This document shows positions 1 through 64,000 of a stretch of DNA of 64,000 nucleotides, piece by piece. How positions within the stretch are numbered: position 1 is the first letter of the stretch; each line of letters opens with the position of its first letter. The stretch covers positions 84,687 through 148,686 of the forward strand of contig DATBLI010000095.1 of NCBI GenBank assembly GCA_036555455.1, read 5' to 3'. Source of the stretch: Thermoplasmata archaeon. GTDB taxonomy: Archaea > Thermoplasmatota > Thermoplasmata > RBG-16-68-12. The translations under genes and the position numbers were made by a program. The notes beneath the pieces are model-generated. The model was not told the DNA's origin. It did no database searches and saw only the letters and a program-made list of their open reading frames with translations.

Positions 1-139
1 TGCGAATCCCCAGGACCTCGATCCCGTGACGCTTGGCCATCTCGCGCAGTTCCTTCGGACGCAGCCTCGTGAGACGATCCTCGAGCCGATGATCCCCGTC
101 GCGGTGGACTTCGGAGCCAGCGTCGCTTCTCTCCACCAT
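1..139 (-). CDS. hypothetical protein, N-terminal 46 codons only (gene runs off the left edge)
   Basis: Reverse-strand ATG at 139..137 opens an uninterrupted frame to position 1: MVERSDAGSEVHRDGDHRLEDRLTRLRPKELREMAKRHGIEVLGIR. 'LRPKELREMAKRHGI' resembles a SAP/HeH helix-extension-helix. Too short to appear in the ORF track. Confidence 0.3.
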   Translation of the reverse strand, partial: MVERSDAGSEVHRDGDHRLEDRLTRLRPKELREMAKRHGIEVLGIR

Positions 140-341
140 GGATAGTGGGTGTGCTATCCGGCCGCGCGACGATAAACGTTGCGGGTTCGCCGGCCTAACG
201 CGCGACGCCTGCGCAGCACGGTCGTCAAGGACGCCACCTAGGCCGCGGCGATCCGTCACGGTCCCCATCCTGTTGCGAATGATCGCCCTCGGGTTCGTCC
301 GGGGCAAAGGGTTTATTGAACGGGGCCGCGATGGAGCATCC

Positions 342-1511
342 GTGTCTCTCCGGGCCGGGCCATCCGTGTTCAAAGACCCCGGGAAACTCTCCTTCGACTA
401 TCTCCCCGAGAAGATGATTCACCGGGAGAGGCAGATGCAGCGTTTGTTCAGCCTCCTCCGGCCCGTCGTGGAAGCAGGGGCCTCGAGCAACGCGTTCCTC
501 TATGGCCCCGTAGGCACGGGGAAGACCCACAGCGCGAAGCGGTTCTGCCTGGATTTCAAGAGATACGCGGAGGAACAGGGCCGGGCGGTGGATTGGGCCA
601 TCGTGAACTGCCGCCAACGGATGGGGGACGACTCGGTCCTCCTCGCTCTCGTCCGGAGGTTCGACCCCCACTTTCCGGAGCGGGGCTTCTCAATCCCGGA
701 GAAGCTGGAGAGTCTGCGACGACACTTGGAGAAGAACCGACTCCACTTCATCGTGATCCTCGATGAGGTCGATGCCCTCCTGAAGAAGAGCGGCGCGGAT
801 CTCATCTACGCCTTCGCTCGGATCGCGGAGGAGAGCGCGGCCGCGAAGGGGAACATCTCCATGCTCCTCATCTCCCAGCGGCCGAACGCCTTGGAGTACA
901 TGGACGCTGCCGCCCTGAGCACGTTCCGTCGTTCGAACGTCGTCGAATTCCCACGGTACGATGGGACGGAACTCCGAGACATCGTGGAGAACCGCGTCGA
1001 GCTGGCGTTCCATCCGGGCACCGTGGAAGCAGAGATCATGGACATGGTCTCGGACGTCGCCTCGGAGTTCGGGGACGCGCGGTATGCGATCGAACTCCTG
1101 GAGAAGGCGGGGATGCTCGCGGACGAGGAGCGCGAGGAGGAGGTCGCCCCGGAGCACGTCCGAGGGGCGAAAGCCCACGTCCATCCGACGGACGTGGAGG
1201 AGAGGCTGGGCCAGCTCGACGTGCCGAAGAAGCTGGTCCTCCTCGCGATCGCGAGGAAGATCCGCAAGAAGGCGAAGATCACGATGGGCGACGCGGAGGA
1301 TACGTACAAGCTCGTCTGCGAGGAGTATGGCCAGAAGGCGCGGGCCCACACCCAGTTCTGGAAGTACGTCGGGGACCTCGACGCCCTCGGCCTCATCGAC
1401 ACGAAACTAAGCGGGGAAGGGGTCGTCGGCAAGACAACCCTCATCTCCCTCCCCGAAATCCCGTCGAAGGTCCTATGTGATAATCTGGAGCGCAGTTTAA
1501 AGAGACGTTGA
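342..1511 (+). CDS. orc1: ORC1-type DNA replication protein (Orc1/Cdc6)
   Basis: Motifs: 'FDYLPEKMIHRERQMQRL', Walker A 'GPVGTGKTH', Walker B 'IVILDEVD', C-terminal winged-helix region. The ORF track starts at 138. I prefer the in-frame GTG at 342 because a TATA-like 'GTTTATTGAA' (311..320) is centred about 27 nt upstream, and this gives a typical 389-aa protein. An alternative ATG lies at 279. Confidence 0.9.
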   Translation: MSLRAGPSVFKDPGKLSFDYLPEKMIHRERQMQRLFSLLRPVVEAGASSNAFLYGPVGTGKTHSAKRFCLDFKRYAEEQGRAVDWAIVNCRQRMGDDSVLLALVRRFDPHFPERGFSIPEKLESLRRHLEKNRLHFIVILDEVDALLKKSGADLIYAFARIAEESAAAKGNISMLLISQRPNALEYMDAAALSTFRRSNVVEFPRYDGTELRDIVENRVELAFHPGTVEAEIMDMVSDVASEFGDARYAIELLEKAGMLADEEREEEVAPEHVRGAKAHVHPTDVEERLGQLDVPKKLVLLAIARKIRKKAKITMGDAEDTYKLVCEEYGQKARAHTQFWKYVGDLDALGLIDTKLSGEGVVGKTTLISLPEIPSKVLCDNLERSLKRR

Positions 1512-1528
1512 CCGATTTTCGGAGGATT

Positions 1529-2116
1529 ATGGGATGGGTGCACGCTCACGAAGGAGTTGTGGGTTCAGAGGTCGGATCGCTGAGATCTGGGATGTCCATG
1601 GACATCGATAGAGGGGCCTGCTACCTCGTCAAGGAGAAGAAGCCCGAGGTCAGCTATCGCCTCTTCGAAGTCTTGCTCGAACAGAAGCAACCCGGACTCA
1701 TCATCACCCGGCAGTACCCGGAGCGGGTACGAAGGGAGCATGGATTCGCGGGGATCCGAATCGTCTGGCTCAGCCACACCCCGGGGGAGGACTTCCAGAG
1801 CCCCGCGGCCCTCGGCGCCCTGTCCAAGGTGATCGAGCGCTTCGTCGAGGAGAACAACGGCGAGGGCGTGATCCTTCTCGACGGGCTCGAGTTCCTCATC
1901 GTGAACAACGGTTTCTTGCAGACCCTGATGTTCGTTGAACACGTGAACGAGTTCATCATGCAGCGACAGGCGATCGTCCTCCTTCCCGTGAGCCCGGAGA
2001 CCCTCGAGGAGAAGGAACTCGCCCTCCTCGAACGGAACATCAGGGTCCTCGAGTCGCCGCAGCTCAAGACAGACCTCGAGGCGCGCGAGGTCAGCCGGCT
2101 CCTTGACACGTACTGA
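1529..2116 (+). CDS. DUF835-family protein (copy 1)
   Basis: 'GACYLVKEKKPEVSYRLFEVLL..GLIITRQYPERVRREHG..IVWLS..VILLDGLEFLIVNNGF..LMFVEHVNEFI' matches my memory of Pfam DUF835. It is a paralog of the next gene. The stop is firm. The start is uncertain: TTG 1508 overlaps the orc1 stop, and ATG 1529, GTG 1559 and ATG 1592 are also possible. Confidence 0.75.
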   Translation: MGWVHAHEGVVGSEVGSLRSGMSMDIDRGACYLVKEKKPEVSYRLFEVLLEQKQPGLIITRQYPERVRREHGFAGIRIVWLSHTPGEDFQSPAALGALSKVIERFVEENNGEGVILLDGLEFLIVNNGFLQTLMFVEHVNEFIMQRQAIVLLPVSPETLEEKELALLERNIRVLESPQLKTDLEAREVSRLLDTY

Positions 2117-2259
2117 TCCGCCTACCACGTTCCGTGAGCCCCGCGGGGCACGCTCCCGATGATGACCTCGGGCGACCGCTCCTCGGCCGCCCCGATTTGA
2201 TAATTGCGCCCGAAGGCTGAAATGGTCACGTCGGCCAGATTATAGGGATAGGCTTTCGA

Positions 2260-2823
2260 ATGCCCGAGGCCTCCGAAAGTGCGCATGGCGACCTGGAGGA
2301 ACCCTACCACCTCGACCCCGGCACGTGCTACCTCATCAAGGGCAAGGCGTCGGATACGAGCTACCGCCTCCTGGAACACCTCGTGAGCCAAGGGAGCCCC
2401 GGCCTCTGCCTCACGCGTATCTATCCGGAGAAGGTGCAGGCGCGGCACCGCCTCCCGTCCGTCGTCCTCGGGTGGATCTCCCACAGCCCCGGAGACAGCT
2501 GCTACGATCCCACGGCGATCGGAACGATCGCGAAGACGATCGAGGAGTTCATCGATAACCACCCACAGGGGTGCTTCATCCTGCTCGACGGGATCGAGTT
2601 CATCACGAACAACCTCGGATTCATGAAAACCCTGTTCTTCGTCGAACACGTGAACGAGTACGTGATGCCTCGCCAGGCGATCGTCCTCGTGCCCGTGGAC
2701 CCCGACTGCTTCGAGCCCTTGGACTTCGCTCGCCTCGATCGGTTCCTCGAGAGCGTCGACGAAGCGGACGTGCGGAAGGCCCTCGACGTCTACGCGCTGA
2801 ACCGCCGGCTCCTGGACCGCTAA
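2260..2823 (+). CDS. DUF835-family protein (copy 2)
   Basis: 'GTCYLIKGKASDTSYRLLEHLV..GLCLTRIYPEKVQARH..LGWIS..FILLDGIEFITNNLGF..LFFVEHVNEYV' is colinear with copy 1. Its 3' end overlaps the convergent recJ stop by 4 nt. Confidence 0.8.
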   Translation: MPEASESAHGDLEEPYHLDPGTCYLIKGKASDTSYRLLEHLVSQGSPGLCLTRIYPEKVQARHRLPSVVLGWISHSPGDSCYDPTAIGTIAKTIEEFIDNHPQGCFILLDGIEFITNNLGFMKTLFFVEHVNEYVMPRQAIVLVPVDPDCFEPLDFARLDRFLESVDEADVRKALDVYALNRRLLDR

Positions 2824-4181
2824 TCGGCCTTGGGACCGGCCTGACGGCCGACGATCTCGTCCACGAGGGTGAGGAACTTCTCCTCCTTGCCCTTCGGGAT
2901 CGTCGCACCCGAGGCGATGTTGTGACCGCCGCCGCTCCCTTCGAGGACGTCCGCGGCCTCCCGGAGCGCGACGGCGAGATCGATCCCGCGGGCCATCTGG
3001 GCCCGGGTGCCCCGGGCCGATACCTTCGTCTGCCCATCCATCACGCTCAGGCCGAGGACCGGCCTCGCCTGGTCGAAATAGAACTGGATCCCTGCGCCCG
3101 CGACGGATCCGGCGAGGCTCGGTTCCTCGCAATAGAAGAACTGGACGTTCTTCTTCGCAAAGAGGCCATCCGTCTCGAGAGCCTGGAGGTACCCGAGGAC
3201 ATGCTCCGTATACCGGTCGAGGAGGACCTCCGCCTTCTGCAGGGCCTCGCGGTCTCCGAGGCCGACGGCCATCCCGAGGCCCATTTGCTCGAGACGGTCG
3301 CAGCTGTTCATGTAGGCCTCGAGCTCCTGGGCGTACATCCCCTCCGGCTCGATCCAATAGGCATCCTCGACGAGGGCGTCGAGGGCCTCGGGGGCGGCGC
3401 CTTGCTCGACGAGCCTCGTCGCCAGGACGGAGGCTAGGCGACGCCGCTGGGCCGGGTCCATCTCCCGGGTCGTGGTCTGAGGATCGACGCCCGCAGATCG
3501 AAGGAAGCCTTCGGCGGCCTCGGGTCGCCCGCCGAGGCCCTTGAAGTACGGTGAGATCGAAAGGGACAGTGCCTGTCCTACAGGGCGGCCCCGGAGGGCG
3601 AGCCGTCTCTCGGGGACGAGGACGTGTCGGTCCACGGCCTCCGAGAACATCGCGGCGTTCGGTCCTGTGAAGCCGCCGACGTCCTGCTTGTCGCCAATCG
3701 CCCCCGCGGCGGCGAGCCCGGCGAGATCCCAGTTCGCCTCGTCGAAGAGGAGGGTGAAGAGCCAGGATGTCGTGGCGCCGCACATCTCCCGCGCCCCGTC
3801 GATCCCGAAGAGATGGGGGTTCACATGCATGATGCGATCCGTGTCCCGCGGCGGCTTGTGGTGGTCTAGGACGATGACGGGGAAGGGCATGACCTCGAGG
3901 AGATCGAGTTGCCCCGAGCCCATGTCGCTCACGATGAGGAGCTCGTTCGGCTCGTTCCGCACGCGGTCCGCGGTCTCCCGATCGAGGGCGTGGGCCATCG
4001 TCGCGTGGATGCGCTTTCCCCGACGCATCAGGGCACGCGCCAGGATGGCCGCGGAGGCCGTGCCATCCGGGTCGTAATGGCAGAGCAGGCGGACGCGGGA
4101 CACGCTCTCAAGGAGGTTCGTGGCCCGATGGGCCCGCTCGAGCAGGCCCGGAGGCGCCAGGTCTTCCAGGCGCTTGGCCAT
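2820..4181 (-). CDS. recJ: RecJ/Cdc45-family DHH phosphoesterase (archaeal RecJ/GAN-like nuclease)
   Basis: DHH motifs 'CHYDPDGTAS', 'LIVSDMGSG', 'VIVLDHHKP'. DHHA1 motif 'GGGHNIASGA'. Confidence 0.85.
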   Translation of the reverse strand: MAKRLEDLAPPGLLERAHRATNLLESVSRVRLLCHYDPDGTASAAILARALMRRGKRIHATMAHALDRETADRVRNEPNELLIVSDMGSGQLDLLEVMPFPVIVLDHHKPPRDTDRIMHVNPHLFGIDGAREMCGATTSWLFTLLFDEANWDLAGLAAAGAIGDKQDVGGFTGPNAAMFSEAVDRHVLVPERRLALRGRPVGQALSLSISPYFKGLGGRPEAAEGFLRSAGVDPQTTTREMDPAQRRRLASVLATRLVEQGAAPEALDALVEDAYWIEPEGMYAQELEAYMNSCDRLEQMGLGMAVGLGDREALQKAEVLLDRYTEHVLGYLQALETDGLFAKKNVQFFYCEEPSLAGSVAGAGIQFYFDQARPVLGLSVMDGQTKVSARGTRAQMARGIDLAVALREAADVLEGSGGGHNIASGATIPKGKEEKFLTLVDEIVGRQAGPKAD

Positions 4182-4188
4182 GAACCAC

Positions 4189-4644
4189 CTACTTCACTTG
4201 GAGCTCCGCGAGCCTGATCGAGTAGTCCCAGTCGGCGGGCAGGACGCCTCGCTCCTTGTAGTAGTGGGAGAGCCGGCGGATCTTGGATTCGATGAGCTGG
4301 AGGCCACGCTTGTTGCTCAGGTCCTTCGCATGGTCCTTGAGGTGGGCCTGGAGGGACACGGCACGCTTGATGAGGCTCGAGAGGTCTTCAGGCAGGGCCG
4401 ACTTCACGCCCTTCGCCTTGAGAATCTGGGCGATGCTCTTGCCCGTGGCCAGCCTCACGTTCGGCACGCCGTAGCCGTCCCGGAGGCGCACGCCGATCGC
4501 GGCCGACGAGAGCCCTTCCTGGTGGAGGCGGAGGATCTGGTCCTCGATCTCGCCCTTCTCCATCGCGACCCACTCCGGGTTCGTCTTGAGGAAGGGGCGC
4601 GTGGATCCGCTCTTCCCCTTGCGTCTCGCATGGAGGCGTGCCAT
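4189..4644 (-). CDS. rps15: 30S ribosomal protein S15 (uS15)
   Basis: 'MARLHARRKGKSGSTRP...GLSSAAIGVRLRDGYGVPNV...LQLIESKIRRLSHYY' is typical of archaeal S15P/S13e. Confidence 0.92.
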   Translation of the reverse strand: MARLHARRKGKSGSTRPFLKTNPEWVAMEKGEIEDQILRLHQEGLSSAAIGVRLRDGYGVPNVRLATGKSIAQILKAKGVKSALPEDLSSLIKRAVSLQAHLKDHAKDLSNKRGLQLIESKIRRLSHYYKERGVLPADWDYSIRLAELQVK

Positions 4645-4695
4645 GATCGTCCCTGGTAGGGGCGCCTCATACCGCGCCCGTCTATTTAAGATTGA

Positions 4696-5379
4696 TTAGG
4701 CTCCGCGACGCGCGACCACTGCGGCATGGTCTCTCTCGAAAGGGTCGAGGGCACGGACGTCGAGGACCTCGAGATCGCGATTGGACAGCTCCCGCTGAAT
4801 CCGGGCGTACACGTCGATGGGCTTCGCGGACACGTCCACGGATCGCGCCTTGACGATGAGGAAACCGATCCCGCCGCGGCGGAGGAACTCGACGTTCTTC
4901 AGGAAGATTCCTTCTTGGTCTCGCTGGGCCACATCCTGGTAGAGCACGTCCACGGGGGCCACATGCGCGCGGTACGAGGCGGGTTGGGAGGCGTCCCCGA
5001 GGATCGGGACCACGTTGGGCCGTCTCCCGGCCACCGCGATCAGATCCCGGAAAACGCGCGGCGAAATCTCGACCGCGACGATCGCGCCCTCCGCGCAGAT
5101 ATCGGAAAGATGGCTCACGGTCGTTCCGCTCCCCGCCCCAAGGTAGAGGACCGAGGACGTCGCATCGAAGGGCCAGACCCGTCCGCCTTTCTTCAGGTAC
5201 GCCGCGAGTTTGCTCCGGTCCGCGTCCCACCGGCGGTACTCAACGCCGCCCTCCCTTGAGAGCCTCTCGCCGTAGACGGACACGCCGGGGACAAGGTTCC
5301 GCGTGTGGAGCCACGACCCGTCGGTGAAGACGCCCGCGTGCTCCGTTCGCCGGAGGGACACGGTCGCCCAATGGGGCAT
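4696..5379 (-). CDS. flpA: fibrillarin-like rRNA/tRNA 2'-O-methyltransferase
   Basis: 'VYGERL...YRRWDADRSKLAA', SAM motif 'VLYLGAGSGTTVSHLSDI', 'DVLYQDVAQRDQ'. The start is set at the internal ATG (5379..5377). The 5' extension in the ORF track is Arg-rich shadow sequence. Confidence 0.9.
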   Translation of the reverse strand: MPHWATVSLRRTEHAGVFTDGSWLHTRNLVPGVSVYGERLSREGGVEYRRWDADRSKLAAYLKKGGRVWPFDATSSVLYLGAGSGTTVSHLSDICAEGAIVAVEISPRVFRDLIAVAGRRPNVVPILGDASQPASYRAHVAPVDVLYQDVAQRDQEGIFLKNVEFLRRGGIGFLIVKARSVDVSAKPIDVYARIQRELSNRDLEVLDVRALDPFERDHAAVVARRGA

Positions 5380-5404
5380 GCTGGCTTGAGAATTGCGCGG
5401 GCCC

Positions 5405-6604
5405 TCAGCCCTTACGGGCCCTTCGATTCCTCGCCTTCGCCGGCCTCGGAGTCGCTGCCTTCCTAGACCGCTTCGGTGGACCTCTCCGAGAGCCGCGACG
5501 TCCCTTTCGTTTCGTCCCTCGACCTCCCTTCGCCGAGGTTCGCTTCGGCTTCCGCCGGACAATCGCCCGAGCACGTTGTTTCCTCGACTTCCGCGGCTCA
5601 AGGCGCTTGCGACCCGCGAGGGCCTCGGGATCCCGCGGCCTCAGCCGCAGGACGCGATGGTACGTTTCGAGGGCCGCGGCATGCTCCTGGGCCGCCTCTT
5701 GGGCGCCGGCGAGGTTGAGGAGAATCTGGGGCGTTTCTGCGCGTCTCGCGGCCCTTTCGAGATTCACGACGGCGGACTTCACCTGGCCTCCCCGCAGGTA
5801 AGCCACGCCGAGGTCCGCGAGGGCCGTGGCCTGCGCAGGATCGGCCTCGAGGGCCTCCCGGAACGCTCCGATCGCTTCCCGGCGCTCCCCGTGGAGGAGC
5901 AAGGCGACCCCACGGTTCACCCAGGCGTCCACATCCCGAGGACTCGAGCGGACGGCCTCGTGGAAGGCTTTGGCGGCGGCTTCCGCACGGCCTCCCTTCA
6001 GAAGCAGGATCCCAAGTCCCCGCCAGAGTTCTCCCAGTTGGGGATGGGCTTCGAAAGCGTTCCGCAGGACGGACGCCGCCTCATCGGTCCACCCACCGCG
6101 GGCGAGGAATCCCGCCTTCAACAGGAGGCCTCGGAAGTTCCCGGGCCTCGCGACGAGGAAGGCGTCGCAAGCGCGAATCGCGCCATCGAAGTCGCCTCCC
6201 GCAGCGAGAGCCTCCGCGCGATGGAGAAACGCGACGGCGTCGTCCATCTGAACCGCGCGGTCGAAAGACTTGACCGCTTCCTCGAGCTCCCCGGCGTGCA
6301 GCTGCGCTCGCCCGAGGCCGATCCACGGGGCGGGGGCGTCCAACTCGATGGCGGACTCCCACAGCCGAATCGCCGGATCCGTGAATCCCAGGCTATTGAG
6401 GAGTGCCGCCTGGGTTCGGGTGCTGGGCTTCCAAGCCTGGGGCCGGGAGTGACGGTGAACGAACTCGAGGACGCGCGAGCGGACGACGTCGCTGCGGCCC
6501 TTCCCATTGAGCCCGAGGGATTCGCACATCCCTTTCAGGGTCGGCCAATCCGCGTGCTCGACCTCCGCGACGGAGGGGAGGCTCACCGCGTCACCTCCCG
6601 GCAT
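5405..6604 (-). CDS. TPR-repeat protein with N-terminal SAP/HeH-like motif and hyper-basic C-terminal tail
   Basis: N-terminus 'WPTLKGMCESLGLNGKGRSDVVRSRVLEFV'. Multiple 34-aa TPR-like units (e.g. 'AEALAAGGDFDGAIRACDAFLVARPGN'). The last ~65 aa are mostly K/R ('RKSRKQRARAIVRRKPKRTSAKGGRGTKRKGRRGSRRGPPKRSRK'). Start ATG at 6604..6602. Confidence 0.75.
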   Translation of the reverse strand: MPGGDAVSLPSVAEVEHADWPTLKGMCESLGLNGKGRSDVVRSRVLEFVHRHSRPQAWKPSTRTQAALLNSLGFTDPAIRLWESAIELDAPAPWIGLGRAQLHAGELEEAVKSFDRAVQMDDAVAFLHRAEALAAGGDFDGAIRACDAFLVARPGNFRGLLLKAGFLARGGWTDEAASVLRNAFEAHPQLGELWRGLGILLLKGGRAEAAAKAFHEAVRSSPRDVDAWVNRGVALLLHGERREAIGAFREALEADPAQATALADLGVAYLRGGQVKSAVVNLERAARRAETPQILLNLAGAQEAAQEHAAALETYHRVLRLRPRDPEALAGRKRLEPRKSRKQRARAIVRRKPKRTSAKGGRGTKRKGRRGSRRGPPKRSRKAATPRPAKARNRRARKG

Positions 6605-7503
6605 CGCGGCACGATTTCGCACTCCGCGCACCCCGGATCGCCGTCGAGGTGGGTTCCGAAGCATTCGTACACGCCGCGGTAGAAATCGACCTTCTCCCGG
6701 AGAGCCCGCGCCTTCCGCAGTGCCCTCCTTGCCTCCTTCGCGTTCGCACCAAGGGCAAGGGCCTTCTCGAACGAGGTGATCGCTAGGGTCGCTTCCAGGA
6801 GGGCCAGGTGGGCGAGGCCCTTCACGTACCACAGCCAGCCGGCGTCCTTGATCCGAAGGGCGCGATTCGCCCAGAGGACCGTCTCGCCGTGGCGTCCCCG
6901 CTTCTGGCTCACGAACGCACGGTTCACCATCGCATCGAAGAAGTCCGGGTGGAAGTGAAGGGCTTCCTCGAAGCAGCGGGTCGCCTCGCCCTCGCGGCCG
7001 AGGCGCAGGAGGGCCGCGCCCTTGTTGTTCCATGCCGCCGCGCTTTCCGGGCGGAAGGAGAGGACTTCGTCATAGCAGGCGATGGCCGCGTCGAAGTCCC
7101 CGAGAGAGTGAAACGCCGCGCCCTTGTTGATCCACGCTTCCGCGAGGCGCGGACGGAGCTTGAGCAGCTCGTCGTAGGCCTCGATTTCCTCCTTGTGCCG
7201 GGACAGGTCGTGGAGGATCCCGGCGAGGCCCATCCAGCCCTCCTCCGACTCGCGATTGGACTTGAGGGCTTGGGCGAAGCTCTGGAGTGCACCGTCGTGG
7301 TCGCCCAACCGCCGCAGGGCCGTGCCGCGGAGGATCCATGCCGCATCGTACTCCGGCTTGAGCCGCAGGGCCGCGTTGAACTCTCGGAGGGCATCGTCGA
7401 AGCGGCCCGCGTCGAGGGCCCGCTTCCCGTTGTGGATCGCAGTCTCAAGGTGGTCCACACTGGGGAGGAATCGCCCCTTCTCCGGAGCCACAGGGGCGCT
7501 CAC
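6583..7503 (-). CDS. TPR-repeat protein
   Basis: Repeated 'A..F..AL.L.P....AW...G.AL..LG' units. Cys-rich C-terminus 'ECFGTHLDGDPGCAECEIVPRC'. I prefer the GTG at 7503..7501, which forms a GTGA overlap with the upstream stop. The ORF track gives a longer start at 7548. Confidence 0.75.
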   Translation of the reverse strand: MSAPVAPEKGRFLPSVDHLETAIHNGKRALDAGRFDDALREFNAALRLKPEYDAAWILRGTALRRLGDHDGALQSFAQALKSNRESEEGWMGLAGILHDLSRHKEEIEAYDELLKLRPRLAEAWINKGAAFHSLGDFDAAIACYDEVLSFRPESAAAWNNKGAALLRLGREGEATRCFEEALHFHPDFFDAMVNRAFVSQKRGRHGETVLWANRALRIKDAGWLWYVKGLAHLALLEATLAITSFEKALALGANAKEARRALRKARALREKVDFYRGVYECFGTHLDGDPGCAECEIVPRCREVTR

Positions 7504-9989
7504 GAGGTCGCCCCCTTTCCGAGATGCCGCAGGCACGTCTCCCGCCACCGTTTCGCCATCTCGTGCTCCGGGTTCAGTTCGAGGGCACGGTCGTAGGCTT
7601 TCAAGGCCTCCTCGTACCGTTCGAGCTGCTGCAAGGCGGTGCCTATGCCGGTCCAGCCATCGGCGCTCCTCGGGTCGCGGTCCACGGCTTGTCGGTACCG
7701 CAGGAGAGCCATCTCCGCGTCGCCGCTCTCGAGGGCGAGCTCCGCGAGCTGCACGAGGACGTGGGTGTCCTCCTTCTCCGGTTCGATGGAATCCACGAAG
7801 GACTTGAAGTCCGCAGGGATCGCCGCCGGCTTGGCCTCCTCCGGCTCCTCGACCGCGGCCTTCCAGGTCTCCGCGAAACTCTCGGTGGCTCCCTCGGGCG
7901 GGACCTCGGGCTCCGATGGCTTTCCCTCTTCGCCCTCCTCTTCGAAAGGCTCCATGGCTTCGAGGAGCTCCTCGAGCTCCTCCTCGGGTTCCCGCACTGC
8001 GGGCTCTCGGGCCTCGATGACAGACCTCGCGGCAAGCACCGCGGGATTGTCAGGAGCGATGTCGATGGCGCGGCGGAGCGCCTCCGTGGCCTCCTTCCCC
8101 TGATGGATCGCCCGATGGGCCAGGGCCTTGCGAGCCCACGCCTCCCCGCGCTTCGGGTCCACCTGGAGGACGTGGTCGAAGCACTCGAGGGCCTCTTGGG
8201 CCCGGCCGTGCTCGAGGAGGATTTCCCCCTTCGCCATCCAGGCGTCCGCGTGGTCCCATTGGAGGGCGATCGTCCGGTTGTAGAACTGGACCGCCGCTCC
8301 CCAGCGGCCCTTCTGACGGAGAAGCTCGCCCTTCCGGAACAGGATCGGCGGGTTGTGGGCTCCCTTCCCAAGGGCGCGCGTCAGGAGGCCTTCCGCGGCC
8401 TCGGTGTCCCCGAGGTCGAGGAGGGTGTCCGCGAGGCCGAGGATCGCCCGAGGGCTTTCCGGTTCCACGTCGAGGATCGCCTGGAAGAGGATCGCGGCCT
8501 CGTTTCCGTGACGATCCCGGCGGAGCTGTTCCGCCTTCAGAGCGATGTCCCCCGACTTCGAAGGGTCGATCCGCAAGGTCTCCCGGAGGGCATCGACCGC
8601 ATCCGCGAGCCGGCCCATCCCGAAGAGGAGATTCGCGCGCTCGAACCACGCCTGCCGGTTGCGGCGATCGAGGTCGATCACGCGCTGGTAGCATTGGAGG
8701 GCGTCCTCAGGATGGCTCAGAAGGACGAGGACCTGCGCCTTCTCGAACCACACGCCGACATCCTCGGGTCGCTCCGAGAGGAGGCGGTCGTAACAGGCCA
8801 AGGCCGCACGGTAGTCCCCCTCTTCGAGGAAGGCGTGGGCCTCCTCCCGAAGGCCGATCGCCCGCTGCTCCTCATCGACCTCCCCGGGAACGAGGACATA
8901 GCGGATCGCGCGGGCAAGGGTCGCCGTGACCCCACGGCACTGGGTGAGGGCCCGCTCGTCCGCGGAGAGGAGGGAGGCCATGTCCGGGAACGCGGTCGCG
9001 ATCATGTTCGCCCCGTCCTCCGTCATCCCGGGTACGGAAGCCAGGAACCGCAGGACCTCCCGCCGGGCTTCGTCCTTCTCGACCGCGAGGAGGCGGGCCT
9101 CGAGGGCCTTCACCTGCTCCTCCATCTCCTGGGCCTTCGTCTCGAGGGCCTGCTCGCGCTCCAGGAGGGCTTCCTCCTTGGTCGCGATGGCTTCCGTCCG
9201 CTCGTGGACCCAGGCTTCCACGGATTTCCGCTCCCTCTTGATCTCCTCCTTCACCCGCGCGAGGTCGAGGGCAGGCGCGGGCGGCGCGACAGGGCCTCCC
9301 TCGACAGGCTTCCCGGGCTCACGCTCCGGCGTCGGTTCGGGAGGGGAGGGCTCCGGAGGGATCGACTCCGGTGGCGGGAGGGGGGCTTCCAGCTCCTCCG
9401 GCGCCGCAGGGATGACGGGAGGCACTTCTTCCTCTTCGGGCCGTGGGAGGATCTCCGCCTTAGGCTTCGCGGGTTCCTCCGCGAACTCCTCGATCCGAGC
9501 CACGGCCACACGAACCGCTTCCTCCTCGGGAACTCGGGCCAGGGCCCGCGCACGGAGGCGGTACTCCTCCGCGAGATGGGACGGCATCCACTCGCGGGAC
9601 GCCAGGAAGCGGTACAGGGCCGCCAGGGCCTCCCGCGCCCCTGCGTCTCTTGGGGTGGAACGCCGGCCTTCCCCGAGGAATCCATGGAGAACTTCCGCAT
9701 CCCCCACGCTCACAATCGGATGGGACTCCGACTCGAGACCCAAGAGATCGATGAGGCGCATCGCGTCCTCCGCGGTCCTCGTCCGAGGGGAGGATCTCCA
9801 CTCGAGCTCAGTACCTTCCGCGGACAGGAGAGCTGCCTCCCGAGGGCCCAGGAGATCAAGGAGGGACGGTCCGGGGAGTAGGGAGGGGTCGAGCCAAAGG
9901 GGACGGTACGCGACGAGGTAGTCGACGCACGGAGCGCAGAGGGCCTCGCGGCTCACGGCGCCGCATCGGAAGCAGCGCGAGGGGAGCAC
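7500..9989 (-). CDS. large multidomain TPR protein (N-terminal zinc-ribbon-like, P/E-rich linker, coiled coil, HhH-like segment, C-terminal TPR array)
   Basis: 'CFRCGAVSREALCAPC'; 'PPVIPAAPEELEAPLPPPESIPPEPSPPEPTPE'; heptad-like 'LLEREQALETKAQEMEEQVKALEARLL'; many TPR units. GTG start at 9989, with TATA-like 'CTATAAAGG' (10012..10020, read on the minus strand) about 27 nt upstream. Confidence 0.75.
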   Translation of the reverse strand: MLPSRCFRCGAVSREALCAPCVDYLVAYRPLWLDPSLLPGPSLLDLLGPREAALLSAEGTELEWRSSPRTRTAEDAMRLIDLLGLESESHPIVSVGDAEVLHGFLGEGRRSTPRDAGAREALAALYRFLASREWMPSHLAEEYRLRARALARVPEEEAVRVAVARIEEFAEEPAKPKAEILPRPEEEEVPPVIPAAPEELEAPLPPPESIPPEPSPPEPTPEREPGKPVEGGPVAPPAPALDLARVKEEIKRERKSVEAWVHERTEAIATKEEALLEREQALETKAQEMEEQVKALEARLLAVEKDEARREVLRFLASVPGMTEDGANMIATAFPDMASLLSADERALTQCRGVTATLARAIRYVLVPGEVDEEQRAIGLREEAHAFLEEGDYRAALACYDRLLSERPEDVGVWFEKAQVLVLLSHPEDALQCYQRVIDLDRRNRQAWFERANLLFGMGRLADAVDALRETLRIDPSKSGDIALKAEQLRRDRHGNEAAILFQAILDVEPESPRAILGLADTLLDLGDTEAAEGLLTRALGKGAHNPPILFRKGELLRQKGRWGAAVQFYNRTIALQWDHADAWMAKGEILLEHGRAQEALECFDHVLQVDPKRGEAWARKALAHRAIHQGKEATEALRRAIDIAPDNPAVLAARSVIEAREPAVREPEEELEELLEAMEPFEEEGEEGKPSEPEVPPEGATESFAETWKAAVEEPEEAKPAAIPADFKSFVDSIEPEKEDTHVLVQLAELALESGDAEMALLRYRQAVDRDPRSADGWTGIGTALQQLERYEEALKAYDRALELNPEHEMAKRWRETCLRHLGKGATS

Positions 9990-10103
9990 GGGCGTTGCAA
10001 TGAGGGCGGGACTATAAAGGCTAGTCGGGCCGACTGTCTATTCGCGGGAATTCAGGGAGAGAGCGATGCGTTTTTCCGGCCGTGGAGCGATGGCAAACAT
10101 AGC

Positions 10104-10412
10104 ATGGAGCTCGTGACCCTCGCCCTTACGATCGTGGCATACCTCGCGGCCATCCTCGGTCCGCTCGTCCTCCTGCCCCTGGCCCTCGAGCGCTACGCGG
10201 GTCTGCCCTACAACTCCGTGCGCTCACGCTTGATGGCCTGGGGAACCTTCGCAGGCCTCATGGCCAGCGTCGCCCTCTCGCTGCCCGCGGATGTCGCGTG
10301 GAACCTGGATACATGGGTCAGCTTCGTGGTGCTGGTTCTCGCCGCTGCAGGCTGGGACCTGTACGACATGAAGACCCGACGTATCCCCGCGGCGCGCCAC
10401 CCGCTCCGGTGA
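10104..10412 (+). CDS. small integral membrane protein, unknown function
   Basis: Three hydrophobic segments ('LALTIVAYLAAILGPLVLLPLAL', 'WGTFAGLMASVALSL', 'WVSFVVLVLAAAGW'). No recognisable family. Confidence 0.5.
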   Translation: MELVTLALTIVAYLAAILGPLVLLPLALERYAGLPYNSVRSRLMAWGTFAGLMASVALSLPADVAWNLDTWVSFVVLVLAAAGWDLYDMKTRRIPAARHPLR

Positions 10413-10458
10413 CGACATCTTCATCCCCAAGGCCCACTCTCGGGAACGCGAGAGGACC

Positions 10459-10932
10459 GTGGACATCCAGATGCGCCGCGGCCGGAAGGCGGACTACAAG
10501 TTCATCTGGGCGGCGACCCTGCAGACCGTCTGGGACGATCTACCGGAGGCCGAGAAGAAGCGCCTTGACCGCGCGCCTTGGGAGAAGGAACTCCGGCGGA
10601 AGCTCGCCCCTTACATCGAAGGCGCGAGGACGGAGGCGTGGATCGCGGAGGACGCCGCGGGAACGGTCCTCGGCTACCTCCTCCTTGGGGAAGGGGGAGG
10701 CTTCCTGACCCACGAACCCCATGGCTTCGTCTTCGACGTCTGGGTCGCGCCAGGGCACCGCGGCGAGGGGATCGGGAAGTTCCTCATCAACTGGGCGAAC
10801 GGATGGGCGCGGTCGAAAGGCTACAGGAAGATCAAGCTCGAGGTCGCGGAGACGAATCCGAGGGCACGGCATGTGTACGAAATCCATGGGTACAAGACGG
10901 AACGGCGGTACATGGGGAAGGACCTCGAGTGA
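10459..10932 (+). CDS. GNAT-family N-acetyltransferase
   Basis: Acetyl-CoA motif 'VWVAPGHRGEGIGKFLINWA' and 'RARHVYEIHGY'. The start is GTG 10459 or ATG 10471. Confidence 0.8.
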   Translation: MDIQMRRGRKADYKFIWAATLQTVWDDLPEAEKKRLDRAPWEKELRRKLAPYIEGARTEAWIAEDAAGTVLGYLLLGEGGGFLTHEPHGFVFDVWVAPGHRGEGIGKFLINWANGWARSKGYRKIKLEVAETNPRARHVYEIHGYKTERRYMGKDLE

Positions 10933-11015
10933 CCTTCTCATTCGTTGTCGCGAAACCAACGCCAAAGGGTTAAATAACGGGGTTATCCTTGTAATCATCT
11001 CGGCCCGGTGAAGCG

Positions 11016-11405
11016 ATGTTCCAGGTCACTCTAAGCGACAACGCGGTCACCAAACTGAAGGACCTTATCGCGAAGCACGGGACCGTCGAGACCACGTACC
11101 TCCGCATGTACGTCGCCGGCGGCGGCTGCTCCGGGTTCCGATACGGACTCGCACTCGACGACAAAATCCACGAGGGCGACGAGGTCTTCCAAGCGAACGG
11201 GGTGAGGGTCGTCATCGACCCGAACAGCCGTGAGTACCTGGATGGCTCGAGCGTCGACTACGTGGAGAGCGTCGCGGGGAGCGGCTTCATGGTCAGCAAC
11301 CCGAACAACTGGTCCACGTGCGGCTGCGGCCAGAGCTTCAATCCGAAGGGTGAGGCCGCGCCGGATGCCCAGGAAGGCCACCGCGCCCACGCGCATTCCC
11401 ACTGA
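11016..11405 (+). CDS. iscA: iron-sulfur cluster insertion/assembly protein, HesB/IscA/ErpA family
   Basis: 'GGGCSGFRYGLALD' and C-terminal 'CGCGQSF'. An SD-like GGTGA lies about 6 nt upstream of the ATG. Confidence 0.85.
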   Translation: MFQVTLSDNAVTKLKDLIAKHGTVETTYLRMYVAGGGCSGFRYGLALDDKIHEGDEVFQANGVRVVIDPNSREYLDGSSVDYVESVAGSGFMVSNPNNWSTCGCGQSFNPKGEAAPDAQEGHRAHAHSH

Positions 11406-11453
11406 GCAGCGATTGCGCGGCTTGTGTGACCCCCCTCTCTGAAGTCGAAAGCC

Positions 11454-12539
11454 TCAGCGCAGCTTCCCCGTGAGTTCCCGCTTGATTCCGACCATGGCGT
11501 TCAGGTACGCCAGGGTGCGCTGCTCGTCCTCGGCCACGTCCACCTTGCCATAGATCTGGCCCGAGGTCGCGAGGAAGCCGTCTCGAATCGCCTGGCCAAC
11601 GACCATCTCGCCACGCTCCGTCCGCAGGAGGACTGCCTCGAACGGCTCGTCCCCTCCAAGGCTGCCGACGGAGACGTCACTGAACTTCGCCGTGAAGTCG
11701 TAGCACTGGAGGCAGTTCGCGTTCACGAGCCCGGCGACGTCTTCCTGGGCCAAACGCCTCGGCTCCCCCGCAGAGGGGGTGAAGACGAGCTCCTCACCGA
11801 CGTACCGGATGTGCCGAATCTCCAGGGGGTCGAAGCCGAGAATCTCCCGCAGCTTCTCCCCGCCCCAGGCTCCCGGGGCGTAGTTGCCGTAGCAGAACGT
11901 GCCGAGGCCAAAGACCATCTCGTACCCGGGGACGAAGCGATCCCAGAGGAGCTTCCGGAGGGTGTAGACCTGGCAGGGACGCCCCATGACGGCGACCCGC
12001 GGGTGGAGCCCTCGATCCGCGTCCGCAAACCTCTGGAGCTGGGAGAGGGTCATGAGGTTCGCGCGGAAGTTGTACCCCGTGACAACGGCTCGACCTTGAC
12101 CCATCCTGATATGCCACGCGTCGTACAGGTCACGCTTCGTGAACGCCATCACGGGCTCCTCGGTGGCGCTCTGGTGGGCGAGGAAGACGACGTCGGCCAT
12201 GTCCTCCTCGAGGAGGTACCACAGGATCGTGCCGGCGACTTTGTATCCCACATGGCGACGGAACTCCCGGTCGCGGCTCGAGAGATTGAGGACCTTACGA
12301 TACGCGCCAAGCTCCGTCGCATCCGGCTGGAACTCCTGGAGGAGCTCTTCGTCGCTACGGAGGATCTCGGGCGCGTTCACGTACTCGTTCCGGCAGTTCG
12401 GGCATCGGTCCGCATAGAAGAGGATCTCCCGGCCGGCGATATCGAGGGCATATTCGTCAATGCGCTCGCACACCTTCCCGCAATGGACGCACGTCACGGC
12501 CGCGGCAGCAGCGGCGGGCGTGGTCTCTGCGCGCGTCAT
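11454..12539 (-). CDS. FrhB/FdhB-family (coenzyme F420 hydrogenase/dehydrogenase beta-like) protein with N-terminal zinc ribbon
   Basis: 'VAVMGRPCQVYTLRKL', 'LGTFCYGNY', 'CLQCYDFTAKFSDVSVGSLG' resemble FrhB_FdhB N/C domains. N-terminus 'CVHCGK...CPNC'. Confidence 0.6.
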   Translation of the reverse strand: MTRAETTPAAAAAAVTCVHCGKVCERIDEYALDIAGREILFYADRCPNCRNEYVNAPEILRSDEELLQEFQPDATELGAYRKVLNLSSRDREFRRHVGYKVAGTILWYLLEEDMADVVFLAHQSATEEPVMAFTKRDLYDAWHIRMGQGRAVVTGYNFRANLMTLSQLQRFADADRGLHPRVAVMGRPCQVYTLRKLLWDRFVPGYEMVFGLGTFCYGNYAPGAWGGEKLREILGFDPLEIRHIRYVGEELVFTPSAGEPRRLAQEDVAGLVNANCLQCYDFTAKFSDVSVGSLGGDEPFEAVLLRTERGEMVVGQAIRDGFLATSGQIYGKVDVAEDEQRTLAYLNAMVGIKRELTGKLR

Positions 12540-12695
12540 CGAATCACACCGAAGGCCATGACGGCGTCAAGGTGTGCATCTATTGCGCGTACTCAGAATA
12601 CGTGAAACAAGCATCGACGGCGTGAAGAGCCCCGGACCCCGCGGCACGGATGGAATTCGAAAACGAAAAATGGTTCACCGAGCGGGCGTCCGTCT

Positions 12696-12800
12696 CTACT
12701 TCAGGGCGAACTCCGCTTGGTGGGTTTCTTCGACTTCGAAGCGGTGGAACTTCCACGACTCGAAGTCCTCCCCGGCTTCCTCTTGCTTCAGTCTCTTCAT
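12696..12800 (-). CDS. candidate leaderless micro-ORF (34 aa), unknown function
   Basis: Encodes MKRLKQEEAGEDFESWKFHRFEVEETHQAEFALK. ATG at 12800..12798 lies about 27 nt downstream of the CTATAG box at 12825..12830, the same spacing seen at other starts in this window. Not in the ORF track (<60 aa). Confidence 0.3.
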   Translation of the reverse strand: MKRLKQEEAGEDFESWKFHRFEVEETHQAEFALK

Positions 12801-12824
12801 TGCGCAAGGAAGGCGTCGTGCAGG

Positions 12825-12870
12825 CTATAGAGGTACTGCACAGATTCTATAGTACACGCGGAATCTATAG
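12825..12870. promoter_or_regulatory. three CTATAG palindromic TATA-like boxes (12825..12830, 12847..12852, 12865..12870)
   Basis: 'ggCTATAGagg', 'ttCTATAGtac', 'atCTATAGaga' spaced 22 and 18 nt apart. They sit in an AT-richer gap between the phoU 3' end and the micro-ORF. Confidence 0.35.
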
Positions 12871-12890
12871 AGATATTCTGGAGATGAGGA

Positions 12891-13595
12891 TCATCCCGAT
12901 TTTCGCTTCGCGCGGTCCGCCGCGCGAATCCGCGGGAGGGATTCGCCCGTGACCATGTAGACCACACGGAGGCCGATGTTCACGGCATGGTCGGCGATGC
13001 GCTCCAGATGCCGGCTGACGAGGATATACCGGGCGCCCGCGGCGATCTCGAGCCGACCTTCGGCCATCGACTGGACGACATCCTGGAAAACCTCGTCATG
13101 GAACCGGTCGACGGTATCGTCGACCTCCATGATGTCCCGCACGGACTCCGCATCTCCCTTCGCGAAGGCCTCGATGGCGGTGTCGACCATGTCGATCGTG
13201 ATCTCAGCCATCCGGGGGATCTTCACCAAGTCCGCCAGCCCGGGAGGGGGCCGGCCCTGGAACTGGAGGGCGACCTCCGCGATGTCTTTCGCATACCGGC
13301 CGATGCGGTCCAGGTCCGTCGTGATCTTCAGGGAGGTTGTGATCATGCGCAGGTCGCGGGCCACGGGAGCGTGGAGGGCGATCAGCTCGACGCAGGTCCC
13401 CTCGATCTCGTCCTGGAGGGCGTAGATCTCCTGATCGAGCGTGAAGACCTCGTCCGCGGCACCTGGGTCGGACCGGGACAGGCTCTCGATCGCCTTTCGG
13501 ATTGCGAGCTCGCTGAGCTGGGCCATGGTCACCATGTTCTCGTTCAATCTCTGCAGTCCTAGGCCGAGGGCCTTCCGCTTGGCCTTTTCTGGCAT
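12891..13595 (-). CDS. phoU: phosphate transport system regulator PhoU
   Basis: Two PhoU repeats ('LDRIGRYAKDIAE', 'LERIADHAVNI'). Last gene of the pst operon. Confidence 0.9.
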   Translation of the reverse strand: MPEKAKRKALGLGLQRLNENMVTMAQLSELAIRKAIESLSRSDPGAADEVFTLDQEIYALQDEIEGTCVELIALHAPVARDLRMITTSLKITTDLDRIGRYAKDIAEVALQFQGRPPPGLADLVKIPRMAEITIDMVDTAIEAFAKGDAESVRDIMEVDDTVDRFHDEVFQDVVQSMAEGRLEIAAGARYILVSRHLERIADHAVNIGLRVVYMVTGESLPRIRAADRAKRKSG

Positions 13596-14347
13596 CAGCC
13601 GAACCTCCCGGTGATGTAGTTTTCTGTCAGGGACTCGTGAGGCCTCTCGAAGAGCTCGCGAGTCGTGTTGAACTCAACCAGCTTGCCGAGGTACAAGAAC
13701 GCGGTCTGATCAGCCACTCGCGCCGCTTGTTGCATGTTATGGGTCACGATGACCACCGTGTAGTCCTTTTTGAGGTCGAAGATGAGGTCCTCGATCTTCG
13801 CGGTCGCAATGGGATCGAGGGCGGAGCAGGGCTCGTCCATGAGAATGACCTCCGGCTGCACGGCCAAGGCCCGAGCGATGCAGAGGCGCTGCTGCTGGCC
13901 GCCGGAGAGGCCGACCCCAGGGCCGTCCACATCGTCCTTGACCTCGTCCCAGAGGGCCGCCTGCTTGAGGCTGCGAGTCACCGTGGCGTCGAGCGTGTCC
14001 CGATTGCGAACCCCGTTGAGGCGCAGGCCCGCGGCGACATTGTTGTAGATGGACATCGTCGGGAAAGGGTTCGCCCTCTGGAAGACCATGCCGATTCGTC
14101 GCCGGACCGACACAGCGTCCTGTTCGAACACATTTTCACCGTCCAAGAGGACTTTGCCCTCGGCGCGGGCTTTCGGGACCGTCTCGTGCATCCGGTTTAG
14201 TACGCGGATGAGGGTGGACTTCCCGCAGCCCGAGGGGCCGATGATCGCGGTGACGGCATGTTCCTCGAAGTCGAGGGTGATGTCTTCAAGGGCTTGCTTC
14301 GAGCCGTACCATGCCGAAACGTGTTCCATACGAACCTTCACGGTCAC
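13595..14347 (-). CDS. pstB: phosphate ABC transporter ATP-binding protein PstB
   Basis: Walker A 'GPSGCGKST', signature '[15 protein letters not shown]', Walker B '[12 protein letters not shown]'. Confidence 0.95.
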
Positions 14348-15255
14348 CGGGGCACCCCCCGCACGCCGAAACGGCTCCGAAGGAGGACGCGCGCGACCAC
14401 GCTGATTGAGAGCATGAGGAGGACGAGGACCAGGGCCGACCCCCAGGCGAGTTCCTGCCAGTTCGGGAAGGGACTGATTCCGTAGTAGAAAATGATTCGT
14501 GGCATGGCCTCAATCGGCTGGTTCAGACCCTGAAAGCCGAATGGATTGCCGAAGGCGGTCATGATGAGAGGAGCCGTTTCCCCCGCGGCTCGGGCGACCG
14601 CGAGCAGGCTGCCCGTTAGGAGACCACTCCTCGCCGAACTCAGGACGATCCGCAGCGTCACGCGGTACTTCGGGATCCCCAAGGCCAAGGCGGCCTCGCG
14701 GGTCGCCGTCGGGACGAGGCGGAGCGCTTCCTCCGACGTGCGGGCGACGATGGGGACCATGATGACTGCGAGGGCCAGTACGCCCGCGATTGTGCTGAAC
14801 ACGAGCCGGACGTCCACCCAGCCGAGGTTCGCGGACTCAAGGAGGAGGGTGTAGACGAAGATTCCGACGACGATGGAAGGGATTTCTGTAAGGATGTCCG
14901 TGAAGAACCGCACGGTACGGCCGAGGCGGTTGTTCCCGTACTCGGAGACGTAGACACCTGTGAGGACGCCCGCCGGGAGGGAAATGAGGGCCGCGAGGGA
15001 GATGAGGATGAGGGTTCCTTGAATTGCGTTCGCGATTCCGCCGGTGGAGCAAGTTGCCGAGGTCTCCGGGTTGCAAGGAGGCGGCTGGTTCTCCGTGAAC
15101 ATCGCGGGCCCGACCGCATGGAGCCCGCGGCTTGTCGCCTCGGCGAGGATGCTCACGAGGGGGATGAGGGCGATGATCACGCATCCGAGGGCGGCGGCAC
15201 TGATCGCGTGGCTCTTCCATCGGCGGCGGGTGTCGCGATCGAACCGCAGCTTCAT
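14344..15255 (-). CDS. pstA: phosphate ABC transporter permease PstA
   Basis: Multi-TM protein with EAA-type loop '[24 protein letters not shown]'. 4-nt overlaps with pstB and pstC. Confidence 0.9.
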
Positions 15256-16256
15256 GCGGCCACCTCTTGGACCCGCAGGACTCGACCGACCATGAGCCGG
15301 GCAACGACGTTGATGGAGAAGGCGAGGAGGAGAAGGACGAGGCCGAGTTCGATGAGGGCGCTGAGCTCAAGAGGACCAGCCTCCGTGAAGTTGTTGGCAA
15401 TCCAGCTCGCGATTGTCTGACCTTGGTCGAGAAGGGATGTCGTCATGATGTTGCGGTTCCCGATCGTCATCGTGACTGCCATCGTTTCACCAACCGCCCG
15501 ACCGAGACCGAGGATGACGGCACCGAAAATCCCGGAACGGGCGTAGGACAGCACACCAATCCGAGTCGCTTCCCAACGCGTCGCCCCCAGGCTGAGTGCG
15601 GCCTCCCGCTGACTCTGGGGGACGGCAAGGAGGGCTTCTCGGGAGACGGCAGAAATCGTGGGGATGACCATGATCGCCAGGATGACCCCTGCGGTGAACT
15701 TGTCAATCCCGATGGCCGTTCCCTGGAAGAGGGGGAGGAAGCCGAGGATCGCTTGGACGATGGGTTCCACGTTGTCGCGCATCACAGGCACAAGGACGAA
15801 GATTCCCCAAAGGCCGTAGACGACGGACGGGACGGCGGCGAGGAGTTCGACGAGGAAGGTCAGGGGTACCCGTAGCCAGTTCGGCGCGAGTTCGGAGAGG
15901 AAGATCGCGATGCCCAAGCTTACCGGCACGCCGAAGAGCAGGGCCAACGCGGACGTGACGAGGGTCCCATAGACGAACGGAAGCGCCCCATACTCCTCCG
16001 GCGGCCGTGGATCCCACTGGGTTCCTCCCAAGAACCCAGGCCCGAATGCCCGAAGAGAATCATACGAGCCAAGGGCCAAGATGACTCCGATGAGGGCGAT
16101 GAGAGCCAGCAGTCCGACGGCGACAATTGAGGCCAAAGATTGGAAAAGGGAGTCGCCCAAGGTCGTGCCGGAAGTTCGGCGACCAAGGGCTCTCCATGGC
16201 ATTCGGACCATGCGGCTCGAATCGCTCCCGTCCTCATGTATGCTGGGCCTGCCCAT
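15252..16256 (-). CDS. pstC: phosphate ABC transporter permease PstC
   Basis: Multi-TM protein with 'REALLAVPQSQREAALSLGATRWE'. The start may instead be an internal ATG near 16211, downstream of the pstS stop. Confidence 0.9.
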   Translation of the reverse strand: MGRPSIHEDGSDSSRMVRMPWRALGRRTSGTTLGDSLFQSLASIVAVGLLALIALIGVILALGSYDSLRAFGPGFLGGTQWDPRPPEEYGALPFVYGTLVTSALALLFGVPVSLGIAIFLSELAPNWLRVPLTFLVELLAAVPSVVYGLWGIFVLVPVMRDNVEPIVQAILGFLPLFQGTAIGIDKFTAGVILAIMVIPTISAVSREALLAVPQSQREAALSLGATRWEATRIGVLSYARSGIFGAVILGLGRAVGETMAVTMTIGNRNIMTTSLLDQGQTIASWIANNFTEAGPLELSALIELGLVLLLLAFSINVVARLMVGRVLRVQEVAA

Positions 16257-17397
16257 TGAGGGTAACGAGGCCGATTGTCTGTTCGTTCAGGGCAACCACT
16301 TCGGCCGGAAGCGGCACATACACGAGGGCCGCGGAGTAATCCTGTCCATCATGGATCACCCACCACAGGAAGTCCACAAGGGCCTTCGCCTTCGTCTGGG
16401 TCATCGAGCTTCCCAACACATTCAGCTCGCGGTACACCAGCAAGTAGGTGAAGCTCGCGATCGGGTAGCTGTCAGCGCCCGGCGGGTTCACGATCGACAC
16501 GTTCCCCCAGTCTTCTTCCCCATGAGGCAGGGTTGGGGCCGCAGCGGCCGCGGCAGCAGCCGTGGAATCCAGCGTGGGCAGAACGAAGTTGCCCGCCTGG
16601 TTCTTCACCCTCGCGAAGGACATCTTCTGGATGGACGCATACGCGAGTTCGACGTAGCCGGCGGCATTCGCGTTGCCCGCGACGACGCCCGCGACCCCTT
16701 CATTTCCCTTCGCTCCGAGCCCGACGGGCCAGTTCACGGACTTGCCCTTCCCGGGACCATCGTGCCACGCCGTGCTTACCTTCGACAGGTAGTCCGTCCA
16801 GACGAAGGTCGTCCCGCTCCCATCGGACCGGTGGACGACGAAGATGTCCGCATCTGGCAGGTTCGTGGTTGGGTTGAGGTCAACGATTGCGGGATCGTTC
16901 CACTTCGTAATCGTTCCGAGGAAGATGTCTGCGATCACCGGACCGGTAAGGTTCAGACCCGTGGGCACGCCCGCCAGGTTATAGACGAAGGTCACGGCTC
17001 CAATCGTCTCGGGGATATGGAGGAGATTCGGCGCGGCCGCGCGTTCCGCAGGGGTCAGAGGTGCATCAGTAGCTCCGAAGTCCACCGTCTTCGCCGTGAT
17101 TTGCTGAATCCCGCCACCGCTTCCGATGCTCTGGTAGTTCACCTGCACGTTCGTCGCGTCATGATACGCGCTCGACCACTGAGCGATCAGTGGATATGGG
17201 AATGTCGCGCCTGCGCCCACCAACGTGATGCTCGTTCCCTGATTCTGGCTCGAGGCAGTGAACCAACCGCTCATGGCGCCATAGGCAAGGATAGCGCCTA
17301 CGAGGACCACCACCGCGACCACGATCCATAAGCTGCGTGACCGCGATCGCCGCGGAAGAGGTTCCCGCCGTTCAATCTTTTCTTCGGATGTCGCCAT
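16234..17397 (-). CDS. pstS: phosphate-binding protein PstS (membrane-anchored)
   Basis: N-terminal anchor 'LWIVVAVVVLVGAILAYGA', then 'GAGATFPYPL' and 'YQSIGSGGGIQQI'. Confidence 0.9.
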   Translation of the reverse strand: MATSEEKIERREPLPRRSRSRSLWIVVAVVVLVGAILAYGAMSGWFTASSQNQGTSITLVGAGATFPYPLIAQWSSAYHDATNVQVNYQSIGSGGGIQQITAKTVDFGATDAPLTPAERAAAPNLLHIPETIGAVTFVYNLAGVPTGLNLTGPVIADIFLGTITKWNDPAIVDLNPTTNLPDADIFVVHRSDGSGTTFVWTDYLSKVSTAWHDGPGKGKSVNWPVGLGAKGNEGVAGVVAGNANAAGYVELAYASIQKMSFARVKNQAGNFVLPTLDSTAAAAAAAAPTLPHGEEDWGNVSIVNPPGADSYPIASFTYLLVYRELNVLGSSMTQTKAKALVDFLWWVIHDGQDYSAALVYVPLPAEVVALNEQTIGLVTLNGQAQHT

Positions 17398-17522
17398 AGT
17401 CTCACAGATTCCTTCGTGCCTGTACGACTCCCTCGTACGTCATTCCGGCCGGACGGACGCAGCCCGGGCTCTATGTCGCTTCCCCCCATAGGCTCCGCTG
17501 AGTTCCGTTGTCACACGACGGT

Positions 17523-17560
17523 CTATATAGATTATCGGGAGAACGCTCATAGCTATATAG
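17523..17560. promoter_or_regulatory. two CTATATAG palindromic TATA-like boxes in the divergent pstS / AbrB-PhoU intergenic region
   Basis: CTATATAG at 17523..17530 and 17553..17560, 30 nt apart. The second is centred about 31 nt upstream of the ATG at 17588. Confidence 0.45.
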
Positions 17561-17587
17561 GCCATTGAAGTCCTCGAAGGTCCTCGT

Positions 17588-18595
17588 ATGGAAGGAAGGA
17601 AGCTGCAGCTCACCGGGGGATCGACCTACGTCGTCTCCCTCCCGAAGCGCTGGGTCCTCGCCGCAGGCCTGAAGGCGGGGGACACCGTCTTCCTCGACAC
17701 CGAACGGGACGGGGCCGTGACCGTCCGCCCGCGCCCTGCCGAGAAGCCGCCCGTCTTGAGGAAGGTCTTCGAGGAGAAGGCGGAAGAGCAGAGGGATCAC
17801 CTCCTTCGTAAGCTGATTGGCGCGTACATCACGGGCTACGGCCTCATCGAGATCCGCTTCCCCCCGGAGAAGGGTCCGTTCGTTCGGCACGTGGCTCGGG
17901 ACTTCTGCCGCATGGTCATCGGGCCAGAAATCATGGAGGAAACCCGGAACGCCTTGGTCCTGCAGGATCTTTCGGACCCGTCCGAGCTCAGCGCGGAGAA
18001 GGGTCTTCGACGGATGTACCTCACCGTCCGGGCCATGCTCGAGGATGCCGTGGCCGCCTTGAGGACCCAAGACGACGCCCTCGCCAAGGACGTCTCCCAA
18101 CGGGACCAAGACGTCGACCGTCTGTATTGGCTGGTCGCGAAGCAATACCACCTCTCCCACGCAGGCCCTCCGTCGGAACTCGAAGAGAAGGGCAAGGTGG
18201 GAATCCACAACCTACGCCTCGTAGCGAAGCTCCTCGAACGGATCGGGGACCATGCAGAACGGATCGCCCGCAGCCTTCCGGTGCTTGCGGTCAAGGGGCT
18301 CGACCCGAGGATCCTGAAAGAGATCGAGGCTGCACGGGACTCGGCCATCTCGATCCTGGACAAGTCCTTCAACGCATTGTTCGCCGAGGACATCGACGGG
18401 GCGAATGCCGCCTTGGACGCCCTGGGGAGCCACGAGAAGAAGATCGAGGGCCTCTCTCACCACGTCGCCACGAAGAAAGGAGAGGAACTCTTGGCCTTGG
18501 CCGCGGTCATCGACAGCCTCGATCGGGCCGCGAGCTACGCGGTGGACATCGCCGAGGTGGCCATCAACCACGCCGTCGCCCGCGGCTCTACCTGA
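17588..18595 (+). CDS. phosphate uptake regulator: N-terminal SpoVT/AbrB domain fused to PhoU repeats
   Basis: 'LQLTGGSTYVVSLPKRWVLAAGLKAGDTV' (AbrB-like) followed by PhoU-like 'LERIGDHAERIA' and 'LDRAASYAVDIAE'. Confidence 0.85.
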   Translation: MEGRKLQLTGGSTYVVSLPKRWVLAAGLKAGDTVFLDTERDGAVTVRPRPAEKPPVLRKVFEEKAEEQRDHLLRKLIGAYITGYGLIEIRFPPEKGPFVRHVARDFCRMVIGPEIMEETRNALVLQDLSDPSELSAEKGLRRMYLTVRAMLEDAVAALRTQDDALAKDVSQRDQDVDRLYWLVAKQYHLSHAGPPSELEEKGKVGIHNLRLVAKLLERIGDHAERIARSLPVLAVKGLDPRILKEIEAARDSAISILDKSFNALFAEDIDGANAALDALGSHEKKIEGLSHHVATKKGEELLALAAVIDSLDRAASYAVDIAEVAINHAVARGST

Positions 18596-18628
18596 CGATC
18601 GGCCGTACAGCACTCAGAAGGGCGGACG

Positions 18629-18664
18629 CTCCGGGGACCGGAGTCAATCTTTCCGTCCCCGGAG
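18629..18664 (+). terminator. perfect 10-bp inverted repeat hairpin downstream of the AbrB-PhoU gene
   Basis: CTCCGGGGAC (18629..18638) and GTCCCCGGAG (18655..18664) flank a 16-nt loop. No clear T-tract follows, so a terminator role is uncertain. Confidence 0.25.
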
Positions 18665-18814
18665 CTTCCTCGATGAGACCTATGGAGGACCCTACTTATC
18701 CGCTTCGCCGAAGTATCCTCCGTAGGGTACGAGGGGGAATATACCACCCCGGGGCGCAGTGCAGCAAACCGGGTCACCCGAGGACCTCATAGACCTACGG
18801 AGTTCCCGTGGGCA

Positions 18815-19204
18815 ATGGATAAGGCCGCTCGACGACGTCGCGCGCCTGCGATGACGCTCGAAACCCCTCAAGTCGGAACCCCGATCCCCACGGAAGTGGC
18901 ACGGCACTTCCTGCAGTCCCTTCACGATGGACGGCTCGTGGACGCGTTGGACACTTTCACTCCGGACGCATCCGTCTCCTACGAACCCGGCCCACCCCAG
19001 CGGGGATTCCGGCGAATCGCGGGATCCCTCCTGACCTACCGGAGCCCGGGCCGAATCGAGATTGCGGAGATTTCGGCGGTGGGAGAGCGCGTGAACGCCC
19101 TCGTGCGGTTGATGGGGCAACGGCAGAGGAGCTTCCGTCCATACCGTGTGCACCTTGAGGTGCAGGGCGGGCGGATTCGGTCCGCTGCCTTCCGGCACGC
19201 TTGA
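18815..19204 (+). CDS. hypothetical protein (possibly NTF2/SnoaL-like fold)
   Basis: 'ARHFLQSLHDGRLVDALDTFTPDASV...' resembles SnoaL-like N-termini. This is weak similarity only. An alternative ATG lies at 18851. Confidence 0.4.
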   Translation: MDKAARRRRAPAMTLETPQVGTPIPTEVARHFLQSLHDGRLVDALDTFTPDASVSYEPGPPQRGFRRIAGSLLTYRSPGRIEIAEISAVGERVNALVRLMGQRQRSFRPYRVHLEVQGGRIRSAAFRHA

Positions 19205-19364
19205 ACCCGTGGTCTCTCACCGACGGAACGCCTTGGGGCGGGCATGGGGAAGGCGTCAGGAATCCGAGTCCGGCCGAAAGAAACGATTCATCTGAAGGGA
19301 ATCGAGGTCACGAACCGCACAGGGAACTCGATCCTGGTCCGGACGACCCGGAGCGGGGTCGCGA

Positions 19365-20096
19365 TTACCGACTGCTGTCTCGAGGAACAGAGGAAGTAAC
19401 TGAGGGACGGGCGAGACCTCGACGGCCGCGGGGCCGGGCCCTTGCTTCTTGGAGGAAGTTCCTGAGTAATGCAGGTCCGTCCGGCGTAAGAATGGACTCC
19501 GGGTGGAATTGGACTCCCTCGATCGGGAAGTGACGATGCCGCACGGCCATGATCTCCCCGTCCTTCGAGGTCGCGCTCACCTCCAGCTCCGGCGGAATCG
19601 AGTCCCGCTCGATCGCGAGGCTATGATACCGCCCCACAAGGAGGGGATTGGGCAGTCCCTCGAAGATCGTTCGCCCATCGTGTCGGACGAGGCTCGCCTT
19701 CCCATGGAGGAGGGACGCGGCGTGGCCCACCCGCGCCCCGAAAGCCGCGCCGACGCCTTGGTGGCCGAGGCACACGCCCAACGTCGGGGTGTGCGGGCTC
19801 AACTCCCGGAGGACGTCGGCGCACACGCCGAAGTCGCGGGCCTTCGCAGGATGACCCGGACCCGGCGAGAGGACGATTGCGTCGGGCGCGAGCCGCACGA
19901 AATCCTCCACGGCGATCGCGTCGTTCCGCACGACGATCGGGTTGGCTCCCAACTCCCCAAGGCGCTGGTACAGGTTGTAGACGAAGGAGTCGTAGTTGTC
20001 GACGATGAGAACCTTCACGGGGTCGCGTCCCGGGACGGGGCGACCCCTAGGCCTCGGGGGGCGCCGACCCCCATCGTGATCTGCAATGTCCATCAT
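19365..20096 (-). CDS. trpG: type-1 glutamine amidotransferase, anthranilate/aminodeoxychorismate synthase component II
   Basis: 'VLIVDNYDSFVYNL', catalytic 'GVCLGHQ', 'GVQFHPES'. Start set at the internal ATG 20096. No trpE/pabB is adjacent. Confidence 0.88.
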   Translation of the reverse strand: MMDIADHDGGRRPPRPRGRPVPGRDPVKVLIVDNYDSFVYNLYQRLGELGANPIVVRNDAIAVEDFVRLAPDAIVLSPGPGHPAKARDFGVCADVLRELSPHTPTLGVCLGHQGVGAAFGARVGHAASLLHGKASLVRHDGRTIFEGLPNPLLVGRYHSLAIERDSIPPELEVSATSKDGEIMAVRHRHFPIEGVQFHPESILTPDGPALLRNFLQEARARPRGRRGLARPSVTSSVPRDSSR

Positions 20097-20258
20097 CGTC
20101 CGCCTTGCGGGTTCCGCCGGGGCGCGGCGGAGCGTGCTAGCATGCCGCCGCATTCTATAAAGGATAGCGAGCAAGGAGCTATCCGCCCTCGTCTGGGAGG
20201 AACAGCACATATTGTACGCACCGAGGAGTTTTCCCTGCCGCGCACCCTGTTGGCGTCA

Positions 20259-20711
20259 ATGGCCCGATACGTGAAGGTCCGGGACGCGATGTCCACGGAG
20301 GTCTTCGAAATCTCCGAGGACGCCACGCTCCAGGCCGCCTCGAAGCGCATGACGGATGCCCGCGTGAACAGCCTCGTCGTCCGCCCCGAGGGCCGGGAGG
20401 ACCCCTTCGGCATCATCACGTCGACGGACATCGTCGACGCGGTCGCCGATGGACTGGACCCGACCCTCGCCATGGTGCGGGACGTGGCCACGGCACCCCT
20501 GGTGACGGTGACGCCGGGAGTGCCCGTCGCGTACGCAGCACGCCTCATGAAGCGCGCGAACCTGCGCCACTTGGCCGTCTTCAACGGGAGGGAAGTCGTC
20601 GGGATCCTGAGCGGCTATGACATCGTGAAGGCCATCGGGCGCTGGGGGATCCTCGCCGCAACCTTGGAGGAAGGCGAGGAAGTCGAACTGACATCCGCGG
20701 TCTCCGACTAG
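20259..20711 (+). CDS. CBS-domain pair protein
   Basis: 'VRDAMSTEVFEI...VNSLVV' and 'VRDVATAPLVTV...RHLAVFNGREVVGILSGYDIV' form two CBS units. This is the only plausible part of the long ORF 19503..20711. Confidence 0.8.
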   Translation: MARYVKVRDAMSTEVFEISEDATLQAASKRMTDARVNSLVVRPEGREDPFGIITSTDIVDAVADGLDPTLAMVRDVATAPLVTVTPGVPVAYAARLMKRANLRHLAVFNGREVVGILSGYDIVKAIGRWGILAATLEEGEEVELTSAVSD

Positions 20712-20802
20712 GCGACGCGGATGGGAACGGGTGCGGCCTCGGAGGGCGAGCTCGAAGGCTTGCGGCCGTCTGCGGGGACAGCGAGGAAGGCCTCGCCGTC
20801 GC

Positions 20803-21876
20803 CTACAGGAACCCCCCCAGGAGCATCAGATCGAGGATCCCCATCGCTGCGACATTCTCGACCACGGGGACGGCCCGAGGCACGATGCATGAATCATGGC
20901 GGCCCCTGACGACGACCTCGGCCTCCTCCATCCTCAGGAGATCCACCGACTGCTGCGGCTTCGCGATGGACGCGGTCGGCTTGACGACGACACGGAAGGT
21001 GATGGGCATGCCACTCGCGATACCGCCGAGGACGCCTCCGGCGTGATTCGTGGATGTAACGACCTTGCCGTCCCGGAGGACGAAGGGGTCGTTGTGCTCG
21101 CTCCCGCGCATCGACGCGGCGCGGAAGCCCGCGCCGAACTCCACGCCCTTCACCGCGGGAATCGAAAGGAAGAGGTGGGCGAGGGTCGACTCCACGGAAT
21201 CGAAGAAGGGTTCGCCCACACCGACGGGGACGCCGGTAACGATGCCCTCGATGATGCCGCCAACGCTGTCCCCGTCCTTCCGGGCGGCCTCAATCGCTGC
21301 AACCATGCGGTCTGCAGCCTCGAGGTCCGCGCAGCGCACAGGTGTCCGTTCCACGTTCCCCTCGATCTCCTGCGGCGTCACCGGTCCCGCGACGATGCCG
21401 GCAATCTGCGCAGCGTGAGCGAAGAACCGAATTCCCATCCCCGCGAGGACTTGTCGGGCCACGGCGCCGGAGACCACGAGAGGTGCGGTCATGCGGCCAG
21501 AGAGCTGCCCACCACCTCGCAGGTCGCTCTTCCCTCCGTATTTCATCCGCGCCGTGAAGTCCCCATGACCAGGCCGCGGGACGCGCGCAACGTCCGCGTA
21601 GGACTTGGACAGAACGTCCGTGTTGCGGATGATCGCGACGATCGGCTCCCCTGTGGCCTCGCCGTCGCGGAGGCCGTGGGAGAACTCGACCTTGTCCTCC
21701 TCCATCCGCTGGCTCGTGATGGGGCTCTGACCTGGCCGGCGGCGGTCGAGCTGCGCCTGGACGACGGATTCGTCGATCCTCGTCCCCGCCCGGAGGCCTT
21801 CGATCGTGCAGCCCACGAAGGGGCCGTGGCTCGTCCCGAAGATCGTCGTGCGGTATCGGGCGCCGAAGGTGTTCAC
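20803..21876 (-). CDS. aroC: chorismate synthase
   Basis: 'NTFGARYRTTIFGTSHG', 'RRPGQSPITSQRMEEDKVE', 'RPGHGDFTARMKYG', 'GRMTAPLV'. The GTG start (21876..21874) forms a GTGA overlap with the aroA stop. Confidence 0.92.
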   Translation of the reverse strand: MNTFGARYRTTIFGTSHGPFVGCTIEGLRAGTRIDESVVQAQLDRRRPGQSPITSQRMEEDKVEFSHGLRDGEATGEPIVAIIRNTDVLSKSYADVARVPRPGHGDFTARMKYGGKSDLRGGGQLSGRMTAPLVVSGAVARQVLAGMGIRFFAHAAQIAGIVAGPVTPQEIEGNVERTPVRCADLEAADRMVAAIEAARKDGDSVGGIIEGIVTGVPVGVGEPFFDSVESTLAHLFLSIPAVKGVEFGAGFRAASMRGSEHNDPFVLRDGKVVTSTNHAGGVLGGIASGMPITFRVVVKPTASIAKPQQSVDLLRMEEAEVVVRGRHDSCIVPRAVPVVENVAAMGILDLMLLGGFL

Positions 21877-23144
21877 GATGTGACCTCCATGGACGCGCCG
21901 AGGCCGCGAAAGTCGTCGAGGAACGTGGGATACGAGACGCGGAAGCACCAAGGGTCCGTGATTTCCACCGCGTCTTCCGCGACGAGGCCTGCGACCGCCG
22001 CGGCCATGAGGATCCGGTGGTCTCCCCGGGAGTCCACAAAGGCGCCGCGGAGCCGCGAGGGCCCGCGCACAACACACCCGTCCGGGGCGGGGGTCACGTC
22101 CGCTCCCATGGCCTTGAGGAAGGCGGTCGTGGCTTCGATTCGATTGCTCTCCTTGAACCGCAGGTGCTCGCCGTTCACGAAGCGCGATACCCCCTTGGCC
22201 TGGGTCGCAAGGACGGCGAGGGCCGGGAACAGGTCCGGGATGTCGTTGACGTCGACCTCCTGGGCGACGAGCTCGCGGGATCCCAGGCGGACGCGGTCCT
22301 CGAAGACGTCCACCCGCGCCCCGAACTGCGAGAGGAGATCGAGGATGCGTCGGTCCCCTTGCGGTAGGGAGGAATCGAGGGCTTCGACGGTTACGTCGCC
22401 GCCGGAAATCGCTGCAGCGACGAGCGGGAACGCGGCGGAGGAAAAGTCTCCCGGGACCATGAAGTCCGTGGGCTCGAAGGATTGATTCCCGCGGACCTCG
22501 AACGCGGTTCCCTTCGCTTGAACCTGGATGCCGAAATGACGAAGCATCGCCAGGGTGATGGCCACGTAGGGCTCCGATCGAATCGGCGGCAAGACGCTGA
22601 GGACCGTCATGCCCGAGGCCATGGGAGCGGCGATCAGGAGGCTCGAGAGGAACTGGGAACTCATTGCGCCGGAAATCGCGACGGCCCCGCCGCGAAGGAT
22701 CCCACGGACCTCTACGGGCGGGCACCCGTCCCCGGCAAAGGAACGCGCGCGGGCTCCGAGGGCCTCCAAGCCCTCGAGGAGAGGGGCTATTGGGCGCTTG
22801 CGCAGAGTTGCGTCGCCTGTGAGGATCGTCGGTCCGCCCACGAGGGCCGCGGTGCCCGAAAGCAGACGCAGGGTGGTTCCGGAGTTGCCCGCATCGACTT
22901 CCGTGGAGGGCGTGCGGAGACCGCTGGAACGCACAAGGAGACCGTGAACATCGCGGCGAACGGCCGCGCCGAAGGCCTCGATCCCTGCCACGGTCGCCTC
23001 CGTATCCTCGCTCAACAACGGCCGCTGGACACGGGAGGGCCCCCCAGACAGGGCCGCCATGAGGATCGCTCGATGCGTGTAGCTCTTCGAGGGCGGCGCT
23101 TGCACGACTCCCTGGACCGTGGAAGGTGCGGACCGGAACCTCAT
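21873..23144 (-). CDS. aroA: 3-phosphoshikimate 1-carboxyvinyltransferase (EPSP synthase)
   Basis: 'PPSKSYTHRAI', 'AGNSGTTLRLL', 'LRFKESNRI'. The ATG at 23144 overlaps the aroK stop (ATGA). Confidence 0.92.
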   Translation of the reverse strand: MRFRSAPSTVQGVVQAPPSKSYTHRAILMAALSGGPSRVQRPLLSEDTEATVAGIEAFGAAVRRDVHGLLVRSSGLRTPSTEVDAGNSGTTLRLLSGTAALVGGPTILTGDATLRKRPIAPLLEGLEALGARARSFAGDGCPPVEVRGILRGGAVAISGAMSSQFLSSLLIAAPMASGMTVLSVLPPIRSEPYVAITLAMLRHFGIQVQAKGTAFEVRGNQSFEPTDFMVPGDFSSAAFPLVAAAISGGDVTVEALDSSLPQGDRRILDLLSQFGARVDVFEDRVRLGSRELVAQEVDVNDIPDLFPALAVLATQAKGVSRFVNGEHLRFKESNRIEATTAFLKAMGADVTPAPDGCVVRGPSRLRGAFVDSRGDHRILMAAAVAGLVAEDAVEITDPWCFRVSYPTFLDDFRGLGASMEVTS

Positions 23145-23998
23145 GCGATCGCCTCCATCGCGTTGACGGTGTTCAACGCCGCGACGCGGACTTCGCACTC
23201 CCCATCGTCCAAGGCGCGCACGATGGCATTGACATGGACGGACTTCGCGAGGGCGATGATGGCCGGCCCGGTGCCGGAGACGCCCGCGGCCACGGCCCCT
23301 GCGGCCCGCGCGCGGACGGCGGGCGTCTCGTCGATCCCGAAGAGAGGCGCATATGCCGCACTGTTCAGCTCGAGGGCACGGAAGTAGTCGCCCCGCAGGG
23401 CGAGCCGGTAGGCGTCCTCAACCTTCCCGCAAACGGACGTGAAGTCCTTGCCGGCGAGGCTGGCCTTCGTGATCGTCCTCCTCGGGATACGGACGACAGC
23501 CATGAGGCCCGCGGGAAAGCAGTCCACTTTCACGATCTTGCGAGCCTTGTTGTCAGTGAGGACAACGCCGCCGAAGAAGGAAGCGCATGCATCGTCGAAG
23601 GCGCCCGTGATGGTGACTCCCGCTCCGATGGCCGCCTCGACGCCCGTGTTGATGACTTCGAGCGGCGCGAGCTCCTGCCCGAGGGCGCGCGCGGAAGCGA
23701 GGACGACGGCATTCGCGACGGCCGAACTGCTCTTCAGTCCACGGGAGATCGGAATCTCCGAGTCCACGGTGACGTCGAGCCCGGCCTCGCGGCCGCTCCG
23801 ATCGAGGACGCGACGGGCGCATCCTTCCGCAAGGGCTGGGTCCACCCCGGGGGGAACGCCCACCACGACGCCCCGTCCACCGGGGCGTTCCGAGGCGATA
23901 GCGCTGGCCCTCAATGCGAGGCCGAAGGCTGCACCTCGGCCCGTCGCAATCGCGTTCACGATCGTCCCCGCGCCGAAGCAGGTCGCCCGAGCCGTCAT
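23141..23998 (-). CDS. aroK: archaeal GHMP-type shikimate kinase
   Basis: GHMP motif 'IPISRGLKSSSAVANA' and 'SGTGPAIIAL'. The ATG at 23998 overlaps the aroD-aroE stop (ATGA). The upstream part of ORF 23141..25228 is shadow sequence. Confidence 0.88.
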   Translation of the reverse strand: MTARATCFGAGTIVNAIATGRGAAFGLALRASAIASERPGGRGVVVGVPPGVDPALAEGCARRVLDRSGREAGLDVTVDSEIPISRGLKSSSAVANAVVLASARALGQELAPLEVINTGVEAAIGAGVTITGAFDDACASFFGGVVLTDNKARKIVKVDCFPAGLMAVVRIPRRTITKASLAGKDFTSVCGKVEDAYRLALRGDYFRALELNSAAYAPLFGIDETPAVRARAAGAVAAGVSGTGPAIIALAKSVHVNAIVRALDDGECEVRVAALNTVNAMEAIA

Positions 23999-25479
23999 CC
24001 GAGGACCTCCTGGGCGGCCCTGCGCATCGTCTCGAAAGCCGCCGGCCGGCCCATCCATAGCTCGAAGGATTTCGCGGCCTGATGGAGGAGCATCGAGAGG
24101 CCCGAGGCGCCCGGGATCCCAAGGCTCCTGGCGGCCTGAAGGAGCCCCGTCTCCGGCGGATTGTACACGACGTCGTACACGAACTTCGCCCGCCGGATGA
24201 TGTCCTCGGTGACCGGAGGCGACGTATCGATGCCCTTCGTGCCCACGGATGTCGCGTTCACGAGGAGGTCCCAGGGCCCGGAGGAGGCCAGGTCTTGCCT
24301 CTCGATCACATCCACCGGCCCTTCGAACGCGTCGACGAGCGCGTCGGCTCTCGCAGCCGTCCGGTTCGTCACGTCGACGGTCGCGCCTTCCCCGAGAAGG
24401 ACGTGGACCGTAGCCTTCGCTGCGCCGCCCGCCCCGAGGACGAGGGCGGTCCGCCCATCGAGGCGCAAGCCGAGTTCCTTCAGGGACATGCGGAAGCCGA
24501 ACACATCCGTGTTGTGCCCCTTCGACCTCCCGTCGTCGAAGACGACCGTGTTCACCGCTCCGAGGGACTCCGCATCGCCGCTGAGTTCGTCGAGAACGTC
24601 CGCGATGGCTCCCTTGTGGGGGCTCGTCACGTTGAAGCCACGGAGCCGCAGCCGGTCCGGGGCGTGAAGGAGGACGTCGATCCCGTGGGCGTCCGCGTCG
24701 AACGGGAGGTAGACGGCAGGGAGTCGGGCTTCCGCGAGTGCGGCTTCGAAGATCTCCGGGGAAATCGAGTGGCCGAGGGGATGGCCGACGATCCCGAGGA
24801 CGATGGGCGGGGTTCCCTTGAGTCGCGTCGCCGTCTCGAGGGACAGCTGGCCGGGGGCCACTGCGTGGGTCCCAATCGCGTACTGGATTTCCTGGCCGAC
24901 GGTTTCGGCGAGGACCCGGGTCAGCATACCCTCCTGGCCCATGCCGATGAGGACGAAGCGTCGGGATTGGAGACCCTGATTCCGCGCCAGTTCGACGAAC
25001 TCGGTCGCGTGCTCGACATCCGCCACGGGGGCGACGACCTTCCCCACGTCGCCGAGGCCCACGCATGCCTCGAGGGCGTCCGCGACGTCGGGGACCTCCA
25101 CGGGCCGATCGAAATGGTGGGACACAAGGATGTCCTGATGGTGCCGCGAGGCTGCCTTGATGTATCCATCGATGTCCTCCGCATCCGTCTCCATCTCCAC
25201 GTCGACGTAGCGGAAACCGAGTCGGCACATCTCCTGGAGGAGCACATGACGCGCAGGGGCCTCGGGTTCGCCAAGGCCGCCCTGGGCGGAGGATCGCAAC
25301 GTCGCGATGGCGCGAGGACCGATGGCGTGGGCGAGCCGCGGGAGGTCCTCCGGGCCAAGCTGAGCGATCGCATCGAGCCGCAGCTCGACGAGATCGGCGC
25401 CCCCACGAAGGGCGGCCTTCGCCCGCCGCTCTGTCTCTTCGATGCTCGTCGCGTCAATGACGGCGGCGACCTTCGTCAT
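23995..25479 (-). CDS. aroD-aroE: bifunctional 3-dehydroquinate dehydratase (type I) / shikimate 5-dehydrogenase
   Basis: The N-terminal half is AroD-like ('VAAVIDA...GADLVELRLD...ILVSHH'). The C-terminal half is AroE ('GHSISPEI', 'NVTSPHK', 'GAVNTVV', 'VLGAGGAAKA'). It is a single uninterrupted 494-aa frame. Confidence 0.88.
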   Translation of the reverse strand: MTKVAAVIDATSIEETERRAKAALRGGADLVELRLDAIAQLGPEDLPRLAHAIGPRAIATLRSSAQGGLGEPEAPARHVLLQEMCRLGFRYVDVEMETDAEDIDGYIKAASRHHQDILVSHHFDRPVEVPDVADALEACVGLGDVGKVVAPVADVEHATEFVELARNQGLQSRRFVLIGMGQEGMLTRVLAETVGQEIQYAIGTHAVAPGQLSLETATRLKGTPPIVLGIVGHPLGHSISPEIFEAALAEARLPAVYLPFDADAHGIDVLLHAPDRLRLRGFNVTSPHKGAIADVLDELSGDAESLGAVNTVVFDDGRSKGHNTDVFGFRMSLKELGLRLDGRTALVLGAGGAAKATVHVLLGEGATVDVTNRTAARADALVDAFEGPVDVIERQDLASSGPWDLLVNATSVGTKGIDTSPPVTEDIIRRAKFVYDVVYNPPETGLLQAARSLGIPGASGLSMLLHQAAKSFELWMGRPAAFETMRRAAQEVLG

Positions 25480-25480
25480 C

Positions 25481-26512
25481 CTAGCGCTCCGCGATCGTCT
25501 CCTGGATCTTCATGCCAAGGTGCCGGCCGCCTTCATCGCGATGTAAGAGGATCTCATCGCCAGGCCGAATCTCCCTCACCGACCGGCCGCCCCCGGCGGG
25601 CGTGACGAACCGGATCGTCTCCGCGTTCTGCACGATCGTTGAAAAACGCTGGCCCTCGGCGACCGCCTCGAGCAGGACGAGCGGCCTTTGCTCGATCTTG
25701 ACGCGGCCGACGATGACGCTCCGAGCCTTGCCCTGCGCATCGACGGCGAGCACCTCGTCCCCGGCACGGAGCTCGCTGAGGTACTTCGTCATTCCGCCCG
25801 GGAGGAGGATGTACGCATGGACAGGACCTGCGTTCACGCGGAAGGGCCGGGGCGCGATGCGGCCCGACTCGATCGTCTCCGCGTGGACGAGGAACAGGCC
25901 CGCGGATGCGTTCCCGACGAGCATTCCCTCTCCGTCCTTCAGCAGGGAGCAGGTATCCACGCACACGCGGTCCCCGAGGCCGAGGGGACGTACGGCCGTG
26001 ACTGTGCCGACGACTAGGTGCACGGAGTTCGGATGAGACTCGAGGAGCCGACGGACGGTGCGGACCTCCTTCGCGGAACGCGGAGCGAGGAGGACGCCGT
26101 CCACCCCGACTTCCATGGTTTCGAAGAACAGCTTCGCCTCCGCCGCGTCATGGATTTCAGGAAGGAGCTTCGTCCCGCTCCCCTGGAAGGCGGCAATGAG
26201 GTTCTCCATCGGGATGACCTTCCAATCCTCCGTGCGCACGACGACATGCTTCGTCGCGCCGCGCAACCTGCGCACGGACTGCTCATCCTCCCCCCGCCGG
26301 ATCGTGGCGAGACGGCCGACCTCCTGGCCATCGAAGAGGAAGACGTCGCCATTCAGGCGAATCGGCGAGAAACGGCCGAGGCGCTGCAACGCCTCTGCCG
26401 GCCGGTCGAAGACGATCTGATCGAAGCCGGACTCGAGCGCGGCCGTCACGACGGACCGGACGTCCTCATTGTCTTCGGAGGGGAATGCCCCCACCCACAC
26501 GAGGCGGTCCAT
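25481..26512 (-). CDS. aroB': 3-dehydroquinate synthase II (archaeal, ADH-dependent)
   Basis: 'VWVGAFPSEDNEDVRSVVTAALESGFD', 'HVVVRTEDWKVIPMENLIA', 'ETMEVGVDGVLL' are typical of the DHQS-II family. Start ATG 26512. Confidence 0.85.
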   Translation of the reverse strand: MDRLVWVGAFPSEDNEDVRSVVTAALESGFDQIVFDRPAEALQRLGRFSPIRLNGDVFLFDGQEVGRLATIRRGEDEQSVRRLRGATKHVVVRTEDWKVIPMENLIAAFQGSGTKLLPEIHDAAEAKLFFETMEVGVDGVLLAPRSAKEVRTVRRLLESHPNSVHLVVGTVTAVRPLGLGDRVCVDTCSLLKDGEGMLVGNASAGLFLVHAETIESGRIAPRPFRVNAGPVHAYILLPGGMTKYLSELRAGDEVLAVDAQGKARSVIVGRVKIEQRPLVLLEAVAEGQRFSTIVQNAETIRFVTPAGGGRSVREIRPGDEILLHRDEGGRHLGMKIQETIAER

Positions 26513-26519
26513 GGCGACC

Positions 26520-27305
26520 TCACCCCCGATAGGCCTCCTCCACGGACGCACCGTCGAAGAGGATGCGGGCCATCGCATGTGTCATGCCGATGGGATCCTT
26601 TGCCTGGAACAGGTTCCGGCCCATGGAGACGCCCGCCGCGCCGCCGGCGAGCGAACCGGCGACAAGCTCGAGGGCTGCCTTCTCGGTTTCGAGCTTCGGA
26701 CCGCCGGCCACGACGACGGGCACGGGACAGCCTCGGACGACCTCCCTGAACGTCCCCGGAGAACCCGTGTAGAGCGTCTTGACGACGTCCGCGCCGAGCT
26801 CCGCACCCACGCGGGCGACGTGCTTCACGATGTCGACGTCGTACGGGTTCTTGATGTTCTCGCCGCGGGGGTACATCATCGCGAGGAGGGGCATCCCGAA
26901 GCGGTCGCACTCCGCGGCCACGGCCCCCAGCCCCCGAAGCATGAGATCGTCGTCCTCGCCGCCGAGGTTCACATGCACGCTGATCGCGTCCGCGCCGTAG
27001 GAAAGGGCCTCGGCGACGCCCGTCACGAGGACCTTGCGGTCCGCTTTCGGGCTGAGGGAGGTGGACGCGCTGAGGTGGAGGATGAGGCCCAGGCGCTCGT
27101 CGAAGTACTCCTTCGCGAAGCGCACGAGTCCCTTGTGCATTGCGATTGCCGTCGCACCGCCTTTGGCCACGTTGGCCACGGCCTTCCGGATGTCCTCAAG
27201 GCCCGCGATGGGGCCCGAGGAGACGCCGTGGTCCATCGCGACGATGAGGGCCTTGCCCCGGCTGAAGATGCGGTGAAGCCGAATCTCCTTCCCAATCGCG
27301 GACAT
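26520..27305 (-). CDS. aroA': 2-amino-3,7-dideoxy-D-threo-hept-6-ulosonate (ADH) synthase, DhnA-type class I aldolase family
   Basis: 'GKALIVAMDHGVSSGP', 'LILHLSAST', 'GADVVKTLY', 'VVVAGGPK', 'GVSMGRNLFQ'. Start ATG 27305. Confidence 0.85.
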   Translation of the reverse strand: MSAIGKEIRLHRIFSRGKALIVAMDHGVSSGPIAGLEDIRKAVANVAKGGATAIAMHKGLVRFAKEYFDERLGLILHLSASTSLSPKADRKVLVTGVAEALSYGADAISVHVNLGGEDDDLMLRGLGAVAAECDRFGMPLLAMMYPRGENIKNPYDVDIVKHVARVGAELGADVVKTLYTGSPGTFREVVRGCPVPVVVAGGPKLETEKAALELVAGSLAGGAAGVSMGRNLFQAKDPIGMTHAMARILFDGASVEEAYRG

Positions 27306-27399
27306 AGGACAGAGGGCCGCGCGACGGCGTGGCACGGCAGTACGTGGTTGTGCTAGATGAACCTTCCCAGACATGCGCGATGAATTCGCCGAATACCCT

Positions 27400-28335
27400 T
27401 CAGATACGGGCCGGGTGTCGGAGGTCGAGCCCCGCGAGAATCTGGACGGCGACGCGGTCCGTCTCCTTAGATCCCGAGAGCGCGGACCACGCGATGTCCG
27501 CGAGAGGAGAGCGCAGATGAATCTCGTGGAGGACTTCGTCCTCGAACGACGCCTGCGGAGGTTGTTCGATGACCGCAATCACTTGGCGCACGTCCTCGTG
27601 GCGTCCTGGGAACCACGGCGAATGGTACGCTTCGTCGACGGCGAGGAAGCAGCGGTGTTTCTCTGTTCCCGCGCCCATCCCGAACCGCCACTCTTTCGTG
27701 CGGCCCAGGATCCGTTTGACGGGGCCGAGGTCGCTCTTCGCGAGGACGGAGGCGAGGCTCGCGGCGAGCTTCGCCATCACTGACCCCATCGCCCCGAAGG
27801 CCCTCGTGAGGGGGACCTGCGGGAATGCCCGGAGGAGCTCGTCGTTCCCGAAGGCCACGAGGCCATCCACGCGCTCACGGAGGATAGCGAGTTGCGCCTC
27901 CGCGGCCTGCCGCCGCAGCATGCCCTCCGCGGCGAATGGAGTCGTCACCAGGGCGAGGCTCGTGTCTCCGAGAATCCGCGCGACTCGGCCGACGACGCCG
28001 GTGGCCCAGCCGCCGAAGTCACCCCCAAGTCCTCCGAGGATCACGACGAAGTCCCGGTCCTTGAGGGCGCTCGCGAGGTCCTTCTCCTCGTTCGTCGCGA
28101 GGGTCGGCACGACCTTCTCCTGGAGGGATGCGACCGCCTTGATGGGCTCCGCCTTCGCCAGGATGCGCGCCGGGAGGCCGACCATGGAAGGATGGGGCAC
28201 GTCATTGAGGGCGATGCGTTCCGCGCCGAGCGGCAGAGTGACGCGGCGCAGGGTGTTGCATCCCGCGCCGCCACAACCCACGATCGCCGCGCGGGCCCGC
28301 TCCTCGCCGCCACCCAGGCGCCAGGTTTCGGGCAC
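27400..28335 (-). CDS. FtsZ/tubulin-superfamily protein with degenerate GTP-binding motifs
   Basis: Colinear with FtsZ: 'AIVGCGGAGCNTL' (G1-like), 'VVILGGLGGDFGGWATGVVGRVA' (in place of GGGTGTG), 'LALVTTPFAAEG', 'VDGLVAFGNDELL', and a C-terminal domain 'WRFGMGAGTEKHRCFLAVDEAYHSP'. Confidence 0.7.
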   Translation of the reverse strand: MPETWRLGGGEERARAAIVGCGGAGCNTLRRVTLPLGAERIALNDVPHPSMVGLPARILAKAEPIKAVASLQEKVVPTLATNEEKDLASALKDRDFVVILGGLGGDFGGWATGVVGRVARILGDTSLALVTTPFAAEGMLRRQAAEAQLAILRERVDGLVAFGNDELLRAFPQVPLTRAFGAMGSVMAKLAASLASVLAKSDLGPVKRILGRTKEWRFGMGAGTEKHRCFLAVDEAYHSPWFPGRHEDVRQVIAVIEQPPQASFEDEVLHEIHLRSPLADIAWSALSGSKETDRVAVQILAGLDLRHPARI

Positions 28336-28436
28336 GGCCGCGGCATCGGGAGGCCACGAGATAAACCGCGCGGGAAAGGGTGGGATGAGGGCCCACGACG
28401 GAAACGTGGATATGGCAACGGAAGTTGCCTCCTACG

Positions 28437-29639
28437 ATGGTCCGTCAGGAGCCGCCGTCCCAGGCCGAGGCGATTATCGTCGGAGGCGGGTGCATGGGGG
28501 CGAGCGCCGCCTTCCACATGGCTCGCCGTGGAGTCCGCGTCGTCCTCGTGGAGAAAGGGCACATCGCCTCGGGTGCGACGGGGCATAGCGGCGCGATCGT
28601 GCGACAGCACTATGAGTCGCGCGTCGGTGTGCGCCTCGCGCGGGAAAGCCTCCGCTTCTTCCAGCGTTTCGAGCGGGAAATAGGCGGGTCATGTGACTTT
28701 CGGACCACGGGGTTCCTCTCGGGGACTCGTGAGCGCGACCTCCAGGCCTTCGAGGGCCTCTTCGAACTCCTCCAATCGGAGGGCATCGGCGTGCGTAAGC
28801 TCACACCCCAGGAGGCCAAGGAGGTGGAACCGCAGCTCGAGGTCTCCGACTACGCTACGGTGGTCCACGACCCGGATGCAGGCTACGCGGACCCCGTCGC
28901 GACCGCGAATGGGTTCGCGTCCGCCGCGGAGCGGGATGGGGCGATGCTCCTCGAGGACACGATGGCCCGGGGCCTTGTGTCCCGCAAAGGACGTGTTGGC
29001 GGGGTTCGGCTCCGCGGGGGAAGGGCGATCGCCTCCGAACGAGTCCTCCTCGCCGCGGGGAACTGGACGCCCGCCCTGGCCGCGGAGGTTGGCCTGCGGC
29101 TCCCCATCCGCTTCGTCCGAGGCAACGTGGCGATCCTCCGGAGACCTGCAGGATTCGGTGACCCGCCGAAGATTCACTTCGACTTCTACCACAACACGTA
29201 TTCACGTCCGGAAGCGGAAAAGGACATCCTCGTAGGCTACATGGACACGGATCCGCGAAGGACCGTGCGCCGCCACGAACTCGCAGACGACTCCGTCCCG
29301 GCGGCTATCGTGCGGGACTTGCGGTCACGCCTTGCGGGGCGCTTTCCCGCCATGGCTCGTGGGCAGCCCCGAGGCGGTTGGGCGGGAGTCTACGACGTCA
29401 CGCCGGATTCCTATCCAATCGTGGACCAAATGGCGCTGGAGGGCCTCTTCGTCGCGGCCGGGTTCAGCGGCCATGGGTTCAAGCTCTCGCCCGAGATCGG
29501 GCGGCTCCTCGCGGAACTCATGACCACGGGAAGCAAACCGGAGGGCTTGCGGCCTTTGAGGGGCTCGCGGTTTCGGGAGGGAGCGCCGATCCGAAAAGAC
29601 GCCCCTTTCCCCAACCGAGGCGCACCGAGGCTACCCTGA
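28437..29639 (+). CDS. FAD-dependent oxidoreductase (DAO / sarcosine-oxidase-beta-like)
   Basis: Rossmann motif 'AIIVGGGCMGASAAFHMARRGVRVVLVEK', 'GHSGAIV', 'GFSGHGFKLSP'. An alternative TTG start lies at 28425. Confidence 0.8.
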   Translation: MVRQEPPSQAEAIIVGGGCMGASAAFHMARRGVRVVLVEKGHIASGATGHSGAIVRQHYESRVGVRLARESLRFFQRFEREIGGSCDFRTTGFLSGTRERDLQAFEGLFELLQSEGIGVRKLTPQEAKEVEPQLEVSDYATVVHDPDAGYADPVATANGFASAAERDGAMLLEDTMARGLVSRKGRVGGVRLRGGRAIASERVLLAAGNWTPALAAEVGLRLPIRFVRGNVAILRRPAGFGDPPKIHFDFYHNTYSRPEAEKDILVGYMDTDPRRTVRRHELADDSVPAAIVRDLRSRLAGRFPAMARGQPRGGWAGVYDVTPDSYPIVDQMALEGLFVAAGFSGHGFKLSPEIGRLLAELMTTGSKPEGLRPLRGSRFREGAPIRKDAPFPNRGAPRLP

Positions 29640-30413
29640 AGCTTTGTTCTGCGGTGCGCGCCGAGGCCCACGGTGGTGCCATGCGACGAGGGCCTCCGCC
29701 GTCACAGTCCATGACCGAAGCGCGGCCGAGTGAATCGATACGACGCGGTCGCAGAGCTTCTCGACCGGGCTGCGGAAGGTTCCGTGGGGGAAGCCACCCA
29801 CGACCCCGACAAGATCCCCCCTCACCTTCGCGAACTCCCTCGGCAGGTCGATCGGTTCGCCTGACTCCGCGAAGGCCCAGCTCTCCCCCGGCAAGTCGGA
29901 GAGCAGGGTTTCGAGGGACACGCCCCCCTGGAGCGTGATGAGCGACTCCTCGTCGGGCACATGCCCTCTCTGGAACAAGTCCTCCATGAGGCCGACGAAA
30001 CGCGAATAGTTCTTTGGGACGCGCGTGTCCGGGCGGAAGCGCAGGACTTCGTCGTTCCGCGTGTGCACGATCGTCGTCAGGCCACCTTCGAGGTTGACGA
30101 CGGAATCGAGACAGAGGAGGACGAAGAGGTGGACGATGTCGGGACGACCGCGGCGCTCACCGTTGGGGAAGTTGCGCAGGGCCGAATGGTGCAGACTCGA
30201 GTCGAGCAGGATCGCCGCGGGGGATCGACCGCGCTTTCTCGCGGAGGCACGGACCGCAGGATGACCCGCGAGCTTGGGTGGGACCGGTTCCAGTTCCGCG
30301 TCCGCAAGGACGAGGGTGAGCACGCCGGCGGTATTCGCGGACGGCGCTTGAAGGTCTGCGGGAGGGCGAGCGTCATCGCTGCCGTCGGAAGACGGGAGGT
30401 TCGCCACTTTCAC
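29631..30413 (-). CDS. nep1: ribosomal RNA small-subunit methyltransferase Nep1 (Emg1 family)
   Basis: 'LTLVLADAELEPVP', 'RGRPDIVHLFVLLCLDS', 'VHTRNDEVLRFRPDTRVPKNYSRFVGLMEDLF'. There is no ATG. The candidate starts are GTG 30413 or GTG 30407. The rest of ORF 29631..31616 is the shadow of mre11. Confidence 0.8.
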   Translation of the reverse strand: MKVANLPSSDGSDDARPPADLQAPSANTAGVLTLVLADAELEPVPPKLAGHPAVRASARKRGRSPAAILLDSSLHHSALRNFPNGERRGRPDIVHLFVLLCLDSVVNLEGGLTTIVHTRNDEVLRFRPDTRVPKNYSRFVGLMEDLFQRGHVPDEESLITLQGGVSLETLLSDLPGESWAFAESGEPIDLPREFAKVRGDLVGVVGGFPHGTFRSPVEKLCDRVVSIHSAALRSWTVTAEALVAWHHRGPRRAPQNKASG

Positions 30414-30423
30414 CCACCCGCCG

Positions 30424-30437
30424 TTAAATACTATATG
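30424..30437. promoter_or_regulatory. shared AT-rich TATA-like element between divergent nep1 and mre11
   Basis: 'TTAAATACTATATG' is centred about 31-38 nt upstream of the mre11 ATG (30465) and about 17-23 nt from the nep1 GTG candidates. Confidence 0.4.
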
Positions 30438-30464
30438 TAGCCGGGCGGCGATGCGTCGGCAAGG

Positions 30465-31655
30465 ATGCACGAGATCGTCTGCACAGGGGACGTCCACGAG
30501 GGATTGTCCTTCGAGTTCCGCATCGACCCGGAGACCGGGATCTCGGAGCGTGCGATGGACCTCCATGGTAACTTCGCGAAGGCAGCGAAATGGGCGATCG
30601 ACCATCAGGCCTCCCTCTTCTGCATCCTGGGAGACCTCTTCGACCGCACGCACGTCGCGCCGGTGTTCCGGGAACTCGTGCGACGCGACGTCATTGAGCC
30701 CCTCGGGGAGGCGGGGATTGAGGTGTGGATCCTCGCCGGGAATCACGATCAGCCGAGACGGATCGCGCGATCCACATCCCTGGATGACTACCGCGGCTAC
30801 CCCCACGTCCGCGTGTTCCGCGAGCCCACGGTCGAGACCCGCGAGATCGGCGGGAAGAGGGTCGGGTTCGTCCTCCTGCCCTACCTCCACCCGGAGCAGG
30901 TTGTGGAGCAGATCCAGAGGAAGCTCGGAAAGGACGTCCCGCGGGAGGAAGCCTATGAGGCCGCCCGGCGACTCTGGAAGGCGTGGATTGAGAATCGCGC
31001 CGCGGAGTTGAAGGACGCTGACCTCCGCATCCTCTTCGGGCACTTCGAGTTCCAGGGCGTGCGGTACGCGAGCACGGCACCGGCCGAGATCGTGCCCCAC
31101 GACTTCACCTTCACCCGGGACATGCTTCCGGATTCGGTGGACCTCGCAGTCTTCGGCCACATCCACATGCACCAGGCCCTCTACGGCAAGGTCGTCTACA
31201 CGGGCGCACCGGAGAGAATCGACTGGGGGGAGCGCGTCGACCCGAAGGGCTTCCTCGTCGTTCGGCCCGACGGCACCTGGACCTTCGAGGAACTCCCCGC
31301 GCGGCCGATGGTCAAGGTCGATGTCGCGGTGGGCATCGGGGACGACGTCACGGGCCGAATCCTCGCCGCCCTTCCCGAGGATGTCGCGGGCAAGCTCCTG
31401 CGCCTTGAGATCCGCCTTCCCGACGAACTGCGGAGCCAGGTCGACGAGAAGAAGATCGACGAGAGGCTGCGGGACGCCTTCCACTACGAAATCAAGTTCG
31501 TGTCCACGGAGCGCGGGCGCGTGGTCACGGAGGAATTCACGATGGACCCGATGCGGCTCCTCGCGGACTACGTGGACAAGACCTTCGCCGACCACCCGCG
31601 GAAAGAGGCAATCCACACGGAGGCGCGGCGCATCCTGAAGGAGGCCCTCGCATGA
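30465..31655 (+). CDS. mre11: DNA double-strand break repair nuclease Mre11
   Basis: Phosphoesterase motifs 'TGDVHEG', 'ILGDLFD', 'LAGNHD', 'FGHFEF', 'VFGHIHMHQ'. Confidence 0.92.
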   Translation: MHEIVCTGDVHEGLSFEFRIDPETGISERAMDLHGNFAKAAKWAIDHQASLFCILGDLFDRTHVAPVFRELVRRDVIEPLGEAGIEVWILAGNHDQPRRIARSTSLDDYRGYPHVRVFREPTVETREIGGKRVGFVLLPYLHPEQVVEQIQRKLGKDVPREEAYEAARRLWKAWIENRAAELKDADLRILFGHFEFQGVRYASTAPAEIVPHDFTFTRDMLPDSVDLAVFGHIHMHQALYGKVVYTGAPERIDWGERVDPKGFLVVRPDGTWTFEELPARPMVKVDVAVGIGDDVTGRILAALPEDVAGKLLRLEIRLPDELRSQVDEKKIDERLRDAFHYEIKFVSTERGRVVTEEFTMDPMRLLADYVDKTFADHPRKEAIHTEARRILKEALA

Positions 31656-34057
31656 AAGGCGCGGACGCGGTCGAGGCCGAGACCGTGGAGGCCCTCGAGG
31701 CCGCGCCGCCCTCGGAAGGTTTCGTCCTCGAGGAGGTCGAGATGCGGGGCTTCATGCGCTACTTGGAGCGTACGGACCCGCCCCTCCGCTTTCCGGAGAA
31801 GTTCACGGTGATCACGGGACGAACAGGGGCGGGCAAGTCGTCGATCCTCGATGCGATCACCTTCGCCCTCTACGGCTCCACGGCACGCACGGACATCCAG
31901 AACGTGAAGACCTCGAGCATTTGCCGTCCGGGGGGATACGTGCGGGTGGCCTTCCGACAGGGGGAGAGCCGATGGGAGGTGAAGCGCGGGTTCACGTCCC
32001 GACGGGAGTCGTACCTCGAGGTCACGCGGGACGGGGAGTCGGTCCAAGGGACGATCCCAGAGAAGGACCAGACGATCCGCGAGGTGATCGGCCTCGATTA
32101 TGAGGGCTTTCGCAACTCCACGTTCGTGCGCCAAGAGGAGATGAAGGAGCTTGGCGCCCAGCGCGGCGCAGACCGGCTCGCGGTCTTCCAGAAGCTCTTC
32201 CGCCTCGAGGTGTTCGAGGGGGCCTTGGGGCGCGCGAAAGAGCAGCTGTCCTCGTTGCAGACCGACCTGAGGGCGAAGGACGCGGAGATCGCGGCGAGAC
32301 AGGAGGCACTTCAAGTCCTCCCGACTGCGAGAGAAGCCCTCGATGGTGCCCTGAGGGAACTCGTGAGCCGGAGGGGAGCAGCTCTGAATCTCGAACTGCG
32401 GGTCCGGGAAGCCGAGGCCTCCCTGAAGGAGCTTGAGGCGGACCACGAGGCATGGCTCCGCGCGACGTCGGCTCAGGAGGATCGCACATCCCGCCTTGGG
32501 AAGCTCGCGAAACGGATCGAAGGGGTGCGCTTTCAGAGCGAGGAGACGACGGACCTCAAGGACGAGCTCGAGATCCTCGAACAGGAGGTCGCGGACCTCG
32601 ATGCACTCCGTGAGATTGCGGATCAGCTTCGTGAGAAATCCCAAGCCCATGAGCGGCGACTCCAAGCCGCCCAAGCCGCGGAGAAGCTCTTCAGTCAAGC
32701 GAAGAAAGACCACGAGCGGCGACGGGACCAGATCAAAGACAAGATCGACCAGCTTCACCGGAAGATCGCATCCCTGAGGACGGATGTCGATCGAGACGCG
32801 GCCTTCGAGTTCCTCCGGGACGAGGGGCGGCTGGAGGAGCGGGTCGCCCGCATCGAGAGGGAGCTCGAGTGGCTCGCGGACCGTCCAGAACTCACGAAGG
32901 AACTCCACGCGGAACGCACCCGCACGGAAAAGGCTCTCGAACACGTGCGCGCGAAGGTGCAATCCGTTGACGCGGACTCCTTTGTCCTGACGGAACTCCG
33001 GCGGCAGCTCGAGGAACTCAAGGAGGAACTGCGCCGGGAAACAGAGGAGAGTCACCGGATCCTGAAGCCCCTCGACGACGACAAGATCGAGGCCCTCCGT
33101 GCCCTCGACGCCGCGCCGTTCGCAGAGGCGGATCAACGCCGTCTCGCGGACGTCTCGCAGCAGGTCCAATCGAAGGCCGCCCAGCGTCGGAGGGCCGACG
33201 AACTCGCGAGCCGACTGAAAGAAGCCGGGGACGCGAACGTCCTCCTCGCGGACCTCGAACGACAGCGAGCCGGGCTGGAGGAGGAGACGAGGATGGCCGA
33301 GGCGGCGATGCCTGGGCTTCGGGAGAGAGAGGAAACGTACCGCAGAGGCAAGGAGCAGCTCGAGCGCCAGCGCGCGGAACTCGACGTCTCCCGCCGCGAA
33401 CTGCACGTCCTCGAAGGCCGCACGAAGCAGCTCGAGGCCCAGATCGATGCGCTCGAGGTCGACGCACGTCGTCTCAAGGAAGCGGAAGGGCAGAGGGACG
33501 AGCTGCGGATGCGGATCGAGCTCATGGACATCCTCGTGAACCGCGTATTCCACAAGCGCGGGGTGGTCATGTACGCGGTTGACCAACTCCTGCCCGAGCT
33601 CGAAATCGAGGCCTCAAAGAACCTCTCCGAACTCACGGACGGCCGGTTCAGCCGGATCAAGCTCGAGACGTACGAGGAGGGGAGGGGCCACGGGATCCGC
33701 ATCCAAGTCCAAGGAGTCGACGACGGGTGGCACGACGTCGGCGAATTCAGCGGGGGCGAGAAGACGCAGATCAACGCGGCCCTGCGCTTCGCGATCGCGC
33801 GGCAGCTCGCCTCCCTGCCCCAGGCGGGCCGGGCCTTCGGCCGGATGAAGACCCTCTTCATCGACGAGGGCGACCTCGGGTCCCTCGACACGGAGGTCTC
33901 GCGGGAACTCTTCGTGCAGAAGCTCTTCCGGATGGGCGAGTTCTTCGAGAAGGTCATCCTCATCACGCACCTCCAAGAGGTCGCGGACCGGTTCCCAGGC
34001 CGGATCCGAATCACGATGACGCCGAACCAGGAGTCCCGGGTGGAAGTCCTCGCATGA
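31652..34057 (+). CDS. rad50: Rad50-type SMC-like ATPase (no zinc hook visible)
   Basis: Walker A 'GRTGAGKSSILDAITFALYG', long coiled coil, signature 'FSGGEKTQ', Walker B 'LFIDEGDLGSLD', 'LITH'. ATGA overlap with mre11. Confidence 0.9.
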   Translation: MKGADAVEAETVEALEAAPPSEGFVLEEVEMRGFMRYLERTDPPLRFPEKFTVITGRTGAGKSSILDAITFALYGSTARTDIQNVKTSSICRPGGYVRVAFRQGESRWEVKRGFTSRRESYLEVTRDGESVQGTIPEKDQTIREVIGLDYEGFRNSTFVRQEEMKELGAQRGADRLAVFQKLFRLEVFEGALGRAKEQLSSLQTDLRAKDAEIAARQEALQVLPTAREALDGALRELVSRRGAALNLELRVREAEASLKELEADHEAWLRATSAQEDRTSRLGKLAKRIEGVRFQSEETTDLKDELEILEQEVADLDALREIADQLREKSQAHERRLQAAQAAEKLFSQAKKDHERRRDQIKDKIDQLHRKIASLRTDVDRDAAFEFLRDEGRLEERVARIERELEWLADRPELTKELHAERTRTEKALEHVRAKVQSVDADSFVLTELRRQLEELKEELRRETEESHRILKPLDDDKIEALRALDAAPFAEADQRRLADVSQQVQSKAAQRRRADELASRLKEAGDANVLLADLERQRAGLEEETRMAEAAMPGLREREETYRRGKEQLERQRAELDVSRRELHVLEGRTKQLEAQIDALEVDARRLKEAEGQRDELRMRIELMDILVNRVFHKRGVVMYAVDQLLPELEIEASKNLSELTDGRFSRIKLETYEEGRGHGIRIQVQGVDDGWHDVGEFSGGEKTQINAALRFAIARQLASLPQAGRAFGRMKTLFIDEGDLGSLDTEVSRELFVQKLFRMGEFFEKVILITHLQEVADRFPGRIRITMTPNQESRVEVLA

Positions 34058-35082
34058 GCTACCTGGACGACCTGCACAAGGAGCTCGATCTCCTTGTGCG
34101 CAATCAGAAGAACCTGCCGATCCCCGAGGAAGACGTACCGGAGTTCCACATCTTCCGTCCACGGGATCCGGTGCGGGACATGGTCGCCGTGGACGGGTCC
34201 TACACCTTCCTCCTGAACCTCTCGAGCTGGTGGCTCGCCCTCCTCTCCGTGGGCCTGCTCCGGTACGGGTTCGACGGCGCGCGGTTCCGGAAGAGGGACT
34301 GGCGGCTCACCCAGCGGATGATCGGCATTTCGACATTCGAGGAGTTCGTGGCGAAGCAGGACGACCTCCACCGCTCCCTGTTCGACTTCACCCGCGGCCG
34401 GGAAGAGCAGCCGAGGGACATGGTGAACGAGTATCGCCGTTGGCTCGAAGGACAGCTTGCGATCAACTTCGCGGACGATTTCGAGGATGGGATCATCGCC
34501 GTGGACGGTACCCTCTCCGAGTTCCCGAAGCAGTTCACGTTCATGGGCCGCCTCGTCGAGGTGTGCAAGAAACGCGGCCACGTCCTCGTTGGGATCTCGA
34601 AGGACAGCCAGCTCCACGCGTTCGGCCAGGTCCTCACGGACGAGGACTTCCTCGCGAAGGCCCAGAGGGGGCTCCCGCGGGGCAGCCTCGCCTATGTCCG
34701 TGCACCCGCGGAGTCCGAGGCAAAACGAGAGGGCCTCCTCCACGGGGACATCTATTACGCCCGCCTCCATCCCCAGGCGAGGAAGTGGTTCCGCGTGGAT
34801 GTGGGCGCGTTCCGGGAGGAGCCGGATTTCGTCTTCGGGGAGCTCGCGCCGTACGCGAAGAGCCTTGTGTCCGTCGGCTATCCGTGGCCCCTCATCGAGG
34901 CGCACCGGATGGCCGTGACCGTGCGGCAGCTCAAGCCCGTGTATCAGGAGACGGTGATGCGCGCGGCATTGCGGATGGGGTTGGATGTAAGGACGATCCT
35001 GGACGGGCTGACGCAGATCGAGGGCCGCAAGCGAAGCGCCTTCCATGAGTACCTGGACAGGGTCGCGAGGGACCTGCGATGA
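34054..35082 (+). CDS. nurA: NurA 5'-3' nuclease
   Basis: 'MVAVDGSY', 'IIAVDGTLS', 'VLVGISKDS', 'YPWPLIEAH'. The ATG at 34054 overlaps the rad50 stop. Confidence 0.85.
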   Translation: MSYLDDLHKELDLLVRNQKNLPIPEEDVPEFHIFRPRDPVRDMVAVDGSYTFLLNLSSWWLALLSVGLLRYGFDGARFRKRDWRLTQRMIGISTFEEFVAKQDDLHRSLFDFTRGREEQPRDMVNEYRRWLEGQLAINFADDFEDGIIAVDGTLSEFPKQFTFMGRLVEVCKKRGHVLVGISKDSQLHAFGQVLTDEDFLAKAQRGLPRGSLAYVRAPAESEAKREGLLHGDIYYARLHPQARKWFRVDVGAFREEPDFVFGELAPYAKSLVSVGYPWPLIEAHRMAVTVRQLKPVYQETVMRAALRMGLDVRTILDGLTQIEGRKRSAFHEYLDRVARDLR

Positions 35083-36632
35083 AGATTGGGGAGATCGTCG
35101 CGGGATCCGTGATCGACGGGCTCATCGCGAAGCTCCAGCTGAACAACCCCGAGGAGCTGCGGATCGCGTACCCCGTCATCGTGGAAGGGGAGCGGTACGA
35201 CTTCTACTGTCTCGTCGAGGACGTCATGAACGAGCCGAGCGACATCGCGGACCAGCTCGCGGGCTCTTCGATCAGCGACATCGTCGTGCCTCGGCCGGAG
35301 ACCCACGAAGGGTACGGTGGGCCCATCTTCTACAGCAAGGCGAAGCTTCGGATGATCCAGCTCATCGACCGCGAGATGAAGGCCCTCAGCGAGCCCCAGA
35401 CGATCCCGCCGTACTTCAGCGAGTGCCGCCACGCGACCCGCGAGGACGTGGAGAGAATCTACACACCCACCGCGAAGTCCGCACCGTTGGGCACGATTAC
35501 GGGCGTCGAGCCGTTCTACGTCCACCTGGACATGGAGAAGCTCGTGGAGAAGCCCTTCGCAATCTTCGGCCGCACGGGCACCGGGAAGTCAATCCTCAAC
35601 AAGATCGTGTGCACCGCGATCCTCTCCCGCGACGCCGGGAGCGTGTTCATCTTCGACATGCATGGGGAGTACGGCGTGTACAGCAAGACAGACGGCACGG
35701 AGGGTCTGAAGTACTACTTCCCCGGCAAGGTCGAGATCTTCTCCCTCGACCCGAAGAACCAGGAGGCGAGGCCGTTCGTCCTCGACGCCGCGCAGATCAC
35801 CCCGGAGGACCTCATCATCGCCTTCCAGGATTTCACGCCGCCGATGATCGACCACATCTACCAGATCTGGCGGACGAAGCCACGGGAGGTTGACCTCATC
35901 ACCGCCATTCGCGAGCATCAGGTGACCCAGGGGGAGATCGAGGGCGGCCAGATCCATCTCATGGTCATCCAGGCCCTCCAGCGCCGGATGGGTCGGTTCG
36001 ACCGATTGCCGTTCGTCAAGCCTGGCGGCAAGGATGCCTTCTCCCAGATGCTCGCGACGATCAAGGCAGGCCGATCCGTCGTCCTGGATTTCGGCGATTA
36101 CGGCACGGACCCGATGGTCTACCTCTTTGTGGCCAATGTCCTCGCCCGACGCCTCTTCGACTTGTACACGGAACAGACGGGCGAGTACCCGCGCCTCGTC
36201 CTGTTCCTCGAGGAGGCCCACAAGTTCCTCGACCCAAGGATCGCGGAGTACAGCATCTTCAGCCGCCTCGCCCGCGAGACTCGGAAATTCAACCTGATCC
36301 TCGCCCTGATCGACCAGCGCCCGATGCGGATCGATGACGAGGTCCGCAGCCAGCTTGCGAACCGGCTCATCATGTCCCTCAAAGAGCCCTCCGACGTCGA
36401 GAGTGCCCTGGCCGGCGTGCCGGACAAGGCGATGTGGATGAACATCGTGGCGAAGCTGCCCCTCCGCACGGTGGCGGTCCTCGGGGACGCGATCCGCATC
36501 CCGACGGTCATCGATGTCCTCGAGTACGACGACCTCAAGGTGCGGAAGCACCTTCTGCCCGCGGCGGCTGTGGACGAGAGCACGATGCGGGAAATCTCGA
36601 AGCGCGCGGACGACATCTTCGGACGCGGCTGA
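35079..36632 (+). CDS. herA: HerA helicase (FtsK/HerA-family ATPase)
   Basis: N-terminal HAS-barrel-like 'GEIVAGSVIDGLIAKL', Walker A 'IFGRTGTGKS', Walker B 'LVLFLEEAHKF'. ATGA overlap with nurA. Confidence 0.9.
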   Translation: MKIGEIVAGSVIDGLIAKLQLNNPEELRIAYPVIVEGERYDFYCLVEDVMNEPSDIADQLAGSSISDIVVPRPETHEGYGGPIFYSKAKLRMIQLIDREMKALSEPQTIPPYFSECRHATREDVERIYTPTAKSAPLGTITGVEPFYVHLDMEKLVEKPFAIFGRTGTGKSILNKIVCTAILSRDAGSVFIFDMHGEYGVYSKTDGTEGLKYYFPGKVEIFSLDPKNQEARPFVLDAAQITPEDLIIAFQDFTPPMIDHIYQIWRTKPREVDLITAIREHQVTQGEIEGGQIHLMVIQALQRRMGRFDRLPFVKPGGKDAFSQMLATIKAGRSVVLDFGDYGTDPMVYLFVANVLARRLFDLYTEQTGEYPRLVLFLEEAHKFLDPRIAEYSIFSRLARETRKFNLILALIDQRPMRIDDEVRSQLANRLIMSLKEPSDVESALAGVPDKAMWMNIVAKLPLRTVAVLGDAIRIPTVIDVLEYDDLKVRKHLLPAAAVDESTMREISKRADDIFGRG

Positions 36633-36694
36633 AACCGACACGCGGGCATTCCGCGCGCTGGTTTCTTATACCCTGAGCCGAATCGTATGCGTCC

Positions 36695-37348
36695 ATGGCC
36701 GCGATCCCGCTGCTCCCCACTCTGGGCCCCTCCGCGGGCCTCGTCATCGGAGGAATCCTGATCGTGGCGGGACTCCTCCTGGGGTTCTGGGGCCACGGGG
36801 TCTGGGCCACGGTCATGTCCATGATCGGCGCCCTCTTGGGTTCCGCCGTGGGCTTCCTCGTCGGGACGGCCCTGGGCAACGAACTCGCGGGCCTCGTCCT
36901 CGCGGCGGTCGGAGCGATCATCGGCTCCATTCTCTTCTCGAAACTCGTGAAAGTCGCCCTCGCGTTCCTCGTCGGCCTCCTCGCAGGCGCCCTGACGTAC
37001 TCCCTTCTTCATGGGAGCGGGACGTTCACACCCGGTGCGATGGACACGGCCCTCATCGTCTCGATCGTCGTCGTCGTCATCGTCTTCGGGGTTGCCTTCT
37101 ACTACATCGACGACCTCATCGGAATCATCACCGCCGCGATCGGCGGCCTCCTTGTGGCGGCCGGATTGTACATCCTCAATATCTCCACGCTGGTCGCCGC
37201 GGCCGCAGGGATCGGCGTCTTCCTCCTGGGGGCCTTCGTGCAGACGACGGCGATCAACCGCAAGCGCCGCGCGAAGGCGGCCGCCGCGGCGTATGCGGCG
37301 CAGCCGTACCCCCCACCCCCGCCTCCGCCGCCTCCCCCGCCATCCTGA
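36695..37348 (+). CDS. multi-pass membrane protein with C-terminal polyproline tail
   Basis: G/A/L-rich TM segments throughout. The C-terminus is 'AYAAQPYPPPPPPPPPPPS'. TATA-like 'TTTCTTATAC' (36662..36671) lies about 28 nt upstream of the ATG. Confidence 0.65.
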   Translation: MAAIPLLPTLGPSAGLVIGGILIVAGLLLGFWGHGVWATVMSMIGALLGSAVGFLVGTALGNELAGLVLAAVGAIIGSILFSKLVKVALAFLVGLLAGALTYSLLHGSGTFTPGAMDTALIVSIVVVVIVFGVAFYYIDDLIGIITAAIGGLLVAAGLYILNISTLVAAAAGIGVFLLGAFVQTTAINRKRRAKAAAAAYAAQPYPPPPPPPPPPPS

Positions 37349-37492
37349 GGCTGCGAATCGAGTGGACGAGGCCGGGAACGGCGATACCGACAGCCCTGCG
37401 GCGGTCCGTGTTCAATCGGGACCCGTCACTTTCGGCCATCCCTCCCCTCCGCCCCCGACTTTATATCGCGGACCCCATCGAACCGCGGGGAG

Positions 37493-38302
37493 ATGTCCAT
37501 GTCCGCCCTGATTACGGAATATCCCGCGGTGGCGATCCCCGAGATCCGCGTCGAGACGCGCGGGGCCCTCGCGACGACCGTGCCCGTCCTCGATCGAATC
37601 CTCGGGCCCTTCGAGGCGGGACGCATCACCCTCATCGACAGCGGGAGCGACTTCCTCTTCCACCTCACCACGCTCCTCTGCGTCCGCGCGGTCATGGAGG
37701 GCGAGGACGTCGTCTTCCTCGACGGCGGGAACTCCGTCGATCCGCACGGCATGGTGGCCCTCGGGAGGCGTGCGGGCCTCATTCGGGAGGAGATCCTCCC
37801 GCGGGTCCACGTCGCGCGGGCGTTCACGTGTCACCAGATGACCACATTAATATTGGACATGATGGATGAGAAACTCGCGGAGACGGACGCCGGCTTGCTC
37901 GTCCTTGCCTGCCTGCCGTCGATGTACCTGGACGAGGATGTGCCCGTGGGGGAGGCCCACCAGCTCTTCCAGCGGTCCGTCCGCGCGATCCGTCGCACGG
38001 TCGCGGATCGGGAGGTCGTGGCCCTCGTCACGAACGCGGGGATGGGGAAGCTGTACCGGCGCCGCTCGATACGACGGCAACTCTACGAGTCCGCGGACCG
38101 CGTCGTCCGCATGGCCCACGGGAGCGGAGGCGTCCTCGTCGAACGGCTCGACACCGGGGCGATGGAATGGTTTCGCCCTGTGCGGCCGGACCAAACGACC
38201 CTGGAGGACTTCACGGACGCGCGGCCAAGGATCGTCGACCTCGCGTCCGCGGGTGCGCCCGGGCCGATTCGCCACGCGGAATATCTCCGGCTGGGCTGGT
38301 AG
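37493..38302 (+). CDS. RadA/RadB (Rad51)-like RecA-fold protein lacking Walker A and Walker B
   Basis: 'VPVLDRILGPFEAGRITLI', 'VVFLDGGNSVDPHGM', 'ILPRVHVARAFTCHQM', 'VVALVTNAG' are colinear with the RadA/RadB core. The P-loop position reads 'DSGSDFLFHL'. TATA-like 'CTTTATATC' (37459..37467) lies about 30 nt upstream. Confidence 0.65.
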   Translation: MSMSALITEYPAVAIPEIRVETRGALATTVPVLDRILGPFEAGRITLIDSGSDFLFHLTTLLCVRAVMEGEDVVFLDGGNSVDPHGMVALGRRAGLIREEILPRVHVARAFTCHQMTTLILDMMDEKLAETDAGLLVLACLPSMYLDEDVPVGEAHQLFQRSVRAIRRTVADREVVALVTNAGMGKLYRRRSIRRQLYESADRVVRMAHGSGGVLVERLDTGAMEWFRPVRPDQTTLEDFTDARPRIVDLASAGAPGPIRHAEYLRLGW

Positions 38303-38911
38303 TCAGAGGAGCGCGGAGAGGGCGTTCCACGCGAGCCAGGCCGCGAAGGCGCCGAGGCAGAAAATCGAGAAAGCGAGGACGATGCGGTACGTCCGCGCGT
38401 ACCTCTGTTGCGCGGCCCGGAGAGCATACGGGAACGCCATCGTCCAGAGGATGATGCCCGCGAAGAAGCCGACGAGGACGACCGCGCCGAGCTGATCGAT
38501 GAGGGCGAGGCCCGCGGTGAGCCACCAGAGGAGGGCGTACGGGCTCGTGATGTTCACGGTCAGGCCCGTGACGTAGGAGCCAACGTGGGCTTCGAAGGAG
38601 GGCGCGGACACGGCAGGGACCTGTTTCCACGCCTGGGTCGCCCGCCAGGCGAAGTAGACCATCACGCTCGCGCCCAGGAGCGCGATGAACGGAAAGACGA
38701 CGCGGACGCCCTCGATCAAGGAATGGGCGAGCACAGAGATCACGAGGAAACACGTGTCCGCGGTCAGGGCCCCGACCCCGACGAAGAAGCCCGAGCGCCA
38801 AGATCGCGTGACGGCATGGGAGGCGATGAGGGCGTTCACGGGTCCGGGCGGCGCGGCCAGGGAGAGGCCGAGGACGACGCCCAAGGCCACGGTCGCAAGG
38901 AACTCGAGCAT
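38303..38911 (-). CDS. LysE/RhtB-family amino-acid exporter
   Basis: 'GLSLAAPPGPVNALIASH' N-terminal motif and about 6 TM segments. Confidence 0.8.
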   Translation of the reverse strand: MLEFLATVALGVVLGLSLAAPPGPVNALIASHAVTRSWRSGFFVGVGALTADTCFLVISVLAHSLIEGVRVVFPFIALLGASVMVYFAWRATQAWKQVPAVSAPSFEAHVGSYVTGLTVNITSPYALLWWLTAGLALIDQLGAVVLVGFFAGIILWTMAFPYALRAAQQRYARTYRIVLAFSIFCLGAFAAWLAWNALSALL

Positions 38912-38938
38912 CCCGCGCGGTCATCGTCGCCGCGGCTC

Positions 38939-39721
38939 ATGATTCCTGCCGAGAAGGCTTATAGCGCGTCGGGTGTTCGTCGCGGCGTGCGCATCGGCGG
39001 GTCCACATACAGCAAGGAGCCGTTCCCGAAGCAAGTCGAGGAATTGCGGGAGGCGGGCTTCGACTACGTGGAGCTGGATCTGACCCACGTGCACCTCGAG
39101 CCGCCGAAGCTACGGGAGCAGGCGGCGGAGCTTGCGCGGAAAATCCCCCTGGAGACCGCCCACTTCCCGCCAAGCCAGTTCACGAACGCGGATCTCGGCC
39201 GGTTCGTCGGGTTCATCGACACCCTTGTCCCCGTCGGCACGGGGACGTTCAACGTGCACTTCCTCGAGGCTCGCACAGGCCCTCGGGTCTCTCCGGAGGC
39301 AAAGATCTCCTGGCTGCGGGACCTCGTGAAGGCCGCGGACGACCGCGGCGCGATTGTGACCCTGGAGAACCTGGACGAGCCGCCGGAGCTGCTGCGGCGG
39401 GCCCTCGACGCGATCCCGAGCCTGCGATACTGCCTCGACGTGGGCCACGCCCACCTCGACGGACGCACGGACGGCGGACAGACCTATCTCGCGGCCCTCG
39501 GAGACCGCCTCGGCCTCGCGCATGTCCACGATAATCGTGGCGGGCACGGCAAGGAGGGCGACGAGCATCTCCCGTTCGGGAAGGGGACGATCGACTTGGA
39601 GCGGGACGTGCGGGCGTTGAGAGCCCGTTACGACGGACGCGCGACCCTCGAGATTTTCTCGGGGACCACGGACGACAAGAAAGCCTGTCTGCGAAAGATG
39701 CGGCGGTGGACGCGGGAGTGA
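38939..39721 (+). CDS. xylose-isomerase-like TIM-barrel protein (sugar phosphate isomerase/epimerase family)
   Basis: 'GFDYVELDL', 'TLENLDEP', 'YCLDVGHAHL', 'HVHDNRG' are metal-ligand-like motifs. Start at the internal ATG 38939 of ORF 38408..39721. Confidence 0.7.
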   Translation: MIPAEKAYSASGVRRGVRIGGSTYSKEPFPKQVEELREAGFDYVELDLTHVHLEPPKLREQAAELARKIPLETAHFPPSQFTNADLGRFVGFIDTLVPVGTGTFNVHFLEARTGPRVSPEAKISWLRDLVKAADDRGAIVTLENLDEPPELLRRALDAIPSLRYCLDVGHAHLDGRTDGGQTYLAALGDRLGLAHVHDNRGGHGKEGDEHLPFGKGTIDLERDVRALRARYDGRATLEIFSGTTDDKKACLRKMRRWTRE

Positions 39722-40308
39722 GCCGGCTGCCGGAGGGACCGTTTGGACCCATCGAGAAGGTGGCAGTCCTCCTTCGGGGGTTCTCTGCGCCCTGGTTCGT
39801 GGCCGGCGGCTGGGCGATCGACCTCGTCCTCGAACGCGTGACTCGGCCTCATGAGGACATCGACATCGCCTTCCTGCGGCGGGACCAGGACGCGATGCGG
39901 CCCTATCTGTCCGGGTGGACCTTCACGAAGGTGGTCCTGGGAGAGCGAAGCCTCTGGAGAGAGGGGGAACGACTCCAGTCCCCCGTCCATGAGATTCATG
40001 CCCACCGCATGGACGGCGATCCAGCCGACTTGGAGCTCCTCTTGGAAGAAGTTTCCGGCGACGCCTGGGTCTTCCGCCGGGACCGACGGATCACACGGCC
40101 GCTCATGGCGATTGGGATCCAGGCGGCCTCCGGCGTGCCCTTCCTCGTCCCGGAGATCGTGCTCCTGTACAAGGCGAAGGATCCTTCGGCGAAGGACTCG
40201 GCCGACTTCGAGCTCGTGGGTCCGCGACTCGACGCGGGACCGCGGGAGTGGCTGCGACACGCCCTCGAGGTGTGCCATCCCGGGCACCCCTGGATCCGCC
40301 GGCTCTGA
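39706..40308 (+). CDS. nucleotidyltransferase-fold protein (ANT(2'')/LinF-like family)
   Basis: 'WFVAGGWAIDLVL...RPHEDIDIAF' is a minimal NTase motif. Overlaps the preceding gene by 16 nt. Confidence 0.6.
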   Translation: MDAGVSRLPEGPFGPIEKVAVLLRGFSAPWFVAGGWAIDLVLERVTRPHEDIDIAFLRRDQDAMRPYLSGWTFTKVVLGERSLWREGERLQSPVHEIHAHRMDGDPADLELLLEEVSGDAWVFRRDRRITRPLMAIGIQAASGVPFLVPEIVLLYKAKDPSAKDSADFELVGPRLDAGPREWLRHALEVCHPGHPWIRRL

Positions 40309-40370
40309 GGGAACTTTCGCCCACCCCTCCCCGGAATCCCTCCTTATGGTCTCCGGACCATGATTGTCGG

Positions 40371-40871
40371 ATGGGCCGCACGGTCCCCACGTATCGCCTG
40401 CATCTGGAGTCGATCCTGAACGACTGGATGGACTATCGCCGCGCGCTGCGAGAGAAGGACCGCGAAGCCTTCGACCGCCTCCTGGGCAAGGCGCGGCAGC
40501 ACGCGAGCGCCGCGAGCTACGCCGCCCGCCTGGACCCGACGGACCAAGCGTTCCTGTCCATTCTCCTAGAGATGGAGAAAGATATCCAGAGCGCAAAAGA
40601 TATGTATATGTATATGCATACGCAAGACGTCATGGCCAAGAACATCGCAGTAGCCGACGACGTGTACGAGATGCTCGCAAAGGAGAAGCGGGAGGGGGAG
40701 AGCTTCAGTGACGTCATCCGACGGTGGCGCCGGGGCAAAGGCAGCCTCATGGACGCCTACGGTCTCTGGGCCGATATCCCGGAGAAGGAATGGAAGGAGA
40801 TGGAGGCCGCGATCTTTGGAGCGGACCGTCCTGCCTCGGAGGAGCTGAGACGGAGGAAGATCTGGAAATGA
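40371..40871 (+). CDS. uncharacterised small-protein module reading in frame, without a stop, into vapB
   Basis: 'MGRTVPTYRLHLESILNDWMDYRRALREKDREAFDRLLGKARQHASAASY...SILLEMEKDIQSAK' continues in frame through 'DMYMYMHTQDV' into the VapB Met at 40632. Confidence 0.4.
   Translation: MGRTVPTYRLHLESILNDWMDYRRALREKDREAFDRLLGKARQHASAASYAARLDPTDQAFLSILLEMEKDIQSAKDMYMYMHTQDVMAKNIAVADDVYEMLAKEKREGESFSDVIRRWRRGKGSLMDAYGLWADIPEKEWKEMEAAIFGADRPASEELRRRKIWK
40596..40621 (+). promoter_or_regulatory. AT-rich TATATG-repeat / TATA-like element upstream of vapB
   Basis: 'aaagatatgtatatgtatatgcatac' is a conspicuously AT-rich island in GC-rich coding sequence. It lies 11-36 nt upstream of the vapB ATG (40632). 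Confidence 0.4.
40632..40871 (+). CDS. vapB: VapB-type antitoxin (archaeal DUF217-like)
   Basis: 'MAKNIAVADDVYEMLAKEKREGESFSDVIRR' is typical of archaeal putative VapB antitoxins. The stop overlaps the vapC ATG (ATGA). Confidence 0.7.
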   Translation: MAKNIAVADDVYEMLAKEKREGESFSDVIRRWRRGKGSLMDAYGLWADIPEKEWKEMEAAIFGADRPASEELRRRKIWK

Positions 40872-41266
40872 AGCTGCTCGACACGGCATTCCTCGTGGAC
40901 GTGCTCCGAAGGCAGGAGGACGCGCACCGATTCATCGCGGCGATGGATGAAGCCGGCGAACGGGGTGCGACCACAGAGGTGAACGCGTTCGAACTCATCC
41001 TCGGAACTCACTCTCGCGGTCGGACCGATTCCGATCGGCTCGCCGCCGTGGATACTCTCTTGAGCCGCTTGGACGTCCTGCCTCTGGACCGCGACGGGGC
41101 CATGCGCGCGGCGGGCGTGCTGGCGAGACTCCGAGCCGAGGGAAAGGATCTCGGACTCCTCGATGCGCTGATCGCCGGCATCGCCCTGTCGGCGGGGTAC
41201 GACACGATCGTGACACGGGACGAGGCGTTTCGTCGGATCCCGGGCCTGAAGGTCCATGCGTACTAG
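40868..41266 (+). CDS. vapC: PIN-domain ribonuclease toxin VapC
   Basis: 'MKLLDTAFLVDVL', 'TTEVNAFELI', 'GLLDALIAGIAL', 'IVTRDEAF' carry the conserved acidic PIN residues. Confidence 0.85.
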   Translation: MKLLDTAFLVDVLRRQEDAHRFIAAMDEAGERGATTEVNAFELILGTHSRGRTDSDRLAAVDTLLSRLDVLPLDRDGAMRAAGVLARLRAEGKDLGLLDALIAGIALSAGYDTIVTRDEAFRRIPGLKVHAY

Positions 41267-41819
41267 GCCGAAGCTTCTTTCCCCTCCGCCGATTCCCTTC
41301 GCCGTGGACGTCCGAGAGGGCGATGAGCGGGACTTCCCAGCACTCGAGCGCATCGCGAGGGCCTCCTTCGACCGCGTGTACGCCTTCTTCGCGATCCGCG
41401 GCGCGCGACACGCGTGGCCGTTGCTGGTCTTGGAGGAAAACGGGACGGTCACGGGTTTCCTTGAGGGACGCATCTTCGGTGCGCGCCCGTCCATCGGCTA
41501 TGTGTATTTCGTGGCGGTGGATCCGGACCACCGGCGACGCAGCGCGGGAAGAACCCTCGTCGAGGAATCCCTGCGGAGGTTCCGGGGGCGAAGTGTCACC
41601 CGCGTCTTCGCCGCGGTCCCCGACGACAACGAGGCTTCCATGGGCCTCTTCAGGGCCCTCGGATTCCGGGAAGTGCCGCGGGGAGCGATGTGGCACTGGT
41701 ATCGGTGGCGTAGCGTTGTCGTCCAAACGCGCATGCTCATCGCGCCCCACGAGGTGCTGCTCGTACGCACTTTCACGGACCCCTCCCCCGCATCGCCTGA
41801 TGATGCAGCGCGTCCCTGA
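41256..41819 (+). CDS. GNAT-family acetyltransferase
   Basis: 'YVYFVAVDPDHRRRSAGRTLVEESL' and 'NEASMGLFRALGF'. Overlaps the vapC 3' end by 11 nt. Confidence 0.75.
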   Translation: MRTRPKLLSPPPIPFAVDVREGDERDFPALERIARASFDRVYAFFAIRGARHAWPLLVLEENGTVTGFLEGRIFGARPSIGYVYFVAVDPDHRRRSAGRTLVEESLRRFRGRSVTRVFAAVPDDNEASMGLFRALGFREVPRGAMWHWYRWRSVVVQTRMLIAPHEVLLVRTFTDPSPASPDDAARP

Positions 41820-41887
41820 TAGAGGGACGGGGGAGACCCACGCACGGATGGATCATCGACGCCTACGCAGACTGCGACAAGGACGCG

Positions 41888-44185
41888 ATGGTCCTCTGGC
41901 TCTGGAACGAGGAGGGCGCGCATCGGATTGAGGACCCGCGGTTCGTGCCGACGTTCTTCCTCCACGCGCCGCCGAACGAGCTGTCCGCGATCCGGCGGCG
42001 CATCGAGATCCTCGACGGCGTACGGGAGGTCCGCGAGGCAACCCATCGTATCGCCCTCGAGGACGACGAGCCGAAGCCCGTCCTGGAGATCGTGCCCCGC
42101 CACTACCGCGACGTGCAGCGCGTGGCCCTCATCCTCGATTCAAACGGCGGCTATGTCGACCATCGCCTCTTCAACGTCGACGTGAGGTTCAGCCAGCGGT
42201 ACGCGATGGAGCACGGCATCTTTCCCATGGGCCTTGTGCGCTATGCGAGCGGCACTTGGACCGCGGAGGAGGAGCACTTCGCCCTGGATTATCTGGTGCC
42301 CCCGCTCCGCATGACGGAATTGGATCTTCGGGTCGACACGCCCCTGGGCATCCCGCGGATGCAGGACCGCCTCCTCGGCGCTCGCATCGACGACGTCGAG
42401 CTTGACGGGAGCGAGGAGGACATCCTCCGTGGAATCCGGGAAGTCGTGCGGTCCAAGGACCCCGACGTGCTCCTGACCTTGGATGGCGACGCCTTCGCGA
42501 TGCCCTACCTCGCGCGGAAGGCGGCGGAATGCGGCGTAGACCTGCAGCTCGGGCGGGACCGGGACCGCTTCACGGAGAAGAAGGGAAAATCCTACTTCAC
42601 GTACGGGAAGATCGTCTACAAGCCGGGCCAGTACCTCCTGCGCGGGCGCCTGCATCTGGACCGCGGGCATTTCGCGTACCGGGAGAGCAAACTCGCGGGC
42701 CTCGCGGAACTGTCGCGGCTATCCACGTTGACGCCGCAGGAGCAGGCGCGGCTCACGCCGGGGACAGCCTTCACCGCGATGCAGGTGAACCTGGCGTGCC
42801 AGAACGGTTGCCTCGTCATCTGGAAAAAGAACCGCCCGGAGGAGTTCAAGAACGGCGAGGATCTCCTCCGCGGCGACCGCGGCGGTTTTATCTTCGAGCC
42901 CGAGGTCGGGCTTCACGAGGGACTCTACGAGCTCGACTTCTTCGCCCTCTATCCGAGCATCATGGTGAAGTACAACATCTCCGCGGAGACGCTGGACTGT
43001 CCATGTTGCGTGGTCGATGGGATTGCTGTGCCGGAGCTAAAGTACCACATGTGCACGCGACGTGCCGGGCTCGTCCCGAAGGTCCTGAAACCCATCTTGG
43101 AGCGACGCCGGTATTACAAGAAGATGAAGAAGGAACCCGGACCCCTGCAAGAAGTGTACCGCGAGCGCGACACAATTCTCAAGTGGGTTCTAGTGACCGC
43201 ATTCGGATACCAAGGGTACCGGAACGCGCGATATGGCCGCATCGAGTGTCACGAGGCGATTAACGCCTACGCACGGGATATCCTCGTACGCACGATGGAG
43301 ATCGCAGAGTCCCACGGCCACGAGGTCGTCCATGGCATCGTGGATTCCGTGTGGCTCCGGCCCAAGGTGGACGCAGACCCGATCGAGAAGGTCCGGGAGC
43401 ACATCGCCGGCTCCATCGGCCTGCCCATCGAGCTCGAGGGCCGCTACAAATGGATCGTGTTCCTCCCGTGCAAGACCACGGGCGTGGGCGCCCTGAACCG
43501 CTACTACGGCCTCTACGAACACGAGGAGTTCAAGCTCCGCGGGATCGAGCTGCGGAAGCACGATACCCCGGAATTCATCAATATCTGCCAGGAAGCCATG
43601 CTCGGGGAGCTGAGCTACGCGTCGAACGCGGCGGAGTTCATGGAGCGCATCCCGCGCGCGGTGAACATCCTTCGGTGGACCGCGAAGCGCGTCCTAGACC
43701 GCGCGATTCCCGTGCATCAGTTTCTCCTCACGAAGAGCGTGAGCCGCGCCCTCCCGGAGTATATTGTCCTGACGGCCACGGCCGCAGCCCTCAAACAGAT
43801 GGAGGCGCGCGGCTTTTCCGTGGAGCCGGGCGATTCCATCCGCTACATCCTCCTGGACATGCGAGCTCGGGAGTCGGAGCGAAAGGTTCGCGTGGCCGAG
43901 TTCCTCCAAGGGGACGAAGAGGTCGATGCGTGGGAATACATCCGACTCTTGTGCCGCTCAGGGCAAACCCTCCTCGCGCCCTTCGGCTATGCGGAGGAGA
44001 AGCTCGTGGCGATGTGCCGCGACCTCTCCGACGTCACGACTCCCGCGAAGGCGAAGGAAATCGAAGCCCACGAGAGCGTGATGGGCGCGAGCCATAGCCA
44101 GGCCCGCGGCGGCGTCGGATATGCGCACCGATGGAACATCCAGGACGTCGACGGAGAATCTGCGGAGATTCCCGACGATGCGTGA
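41888..44185 (+). CDS. polB: family-B DNA polymerase with degenerate exonuclease and polymerase motifs (PolB2-like)
   Basis: Motif A 'LDFFALYPSIM', 'KWVLVTAFGYQGY', 'HGIVDS', 'KHDTPEF'. The frame is open from 41804, and the PolB-like N-terminal strand 'WIIDAYADCDKDA' precedes the first ATG. Confidence 0.85.
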   Translation: MVLWLWNEEGAHRIEDPRFVPTFFLHAPPNELSAIRRRIEILDGVREVREATHRIALEDDEPKPVLEIVPRHYRDVQRVALILDSNGGYVDHRLFNVDVRFSQRYAMEHGIFPMGLVRYASGTWTAEEEHFALDYLVPPLRMTELDLRVDTPLGIPRMQDRLLGARIDDVELDGSEEDILRGIREVVRSKDPDVLLTLDGDAFAMPYLARKAAECGVDLQLGRDRDRFTEKKGKSYFTYGKIVYKPGQYLLRGRLHLDRGHFAYRESKLAGLAELSRLSTLTPQEQARLTPGTAFTAMQVNLACQNGCLVIWKKNRPEEFKNGEDLLRGDRGGFIFEPEVGLHEGLYELDFFALYPSIMVKYNISAETLDCPCCVVDGIAVPELKYHMCTRRAGLVPKVLKPILERRRYYKKMKKEPGPLQEVYRERDTILKWVLVTAFGYQGYRNARYGRIECHEAINAYARDILVRTMEIAESHGHEVVHGIVDSVWLRPKVDADPIEKVREHIAGSIGLPIELEGRYKWIVFLPCKTTGVGALNRYYGLYEHEEFKLRGIELRKHDTPEFINICQEAMLGELSYASNAAEFMERIPRAVNILRWTAKRVLDRAIPVHQFLLTKSVSRALPEYIVLTATAAALKQMEARGFSVEPGDSIRYILLDMRARESERKVRVAEFLQGDEEVDAWEYIRLLCRSGQTLLAPFGYAEEKLVAMCRDLSDVTTPAKAKEIEAHESVMGASHSQARGGVGYAHRWNIQDVDGESAEIPDDA

Positions 44186-44208
44186 CCCGTCGAACCCGGG
44201 GCGCCGGC

Positions 44209-44433
44209 TCACGGAATCGGGAATGGTTCTTCCTTCAGGCCGTCCGTCACAGCGACGAGCTTCGTCACGCGCTGCTCCGCGCGGTCCAGCATCTCATGGC
44301 ACCGGCGGTACAGGACGAGCCCTTCCTCGAAGGTGGCCAGGGCTCGGTCCAGCGGCAGATCGCCGCGGGCGAGCTCCTCGACCTTCGCCTCGAGGGCCGC
44401 GAGGGCGTCCTCGAACGACGGGGTTTCGGTCAT
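44209..44433 (-). CDS. xseB: exodeoxyribonuclease VII small subunit
   Basis: 'FEDALAALEAKVEELARGDLPLDRALATFEEGLVLYRRCHEML' is the classic XseB pattern. Confidence 0.88.
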   Translation of the reverse strand: MTETPSFEDALAALEAKVEELARGDLPLDRALATFEEGLVLYRRCHEMLDRAEQRVTKLVAVTDGLKEEPFPIP

Positions 44434-45668
44434 GGGGTTTCCTCCTTCGCATCGACGCGAGCGTGAAGGCGGCCGTCCGAGAGACGGACGCGGAGCGCAT
44501 CGCCAACGGCGACGTCCCGCAGCCGAGTGACGAGGGCACCGTCCTCCCGCTCGGCGATCGCGTACCCGCGGCGGAGGGTCGCGAAGGGGCTCACCGCATC
44601 GAATCGGCCCGCGACGGCGGCCAGAGCGTCCCAGTGCTCCTTCGCGAAATGCCGAATCGCGTCCAGCAACTTGGCACCCTCTCCCTGGAGGCGATCACGG
44701 ACAGAGACAACCTCGCGAAGGAGAACCTGCGGCGACATCCGACGGGCCGCGACAGCCAGCCCGGTCTGCCGATCCCGAAGGACCGCGCAGACGGAGTCCA
44801 ACAGGCGCTCCCCGAGACCACGGACATGCGCCTTGAGGTCTGGCGCGTCCGGAGACACAAGTTCGGCCGCCGCGCTCGGCGTCGCCGCGCGGACGTCGGC
44901 GACGAAGTCGGCGATGGTGACGTCCGTCTCGTGACCGACCGCGCTCACAACAGGAGTAGGACAGGCGGCGATGGCGCGGGCGAACGCCTCATCATTGAAC
45001 GCCGCAAGATCCTCTATGGCTCCGCCACCGCGGGCGATGACGATGACATCGGCGCGACCTTGGACGCGAAGGAGCGCCTCGAGGAGGCTCGCGGGCGCCT
45101 CGGGTCCCTGGACAAGCGCCGGGGACAGGATGACCTCCGCGAGGGGGAACCGCCGTCGGAGGATCGTGACGACGTCATGGAGCACGGCGCCGGCTTCCGA
45201 CGTCACGACGCCGATCCGCTTCGGATAGCGCGGCAGGGGCCGCTTTCGCGCGGCGTCGAAGAGGCCCTCCGCATCGAGCCGCTTCCGCGTGCGCTGGAAG
45301 GAGATCCAGAAGGCGCCCACGCCGGCGGGGGTGGCGGCGCGGATGATGAGCTGCACCTCCCCGCGGCGCGCGTACAGGTCCACGTCCCCGGAGGCGACGA
45401 CCTCCATCCCGGGCTCCAGGTCGAAACCGAGCGCCTCGGCGGGCTCCTTGAACAGGGCGCAGGAGATCTGAGAGGCCTCATCCCGGAGGGTGAAGAACCA
45501 ATGGCCCGCGGGCGTCCGGGAGACGTCGCCGATCTCGCCGCGGACGAGGACGCGGTCGAGGAGGGGGTTCGATCGAAGCGTGTCGCGGAGGAGCCGCGCG
45601 AGCTCGGTGACCGTGAGAGGCCGTGGTCCGCGGACATCGCGCTGAGCCTGGAGGGACAGGGCTCCCAT
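44430..45668 (-). CDS. xseA: exodeoxyribonuclease VII large subunit
   Basis: OB-fold N-terminus 'VLVRGEIGDVSRTPAGHWFFTLRDE', 'IGVVTSEAGAVLHDV', 'VIVIARGGGAIEDL', 'SAVGHETDVTIADFVAD'. 4-nt overlap with xseB. Confidence 0.9.
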   Translation of the reverse strand: MGALSLQAQRDVRGPRPLTVTELARLLRDTLRSNPLLDRVLVRGEIGDVSRTPAGHWFFTLRDEASQISCALFKEPAEALGFDLEPGMEVVASGDVDLYARRGEVQLIIRAATPAGVGAFWISFQRTRKRLDAEGLFDAARKRPLPRYPKRIGVVTSEAGAVLHDVVTILRRRFPLAEVILSPALVQGPEAPASLLEALLRVQGRADVIVIARGGGAIEDLAAFNDEAFARAIAACPTPVVSAVGHETDVTIADFVADVRAATPSAAAELVSPDAPDLKAHVRGLGERLLDSVCAVLRDRQTGLAVAARRMSPQVLLREVVSVRDRLQGEGAKLLDAIRHFAKEHWDALAAVAGRFDAVSPFATLRRGYAIAEREDGALVTRLRDVAVGDALRVRLSDGRLHARVDAKEETP

Positions 45669-45855
45669 GGTCTCCTCGAGAGGAGCGTCCAGGGGTCCCA
45701 GGGTATTTCAATGCAGAAGCGGGGGATCGCTGAAAGTGCTCCCGCTCAATGCTGGAAGAGGACAAGACGGCACGCGGTGCAGTGGAAACCATCGAGGTCC
45801 GCAACCCGCCAGATGTTGGGCGCGCCCCAACGGGCTCCCCGCCGATACCGGGGCC

Positions 45856-46395
45856 CTAGGCGCCCGCGAGAAGATTCTTCGCGGTGACGAGGGCGTGGAG
45901 CCGGACGGAGATCTCCGCAAGGCCGATCTTGCCGCCCTCCTCGCGGTCCACGACGGCGACGACGTCTTCGATGACGGCACCGTGGGACCGCAGCCGCTCG
46001 ATGGCCGCACGAAGCGTGCCTCCCGTGGTGACGACATCCTCGACGAACAGGACGCGATCCCCCTTCGCCAGCTCGCCCTCGTAGTCCTTCTTCGTGCCGT
46101 GCTCCTTCGTCGCCTTGCGCACCATGAGAAACGGCTTGTTGGAGGCGAGGCTGACAGCCGCGGCGATGGGGACCGCGCCGAGTTCCACGCCGGCGATGCG
46201 GTCCGCGTTCGCCGCGTAGGGCGCGATCGCCTCTCCGATCATCCGCAGGAGATCCGGCCGGGTGACCGCCCTCTTGATGTCCACGTAGTACGAGGAGGTC
46301 TTCCCACTCGCGAGGGTGAAGGTGCCCATCTGGAGGGCCCCGCAGGCCTTCAGGGCGCGCAGGAAGTCATCACGGCCGAAGTCACCAGGGCTCAT
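45856..46395 (-). CDS. pyrE: orotate phosphoribosyltransferase
   Basis: 'FTLASGKTSSYYVD' and PRPP motif 'VLFVEDVVTTGGT'. Confidence 0.92.
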   Translation of the reverse strand: MSPGDFGRDDFLRALKACGALQMGTFTLASGKTSSYYVDIKRAVTRPDLLRMIGEAIAPYAANADRIAGVELGAVPIAAAVSLASNKPFLMVRKATKEHGTKKDYEGELAKGDRVLFVEDVVTTGGTLRAAIERLRSHGAVIEDVVAVVDREEGGKIGLAEISVRLHALVTAKNLLAGA

Positions 46396-46966
46396 GCTTC
46401 TTCCCCATGTGGTACCCGAGGATGTTCACGGCCCGATGCAGGGCGGGCGTGATAAGGATGATGGCAAGGAGGCCGAAGAGCGCGTCCCCGGAGAAGAAGC
46501 GAGGGACCGCCCATGCCGGGATCGCGAGACTCAGGATGAGCCCGCCCGCGACGAAATCGTATTGGTCGAGCCCGGGAGCCTTCGCGCCGCGGGGCTTGTG
46601 CATCCGCCGCTTCACGAAAGCCGCGGCGAGATCTCCGAGGAGGGCGCCGAGGGCGAGGACCGCGGACGCGGCGAGGGCGAGGACCGTCCCCTCTGCGATC
46701 CCCGTCGCGGGAAGCCCGAAGGACCACGCGGACATCGGCGCCACAACGCCGAACGGCAGGAACAGGAGGAACCCAAGGAGGGCGCCGGAAAGCGTGCCGC
46801 CGATCAGACCGCGCCAGGTCTTCCCCTCTCCGAAGAGCCGCTCCCCGTCGCGCAGGACCCTGCCGAAGTCGATGGGAGGGCCCCCACCCCAGAGGACCGC
46901 CGCGGGGTTCGCGAGGAATGCGGGAAGGAAGAACCACAGCGCCTGCGGGATCTGTTCGAGGGACAC
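46382..46966 (-). CDS. carS: CDP-archaeol synthase (CDP-2,3-bis-O-geranylgeranyl-sn-glycerol synthase)
   Basis: 'FFLPAFLANPAAVL', 'PIDFG', 'FGEGKTWRGLIGG', 'DLAAAFVKRR' are typical of DUF46/CarS. The protein is multi-TM. Confidence 0.85.
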   Translation of the reverse strand: MSLEQIPQALWFFLPAFLANPAAVLWGGGPPIDFGRVLRDGERLFGEGKTWRGLIGGTLSGALLGFLLFLPFGVVAPMSAWSFGLPATGIAEGTVLALAASAVLALGALLGDLAAAFVKRRMHKPRGAKAPGLDQYDFVAGGLILSLAIPAWAVPRFFSGDALFGLLAIILITPALHRAVNILGYHMGKKHEPW

Positions 46967-47090
46967 TACGGCGCGAACGGGGCTCCGCAGTTTATAGGTA
47001 ACCCTCCGGGGCGAGCCGCGGTGCTATCGATGTTGATAATCTCCGCATCACCGTATTATAGCGCAACCCGGCTCGTTTCCGCGTCGTGGT

Positions 47091-47792
47091 ATGGACCGAG
47101 TGCGCACGTTCATCGAGGGCTTCGACGAAACCCTAGAGGGCGGGATCCCGAAGGGCTCCGTCGTCCTCGTCGCGGGCACCCCCGGCACGATGAAAACGGC
47201 CCTGACCTTTTCGATGCTGTACGAGAACGCGAGGGCGGGGTCGCGGGCCCTGTACATCTCCCTTGAGGAGAGCCAGGAGGAGCTCAAAGCCGCGATGGCA
47301 GAACTGGGCATGGGGGGCCTCGACGACCTCGAGATGTACATCCTCGACATCGGCCGCATCCGACTCGAGCACAAGGAGGAGGAACTGTCGAAGAATTGGC
47401 TCGACGTCCTCCGGAAGTATATCGAGCAGCGGGTCCGCGTGAACCGTTTCGACCTGATCGCCCTCGACAGCCTCGAGGCCCTGTACAGCCTGTGCCATCT
47501 GGACACCCCGCGCCGCGACCTCTTTCACTTCTTCGGCTTCCTCCGCGGCCTCGACGCGACCTCCTTCCTCATCTCGGAGATCCCTTCCGGAACGGACGCC
47601 CGATTCGGCCGCTACGACGAGGAGTTCCTCGTCGACGGGATCCTGCATCTGAAGCATGCACCGATCGGCGAGACGGACGTCCAGCTCCGCATTCGCTGCG
47701 TGAAGATGCGGAGGACGAAGCATGCAAAGACGGACTATGCCCTCGAGCACACGGGCGAGGGGTTTCAGGTCACGCGGCTCATCTCAAAGTGA
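47091..47792 (+). CDS. single-domain KaiC/RecA-like ATPase, copy 1 (P-loop GTPGTMKT)
   Basis: 'FIEGFDETLEGGIPKGSVVLVAGTPGTMKTALTF', 'LYISLEES', 'DLIALDSLEAL', 'LRIRCVKMR'. TATA-like 'GTATTATAG' (47053..47061) lies about 34 nt upstream. Confidence 0.85.
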   Translation: MDRVRTFIEGFDETLEGGIPKGSVVLVAGTPGTMKTALTFSMLYENARAGSRALYISLEESQEELKAAMAELGMGGLDDLEMYILDIGRIRLEHKEEELSKNWLDVLRKYIEQRVRVNRFDLIALDSLEALYSLCHLDTPRRDLFHFFGFLRGLDATSFLISEIPSGTDARFGRYDEEFLVDGILHLKHAPIGETDVQLRIRCVKMRRTKHAKTDYALEHTGEGFQVTRLISK

Positions 47793-48557
47793 GGTCTTCT
47801 GAAGGAGCTTGAGGAGGGCCTCTGCGTATCGGGAGGCGAGGGCCTCGTTGCCGAACGTCCGCGCGGCGGCCGCCTTGTTCTCCTCGATCGCCTCGACGGT
47901 TTTCGTGAGCACGCTCACGACATCCTTCCCCGGAGCCCGGCGGAAGAGGGCGGCGATCGCCGTGACGTCGCCGTTCATCACGACGAGACGGCCCACGGGG
48001 AGGTGCATCACGTACGTGCCCTTCCCTTGCCGCGCGCTCTCCCGGCGGATCGCCTCCGAGACTTCGGATTCGTCCAAGTAGGCGGTCTCCCCAGCCTTCG
48101 CGAGGGGCGAGCGGCCCCTCACGAGGATCATCAAGGCGAGGACGTTGGACTCCCGGTCCCGCGTCGCAAGCTCCGACCAGAACGAAGCCTGGAGGGAGAG
48201 GGACCGCAGCCGACGGCGGAGGGCCCCGATCCCTTCGCGGTCGTGGGTCTTCGTCAGGCTCCTCAGCTCGAGCTCGACCTCCTTTGCCTGCCGAGGTGTA
48301 AGGAGATGCCGGAATGTCTGGAACTCCTGGTCGAGGGCGTCCAGCTCAGAGGTAGGCCGCGGCCGGGGCGGCGGCCCCTCGGGGGGGCTCGGGGCATCCG
48401 TGCGCGGGGACAAGCCAGGGACCTCCTGTTCAACGAGGTCGACGGCATCGGCGAGGTTCATGTCGGGGTGGCGCAGCATCGCCTCCATGACCACGTCGCC
48501 GCGGCCTTCGAGCTCCCATAGGAGCAGCTTCAGGGCTGCCTCGTCTCGTTTTCCCAT
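47784..48557 (-). CDS. uncharacterised protein (P/S-rich linker; C-terminal alpha/beta module)
   Basis: No family recognised. 'SNVLALMILVRGRSPLAKAG...GTYVMHLPVGRLVVMNGDVTAIAALF' is vaguely Roadblock/longin-like, which is speculative. Tail-to-tail with KaiC-like 1 (9-nt overlap) and head-to-head with KaiC-like 2. Confidence 0.55.
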   Translation of the reverse strand: MGKRDEAALKLLLWELEGRGDVVMEAMLRHPDMNLADAVDLVEQEVPGLSPRTDAPSPPEGPPPRPRPTSELDALDQEFQTFRHLLTPRQAKEVELELRSLTKTHDREGIGALRRRLRSLSLQASFWSELATRDRESNVLALMILVRGRSPLAKAGETAYLDESEVSEAIRRESARQGKGTYVMHLPVGRLVVMNGDVTAIAALFRRAPGKDVVSVLTKTVEAIEENKAAAARTFGNEALASRYAEALLKLLQKTSL

Positions 48558-48692
48558 CCCATCCCGCGGGCGGGAACGACCTCGGGCTACAAAAGCATAT
48601 CCTCTTCATGGGACGCGTCCGACGCGATGCGTATCCCGGGCGATAACGGAGACATCATTCCTTTATAACGTGGGGCTTGTCCTCGCTCCAAC

Positions 48693-49412
48693 ATGGAGAT
48701 TGAGGACTCCCTTTTCCATACCCATGTGGAGGGCCTCGATCGCGCCCTCGGCGGCGGGATTCCAAGGGGCAGCACGGTCCTCGTCGCGGGCACACCCGGC
48801 ACGATGAAGACGTCCCTCATCCTCTGGATGATGCACGAGAGCGCGAAGGCGTCCGGCACGAAGAGCCTCTATGTGAGCCTCGAGCAGGGCGTGGATTCCC
48901 TGAAGGCGGGTGCGGGACGGATGGGGATGAGGGAGCTCCACGAGAGCCACGTCTACATCCTGGACATGGGCCAGCTGCGACGTGGCATGGAGCGGTCCGA
49001 GTCGACGAAGGACTGGATCACGATCCTCTTGGAGATCGTCAAGGAAGCCGTGAACTCGAGCGGGTACGAAGTCCTAGCCCTCGACAGCCTCGAGGCGCTG
49101 TACGCGCTCATGGAGATGAAGGCCCCGCGGCGGGAGATGTTCCACTTCCTCTCCGGATTGCGGGACCTCGGCCTCACGACGTTCCTCATCGCGGAGACGC
49201 CCTTCGGATCCAACCGGCTCGCCCAGTGGGGGGAGGACTTCCTCGCGGACGGGATCCTGAACCTGCGCCAGGTCGAGGTTGGAGAGACGGAGGTCCAGCT
49301 GCGCCTCCGGTGCGTGAAGATGCGATGGATGAACTGCGACCACAATGCCCTCGCGCTCAACCACGACGGCGAGAAGTTCTTCGTGACGCACATCATCTCG
49401 AAGAAGAAGTGA
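48693..49412 (+). CDS. single-domain KaiC/RecA-like ATPase, copy 2 (P-loop GTPGTMKT)
   Basis: 'HVEGLDRALGGGIPRGSTVLVAGTPGTMKTSLIL', 'LYVSLEQG', 'EVLALDSLEAL', 'LRLRCVKMR'. TATA-like 'CTTTATAAC' (48661..48669) lies about 28 nt upstream. Confidence 0.85.
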   Translation: MEIEDSLFHTHVEGLDRALGGGIPRGSTVLVAGTPGTMKTSLILWMMHESAKASGTKSLYVSLEQGVDSLKAGAGRMGMRELHESHVYILDMGQLRRGMERSESTKDWITILLEIVKEAVNSSGYEVLALDSLEALYALMEMKAPRREMFHFLSGLRDLGLTTFLIAETPFGSNRLAQWGEDFLADGILNLRQVEVGETEVQLRLRCVKMRWMNCDHNALALNHDGEKFFVTHIISKKK

Positions 49413-49430
49413 GACGCCGGGCAGCGTCGG

Positions 49431-50525
49431 TCAGGGATTCGCTGGCGGCGTCGGCGGGGATGGAGGGGTGGGCGGCGGCGTCCCCGGAGTCGGAGGCGCC
49501 CACGCAGGCGCGGGGGCCGGGGCCGCCGGAATCTCACGTCGGTTCACGCGGGACCACGCCAGATACGCGGCCCCTGCGAAGAGCAACGAGGGGATGACGT
49601 TCAACAGAGTCAGATTCGTGCCCGCGCCAGAAAAGGCCGCGGCAATCCGTGTCGGATCGGCGCTGCCTTGCGTGATGATCTCCCGCGCCAGCTCATCCGC
49701 CAAGACCGTCACCGCGGGCAGGAGAAGGATGAGGGTCACGACACCCAGAGCAACCGTGGCGCCGTAGGCCGCCCACAGGAGAATCCGGCCCTCCACCTTC
49801 TGCAGGGCGTACGTGAAGAAGACTCCCGCGAGCCCCGAGACGAGGGAGCCGGCGGCGGCGACAATCACGGCGTTCGTGAAGCCGCCGCGCAGTGCCGCGG
49901 CGATCTCCGCTTCGGTGCCTGACAAGATGACCGGGCTGAACGCAGCGAGGATGGCGATGAAGGCGCCCACGATGGCAACGAGGATCCCGAGGACGAAGAG
50001 GACGATGGAGAGGATCACATTCCTCGCATGCGACCGGCCGAAGGCCTTCCGGCCGAGGATGATGAGGATCGCGCCGATGAAGATGAGGAGGCTACCGATG
50101 AACCCCACGACGGGAGCCCAGGAGAGCAGGGAGCCGACGAGGAGCAGCAGGAGTCCCGTCTTCGTGCGGTCGACCTGCTTTGACCATTCGAGCTGCCATG
50201 TTGGCGGGCCGTATGCGTAGGCGTAGGGTGCCGCATATCCAGGCGTCGAAGGATACGCCGCGCCCGGAGCGGGCGACGGACCTGCGGGAGGGGTCACAGC
50301 CGACGTCGGCAGGAGCTTGCCGCAATTCGTGCAGAATGCCCATCCGGGCTGGTTCTGGAAACCGCAATTCGGACACGCCGCGGGCGTCGCCAAGGCCTCA
50401 CCCGACCGTGCCGATAGTCCGACCCCTCGAAAACACTTTCGGCCATCGCACCCGAAGGGTTTTGGGAACACCAGGCTCTGGGTGCGACGTGGGCGTCCCC
50501 GGATCCGTCGACCGTTGGATCGCAT
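49431..50525 (-). CDS. zinc-ribbon membrane protein with proline-rich C-terminal tail
   Basis: 'CPNCGFQNQPGWAFCTNCG', then about 6 TM segments, then 'PAPAPAWAPPTPGTPPPTPPSPPTPPANP'. The start is uncertain. ATG 50525 overlaps the divergent UPF0216 gene. The in-frame TTG at 50393 avoids the overlap. Confidence 0.65.
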   Translation of the reverse strand: MRSNGRRIRGRPRRTQSLVFPKPFGCDGRKCFRGVGLSARSGEALATPAACPNCGFQNQPGWAFCTNCGKLLPTSAVTPPAGPSPAPGAAYPSTPGYAAPYAYAYGPPTWQLEWSKQVDRTKTGLLLLLVGSLLSWAPVVGFIGSLLIFIGAILIILGRKAFGRSHARNVILSIVLFVLGILVAIVGAFIAILAAFSPVILSGTEAEIAAALRGGFTNAVIVAAAGSLVSGLAGVFFTYALQKVEGRILLWAAYGATVALGVVTLILLLPAVTVLADELAREIITQGSADPTRIAAAFSGAGTNLTLLNVIPSLLFAGAAYLAWSRVNRREIPAAPAPAPAWAPPTPGTPPPTPPSPPTPPANP

Positions 50526-50902
50526 TCGAACTCGGTCGGATCAATGCGGGCCTCGTGACCGAGAAGAAGAGCCTGACCCGGCTCCGCTCCGAGGCGAGGC
50601 CCGCCTGCCGCACCCGGGAGGGCGAGGAGCACACGTTGGATCGCGAGGCCCTCGATCGGTACGCCGCCGTCCTGTCGGTCGATGAGGCAGCGGCCTTGCG
50701 CCTGCCGCTCACCTTGATCGTGTCCGCGGACTACGAGGACAGCGCGTACCTCACCGACGAAATCGGGGCCAAGGCCCTGCATGCCTTGGAGAAGTTCGGC
50801 GCCGCATTTCCATACCGGGATGGACGGATGGTCCTCCCTCACTCCCTGGCGGTGGACATTGTGCGACACAGCGGCGGCACTGTCCAGCTCGCCTTCGGAT
50901 GA
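50489..50902 (+). CDS. UPF0216 (DUF61)-like archaeal protein
   Basis: 'WIAFELGRINAGLVTEKKSLTRL...REGEEHTLDREALDRYAAVL...LRLPLTLIV' matches my recollection of the UPF0216 family. GTG start candidate at 50489. The upstream part of ORF 50180..50902 is shadow sequence. Confidence 0.5.
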   Translation: MGVPGSVDRWIAFELGRINAGLVTEKKSLTRLRSEARPACRTREGEEHTLDREALDRYAAVLSVDEAAALRLPLTLIVSADYEDSAYLTDEIGAKALHALEKFGAAFPYRDGRMVLPHSLAVDIVRHSGGTVQLAFG

Positions 50903-50911
50903 CCGAGACGC

Positions 50912-51343
50912 TCACTTCGCCTCTTCCGTCTTCTTGAGGCGCGTCGCCCAGAGATCCTCGGGCACGTCGTCGTAGATCGTCTGTCCGGCCTCGGCCTCTT
51001 CCTTCGCGCGCTGGGCCTCGACGAGCTCCATGATCCGGTCCTTCCGGAACATCCAGTAGTGGATCCGCCACTCCCGGCCGTCGTACAGGGTCGTCTCCTC
51101 CCGTTCCGTCGTGAGGATCCCGGAGTCCTCGAGCATGTAGAAGGCATCCCGGTCCTCGGGCTCGAGGACGTTGTCGATGATCCGCTCGGAGTAGCCGAAG
51201 AAGTTGAGGACGTGTTGGGCCATCGCCCGGGCCTCTTCCTCCTTCATGCCCGTGCGATCGATGGAGTTCTTGATCGCCCGGGTGAGGTCATCCACGGTGA
51301 GGGTCCCCGCAGGCCCCCGCTCGGGCCTGGCCTTCACGGACAT
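50912..51343 (-). CDS. conserved-looking hypothetical protein, possible winged-helix
   Basis: 'AFYMLEDSGILTTEREETTLYDGREWRIHYWMF' looks like a helix plus beta-hairpin wing. Acidic/K-rich C-terminus. Head-to-head with KaiC-like 3. Confidence 0.55.
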   Translation of the reverse strand: MSVKARPERGPAGTLTVDDLTRAIKNSIDRTGMKEEEARAMAQHVLNFFGYSERIIDNVLEPEDRDAFYMLEDSGILTTEREETTLYDGREWRIHYWMFRKDRIMELVEAQRAKEEAEAGQTIYDDVPEDLWATRLKKTEEAK

Positions 51344-51448
51344 CGAAAGGGTCGCCTCGGAATTGGACTATGGGACCCGGGGGCTATATAAGGGTTCTGT
51401 CCGCTCCGTGCGATACTGATTCTCACCTCCTCTCACTTCCGAGAATAC

Positions 51449-52369
51449 ATGGGGAGCGTCCAAAGAGTAATGCAACCCTCCTACCATCTCTGTCCGACGA
51501 TGGTGGAGAGTGGAGGATGGCCCGAGGCTGGCGGGCCGCAGCCGGAGGCGCCGCCCGAGGGCCCTCCCTCCGACGATGAGATCCGCCGGCTGCGGGACGA
51601 AGTCCGAAGGCTGCGGGAGCAGGTCGCGGCCCTCGCCGCCCGGACGCAGGCCGAGGACGTTCGCGTGCCGACGCACATCGCGGGCTTGGACCCCGCCCTC
51701 GAAGGCGGGCTCCCCGGGGGTTCCGTCGTGGGGATCGTGGGCCCGGGCGGTTCGATGAAGACGTCCCTCGCTCTGTACATCCTGACGAAGAACCGCGCCG
51801 CGGGGATGCGGGCCGTCTACGTGACCGTCGAGGAGAGTCGCGACTCGATCCTCCGCACGATGCGGCGCCTCGGCCTCGGAGACCAAGAGGATTTCGTCGT
51901 CGACATCGGAAGGCTTCGCCTCGAGCATGCGGGGGCCGAGGAAATCCGCGACTGGGTGCGGGTCCTCCAAGATTACCTCGGCCGCCGGCGGGATCGCGAG
52001 GCGATCGGAATCATCGTGATCGACTCGCTCGACGCCCTGGCGGCTCTCTCTCGCCTCTCGGACACGCGTGCGGAGCTGTTCCACTTCTTCCACTTCCTCC
52101 GGTCCACAGGGATGACCGCCCTCGTCGTCGCGGAGCAGGACCCCGCGCGACCCGGCGTGGACCACGAGGTTACGTTCCTCTCGGACGGCATCCTCGAACT
52201 TCGCTTCAGCGGCGTCGGGGAGGGCCGGGTGAGCCTCCTCCTGCGCATCGCGAAGATGCGCCACACGAACCACTCGAGGGACTACTTCATCCTCACGTAC
52301 GGGCCGAAGGGCTTCGTCGTCCAGCCCTACGAGTCCGTTCGGCCGCGGCGCTGGGGCCGGAGGGACTGA
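51449..52369 (+). CDS. KaiC/RecA-like ATPase, copy 3 (P-loop GPGGSMKT) with N-terminal coiled-coil extension
   Basis: 'DDEIRRLRDEVRRLREQVAALAA', then 'HIAGLDPALEGGLPGGSVVGIVGPGGSMKTSLAL', 'VYVTVEES', 'IIVIDSLDAL', 'LLRIAKMRH'. Confidence 0.85.
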   Translation: MGSVQRVMQPSYHLCPTMVESGGWPEAGGPQPEAPPEGPPSDDEIRRLRDEVRRLREQVAALAARTQAEDVRVPTHIAGLDPALEGGLPGGSVVGIVGPGGSMKTSLALYILTKNRAAGMRAVYVTVEESRDSILRTMRRLGLGDQEDFVVDIGRLRLEHAGAEEIRDWVRVLQDYLGRRRDREAIGIIVIDSLDALAALSRLSDTRAELFHFFHFLRSTGMTALVVAEQDPARPGVDHEVTFLSDGILELRFSGVGEGRVSLLLRIAKMRHTNHSRDYFILTYGPKGFVVQPYESVRPRRWGRRD

Positions 52370-52375
52370 GGCGGT

Positions 52376-52780
52376 TCAGAGGTTGCCCTTGATCTTCGCC
52401 CGGTCGATCTTGATCCCCGCAGGCGTCGCCATCAGGAGGTTCTTCCCGATGACCGCGACATCGCCGCCGGCATCGCGCACCGCGGCCTTGAGCTCCGCCG
52501 TGATCCGCTTGAGCGCCAGCTCGTCGCTCGCGAGGCTCGTGTAGTCGAGGAGGAGGATGTTCCCGTTGTACACGTGGGTCGTGAGGTCGTTGATGTCCTC
52601 GTAGCGGTAGACCTCCGCGACCTTCACGAGGTGCTCCACGGGTTCCCCGAGGGCCCCGCCTTCGCCTTCGAAACTCAACTCTCCCAGGTCGATATACGTG
52701 TCCGCCTCGGCAGCGGTGCCGCCTTCGGCGAGGCGCTTGAATGGCTTCTTGATAAACGCCATCCCGAATCCCTTCTGCAT
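52376..52780 (-). CDS. sepF: archaeal cell-division protein SepF
   Basis: 'TYIDLGELSF', 'VKVAEVYRYEDINDLTTHVYNGNILLLDYTSL', 'GGDVAVIGKNLLMATPAGIKIDRAKI' are colinear with archaeal SepF (DUF552). TATA-like 'CCTTTAAATT' (reverse of 52801..52810) lies about 26 nt upstream of ATG 52780. Confidence 0.85.
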   Translation of the reverse strand: MQKGFGMAFIKKPFKRLAEGGTAAEADTYIDLGELSFEGEGGALGEPVEHLVKVAEVYRYEDINDLTTHVYNGNILLLDYTSLASDELALKRITAELKAAVRDAGGDVAVIGKNLLMATPAGIKIDRAKIKGNL

Positions 52781-52845
52781 CGGAACGAATGCGAGACCAC
52801 GAATTTAAAGGTATCGCGTCATCGGAGGCCCGGATTGACAAGATG

Positions 52846-52865
52846 GCTATTCCCATCGGAATAGC
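52846..52865. promoter_or_regulatory. perfect 8-bp inverted repeat (GCTATTCC-catc-GGAATAGC) in the sepF / FNR-like divergent intergenic region
   Basis: Read directly from the sequence at 52846..52853 and 52858..52865. It lies between the two TATA-like boxes (52801..52810 and 52926..52934). Confidence 0.3.
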
Positions 52866-52959
52866 TACATAATAGCCCTGACCCGGAATACCACGCGGGC
52901 CCTCCGGCAACAGCCAGGTCATAACGTTTAAAAGGGTCGCGCCTTTGTCGCCCCACGCG

Positions 52960-53904
52960 ATGGTCTACGACGTCGTCGTCGTAGGAGGCGGCCCCGCCGG
53001 CCTGACGGCCGGGATCTATGCGCGGACGAGGAGCCTGTCGACCCTCATCCTCGAGGCCCAGCAGTTGGGCGGGCAGCTCACGTGGCTCTACCCGACGAAA
53101 TCCGTCTATGACTACCCGAGCTACATCGCGATCGAGGGGGGCGAACTCGGTGAGCTCTTCACCCTCCACGCACGGGAGAGCGGCGCCGAGATGGCACAGG
53201 GGGAGGTCGTGGACGTGACGAGGAACGGATCTTCCTTCACGCTCCGGACACGGGACGGACGGAATTACGAGGCCCGCGCGATTATCCTGGCGATGGGCAT
53301 GGGCCTCTTCGAGCCGAAGCGGCTCGACATCCCGGGCGAGGTCGAGTTCGAGGGCCGCGGGGTGACGTACCACATCAAGGATCGCCACGAGTTCCAAGGC
53401 ACGCGCGTCCTCATCGTGGGGGGCGGGGACAGCGCCCTCGAGCATGCCCTCGAAATCGTCGCGATCGCGAAGGAGGTCACCCTCGTCCATCGCCGCGGCG
53501 AGTTCCGCGCCATGGAGAAGAACGTGGAGGCCGTCCAGAAGACGCCCATCCATGTCGTCTTCAACGCGGAGGTGACGAGCATCGAGGGCGACGAGCGCGT
53601 GCGGAGCGCGGTCGTCTATGACAACCGCACCCTGAAGAAGTCCGTCATCGACGTGGACACGGTCCTGATCAACATCGGCTTCGAGCCGAAGATCACGCCC
53701 CTCCCGAAGTGGGGAATCGCCTTGGAGGGGGAGCGACTCGTCCGGGTCAAGATGGACATGTCCACCTCTGTGCCGGGGGTCTATGCCTGCGGAGACATCG
53801 TGTCGTACCCGGGGAAGGACAAGCGGATCGTGACCGCTTGCGGGGAGGCCGTAACCGCGGTCATGTCCGTGTACAAATACCTCAAGAACCCGTACTGGGC
53901 GTGA
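52960..53904 (+). CDS. thioredoxin-reductase-like ferredoxin/flavodoxin-NADP reductase (no redox CxxC)
   Basis: 'VVVVGGGPAGLTAG', 'VLIVGGGDSALE', 'ACGDIVSYPGK'. The TrxB 'CATC' position reads 'YHIKDRHE'. I prefer ATG 52960 over TTG 52945 because 'GTTTAAAAG' (52926..52934) is centred about 30 nt upstream. Confidence 0.8.
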   Translation: MVYDVVVVGGGPAGLTAGIYARTRSLSTLILEAQQLGGQLTWLYPTKSVYDYPSYIAIEGGELGELFTLHARESGAEMAQGEVVDVTRNGSSFTLRTRDGRNYEARAIILAMGMGLFEPKRLDIPGEVEFEGRGVTYHIKDRHEFQGTRVLIVGGGDSALEHALEIVAIAKEVTLVHRRGEFRAMEKNVEAVQKTPIHVVFNAEVTSIEGDERVRSAVVYDNRTLKKSVIDVDTVLINIGFEPKITPLPKWGIALEGERLVRVKMDMSTSVPGVYACGDIVSYPGKDKRIVTACGEAVTAVMSVYKYLKNPYWA

Positions 53905-53907
53905 GCC

Positions 53908-54405
53908 TTAGGCATCCTCTTCGCCGATGCGCCATACCTCGTCGCCGACGTGGTGAATCGATTCGACGGCCTTCCCCTTCTCCGACCGAACCATCGTGGG
54001 CCCGTCCACGATCGCGCGGCCCACGGCCAACGGCCTCCGATTCTTCTCGTCGCGGACCCATACGAAGTCCCCCGGCTGGATGCCCAAGTCGGCGTCGACG
54101 ATTCCCGGAGCCATGATGTCTGCGCCATTGTACACGTAGGGCACTGCGCCCATGTCGACGGTCACGTGCCTCTTCTGGGCGGGGAACGTGAGGAGACCAT
54201 GGACCGTCGGAACGATTGCCTCGCCGACGATGAGGGCGAGCGCCTGGTTGCCGCGGAAGAGGACGTGCACCTCCCCGGCCTCGGCTTCCTCCATGGGCTC
54301 CTCGTCCGTGGGCACGGCCATCCCGAAGTCGTTGGAGAGCCGCTCGAGCCACATGGACACTTCCTTGCGGCGGAGCCGGGTTCGGCGACGGACCTTGAGG
54401 ACCAT
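53908..54405 (-). CDS. PUA-domain RNA-binding protein (MCT-1/Tma20-like)
   Basis: 'VTVDMGAVPYVYNGADIMAPGIV...GDFVWVRDEKNRRPLAVGRA' is a typical PUA domain. Confidence 0.75.
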   Translation of the reverse strand: MVLKVRRRTRLRRKEVSMWLERLSNDFGMAVPTDEEPMEEAEAGEVHVLFRGNQALALIVGEAIVPTVHGLLTFPAQKRHVTVDMGAVPYVYNGADIMAPGIVDADLGIQPGDFVWVRDEKNRRPLAVGRAIVDGPTMVRSEKGKAVESIHHVGDEVWRIGEEDA

Positions 54406-54482
54406 TGGCGGGCACATGGGGCCGCGGGAGATAACCCTTGGCGGCCCGGGGGGTCACTTCAATCTTCATGCGCGGATAAATA

Positions 54483-56639
54483 TCAGGCGAGTCCCGCCGG
54501 TGCGTTCCGGAGGTGTTGGGCCCGTTCGAAGGCGGGATCGATTTCGAGGGCGCGGGCGAGGAGGTGCAGAGCCCGAGCTTCTTGACCGGACGCGCGACAC
54601 GCAACCGCGGCGTCGCACCAGACGGCCGGGTCGCGGGGGTTGAGGCCGAGGGCTGCATCGAACGCCGCGAGGGCCTCCTTCGCATGACCATGGCCCAAGA
54701 GGAGCTTCCCCTTGCGATGGTAGGCTACGTCCCGCGGGCCTGTGGGCAACCGAGCGGCCGTGTCGCAGGCGGCGACGGCCTCGTCGACACGTCCGAGGGC
54801 CGCGAGGGCGTCCGCCTTCGCGAGGAGGAGATCGCCATCCTCCTTGGCGGCGGTCGCCAGGGTTTGCAGGGCTTCCTCGGGCCGCCCGAGGGCGAGGTCC
54901 GTCGCGGCCAGCTCGCGGCGGGCCGGGTCTCCGGCCCCGAGATCCACGGCCTTCTGCAGGAGGGGGACCGCTTCTCCGGCTCGGCCCGATCGGGCCCGGG
55001 CCCGACCGGCGAGGAACCAGCCCTGCGCGTCCGCAGGGAAGCGCGTGCAGACTTCGTCCGCAGAGGCGACCGCATCAGCGGGCCGGCCCGATCGCAGGAG
55101 GTCTTCCGCGAGGCGCAAGAAAGGCTCCGCCTTTGTGGCGTGGAGCGCCGCCGCCGAATACGCCTCGATCGCCTCCTCGAGGCGTTCGAGCTCGTCGAGG
55201 AATCTCCCCTTCGCGAGCCAGAGCTCTGCGTTCTCGGGCTCGAGCTTGAGCCCCTCCTCGAAGCACTTCAGGGCCTCCCCGTAGCAGCGTTCCGCCTCGA
55301 GGGCGTTCCCCATCTCCTCGAGGATGCGACCGCGGAAGATCCAGGCGTCCTCGTAGCCCGGGTTGAGGATGAGGGCGTTCGTGAGGGCGTCCCGCGCCTC
55401 CTCGAGGCGTTCGAGGTGATGGAGGCACTCCGCCTTCGCCATCCATGCGTGGTCGTAATTCGGATTGAGTTCGAGGCTCTGCGTGAGCAGTTCCAGGCCC
55501 TCGTCATGCCGCCCGAGCTTGTCGAGGCTCTCCCCCTTCGCGTACAGGGCGTAGTCGAAGTCGGGCTTGATTTCGAGGCTCTTGTCGTGGTACTTGATCG
55601 AATCCGCGTGGCGGCCCATCTTGTTGAGGGCATTGCCGATGTTGTTCCACGCGATCTCGTACTTCGGATTCACCTCGAGAGCCTTCTCGAAGTAGGGGAT
55701 CGACTCTCCGTAGCGGCCGAGGTTATACAGGGCATTCCCGAGGTTGTTCCAGAGGACCTCGTCGCCGACGTCGAACTCGAGGGCTTTCTTGTAGCACTCG
55801 ACGGCCTCCTCGAGCCGGTCGATCCCGTGGAGCGTGTAGCCCTTGTTGTACCAGGCCTGCTTGTAGGTCGGATTGATCGCGATCGCACGGTCGTAGCAAC
55901 GCAGGGCCTCGTCGTGGATTCCGAGCATGAAGAACGTGAAGCCTTTGTTGTTCCAGGCCTCCGTGTCGTCAGGGTTCAACGCGAGGACCCTTTCGTACGC
56001 CTCGATGGCTTCCTCGTATTGCTCGACCGCGTAGAGGGCGTCCCCGAGCCCGGCCAATGCGGCCGGGTCCTCCGGCGCGGCCGTTGTCGCGGCACGGAAC
56101 GCCTCCACGGCCTCCGCCGACTTCCCGAGATCGAGGAGGAGAGCGCCTCGGCGCTCCCAGGCGACCGCATTCCGGGACTCCGCCTTCAGCATCTCGTCGT
56201 ACAGGGCGAGGGCTTGTTTCGTGCGACCGAGGCGCGCGAGGATGGCCGCCTTGGCGTACTTCGCGTCCGCGTATTCGCGGTTGATCCCGATCGCGCGGTC
56301 GTACGCAGCGAGGGCGGGGTCCAGGCGATCCGTTTCGGCGTACGCGTTTCCGAGGTTGTACCACGCAACCTCGTAGTCCGTCTTCCGGTCCAAGGCCTTC
56401 GTGTATGCCTTCACAGCGTCCTCGTGGTGGCCGAGGCCGTCGAGGGCCACGCCACGGTTGTTCCAGAGCACGTGGTCTTCGTAGCCGTGGGACAGTGCCG
56501 AATCGTAGGCCTCGAGGGCGGCTTCGAAGCGGTGCTCGTCGCAGAGGCTGTTCCCGCGAAGGAACTCCGCCTCCCCTCGGGCGAGGTCCTTCTCCGGCCG
56601 CGGGGCCGCCGCGATCGCGAGCGCGAGGGCGAGGACCAT
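54483..56639 (-). CDS. large TPR-repeat protein (about 20 repeats), N-terminal hydrophobic segment
   Basis: 'MVLALALAIAAAP', then continuous 34-aa units ('AWYNLGNAY', 'AWNNKGFTF', 'AWYNKGYTL', 'LWNNLGNAL', 'AWNNIGNAL' ...). Start set at the internal ATG 56639 to avoid overlap with egsA. Confidence 0.8.
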   Translation of the reverse strand: MVLALALAIAAAPRPEKDLARGEAEFLRGNSLCDEHRFEAALEAYDSALSHGYEDHVLWNNRGVALDGLGHHEDAVKAYTKALDRKTDYEVAWYNLGNAYAETDRLDPALAAYDRAIGINREYADAKYAKAAILARLGRTKQALALYDEMLKAESRNAVAWERRGALLLDLGKSAEAVEAFRAATTAAPEDPAALAGLGDALYAVEQYEEAIEAYERVLALNPDDTEAWNNKGFTFFMLGIHDEALRCYDRAIAINPTYKQAWYNKGYTLHGIDRLEEAVECYKKALEFDVGDEVLWNNLGNALYNLGRYGESIPYFEKALEVNPKYEIAWNNIGNALNKMGRHADSIKYHDKSLEIKPDFDYALYAKGESLDKLGRHDEGLELLTQSLELNPNYDHAWMAKAECLHHLERLEEARDALTNALILNPGYEDAWIFRGRILEEMGNALEAERCYGEALKCFEEGLKLEPENAELWLAKGRFLDELERLEEAIEAYSAAALHATKAEPFLRLAEDLLRSGRPADAVASADEVCTRFPADAQGWFLAGRARARSGRAGEAVPLLQKAVDLGAGDPARRELAATDLALGRPEEALQTLATAAKEDGDLLLAKADALAALGRVDEAVAACDTAARLPTGPRDVAYHRKGKLLLGHGHAKEALAAFDAALGLNPRDPAVWCDAAVACRASGQEARALHLLARALEIDPAFERAQHLRNAPAGLA

Positions 56640-56812
56640 CCGCGCGTCGAACCGGGCTTGCGGCCATAAAGGTTCCGCGGCCGCGGTCAGGGCTGAGAGC
56701 ACCGTCCCGGCCACAGACGCAGGTTTAAGTCGAGGTACCCCGTTCGGCGTGGTTCGCAGAGGTGAAACGATTGACGACCTTTGACGTGGAGTCCTTCTCC
56801 AAGACGAAAGCG

Positions 56813-57847
56813 ATGGAACTCCCCCGGAGCGTCGTCGTCGGGCATGACGCACTCCTCCAGGTGGGGGAGGTCATCGCATCCCTGAAAATCGGGAAGAAGG
56901 CGCTGATCGTCGCGGACGAGACCACGATGAAGGTCGCGGGACTGACCGTGGCCAAGCAGCTCGGGAAGAGCAAGATTCGCGTGGGGGAGCACCTCATCCG
57001 AGACGCGGCGTGGGAGGATGTCCGTGAGGTCGAGGAGGGAATCCGCAAGGCGGGCTACGACTTCGCCCTCGGCGTCGGCGGCGGCCGGCCCATCGACGTG
57101 GCCAAGTGCGGATCCTTCAACGCGGGCGTGCCGTTCATCAGCGTGCCCACGGCCGCGAGCCACGATGGGGTTGTGTCGTCGCGGGCATCAATCACGAAGG
57201 GCGGGGAAAAGGTCAGCATCGCAGCCCAGACGCCCATTGCCGTAATCATGGACACCGGCGTGATTGCGGAGTCCCCGTTCCGCCTCCTCGCCGCGGGCTG
57301 CGGGGACATCATCTCGAACCTGACCGCAGTGAAGGACTGGGCCCTCGCGCGGAATCTGAGGAACGAGTACTATTCCTCCTACGCGGCCGCCCTGAGCGAG
57401 CTCGCCGCGCGGCTCGTGATCGAGAACGCGAACACGATCAAACCGCGCCTCGAGGAGAGCGCATGGTTCGTGTGCAAGGCCCTCGTCTCGAGCGGCGTCG
57501 CGATGTCAATCGCCGGGTCGTCGCGCCCCGCGAGCGGGAGCGAGCACAAGTTCTCCCACGCCCTCGATCGGATCGCGAAGAAACCCGCGCTCCATGGAGA
57601 GCAGTGCGGCGTCGGGACGATCATGATGATGTACCTCCACGCGGGGCCATGGGAACAGGTGAGGGAGGCGCTCCTCGCAATCGGCGCGCCCACGACGGCA
57701 CGGGCCCTCGGCGTCACGGACGACGAGGTCATCGAGGCCCTCGTCCACGCCCATGAGATCGCGAAGGACCGCTACACGGTCCTGGGCGACACCGGGCTCA
57801 CGCAGGAGGCCGCGGAACGCCTCGCGAAGATCACGAAGGTCGTCTGA
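56813..57847 (+). CDS. egsA: sn-glycerol-1-phosphate dehydrogenase
   Basis: 'MELPRSVVVGHDAL', 'GVGGGRPIDVAK', 'ISVPTAASHDG', 'GSEHKFSHAL', 'HGEQCGVG'. An alternative GTG start lies at 56762. Confidence 0.9.
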   Translation: MELPRSVVVGHDALLQVGEVIASLKIGKKALIVADETTMKVAGLTVAKQLGKSKIRVGEHLIRDAAWEDVREVEEGIRKAGYDFALGVGGGRPIDVAKCGSFNAGVPFISVPTAASHDGVVSSRASITKGGEKVSIAAQTPIAVIMDTGVIAESPFRLLAAGCGDIISNLTAVKDWALARNLRNEYYSSYAAALSELAARLVIENANTIKPRLEESAWFVCKALVSSGVAMSIAGSSRPASGSEHKFSHALDRIAKKPALHGEQCGVGTIMMMYLHAGPWEQVREALLAIGAPTTARALGVTDDEVIEALVHAHEIAKDRYTVLGDTGLTQEAAERLAKITKVV

Positions 57848-57896
57848 ACGCCGTCACGCCCGAATCGCGAAAGAGAGGGCGAGGGACGCGGGGTTT

Positions 57897-58655
57897 CTAG
57901 CTGTCGTCGACGCCATCGAAGAGGACTCCGAAGCGGTCCAACGACATCACGATCTCGCGCGCGATGGAACCGGCGTCAATCGCGAGATCGTACCGATGGA
58001 AGTAGGCATCGAGGGCCGCCAGACCACGGGCGAGAGCATCCCGAGCCTGCTCGAGGCGGATCCATGGGATGCCGCCCGTGCGATCGACCCGGAGGGCCTC
58101 AGAGAGATCGATGAACCACACCTCCCCGTCGTGGACGAGGATGTTGTACGCGCTGAGGTCTCCGTGGACGACCCCTGCCCGGGCGAGGGCCATGACACCG
58201 GCAATGACTTTCTCCAGGAATCCCGCAGGGTCGTCGAGGACGACGTCCTTCAGCCGAGGCGCCGGGCCGTCGTCATTGCCGAGGTACCGCATCGAGAACA
58301 TGTTCTCGACGCGCCGCGCAGGGGTGGGCACGCGCGCGCCACCCTTCCACGCCTGGTGGGTCATCTCGAATTCGTGGGCCGCGAGCCAGCCCATCGTGTC
58401 GGCCTTGATCGGCCGCCCGCCTCGGTGGGACGTGCGGTAGAGGCGGTAGACCTTGACCGCGAGGGGAGCGCCGCGGTAGCGGCCGAGGTACACGTCCGCT
58501 TCCTTGCCTGCGCTGATGAGGCCCACGACCTCCGTCGCGAGTCCCGCGGAGAGGATGGCCTCCGTGGTCGAGCGGTACCCGGCCTCGTGGAGGTCCAGGG
58601 TCCCCGCCTTGATTCGCCACCGGACGCTCTCGTCCAGGTAGGGTTCGTTGGGCAT
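57897..58655 (-). CDS. rio1: RIO-type serine/threonine protein kinase (Rio1-like, no N-terminal wHTH)
   Basis: 'ISAGKEADVYLG', 'LAVKVYR', 'VHGDLSAYNILV', 'WFIDLSEA'. Start at the internal ATG 58655. Confidence 0.85.
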   Translation of the reverse strand: MPNEPYLDESVRWRIKAGTLDLHEAGYRSTTEAILSAGLATEVVGLISAGKEADVYLGRYRGAPLAVKVYRLYRTSHRGGRPIKADTMGWLAAHEFEMTHQAWKGGARVPTPARRVENMFSMRYLGNDDGPAPRLKDVVLDDPAGFLEKVIAGVMALARAGVVHGDLSAYNILVHDGEVWFIDLSEALRVDRTGGIPWIRLEQARDALARGLAALDAYFHRYDLAIDAGSIAREIVMSLDRFGVLFDGVDDS

Positions 58656-58915
58656 TCTCGTGCTCTTCGGTTCATCGATGGAAGCGTTCGCAACGCAGGC
58701 ACGCATCGACGCCGGAGAGCCGGACGGAAGATTCAGCGGGTCCCCGGCGCCGCTCGGAAAACCCATTCGGACATCATTGCCGGGAACCTCCTGGCCACAG
58801 GGCCGAGCGAGCCGATATGGGCACCCCTAGATGAAGGTGCCGACATGACACCGCGGGCGGAACGAGCTTCGGTGGCCTTAAGTCAGGCCATGCCTTGGGC
58901 TGCTCGGGGAGATGC

Positions 58916-59350
58916 GTGGTCCACGTCACGCTCGTCGGGGAAGGACAGGCGACCGTGGGCCGCGAGTTTGTCTACCGCGGGCCGCAGGCCGAGTGCCGCG
59001 AATGCAAGGTGAAGGCCGCGTGCCTGAACCAGGAAATCGGCGTGCGCTACCGGATCGCGAGCGTGCGGGAGGTCAGCCATCCATGCCTCCTCAACGAGGA
59101 CCGTGCCTGCGTCGTCGAGGTCGAGCCCGCGCCACCGGAGTGCAGCCTCCCGGTGCGCAAGGCGGTCGAGGGTGCGACGGTCACATACGAGGGACTCGTC
59201 TGCTCGAACGCCGCGTGTCCGAACTACCGGACTTGCCATCCCATCGGCATCGAGCCCGGGACGCGCCTCAAGATCCTCGAGGCCGGGAAGGAGCTCGACT
59301 GCCCTCTCGGCTATGAGATTGCCCCCGTCCGCGCCGCGTACATCCCGTGA
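58916..59350 (+). CDS. UPF0179-family archaeal protein (Cys-rich)
   Basis: 'VTLVGEGQATVGREFVYRGPQAECRECKVKAACL', 'YRIASVREVSHPC', 'VVEVE' match my recollection of UPF0179. GTG 58916 is preferred. The ORF track gives TTG 58895. Confidence 0.7.
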   Translation: MVHVTLVGEGQATVGREFVYRGPQAECRECKVKAACLNQEIGVRYRIASVREVSHPCLLNEDRACVVEVEPAPPECSLPVRKAVEGATVTYEGLVCSNAACPNYRTCHPIGIEPGTRLKILEAGKELDCPLGYEIAPVRAAYIP

Positions 59351-59360
59351 AGGCACGGCT

Positions 59361-59765
59361 ATGAAGGAAGCCCTCCCTCGACGGATGACCTTGCACGCGA
59401 TCGAGGCCGCGTGCCTCACCCTCGGCTACCGCGTGGAGCGGGAGACCTTCGACCTTGTGGCCTTCAAGGCCCTCCGCAAGGGTCGCCGCTTCCACATGCG
59501 ACTCGAGACGCACGGCCTGGAGACCGTGCCCCGGGGGTCCGAAATCGATCTCCACTTGGACTTCCTCCGCGAGAGCCGGCCACAGAGGTATCACGGCTCC
59601 GAAGCGGAGTCGGAGGCAATCGCAGGGGAGATGGCGGCGTTCCTCGGGGCCTTGAGCCGCCAAGACCCGGAGCGGGCGCTGCCGCGGGTGCGTTGCCCGG
59701 AGTGCGGCAAGGAGTTCGGCCAAGAGGCGTTCCGAGCCCACCGCGTCGTCGTCCACGGGCGCTAG
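59361..59765 (+). CDS. hypothetical protein with C-terminal C2H2-like zinc finger
   Basis: Internal ATG of ORF 59103..59765. The C-terminus is 'CPECGKEFGQEAFRAHRVVVH'. Confidence 0.55.
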   Translation: MKEALPRRMTLHAIEAACLTLGYRVERETFDLVAFKALRKGRRFHMRLETHGLETVPRGSEIDLHLDFLRESRPQRYHGSEAESEAIAGEMAAFLGALSRQDPERALPRVRCPECGKEFGQEAFRAHRVVVHGR

Positions 59766-60205
59766 AGGAGCTCGCGGCTGTACACGGTGCGGCCTTGGGT
59801 GCGGAAGCCCAGGGACTTCCAGAAGGCCGCCGCGGCCGTGTTCGTCGGGAGGACCTCCAAGTCGATGCGGTCCACATGCATCGCCCTCGCCTCCTCCAAG
59901 AGCTTCGTGGCGAGGGCGCGCCCGACACCCTTCCTCCGGGTGGCGGGGTCCACGAAGAAATCGTTGACGACGAGGACCCGGCCGAGCTCCGCGGAAGGCT
60001 GATACGCTGCGAGAGCGACGCCGAGGATCGATCGCTTGTCCCGGGCCACGAGGATCACCCCGGGGAAGCGGTTCTTCAGGATCTGGTCCACCGCCCAAGC
60101 GATCCGCTCCGGTTTCGGGGCGACGCCCTCGGAGGCGTGGTAGGCCGCGATGAGGTGCTCAACGTCGGGGCGGTCGGGAGGCACGGCGCGCTCGACGAGG
60201 ACCAT
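59762..60205 (-). CDS. GNAT-family acetyltransferase
   Basis: 'DFFVDPATRRKGVGRALATKLLEEA' and 'NTAAAAFWKSLGF'. Start at the internal ATG 60205 of ORF 59762..61162. Confidence 0.8.
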   Translation of the reverse strand: MVLVERAVPPDRPDVEHLIAAYHASEGVAPKPERIAWAVDQILKNRFPGVILVARDKRSILGVALAAYQPSAELGRVLVVNDFFVDPATRRKGVGRALATKLLEEARAMHVDRIDLEVLPTNTAAAAFWKSLGFRTQGRTVYSRELL

Positions 60206-60252
60206 CGGCCGCCTGCGAGTCCCGCCGTGCGTATAAGGATTACGAGTCGCTC

Positions 60253-61458
60253 TCAGAACAGGACAACCCGCACGAACTCGCCTTTCTCCAAAAGATCGAC
60301 GGTCGCGGGGATCTTGATGTAGCCGTCCGCGTGGGCCATCGACGTGATCGCCCCGCTCTCTTTGTAGGCGGGCACGGCTTGGCCTCCCGCGATCCGAACC
60401 GTGTGGAACTCCACGCGGCCCATCGCGCTGACGAGTCGCTTGGAGAGCGGCGCCTCGACGACGCGATCCACGGACGGCGGGAGCCGGGCCATGCGGCGAA
60501 GCATCGGGGCGAGGAGCAGGTAGCAGTTGCTGAGACAGGACGTTGGATAGCCGGGCATCCCAAGGACGGGCTTCCCGCTCACGCGTCCGAGGACCGTGGG
60601 CTTCCCTGGTTTCACCGCAATCCCGTGGAACAGGACCTCGCCGAGGGGCCGCAGGGCGTCGATGACCAGGTCCTTCTCCCCGACGCTCGAGCCGCCGCTG
60701 AACACGACGAGGTCCTCCTTGACGGCCCTCGTGAGCGCGGTCCTCAAGGGCCGCAGGCGGTCGGCGACCCGCCCGAGGAGGACGGGCTCGCCCCCGTGCT
60801 CTCGGACCACGCTCGCCATCGTGTTTGCGTTGATGTCGTACACTTGGCCCGGACGGATGGGCTTCCCCGGGGGGACGACCTCGTCCCCCGTGGTGAGAAT
60901 GGCCACGCGCGGCTTCGCGTACACGTCCACGCGGGCCCTCCCGACGGCCGCGAGGGCGCCGACTTTCGCGGGCGTCAACCACTCCCCACGGGCTACGACC
61001 ACGGAGCCCTTTGGGATGTCCGCCCCGCGGCGGGAGACGTTCTCCCGCGGGTGAACGGGACGGTAGACCTTCACGCGGTCTCCTTCCCTCTCCGTGTCCT
61101 CGACGATGACGACGGCATCTGCCCCGGGCGGGAGCGTCGAGCCTGTGGCGACCTCCGTGCATCCTCCGCGGGCCACCCTCTTTGCGGGCACGCCGTCCGC
61201 GTAGAGAGTCTCCCGGACCCGGAGGGTCACGGGCTTGAACTTGCCCGCGGGGAACATGTCCTTTGCGCGGACCGCATAGCCGTCCATCGCCGCGCGGTCG
61301 GCGATGGGCACGTCGATGGGCGCACGGACGTCCGCCGCGGACACCCGGCGAAGGGCCTCGAGGAGAGGGACCGCCTCCGTGCGCTCGAGGGGCGCGGCGA
61401 GGTCCATGGCCTTCCGGAGGGCCTCCTCGAGGGAGATCAGAGCCGTCAGAGGACGCAT
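60253..61458 (-). CDS. moeA: molybdopterin molybdenumtransferase MoeA
   Basis: 'AAMDGYAV', 'ATGSTLPPGADAVV', 'ILTTGDEVV', 'VVFSGGSSVGEKD', 'IAVKPGKP'. Start at ATG 61458. Confidence 0.9.
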   Translation of the reverse strand: MRPLTALISLEEALRKAMDLAAPLERTEAVPLLEALRRVSAADVRAPIDVPIADRAAMDGYAVRAKDMFPAGKFKPVTLRVRETLYADGVPAKRVARGGCTEVATGSTLPPGADAVVIVEDTEREGDRVKVYRPVHPRENVSRRGADIPKGSVVVARGEWLTPAKVGALAAVGRARVDVYAKPRVAILTTGDEVVPPGKPIRPGQVYDINANTMASVVREHGGEPVLLGRVADRLRPLRTALTRAVKEDLVVFSGGSSVGEKDLVIDALRPLGEVLFHGIAVKPGKPTVLGRVSGKPVLGMPGYPTSCLSNCYLLLAPMLRRMARLPPSVDRVVEAPLSKRLVSAMGRVEFHTVRIAGGQAVPAYKESGAITSMAHADGYIKIPATVDLLEKGEFVRVVLF

Positions 61459-61502
61459 CCCGCGGCCGTGGCGCTCGTCGCGGTCGTGATGTGCCTGAGC
61501 CG

Positions 61503-62054
61503 TCACCGGTTCATCAGCCCCACGGCATGTCCGAGCTCCGGAAGGATGAGCTTCTCCAAGGCCAGCCGGCAGCCGTCCGGCGAGCCGGGAAGGCAGAAGA
61601 CCAGCCGTCCATGGTACACGCCCGCGAGGGCCCCGGACATCATCGCCGCACTGCCGATTTCCTGGTAGGAGAGGGAACGGAAGAGCTCCCCAAAACCGGG
61701 GAGCCCGCGCTCGAACTGAGGTGCGAGTGTGGGGATCGTCACGTCCCGTCGCCCGAGGCCCGTGCCGCCGTTCGTGATCACGACGTCGCTCGTCCACGAC
61801 GCCTGCTCCACCGCGTCCGCGATCGCCTTCGCCTCGTCCACGACGACGACGTAGAACAGGACCGTGTGGCCCGCTTTCAGGAGGAGGTCCTTGATGAGCT
61901 TCCCCGACTCGTCCGTCTCCGCCGAGCGGGAATCCGAAATCGTCACGACGCCGCACTTCACGCTCGTGGGCGCGTGGGCCTTGTGTTCCTCGGGGGCAGT
62001 CAAGCGAGTGAGGAGAAGCGGCCCCAGGGGAAAAGGTTCTCGGCACCTGAACAT
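61503..62054 (-). CDS. moaB: molybdenum cofactor biosynthesis protein MoaB/MogA family
   Basis: 'VVTISDSRS', 'VVITNGGTGLGRRDVT', 'LPGSP'. The exact start is uncertain. Confidence 0.85.
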   Translation of the reverse strand: MFRCREPFPLGPLLLTRLTAPEEHKAHAPTSVKCGVVTISDSRSAETDESGKLIKDLLLKAGHTVLFYVVVVDEAKAIADAVEQASWTSDVVITNGGTGLGRRDVTIPTLAPQFERGLPGFGELFRSLSYQEIGSAAMMSGALAGVYHGRLVFCLPGSPDGCRLALEKLILPELGHAVGLMNR

Positions 62055-62063
62055 TGAGGCCCA

Positions 62064-62462
62064 TCACGGACTTGGACGATGTTGGAACAGCTCGATCCAG
62101 ATGCCGTCGGGATCCTGGACGTAGGCCCATTCCGAACTCGTGCTCTTCCGCCGGTAGGAGACCGTGGGGTGGCCGCGGGACTCGAGGTACGTGAGGGCCG
62201 CATCCAAGTCCTCCACCTCGAAGGCCACGTGGTCCAGCTCGTCGCCTTCGCGGTAGGGACCTGCCGCCGGACTGTCCGCCCCATACCAGTTCAGCTCGAG
62301 CCAATGCCCCGACGTCCCTCCCCCCACGATCGCGAACTCCCCGCGAGTTTCCGGAGCCGGGACGCGGCGAAGGAGAGACAGGCCCATGACCTCCGTGTAG
62401 AATCGGATGGAGCGATCGAGGTCTCGAACGCGGAGCCCCGTGTAGCGGAGGACGAAGCGCAT
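62064..62462 (-). CDS. VOC-family protein (glyoxalase I-like)
   Basis: 'LRVRDLDRSIRFYTEVMGL', 'HVAFEVEDLD', 'YVQDPDGIWIEL'. Confidence 0.8.
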   Translation of the reverse strand: MRFVLRYTGLRVRDLDRSIRFYTEVMGLSLLRRVPAPETRGEFAIVGGGTSGHWLELNWYGADSPAAGPYREGDELDHVAFEVEDLDAALTYLESRGHPTVSYRRKSTSSEWAYVQDPDGIWIELFQHRPSP

Positions 62463-62510
62463 GGGGCGACACTCGGTCACCGGAGCTTTAGGCCTTCCGA
62501 CGAGACGATG

Positions 62511-64000
62511 TCATCCCGCGCGGCCCACATAGGGCGCGACCCTCTCCGCGACGAGGGGGTCGTCGAGGGAGGAAACGAACGCCTCCCACGTGGCGAATGG
62601 ACGGGCGCGGACGATCCGAGCGGCCCGCTTCGCGCCGATTCCCGGGAGGGCCTCGATGGCTCGCATCGGCGCGCGGTTCAGGTTTAGGGGATACTCCAAC
62701 CCGGTAAGGGAGCGCTGGCCCTGGCTCGTCACCCGCACGTCAGTGAAGCGGTTCAGGCCCGCGTCGTAGGGAAGCCCGATGAGAATCGGGTACGTCCCAA
62801 TCTGCCGTCCGTAGGTCACATGCCCTTCGCGAATCTCGAGGTACACGTCCCGCAGCAACGTGCCCTCGGGGACCACGCGGCGCAGCATCTCGTGGTCGAA
62901 GCCCGTCCGCACGGCCTCCTTGAACTTCCGGAACTCTGCGTGGAGTCCCGTGGGCTCGAACGCCATCCGCACGGGGCGCACCTGGCGGATGTTCACGCGC
63001 CGCACCCACAGATCCTCCTCGAGGACCCGCCGGAGGAACGCGAGGTCCAAGTCGAAGGTCCTCTTCGTCTCGCCCGTCAGCCCGGCGACGAAGTTCAACC
63101 CGGGCAGGAGCCTCGGCAGGCCGCTCTCCCCCCGCTCCCGCCCGACCGCGTTGACCATGCGGATCGCCTCGAGGCAGCCCTCTGCGTCGATGTTCAGGTT
63201 GTTCGCCTCTGTGACCGCGGGATCCGCGGATTCGAGGCCGAAAGAGAGGAGGTTGCCCGGGCTCGTGTGCCGCACGAGGAGGCGCAAGCCCTCCATGGCC
63301 TCGCCCGGATGGGCGATCATCATCGCGGGGTCGCCATTGTCCGTGTGGAGGATTCTCAGGTTCGGCGCGGACTCGTGGATGCCGGCGAGGAGCTGGCGCA
63401 GCGCGGGCACGTTAATCTGCGGCGTGGGCGACGTCCCGAGCCCGATCGCCTGGTAGCTGAAGAAATCCGCCTGCCCTCCGAGGCGGAAGTTCACCGCCCC
63501 GAGCTCCGCGAGCCGCCGGACCTCCGCGAGGACGCCCTCCACGGGCCGGAACTTCGTGATCCCGTACTGCGGCTCGATGCAAAAGCTGCAGCCCCCGTTC
63601 ACGTAGCGCACGCAGCCCTTCGACGTGTCCAGCTCGACCGTGAGGGGTTCCGGGAAGTCTGGATGGGCGCGGATCACTTCGGCGCCGAGGAGGGCCCACC
63701 GGTCCCACTCCTCCATCGTGCGGTCGCGGTTCGTCCACTCCCCCGTGATGAGGAAGTCATGGAGGCACGCATCCACATCGCGCGTGGCTACGAAGTCGAA
63801 GGGTTCCACGAGGGCCTCGTCGAAGTAACGGAAGCGGGCGAGGGGCCCGCCGAAGAGCCGCGGGCCTTCGAACGCACTGGCATGACGAACGATTTCCTTC
63901 TCGCTGATTGGCAGCCCGCGGAGGTACTTGCCCGGGACGATGGGGCCGGAGATGAGGACGAGGAGGTCGCCCTTCACGGAGCGCCCACCGCGGACCTGGT
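62511..64000 (-). CDS. radical-SAM-type Fe-S enzyme with C-terminal helix-hairpin-helix (COG1031-like), 5' end possibly outside the window
   Basis: 'SKGCVRYVNGGCSFC' cluster and 'NFRLGGQADFFSY'. C-terminus 'RAIEALPGIGAKRAARIV'. A GTG at 63977 is possible, but the frame stays open to the window edge. Confidence 0.7.
   Translation of the reverse strand, partial: QVRGGRSVKGDLLVLISGPIVPGKYLRGLPISEKEIVRHASAFEGPRLFGGPLARFRYFDEALVEPFDFVATRDVDACLHDFLITGEWTNRDRTMEEWDRWALLGAEVIRAHPDFPEPLTVELDTSKGCVRYVNGGCSFCIEPQYGITKFRPVEGVLAEVRRLAELGAVNFRLGGQADFFSYQAIGLGTSPTPQINVPALRQLLAGIHESAPNLRILHTDNGDPAMMIAHPGEAMEGLRLLVRHTSPGNLLSFGLESADPAVTEANNLNIDAEGCLEAIRMVNAVGRERGESGLPRLLPGLNFVAGLTGETKRTFDLDLAFLRRVLEEDLWVRRVNIRQVRPVRMAFEPTGLHAEFRKFKEAVRTGFDHEMLRRVVPEGTLLRDVYLEIREGHVTYGRQIGTYPILIGLPYDAGLNRFTDVRVTSQGQRSLTGLEYPLNLNRAPMRAIEALPGIGAKRAARIVRARPFATWEAFVSSLDDPLVAERVAPYVGRAG

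Follow-up and report, generated by a model that had tools for sequence, protein, structure and literature searches.

A constrained family of tail-less FtsZ paralogs with remodelled GTPase loops in Thermoplasmata, recurrently encoded next to the mre11-rad50 cluster

A stretch of 64,000 nucleotides from a Thermoplasmata archaeon, hereafter the window, encodes a member of an undescribed, monophyletic group of FtsZ paralogs found in the class Thermoplasmata. The product is a folded protein of 311 aa under purifying constraint, in which the loops T3, T4 and T7 have been rebuilt and the C-terminal tail is absent. Judging from gene order, the mre11-rad50(-nurA-herA) cluster stands alone among the neighbours of the gene in being conserved across orders. 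In our view there is an even chance that the protein acts as a non-hydrolysing partner or capper of canonical FtsZ, possibly tied to DNA-break repair.

The FtsZ-like gene occupies positions 27400..28335 of the reverse strand, from a GTG start at 28335 to a TGA stop at 27400-27402. Its frame is uninterrupted, the start position matches that of the orthologs, which open with MP(D/E)TW, and its translation contains every string cited in an earlier sequence-only reading of this DNA (AIVGCGGAGCNTL, GGLGGDFGGWATG, LALVTTPFAAEG, VDGLVAFGNDELL, SDLGPVKRIL, WRFGMGAGTEKHRCFLAVDEAYHSP and VQILAGL). The colinearity with FtsZ advanced in that reading was borne out by matches that span nearly the whole protein: the NCBIfam model TIGR00065 ftsZ (E 1.4e-26, residues 12-298), M. 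jannaschii FtsZ1 as the best solved relative in a phmmer search of the PDB (E 3e-23, residues 12-295), and FtsZ structures retrieved by Foldseek with an AF2 model of high confidence (pLDDT 94.3, pTM 0.92), the top matches being all FtsZ (E ~1e-24, TM 0.75-0.81 over 304-325 columns). The Pfam Tubulin model also matched (39.1 bits, cut-off 33), and the Pfam scan did not detect the C-terminal domain with FtsZ_C. In the AF2 model and its Foldseek alignments the protein has the two-domain FtsZ fold, comprising the GTPase domain, helix H7 and the C-terminal domain. Homology to FtsZ is well above chance, and both profile and fold classify the protein within the FtsZ/tubulin superfamily, with no non-tubulin fold assigned.

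It is nevertheless not a canonical FtsZ, in agreement with the earlier reading, since its 93.7 bits on TIGR00065 fall below the equivalog cut-off of 295.2 bits, in contrast to the four canonical copies counted in the full genome, which reach 330-425 bits. A second proposal, that it is not a CetZ either, agrees with the names of its relatives: all 49 PDB sequence hits (E<=0.01) and every Foldseek match listed are FtsZ, no CetZ entry appears among them, and membership in CetZ was rejected on these grounds. CetZ proteins keep the GTPase motifs. As described in two papers (PMC13556191, PMC11621097), they are further archaeal paralogs of the FtsZ/tubulin superfamily that are not division drivers, and in being additional paralogs they resemble the present family, yet they are missing from the structural relatives listed for its window member.

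A detailed view of the motifs shows a mixture of kept and rebuilt elements. The T1 loop (GCGGAGCN, residues 20-27; 28255..28278, reverse strand) is kept, with G20, G22, G23, G25 and N27 conserved in all groups, and the PFxxEG of T5 and the ND of T6 are retained as well; in T2, NTD reads N-D. The GxGAG loop of T3, the gamma-phosphate sensor, is absent, in line with the previous remark that the T2/T3 segment is not recognisable, and in its place stand residues 62-76 (AEPIKAVASLQEKVV; 28108..28152, reverse strand), of which 62-69 form a short helix in the model. In T4, GLGGDFGGW (residues 102-110; 28006..28032, reverse strand) takes the place of G(L/M)GGGTGTG; both threonines of the canonical GGGTGTG are thus replaced in GGDFGGW, and the departure from the signature GGGTG[ST]G that had been pointed out is real. 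Gly184 (27784..27786, reverse strand) sits at a position of helix H7 where 94% of 54 canonical sequences carry Asp, the residue that contacts guanine. The synergy loop T7 had also been read as altered, and indeed its remnant (residues 198-208; 27712..27744, reverse strand) has a 5-residue deletion, DFxD has become DLGP with loss of the catalytic Asp, and H7 (176-197) and H8 (200-212) are separated by just 2 residues in the AF2 model. The chain stops 8 residues past the last strand, with neither C-terminal linker nor tail; 0-8 residues follow this strand across the family, 0-4 in the orthologs of the window protein, and 24-28 in the genome's own FtsZ1-like copies. With T3 and T4 changed, not all of the GTP-binding loops are intact, and because T7 is without the residues on which activation of GTP hydrolysis depends, the name pseudo-GTPase given by the sequence-only reading is fair as far as catalysis is concerned.

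These motifs had been called eroded, a description that did not survive the comparison with relatives, where the derived states are strictly conserved and define a monophyletic family. Orthologs do exist in relatives: 122 were recovered at 50-100% identity to the window protein, and the derived motifs are 92-100% conserved among them. Their T4 reads GG, followed by E (68%), Q (18%) or D (9%), then L (50%) or F (44%), and GGW, with W110 in 99%, and Gly replaces the H7 Asp in 92% of them; in the 54 canonical sequences the same T4 columns are G (100%), T (98%), G (100%), T/S (99%) and G (100%). The window protein and all of the 20 class loci that were fetched share a T7 shorter by 5 residues, the lack of GxGAG, an SPW motif and a length of ~300-313 aa without tail. 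That the gene might be a decaying relic or pseudogene of a duplicated FtsZ, as the disappearance of the canonical motifs could suggest, is extremely improbable and was ruled out in view of the intact frame, the constraint on the derived motifs in the 122 orthologs, the confident AF2 model and the presence of the family across several orders.

In a quick IQ-TREE analysis of 78 rows, which included no named CetZ sequence, the family comprises the 37 rows on one side of a long-stem branch (SH-aLRT 96), and the window protein sits in a nested clade of 7 rows with a support of 100. The family, FtsZ1 and FtsZ2 form an open trichotomy in this tree, where the labels FtsZ1-like and FtsZ2-like are inferred from PDB scores without named references. 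Five distant members of the family reached 94-133 bits on TIGR00065, again below the cut-off of 295, and the profile built from the family gave medians of 215 bits for the FtsZ1-like clade, 185 for bacterial FtsZ and 169 for the FtsZ2-like clade. Used over 301 genomes of the phylum (E<=1e-45), the same profile scored the family at 248-387 bits and canonical FtsZ at up to 245 bits, so that score does not separate the two. Members were found only in the class Thermoplasmata, in several orders and including MAGs labelled Methanomassiliicoccales, some of them Methanomassiliicoccaceae, and the matches to other classes among the 150 rows listed were all open frames of at least 358 aa, as is typical of canonical FtsZ, which points weakly to a restriction of the family to this class. 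The range so obtained is a lower bound, related loci having been searched with a single pattern from a 14-row alignment that also matches canonical FtsZ; a 29-row alignment yielded no conserved stretch. The ESM Atlas cluster of the protein holds 1412 members, mostly Thermoplasmatota, with the automatic name 'hypothetical protein'. Genes of the family are currently annotated either in this way or as 'cell division protein FtsZ'. Neither Pfam nor NCBIfam has a model covering it. Within the literature covered, in which PMC2875224 and PMC9871819 are represented by main-text passages, there is no account of the family or of a linkage between FtsZ and mre11, and the word FtsZ occurs 0 times in PMC4153887.

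Among characterised proteins, archaeal FtsZ1 (M. jannaschii FtsZ homolog 1, PDB 1FSZ/1W58) shares with the FtsZ-like protein the two-domain fold and the T1, T5 and T6 motifs, but differs from it in having the T3 GxGAG, the H7 Asp, the T7 catalytic Asp, an N-terminal extension, a C-terminal linker and a tail, and in not carrying GGDFGGW at T4. Two other divergent groups of the superfamily, FtsZl1 and FtsZl2, occur alongside canonical FtsZ, and a direct role of theirs in division was predicted to be absent (Makarova and Koonin 2010, PMC2875224). FtsZl1 is described there as ending in a coiled-coil domain, lacking a recognisable T6-H7 and having a vWA-domain gene in its operon, whereas the window protein has T6 (ND), H7 and an FtsZ-type C-terminal domain, and is surrounded by aroA', DAO, Nep1 and mre11. 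For the proteobacterial FtsZl2, the same study reports conserved T1, T4, T6 and T7 motifs and ~300 additional C-terminal aa, in contrast to a protein from a Thermoplasmata archaeon that has lost T7 and ends at 311 aa with no extra domain. Membership in either group was consequently rejected.

Conservation of T1, T5, T6 and R141 throughout the family, together with the retention of GG-x-T-G-S/T and of an H7 Asp or Asn in its distant members, would also fit a third, self-polymerising cytoskeletal FtsZ that binds GTP and assembles with itself into filaments by way of a non-canonical interface, with a shape or structural role like that of CetZ in haloarchaea. In this regard, the authors' response of Makarova and Koonin states that all characterised members of the superfamily form filaments (PMC2875224). 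We consider such a role unlikely: a polymer devoid of the T7 catalytic residues would show no turnover, the lineage of the window, which on its motifs is the most derived of the family, has lost both T4 threonines as well as the Asp of H7, and the anchoring tail is absent.

The genomic context of the gene was first read as a position just upstream of the shikimate operon. This holds for the window, where aroA' (a DeoC/LacD-type aldolase and the first gene of the operon; 26520..27305, reverse strand, ATG at 27305) starts 94 nt downstream, but it turned out to be a feature of close relatives, shown by 8 of the 32 unique loci, each of which has at least 53% identity, and the neighbour kept across orders is mre11-rad50. 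A functional tie to the operon, either by co-transcription or through a metabolic or regulatory role, could draw on this adjacency, on the common orientation of both genes and on the absence of an oligo-T run in the gap. It is very improbable, however, and was rejected, given that no locus with less than 53% identity shows the adjacency, nor does one at 66% (L019), that the fold offers no enzymatic rationale, and that the family conserves a promoter-like TATA element of its own. By sequence inspection, the latter corresponds to TTTATC (28360..28365, reverse strand), ~28 nt upstream of the GTG start, and TTTAT(T/C) elements occur at matching spacing in orthologous loci, which would make it a putative own promoter with leaderless-type spacing. 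DNA of the window occurs in peat, wetland and soil metagenomes; the contigs from three metatranscriptome runs were all short and of low depth, and some had loose ends within the FtsZ-like gene.

A link with SepF had also been hinted at. As stated, SepF is encoded ~24 kb away in the window (52406..52627, reverse strand; PF04472, 50.5 bits), in a single copy in the genome. The partnership itself is unsupported and was rejected, for the FtsZ-like protein lacks the C-terminal tail, through which FtsZ binds SepF (PMC8178401). In the literature covered, SepF and MinD alone are named as archaeal homologs of bacterial proteins that interact with FtsZ (PMC8178401).

Divergent to the FtsZ-like gene, and 2.1 kb from it in the window, lies a cluster of four forward-strand genes (30465..36632) formed by mre11 (30465-31655), rad50 (31652-34057), nurA (34054-35082) and herA (35079-36632). 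Two genes have been inserted in between in the window lineage, one for a DAO-family FAD oxidoreductase (28425-29639, forward strand) and one for Nep1/EMG1 (29631-30332, reverse strand); in four relatives (L022-L025) the FtsZ-like gene directly adjoins mre11 with gaps of 143-322 bp. Neighbouring ORFs were clustered after a greedy non-overlap filter, as these high-GC genomes are rich in shadow ORFs. Divergent mre11/rad50 genes were found within 6-8 kb in 23 of the 32 unique family loci, or 23 of the 29 informative ones, and at none of 65 loci of non-family, canonical FtsZ. The linkage extends to other orders, where the FtsZ-like protein is only 26-30% identical, whereas six informative loci, from the coded families f3, f6 and f20, no longer have it. 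In another coded family (f9) a Na+/H+ exchanger separates the FtsZ-like gene from mre11, and with unrelated insertions in at least two lineages, this one and that of the window, a promoter shared with mre11 is not required. The intergenic regions between the FtsZ-like gene and mre11 contain TATA-like boxes and, in the order to which the window belongs, a conserved element that precedes the TATA of mre11; inspection by eye revealed no motif common to several orders. In the distant clade, synteny takes in a broader block of unrelated housekeeping genes, so inertia may account for some of the linkage. Other neighbours at distant loci (Na+/H+ exchanger, TP_methylase, Trm5/TYW2, a dCTP deaminase-like protein, M42 peptidase, DUF72, GNAT and a PKD protein) have no common theme.

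With a cluster for double-strand break end resection as the sole neighbour conserved across orders, the FtsZ-like protein might instead be an accessory of DNA repair and a direct partner of Mre11-Rad50-NurA-HerA, perhaps a nucleotide-dependent scaffold or clamp that acts at DNA ends or in chromosome positioning, without contact with the FtsZ ring. The missing SepF-binding tail and the remodelling of both longitudinal-interface loops agree with this idea, as does the loss of the acidic charge of the canonical FtsZ core: globular cores of the family are near neutral (pI ~7, 8.0 for the window protein) compared with pI ~5 in canonical FtsZ, a difference that hints at other partners but is suggestive only. 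Such a role appears unlikely, because neither Pfam nor NCBIfam models detected a DNA-binding domain or motif in the protein, Thermoplasmata lineages without the family exist (in the genomes searched, FtsZ matches were weak or absent in the coded families f11 and f23), and the linkage was lost in the six loci mentioned above.

Our preferred reading is that of a non-hydrolysing partner of FtsZ1/FtsZ2, to which the loss of T7 and T3, the missing tail and the altered nucleotide pocket most readily point. The protein would not stimulate GTP hydrolysis in an adjoining subunit, could not be tethered to the membrane by a SepF-binding tail and, in the lineage of the window, might show weak, altered or no nucleotide binding. 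As four canonical FtsZs are encoded in the genome, such partners are available, and the protein would bind to one end or face of their polymers, capping or stabilising them, rather than serve as a division motor. A functional model is provided by engineered T7 mutants of H. volcanii (FtsZ1 D250A and FtsZ2 D231A), which are unable to activate hydrolysis in the adjoining subunit, as we propose for the FtsZ-like protein; according to the preprint, such Asp-to-Ala mutants, that of FtsZ1 among them, inhibit division in a dominant manner and form hyper-stable filaments together with the wild type (bioRxiv 10.1101/2020.06.04.133736). The likeness has its limits, as those mutants are single-residue laboratory changes with T3, T4 and tail intact, whereas the present protein is a natural and ancient paralog with several remodelled loops, described from sequence and model. 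Moreover, as both longitudinal-interface loops (T3 and T7) are remodelled and FtsZ_C is undetected, co-assembly with canonical FtsZ is not assured.

The head-to-head arrangement with mre11-rad50(-nurA-herA) suggests that such a modulation of FtsZ could be tied to DNA damage or to the state of the chromosome. In bacteria, the inhibitors SulA and MciZ bind an end or face of FtsZ and block polymer growth, and SulA does so in the DNA-damage response. Entries titled 'SulA:FtsZ' (1OFU) and 'FtsZ:MciZ' (4U39) are among the PDB and Foldseek matches. Both inhibitors are functional analogues of the proposed mechanism with unrelated folds, and the candidate inhibitor here is an FtsZ paralog itself. A stronger version, which we regard as doubtful, would see in the family a natural 'dominant-negative' FtsZ that freezes or caps FtsZ1/FtsZ2 and is coupled both genomically and functionally to Mre11-Rad50-NurA-HerA, an archaeal DNA-damage division checkpoint of SulA-like logic in which the window lineage would be a nucleotide-independent pseudo-GTPase.

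The family bears on how archaea that divide with FtsZ may control the Z ring and link division with the integrity of the chromosome. A constrained, class-wide FtsZ paralog that lacks the anchor tail and is predicted not to activate hydrolysis is a candidate division regulator, and its recurrent siting by a double-strand break resection operon makes for a falsifiable hypothesis connecting damage and division. For annotation, genes of the family are not to be tallied as division FtsZs. Finally, the graded series that leads from distant members with GG-x-T-G-S/T and an H7 Asp or Asn to the window lineage with GG-x-F/L-G-G-W and an H7 Gly may be seen as a natural experiment in the passage of a tubulin-superfamily GTPase to a pseudo-enzyme.

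The FtsZ-like gene of the window (27400..28335, reverse strand) is an open frame of 311 residues with a GTG start, at the same position as the MP(D/E)TW start of its orthologs, and a TTTATC element lies ~28 nt upstream with a spacing that matches the orthologous loci. All the peptide strings quoted in the sequence-only reading were found in its translation. The whole protein resembles FtsZ, and far more closely than chance would allow: NCBIfam TIGR00065 matches residues 12-298 (E 1.4e-26), Pfam Tubulin residues 78-169 only (39.1 bits, cut-off 33), and the best PDB match by phmmer is M. jannaschii FtsZ homolog 1 (E 3e-23, residues 12-295). Moreover, an AlphaFold2 model built from a 29-row family alignment (mean pLDDT 94.3, pTM 0.92) retrieved FtsZ structures only in Foldseek (E ~1e-24, TM 0.75-0.81, 304-325 columns), and no CetZ structure appeared among the solved relatives found by PDB phmmer or Foldseek.

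A close-up view of the motifs was obtained by aligning the protein with the canonical FtsZs of its own genome and MjFtsZ1. T1 (GCGGAGCN), T5 (PFxxEG) and T6 (ND) are intact, while T2 has lost one residue (NTD to N-D) and the GxGAG loop of T3 gives way to AEPIKAVASLQEKVV, a segment whose residues 62-69 form a helix in the model. In T4, G-L-G-G-D-F-G-G-W stands instead of the canonical G-(L/M)-G-G-G-T-G-T-G, and Gly184 occupies the place of the H7 Asp. The T7 loop carries a 5-residue deletion that turns DFxD into DLGP and leaves, in the model, two residues between H7 (176-197) and H8 (200-212). The protein ends 8 residues past the last strand, where the FtsZ1-like copies of the same genome have 24-28 more. 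The aligned states thus bear out the earlier description of the motifs. Altogether, the FtsZ fold is retained with loss of T3, of the T7 catalytic residues and of the tail; in this lineage the threonines of T4 and the H7 Asp have gone as well, and therefore it is not clearly true here that the protein keeps its GTP pocket.

A word-indexed search returned 294 matches, the best 120 of which were 262-342 aa long, 54-100% identical and, where named, carried the labels Thermoplasmata, Methanobacteriota or Euryarchaeota RBG_16_68_13. When representatives at 50% identity were searched exhaustively, 22 clusters reached E<=1e-30 and were followed by a long series of ~300-313 aa proteins at 22-45% identity; the 5-residue T7 deletion, the absence of GxGAG, an SPW motif and the absence of a tail are common to the aligned representatives. 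When 247 aligned sequences were binned by T7 deletion and identity to the window protein, a stepwise loss of nucleotide-contacting side chains became visible. Canonical FtsZs (n=54) show G (100%), T (98%), G (100%), T/S (99%) and G (100%) in T4, with the H7 Asp in 94%. Distant family members (n=57, a bin that takes in a short paralog from contig C24 of the window's genome) read GG-E(43%)-T(71%)-G-S(68%)/T(17%), with Asp in 52% and Asn in 35% at the H7 position. Intermediate members (n=14) read GG-E(57%)-T(57%)/M(28%)-G-G(57%)-W(57%), with an H7 Gly in 57%, and the window's orthogroup (n=122) GG-E(68%)/Q(18%)/D(9%)-L(50%)/F(44%)-G(100%)-G(100%)-W(99%), with an H7 Gly in 92%. Within this series the window's lineage is the most derived. 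Because the derived residues are themselves nearly invariant, the protein is under strong constraint, and the motifs first taken as eroded are instead a family trait, near-invariant in the orthogroup.

In a 78-row tree (quick IQ-TREE, LG+C20), all 37 family rows were set apart, on a long stem, by a branch with SH-aLRT 96, and the family formed a trichotomy with two other clades, for which FtsZ1-like and FtsZ2-like are inferred labels. The first (27 rows, archaeal) holds the three copies of the window's genome closest to MjFtsZ1 (one at 383 bits) and the second (6 rows) the copy that lies shortly before the window start and diverges further (285 bits). Of the groups scored with the family profile, the FtsZ1-like clade ranked first (median 215 bits, versus 169 for the FtsZ2-like clade and 185 for bacterial FtsZ). 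No curated model covering the family was found in NCBIfam, Pfam or ESM Atlas naming: TIGR00065, whose cut-off is 295 bits, gave five distant members 94-133 bits, Pfam gave Tubulin alone or at times with a weak FtsZ_C, and the ESM Atlas cluster (1412 members, Thermoplasmatota the commonest phylum) is auto-named 'hypothetical protein'. As for previously described variants, identity with FtsZl1 was rejected for its coiled coil, its lack of T6-H7 and its vWA neighbours, and identity with FtsZl2 for its retained T7 and its additional ~300-aa region, both according to the available text of PMC2875224.

Regarding distribution, a search of 201 genomes of the class gave, within the window's order, E<=1e-50 matches for 18 of 24 further genomes and none for the six of one family (f4). 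The family traits were present in 20/20 proteins from loci fetched in seven families (f1, f2, f3, f6, f9, f20 and f27), and named GTDB records with members are MAGs labelled Thermoplasmata, Methanobacteriota, Euryarchaeota, Methanomassiliicoccales and Methanomassiliicoccaceae. A profile search of the phylum (301 genomes) yielded, among the matches listed, only canonical-length proteins in other classes; because score did not separate the family from canonical FtsZ, the family is described as found only in class Thermoplasmata among the genomes searched. A description of it was absent from the literature searched, which covered texts outside supplementary files. Within the FtsZ/tubulin superfamily, these proteins are a new variant at family level.

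The window's genome has six Tubulin-family genes, counted in a bin of 94.7% completeness and 6.2% contamination: four canonical FtsZs, with which the window protein coexists, one short N-domain-only gene and that of the window protein. Of the four canonical genes, the three FtsZ1-like ones, which include a tandem pair, lie on contigs C12 (fetched locus L002:102-1205 and 1273-2445) and C36 (L001:991-2178, reverse strand), and the divergent FtsZ2-like copy at C95:79594-80073 (L004), ~4.6 kb before the window start; tandem FtsZ1-like pairs also occur in other Thermoplasmata MAGs (L058, L062, L073, L085). The short gene is a second degenerate one, at C24:17914-18372 (L005:1375-2211, forward strand; open frame of 279 aa), and is confined to the GTPase domain (Pfam Tubulin 92 bits; TIGR00065 157 bits, profile positions 9-211), without GxGAG or the FtsZ C-terminal domain and with GLGGAAGTG as T4. 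Its product is strongly acidic, with a net charge of -25 across the aligned core, and its long branch in the 78-row tree lies close to the FtsZ2-like clade. Near-identical DNA to window positions 26500-31700 (0.96-0.99 of sampled words) was detected in 17 metagenome runs (16 studies) of peat, wetland and soil, which suggests that this Thermoplasmata population is widespread in soils or wetlands; 16 of the 17 runs were flagged as possible assembly sources.

The persistent neighbour of the FtsZ-like gene is mre11-rad50, always divergent. It lies within 6 kb in 14/20 class loci and, at up to 8 kb, in 9/12 additional named, unique loci (three duplicating the first set were left out), that is, in 23/32 unique loci or 23/29 informative ones, since three negatives have <1.8 kb of upstream sequence; the six informative loci without it belong to families f3, f6 and f20. 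Linked loci extend to other orders, where the FtsZ-like protein is 26-30% and Mre11 22-28% identical, and what else is conserved around the gene in distant loci consists of unrelated housekeeping functions. The same scan gave an mre11/rad50 match in 0/65 non-family FtsZ loci, a control whose query is possibly too distant for bacterial loci. Given these 23/29 loci against 0/65, the linkage, known here as gene order, is real and its persistence unusual. Start codons of both genes are 143-322 bp apart in several lineages (L022-L025), but a shared promoter is not obligatory, because a Na+/H+ exchanger is inserted between them in family f9. In the window, a DAO oxidoreductase and Nep1 separate the gene from a complete mre11, rad50, nurA and herA cluster (30465-36632, forward strand). 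Pfam, used to check the nurA, herA and shikimate identities, matched herA to DUF87 and NurA marginally (21.6 bits, cut-off 21), with no Pfam match for the nurA frame trimmed to 34230-35048. Downstream of herA, a 269-aa frame (37493-38302, forward strand) shows a weak Rad51/RadA-family match (27.4 bits, cut-off 22, residues 69-183).

Inspection by eye of loci of the window's order revealed a conserved intergenic element beside mre11, TATATAGGTTC-N3-GGGAA-N-GTC-N4-5-GAAAGT, in L022, L023 and L046 and more weakly in L024 and L025; it spans the putative mre11 TATA box, stretches upstream and is possibly a regulatory site. In two f3 genomes, G142 and G047, where mre11 is not adjacent, 6-7 tandem paralogous frames of ~180 aa, with no Pfam match, precede the FtsZ-like gene (L028:1544-5978, L029:2336-5986).

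The shikimate operon noted beside the gene is indeed present, aroA' (a DeoC-type aldolase) starting 94 nt downstream and followed by aroB', but the adjacency is only local: it occurs in 8/32 unique loci, all eight with FtsZ-like proteins at least 53% identical to the window's, and L019, a closer relative at 66%, lacks the shikimate genes. Similarly, a single SepF gene is encoded 24 kb away (52406-52627), as had been pointed out, and nothing ties it to the FtsZ-like gene. SepF binds the C-terminal tail of FtsZ (available text of PMC8178401), a part that the window protein lacks. What stands of the original 'pseudo-GTPase FtsZ paralog' is an FtsZ paralog devoid of T3 and of the T7 catalytic residues; the erosion and the shikimate and SepF links do not.

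In FtsZ polymers, a subunit needs the T7 loop of its neighbour to complete its GTPase site. H. volcanii FtsZ1 with a T7 Asp-to-Ala change blocks cell division, and mutants of this kind co-assemble with wild-type FtsZ into hyper-stable filaments, as stated in the available text of bioRxiv 10.1101/2020.06.04.133736. The window protein would be unable alone to drive GTP turnover or by itself to reach the membrane, and most likely acts as a non-hydrolysing partner capping or stabilising canonical FtsZ polymers. Its near-neutral core (pI ~7, versus ~5 for canonical cores) and the remodelling of both interface loops would also suit a direct repair-associated scaffold, which we regard as unlikely, or a third, self-assembling cytoskeletal filament, which seems less probable still. 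For a partner of canonical FtsZ, the association with a break-repair operon suggests coupling to DNA damage. Such a role in capping or stabilising FtsZ and linking it to DNA damage, while unproven, is plausible and testable.

Follow-up and report, generated by a model that had tools for sequence, protein, structure and literature searches.

The second conserved glycine of the Walker A motif is replaced by methionine in three KaiC-like ATPases, designated K1, K2 and K3, that are encoded close together in the window, a 64,000-nt stretch of DNA from an uncultured Thermoplasmata archaeon whose genome has 66% GC. The unusual P-loop is the actual finding of this analysis: few positions in P-loop NTPases are as strongly conserved as the replaced glycine, and by classical expectation any side chain there should hamper phosphate binding. 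The methionine (GxxGxMK[ST]) defines a large, apparently Thermoplasmata-restricted clade of single-domain KaiC-like ATPases, which seems to be undescribed. The explanation towards which we lean is that the three proteins are ancient paralogues of this Thermoplasmata clade, in which selection keeps a bulky hydrophobic residue, Met in nearly every case, where the Walker A motif normally has its second glycine.

K1 (47091..47792, plus strand, 233 aa) and K2 (48693..49412, plus strand, 239 aa) are single-domain KaiC-like ATPases, and K3 (51449..52369, plus strand, 306 aa) carries an N-terminal extension. All three match the KaiC family PF06745 (E=2.3e-39, 4.7e-32 and 1.6e-29, respectively), and core-wide pairwise alignments at 48%, 42% and 36% identity bear out the paralogy along the entire core that the initial annotation had proposed; every motif that it quoted for the three proteins was found as well. 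The Walker A codons lie on the plus strand at 47175..47198 in K1 (GTPGTMKT), 48789..48812 in K2 (GTPGTMKT) and 51740..51763 in K3 (GPGGSMKT), and the catalytic pair is EE in K1 and K3 and EQ in K2. Alignment to solved KaiC ('lvagtpgtmkta' against 'LVAGTPGTGKTV') puts Met at the place of the second glycine of Walker A; in a six-frame translation of the window, the only matches to G..G.MK[ST] are these three P-loops.

Judged from their sequences, K1, K2 and K3 are old paralogues of the KaiC/RecA superfamily, each falling in a separate orthologue group of the tree (32, 20 and 28 leaves, respectively). The P-loop DNA of K1 and K2 is identical at 31 of 33 nt, the whole genes being 64% identical in DNA, and this had been taken as a hint of recent duplication or gene conversion; 8 of the 10 degenerate codons in the run are identical vs a 63% background (binomial P=0.22), so the near-identity fits codon bias and gives no sign of either event, which the separate orthologue groups do not support either.

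The idea that methionine marks a clade was upheld by 118/118 full-length close homologues of K1 and by nearly all of the nearest 150 cluster representatives. K1 homologues numbered 928, and a profile search gave 403 cluster representatives (50%-identity clusters) at E<=1e-30; the 143 top representatives with a readable P-loop had 113 Met, 18 Leu, 4 Tyr, 3 Phe, 1 Arg and 4 Gly at the position in question. The KaiC-like ORFs of 30 related genome loci are all of the M or L type, and the tree places the Met clade apart from canonical three-domain outgroups, with one reversion to Gly. All organism labels found in the clade are Thermoplasmata/Thermoplasmatota or Methanomassiliicoccus, the restriction to Thermoplasmata resting on these named sequences, a minority. 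Among long clade members, 28 of 40 begin with a CxxC...CxxC ribbon, and many have TPR arrays.

The best solved-structure match, extending over the whole domain, is the CI domain of cyanobacterial KaiC (8zn5, 4o0m, 1tf7; E=2e-34 to 1e-24), with which the K proteins share the Walker A frame, the EE pair, the Walker B hhhhD and a K-x-R finger followed by His. They differ from cyanobacterial KaiC in having a single domain rather than CI+CII and in the methionine, they fall well short of the NCBIfam cut-offs for KaiC equivalogs (108 vs 408 bits), and no KaiA or KaiB was identified among the annotated neighbours of the K genes. The one-domain build and the size are those of archaeal PH0284 (2dr3), PH0186 (2zts) and SSO2452 (2w0m), matched at E=1e-17 to 1e-13; KaiC_arch_3 (TIGR03880) and KaiC_arch_4 (TIGR03881) are among the best NCBIfam matches, with the K proteins under the cut-offs of these families (97 vs 249 bits). 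What sets the Met clade apart from archaeal single-domain KaiC-like proteins is the Gly-to-Met change, a Thermoplasmata-specific radiation and its own zinc-ribbon and TPR fusions. In the published framework, archaeal KaiC-family ATPases are signalling hubs that act with a second component (PMC4858521, PMC5847659), the 'signal transduction hub' concept being that of Makarova, Galperin and Koonin (2017) as cited in PMC5847659. The situation here is similar to that concept (ArlH, GvpD, CirA) in that a stand-alone KaiC-like ATPase is paired with a small second component that is not an enzyme, and that varied input domains are fused to the ATPase; the second component is predicted to be Roadblock/LC7-like here vs KaiB-like or Death-like there, and there are no archaellum, pilus or gas-vesicle genes near the K cluster.

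The protein in question, U257 (47784..48557, minus strand, 257 aa), is encoded by a gene that shares 9 nt with the 3' end of K1 and lies head-to-head with K2. It is lineage-restricted, with only 225 homologues, and its sequence matched nothing in Pfam or the PDB. In the AF2 model (pLDDT 77.5) the N-terminal half is helical, comprising an extension of ~130 aa that is interrupted only by a low-confidence linker (residues 52-67), and is followed by an alpha/beta domain of order a-b-b-a-b-b-b-a. The top Foldseek matches of this medium-confidence model are all MglB, Roadblock, LAMTOR or longin proteins, at a target TM-score of ~0.5 and marginal E-values of ~1e-2, and the C-terminal domain is predicted to be Roadblock/LC7-longin-like. 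U257 resembles MglB, Roadblock-LC7, LAMTOR and longin proteins in the predicted sandwich, but differs in the extra N-terminal part and in having no sequence-level match to PF03259; its apparent partner is a RecA-fold ATPase, and no small GTPase gene lies near U257. K2 and U257 are shown to be inherited as a pair: they are concordant in 37/38 loci (both present in 28, both absent in 9, K2 alone in 1), counts behind which lie few independent gain or loss events, and in class B loci a divergent U257 is still found between K1 and K2.

This joint gain and loss argues against the proposal, in our view an unlikely one, that the K proteins are independent housekeeping ATPases in a slowly rearranging region with no neighbour as a functional partner, as does the fact that U257 holds its position though diverged almost past recognition. 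The physical fusion of clade members elsewhere to zinc-ribbon and TPR modules points the same way, an argument that is weak because both are promiscuous domains. Consistent with mere synteny, the block from PolB to the TPR gene is co-linear across many MAGs, so that the neighbourhood conservation that the initial annotation set out for checking was indeed observed, and each K gene has its own TATA-like box as a putative promoter. These boxes are TATTATAG (47054..47061, plus strand), in an AT-rich island ~37 nt before the ATG of K1; CTTTATAA (48661..48668, plus strand), ~32 nt before that of K2; and CTATATAA (51384..51391, no strand assigned), in the divergent intergenic region between the DUF6015 gene and K3. 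No motif is common to the upstream regions of K1, K2 and K3.

The description of the cluster as a zig-zag of head-to-head and tail-to-tail pairs survives in its overlap, its gap and its head-to-head partners (CarS for K1, U257 for K2 and a 143-aa DUF6015 protein for K3); the order is not strict, because a plus-strand gene that had been overlooked, encoding a DUF61 protein (50483..50902, start codon approximate; PF01886, E=6.5e-16) and syntenic in relatives, sits between the ZnMem and DUF6015 genes. CarS (CDP-archaeol synthase; 46382..46966, minus strand) matches PF01864 (E=2.4e-39) and NF003114 (176.7 bits vs a cut-off of 148). ZnMem (49431..50525, minus strand), tail-to-tail with K2 across an 18-nt gap, starts with a zinc ribbon (Zn_Ribbon_1, E=1.4e-6) that a Pro-rich linker joins to a membrane domain with about five hydrophobic stretches; the ribbon resembles those of zinc-ribbon-KaiC fusion proteins, and the gene is optional in the block (15 of 29 K2-bearing loci). 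At the edge of the block, a 789-aa TPR protein (54483..56852, minus strand) is similar to TPR-KaiC fusion proteins at E-values down to 1.8e-65, and Met-clade KaiC domains are fused to TPR arrays in other Thermoplasmata. The DUF6015 protein (50912..51343, minus strand; PF19479, E=5.4e-32) is encoded by the most conserved gene of the block, with 3856 homologues. The earlier guess of a winged helix agrees with its medium-confidence AF2 model (pLDDT 68), whose top Foldseek matches are TFIIE-alpha and TFE-alpha (7nvs_W, 6xjf, 5gpy; probability 0.94-0.99, with marginal E-values of ~1e-2), and a TFE-alpha/TFIIE-alpha-like winged helix is predicted; some members are named TFIIE alpha by JGI, but the protein differs from these factors in its length of only ~143 aa, its lack of a zinc-ribbon domain and its own Pfam family.

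SepF, the FtsZ membrane anchor (52376..52780, minus strand; PF04472, E=5.6e-13), lies tail-to-tail with K3, the two genes being 6 nt apart. A convergent K gene adjoins SepF in 47/47 informative loci whose SepF shares 58% identity or more with that of the window, and in 1/20 more distant Thermoplasmata SepF loci. The abutting gene is K3-type in most loci, including a divergent one in L057, and K1-type in L024, L027 and L032, the rest of the surroundings being unrelated; the presence of two paralogue lineages fits a single ancestral adjacency long retained, and we take the arrangement for an old stretch of gene order confined to this lineage. The regulatory module linked to division that the initial annotation suggested next to SepF is unproven, and we doubt that the K1/K3 lineage controls SepF/FtsZ division, perhaps along with membrane lipid synthesis via CarS. 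The consistency of the adjacency, its recurrence with two paralogue lineages in differing contexts and the retention of the CarS/K1 head-to-head pair down to 60% K1 identity would favour such control, and since archaeal SepF has no known conserved neighbour (PMC8178401), the pairing would be new. However, the convergent orientation makes co-transcription impossible, the pair lies inside a long syntenic block of housekeeping genes that are plainly unrelated (PolB, XseAB, PyrE, CarS, TrxR and a PUA protein), the adjacency is missing in 19/20 distant loci, and one ancestral event accounts for all observations. As a control, the PUA-SepF adjacency persists in at least 16 distant loci without a K gene, and is thus conserved at least as deeply with no plausible functional link; conserved adjacency alone is therefore no proof of function in these genomes.

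Given how strongly P-loop NTPases conserve the replaced glycine, the K proteins might be iKaiC-like pseudo-ATPases, scaffolds in which methionine blocks nucleotide binding. As a precedent against this, MCM helicases, with a Walker A of GDPGxAKS, are active ring ATPases that function with a non-glycine just before the Walker A lysine, although their fold is AAA+ rather than RecA/KaiC and their residue a small Ala rather than a bulky Met. In favour of it, inactivated KaiC domains have been described in archaea (PMC5847659). We nevertheless consider inactivation very unlikely here: across 195 diverged Met-clade domains, set against a small outgroup of 9 canonical domains, the Walker A Lys and S/T are kept in 195 each, the first catalytic Glu in 191, the Walker B Asp in 195, the finger Lys and Arg in 193 and 192, and the next His in 176, which would be unexpected had catalysis been lost, and selection acts on the substituting residue itself, which does not drift but is confined to M, L, Y or F. 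The Met P-loop thus appears to be selectively maintained in ATPases that have probably not decayed. It is scarcely credible that the K proteins are DNA repair or recombination mediators like RadB or archaeal RadC paralogues, despite the Rad50, HerA, degenerate Rad51-like, AP endonuclease, PolB and XseAB genes upstream of the cluster in the window, a DEAH-box XPD-like helicase tail-to-tail with K1 in the L017 lineage and weak RadA and RadB NCBIfam matches, since PyrE and CarS stand between the cluster and the repair genes, the clade's fusion partners are TPRs and zinc ribbons with no nucleic-acid-processing domains, and KaiC models outscore RadA/RadB (for K1, 108 bits vs 26-39).

K1, K2 and K3 would, as other KaiC-family proteins do, assemble into rings, be competent in catalysis and serve as switches driven by ATP. 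That the trans-acting Lys/Arg finger is intact implies an active site between subunits. The methionine may re-tune nucleotide affinity or hydrolysis rate while abolishing neither. The K proteins would work via protein partners rather than DNA: K2, and perhaps K1, would partner the fast-evolving Roadblock/LC7-like U257, and zinc-ribbon and TPR modules, fused in many clade members and encoded by neighbouring genes here, may be recurrent input or adaptor domains of the clade. K3 would act by its own heptad helix. This extra N-terminal helix, noted before as a coiled coil, is real: DEIRRLR-DEVRRLR-EQVAALAAR (51575..51643, plus strand) is specific to K3 and persists in K3 orthologues as distant as 41% identity, and its heptads 1-2 are a 21-nt tandem DNA repeat (direct repeat D19, 51575-51616).

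The three plus-strand ATPase genes, K1 (47091-47792), K2 (48693-49412) and K3 (51449-52369), were recovered precisely as the initial annotation gave them, and each encodes one KaiC/RecA-superfamily domain (PF06745, E = 2.3e-39, 4.7e-32 and 1.6e-29, respectively), with scores of 135.5, 111.6 and 103.4 bits that all exceed the Pfam gathering threshold of 26.6 bits; over the whole core, K1 and K2 are 48% identical, K1 and K3 42%, and K2 and K3 36%. The textbook P-loop is defined by the pattern GxxxxGK[ST]. The unusual P-loop reported from the sequence is indeed there: Walker A is GTPGTMKT in K1 and K2 and GPGGSMKT in K3, i.e. all three proteins fail the canonical pattern, keeping the Lys and Thr but carrying Met where solved KaiC structures have the second Gly ('lvagtpgtmkta' vs 'LVAGTPGTGKTV'), and a six-frame translation of the window contains a G..G.MK[ST]-type Walker A in these three genes only. 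The catalytic Glu segments (LEES in K1, LEQG in K2, VEES in K3), Walker B (ALDSL, ALDSL, VIDSL) and the trans-acting Lys/Arg finger (VKMR, VKMR, AKMR) are all present. By profile and catalytic architecture K1-K3 are KaiC-superfamily members, and they lie outside every curated equivalog tested. Circadian KaiC proper has two tandem domains whereas the K proteins have one, and its cut-offs are missed (108 vs 408 bits for NF006799, 62 vs 546 for TIGR02655); no family match to KaiB or KaiA was found among the window's annotated proteins. The best K scores also fall short for KaiC_arch_3, KaiC_arch_4 and thermo_KaiC_1 (TIGR03880, TIGR03881 and TIGR03877; 97 vs 249, 81 vs 248 and 86 vs 307 bits), for ArlH/FlaH (46 vs 215) and for RadB (24 vs 172), and no archaellum genes were found within the window.

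Whether Met at this position defines a clade had been posed as a question, and the answer is that it does: close homologues of K1 that are full-length, with identities reaching down to 64%, carry Met in 118 of 118 cases. When 1.84 billion cluster representatives were searched exhaustively with a profile, 403 matched at E ≤ 1e-30; in the best 150 of these, the P-loop was readable in 143, and the residue at the second Gly position is Met in 113, Leu in 18, Tyr in 4, Phe in 3, Arg in 1 and Gly in 4. Of the four with Gly, three are KaiC proteins of three domains outside the Met clade, and the fourth (P0232) is a lone reversion inside the K3 group. The KaiC-like ORFs in 30 related genome loci are all of the M or L type, and the organism labels, which a minority of the sequences carry, all read Thermoplasmata, Thermoplasmatota, 'Methanobacteriota archaeon' or Methanomassiliicoccus. 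Our literature searches found no description of the GxxGxMKT motif (the 2017 mBio survey of KaiC hubs may mention the clade), and nothing relevant on KaiC together with SepF, on DUF6015, or on KaiC-like proteins in Thermoplasmata. The P-loop variant is well supported and moderately surprising. The Met clade is a large natural radiation, comprising some 140 or more 50%-identity clusters, and offers a natural experiment on the role of the second Gly and the re-tuning of nucleotide turnover in ring ATPases; motif-based annotation pipelines may miscall its members as inactive. P0232 itself (274 aa, GPAGSGKT) is sister to a GPPGAMKT protein, is the sole Met-to-Gly revertant found inside the clade, and is in effect a natural M-to-G experiment. 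P0203, P0237 and P0247 (722-741 aa), which are among the nearest relatives outside the clade, have an unusual architecture of three tandem canonical-Gly KaiC domains.

Conservation of the catalytic residues was counted over 195 Met-clade domains. The Walker A Lys, the Walker A Ser/Thr and the Walker B Asp are each found in 195/195, the first catalytic Glu in 191, the trans-acting Lys in 193, the trans-acting Arg in 192, and the His after the trans-acting finger in 176; at the second catalytic position 117 domains have Gln and 74 have Glu, the catalytic pair being EQ in K2 and EE in K1 and K3. Such a set would not be kept after a loss of catalysis. The residue that replaces the second Gly is itself limited to bulky hydrophobics. 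From this pattern we infer that the Met clade consists of ring-forming ATPases that are probably active, with a re-tuned nucleotide cycle; a pseudo-enzyme reading is disfavoured by the near-invariant catalytic and finger residues.

The near-identity of the P-loop DNA of K1 and K2 holds (31 of 33 nt), but the recent duplication or gene conversion that had been read from it does not. Overall DNA identity between the two genes is 64%; in this genome of 66% GC the same codon is used at 63% of identical residues, and the 8 of 10 identical degenerate codons of the P-loop run are unexceptional (binomial P = 0.22). A neighbour-joining tree of 204 domains separates K1 (32 leaves), K2 (20) and K3 (28) into orthologue groups with the topology ((K1,K3),K2). 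Because these groups are separate, and each is found in many other genomes, the three copies are, as judged from the tree, old.

The genes around the K genes are CarS (CDP-archaeol synthase, 46382-46966, minus strand), U257 (a 257-aa protein with no family match, 47784-48557, minus), ZnMem (a zinc-ribbon membrane protein, 49431-50525, minus), a DUF61 gene that had been overlooked (PF01886, about 50483-50902, plus), DUF6015 (the 143-aa protein, 50912-51343, minus) and the FtsZ membrane anchor SepF (52376-52780, minus; PF04472, 49.4 bits vs a cut-off of 27). The 9-nt overlap of K1 with U257 and the 6-nt gap between K3 and SepF were described correctly. The 5' region of DUF61 overlaps the annotated start of the ZnMem ORF; at least one of the two genes probably has its start codon further downstream. 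Loci anchored on K1 share a co-linear block, PolB-XseB-XseA-PyrE-CarS-K1-U257-K2-ZnMem-DUF61-DUF6015-K3-SepF-TrxR-PUA-TPR, closed by a 789-aa TPR protein. A TATA-like AT-rich box precedes each ATG, by about 32-37 nt in K1 and K2 and by about 65 nt in K3; no common motif or repeat was found in the upstream and divergent intergenic regions of K1-K3, the search of the three divergent regions returning paralogous coding segments only. The K genes look monocistronic from this layout, and convergent partners cannot share a transcript with them. Structured RNAs and tRNAs were searched for in the window, and none was found. In one Thermoplasmata lineage (locus L017, 10652-12568, minus strand; also L018-L023), a 638-aa DEAH-box Rad3/XPD-like helicase, recognised by motif inspection only, lies tail-to-tail with K1 and occupies the place of the window's U257-K2-ZnMem.

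KaiC-like proteins have been proposed as the main signalling hubs of archaea, yet to our knowledge almost none has a known partner. The clade's fusions to zinc-ribbon and TPR modules, and the inheritance of K2 together with a Roadblock-like protein, lead to concrete partner hypotheses. U257 has 225 homologues, none with a Pfam domain; 13 orthologues searched against Pfam, including Roadblock/LC7 (PF03259), gave no match even at E ≤ 10, and a U257 profile found nothing credible among PDB sequences. In its AlphaFold (AF2) model (pLDDT 77.5) the N-terminal half is helical and the C-terminal domain runs a-b-b-a-b-b-b-a; the top Foldseek matches all come from the Roadblock/LC7-longin group (MglB, Asgard Roadblock, LAMTOR and the VAMP7 longin), with probabilities of 0.97-1.0, a target TM-score of about 0.5 and E-values of only 6e-3 to 4e-2. 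In the class B lineage a near-undetectable U257 homologue (HMM E = 1e-5 to 1e-11) still lies on the opposite strand in the K1-K2 interval, and over the 38 loci that span the interval, both K2 and U257 are present in 28, neither in 9, and K2 alone in 1; this co-inheritance, which reflects few independent events, is the best evidence that the two may form a functional pair.

DUF6015 is the best-conserved gene of the block (3856 homologues), and its AF2 model (pLDDT 68) is predicted to be a TFE-alpha/TFIIE-alpha-like winged helix, the top Foldseek matches being TFIIE-alpha and TFE-alpha (probability 0.94-0.99, E about 1e-2), which lends moderate support to the earlier winged-helix guess. Among 40 long clade representatives, 28 carry an N-terminal CxxC...CxxC zinc ribbon and many have TPR arrays preceding the Met-type KaiC domain, and the ZnMem ribbon is detectably similar to three zinc-ribbon-KaiC fusion proteins (E = 8.5e-5 to 1.6e-3); both domains are promiscuous, so that the fusions argue weakly for zinc-ribbon and TPR partners. 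The Met-clade KaiC domain is fused to TPR arrays more often than to any other partner, and the window encodes three large stand-alone TPR proteins of 321, 829 and 789 aa (6583-9989 and 54483-56852, both minus). The extra N-terminal helix noted in K3 proves to be a conserved heptad helix that, among the three paralogues, only K3 has; a 21-nt tandem direct repeat (51575-51616, plus, 76% identical) encodes its first two heptads, DEIRRLR and DEVRRLR. In a published concept (PMC4858521, PMC5847659), KaiC-like ATPases serve archaea as signalling hubs and work together with a second component. The K proteins fit this concept, and differ from it as published in their P-loop chemistry, their Roadblock-like candidate partner and their Thermoplasmata-specific radiation.

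The adjacency to SepF was surveyed in a SepF-anchored metagenome scan of 80 loci, and the informative loci split at 58% SepF identity to that of the window: a convergent Met-clade K gene lies directly downstream in 47/47 at or above this value and in 1/20 below it. A convergent K gene also adjoins SepF in L057, whose flanking sequence is too short to count. The SepF-adjacent gene is mostly of the K3 type; in L024, L027 and L032, where the other neighbours are unrelated (S19e, eIF6 and PheRS among them), it is of the K1 type. Since two paralogue lineages adjoin SepF, these data suggest a single ancestral K-SepF adjacency that arose before the K1/K3 split and was long retained. A real functional link to SepF and division we regard as unlikely: unrelated housekeeping genes crowd the block, the adjacency of PUA and SepF persists in at least 16 distant loci without a K gene, and Pende et al. 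describe sepF gene context as variable across archaea (PMC8178401). The PUA-SepF pair is found in distant Thermoplasmata (L050, L065-L068, L074-L086, L099 and L102), a conservation at least as deep as that of K-SepF.

The division link is put forward as a hypothesis, a lead only. In its full form, to which we give rather little credence, the Met-P-loop K1/K3 lineage would be a Thermoplasmata-specific ATP-driven regulator of SepF/FtsZ: the K3 heptad helix would engage SepF or the divisome, the Gly-to-Met change would supply the slow, switch-like nucleotide cycle of a timer, and U257, with its Roadblock-like fold, and DUF6015, with its winged helix, would serve as the output and transcriptional arms. 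If this is true, archaeal SepF would have its first dedicated regulator in the K1/K3 lineage. The window also encodes a divergent 311-aa FtsZ-family protein about 24 kb from SepF (27400-28335, minus), with M. jannaschii FtsZ1 as its best PDB match (E = 3e-23), only 39 bits to Pfam Tubulin, and a non-canonical signature loop, GGLGGDFGG.

A DNA-repair role for the K proteins is hinted at by the presence of Rad50, HerA, PolB and XseAB in the window and by the XPD-like helicase beside K1 in one lineage, but the RadA/RadB models are outscored several-fold by KaiC models, and the fusion partners of the clade are non-nucleic-acid domains. A defence role can be set aside, as PADLOC gives K1 and K2 only a marginal generic P-loop match (mad8, E about 2e-4) and its defence models do not match the partner proteins.

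Elsewhere in the window, the region upstream of the cluster is rich in DNA-repair genes: besides PolB and XseAB, it has Rad50-like (SMC_N/AAA_23) and HerA-like helicase genes (31652-36632, plus). An ORF of 269 aa that matches Rad51 weakly (37493-38302, plus; E = 2.5e-6) was considered as a fourth family member and rejected, as it is without a Walker A, having IDSGSDFLF in its place, and is missed by the clade HMM; its sequence makes it a degenerate protein of the RecA fold with no relation to the Met clade. A replication origin region may be marked by a Cdc6/Orc1 gene and the two DUF835 genes that follow it in tandem (138-2823, plus), and a RIO-type protein kinase gene (57897-58766, minus) lies 1 kb past the TPR gene at the block edge.
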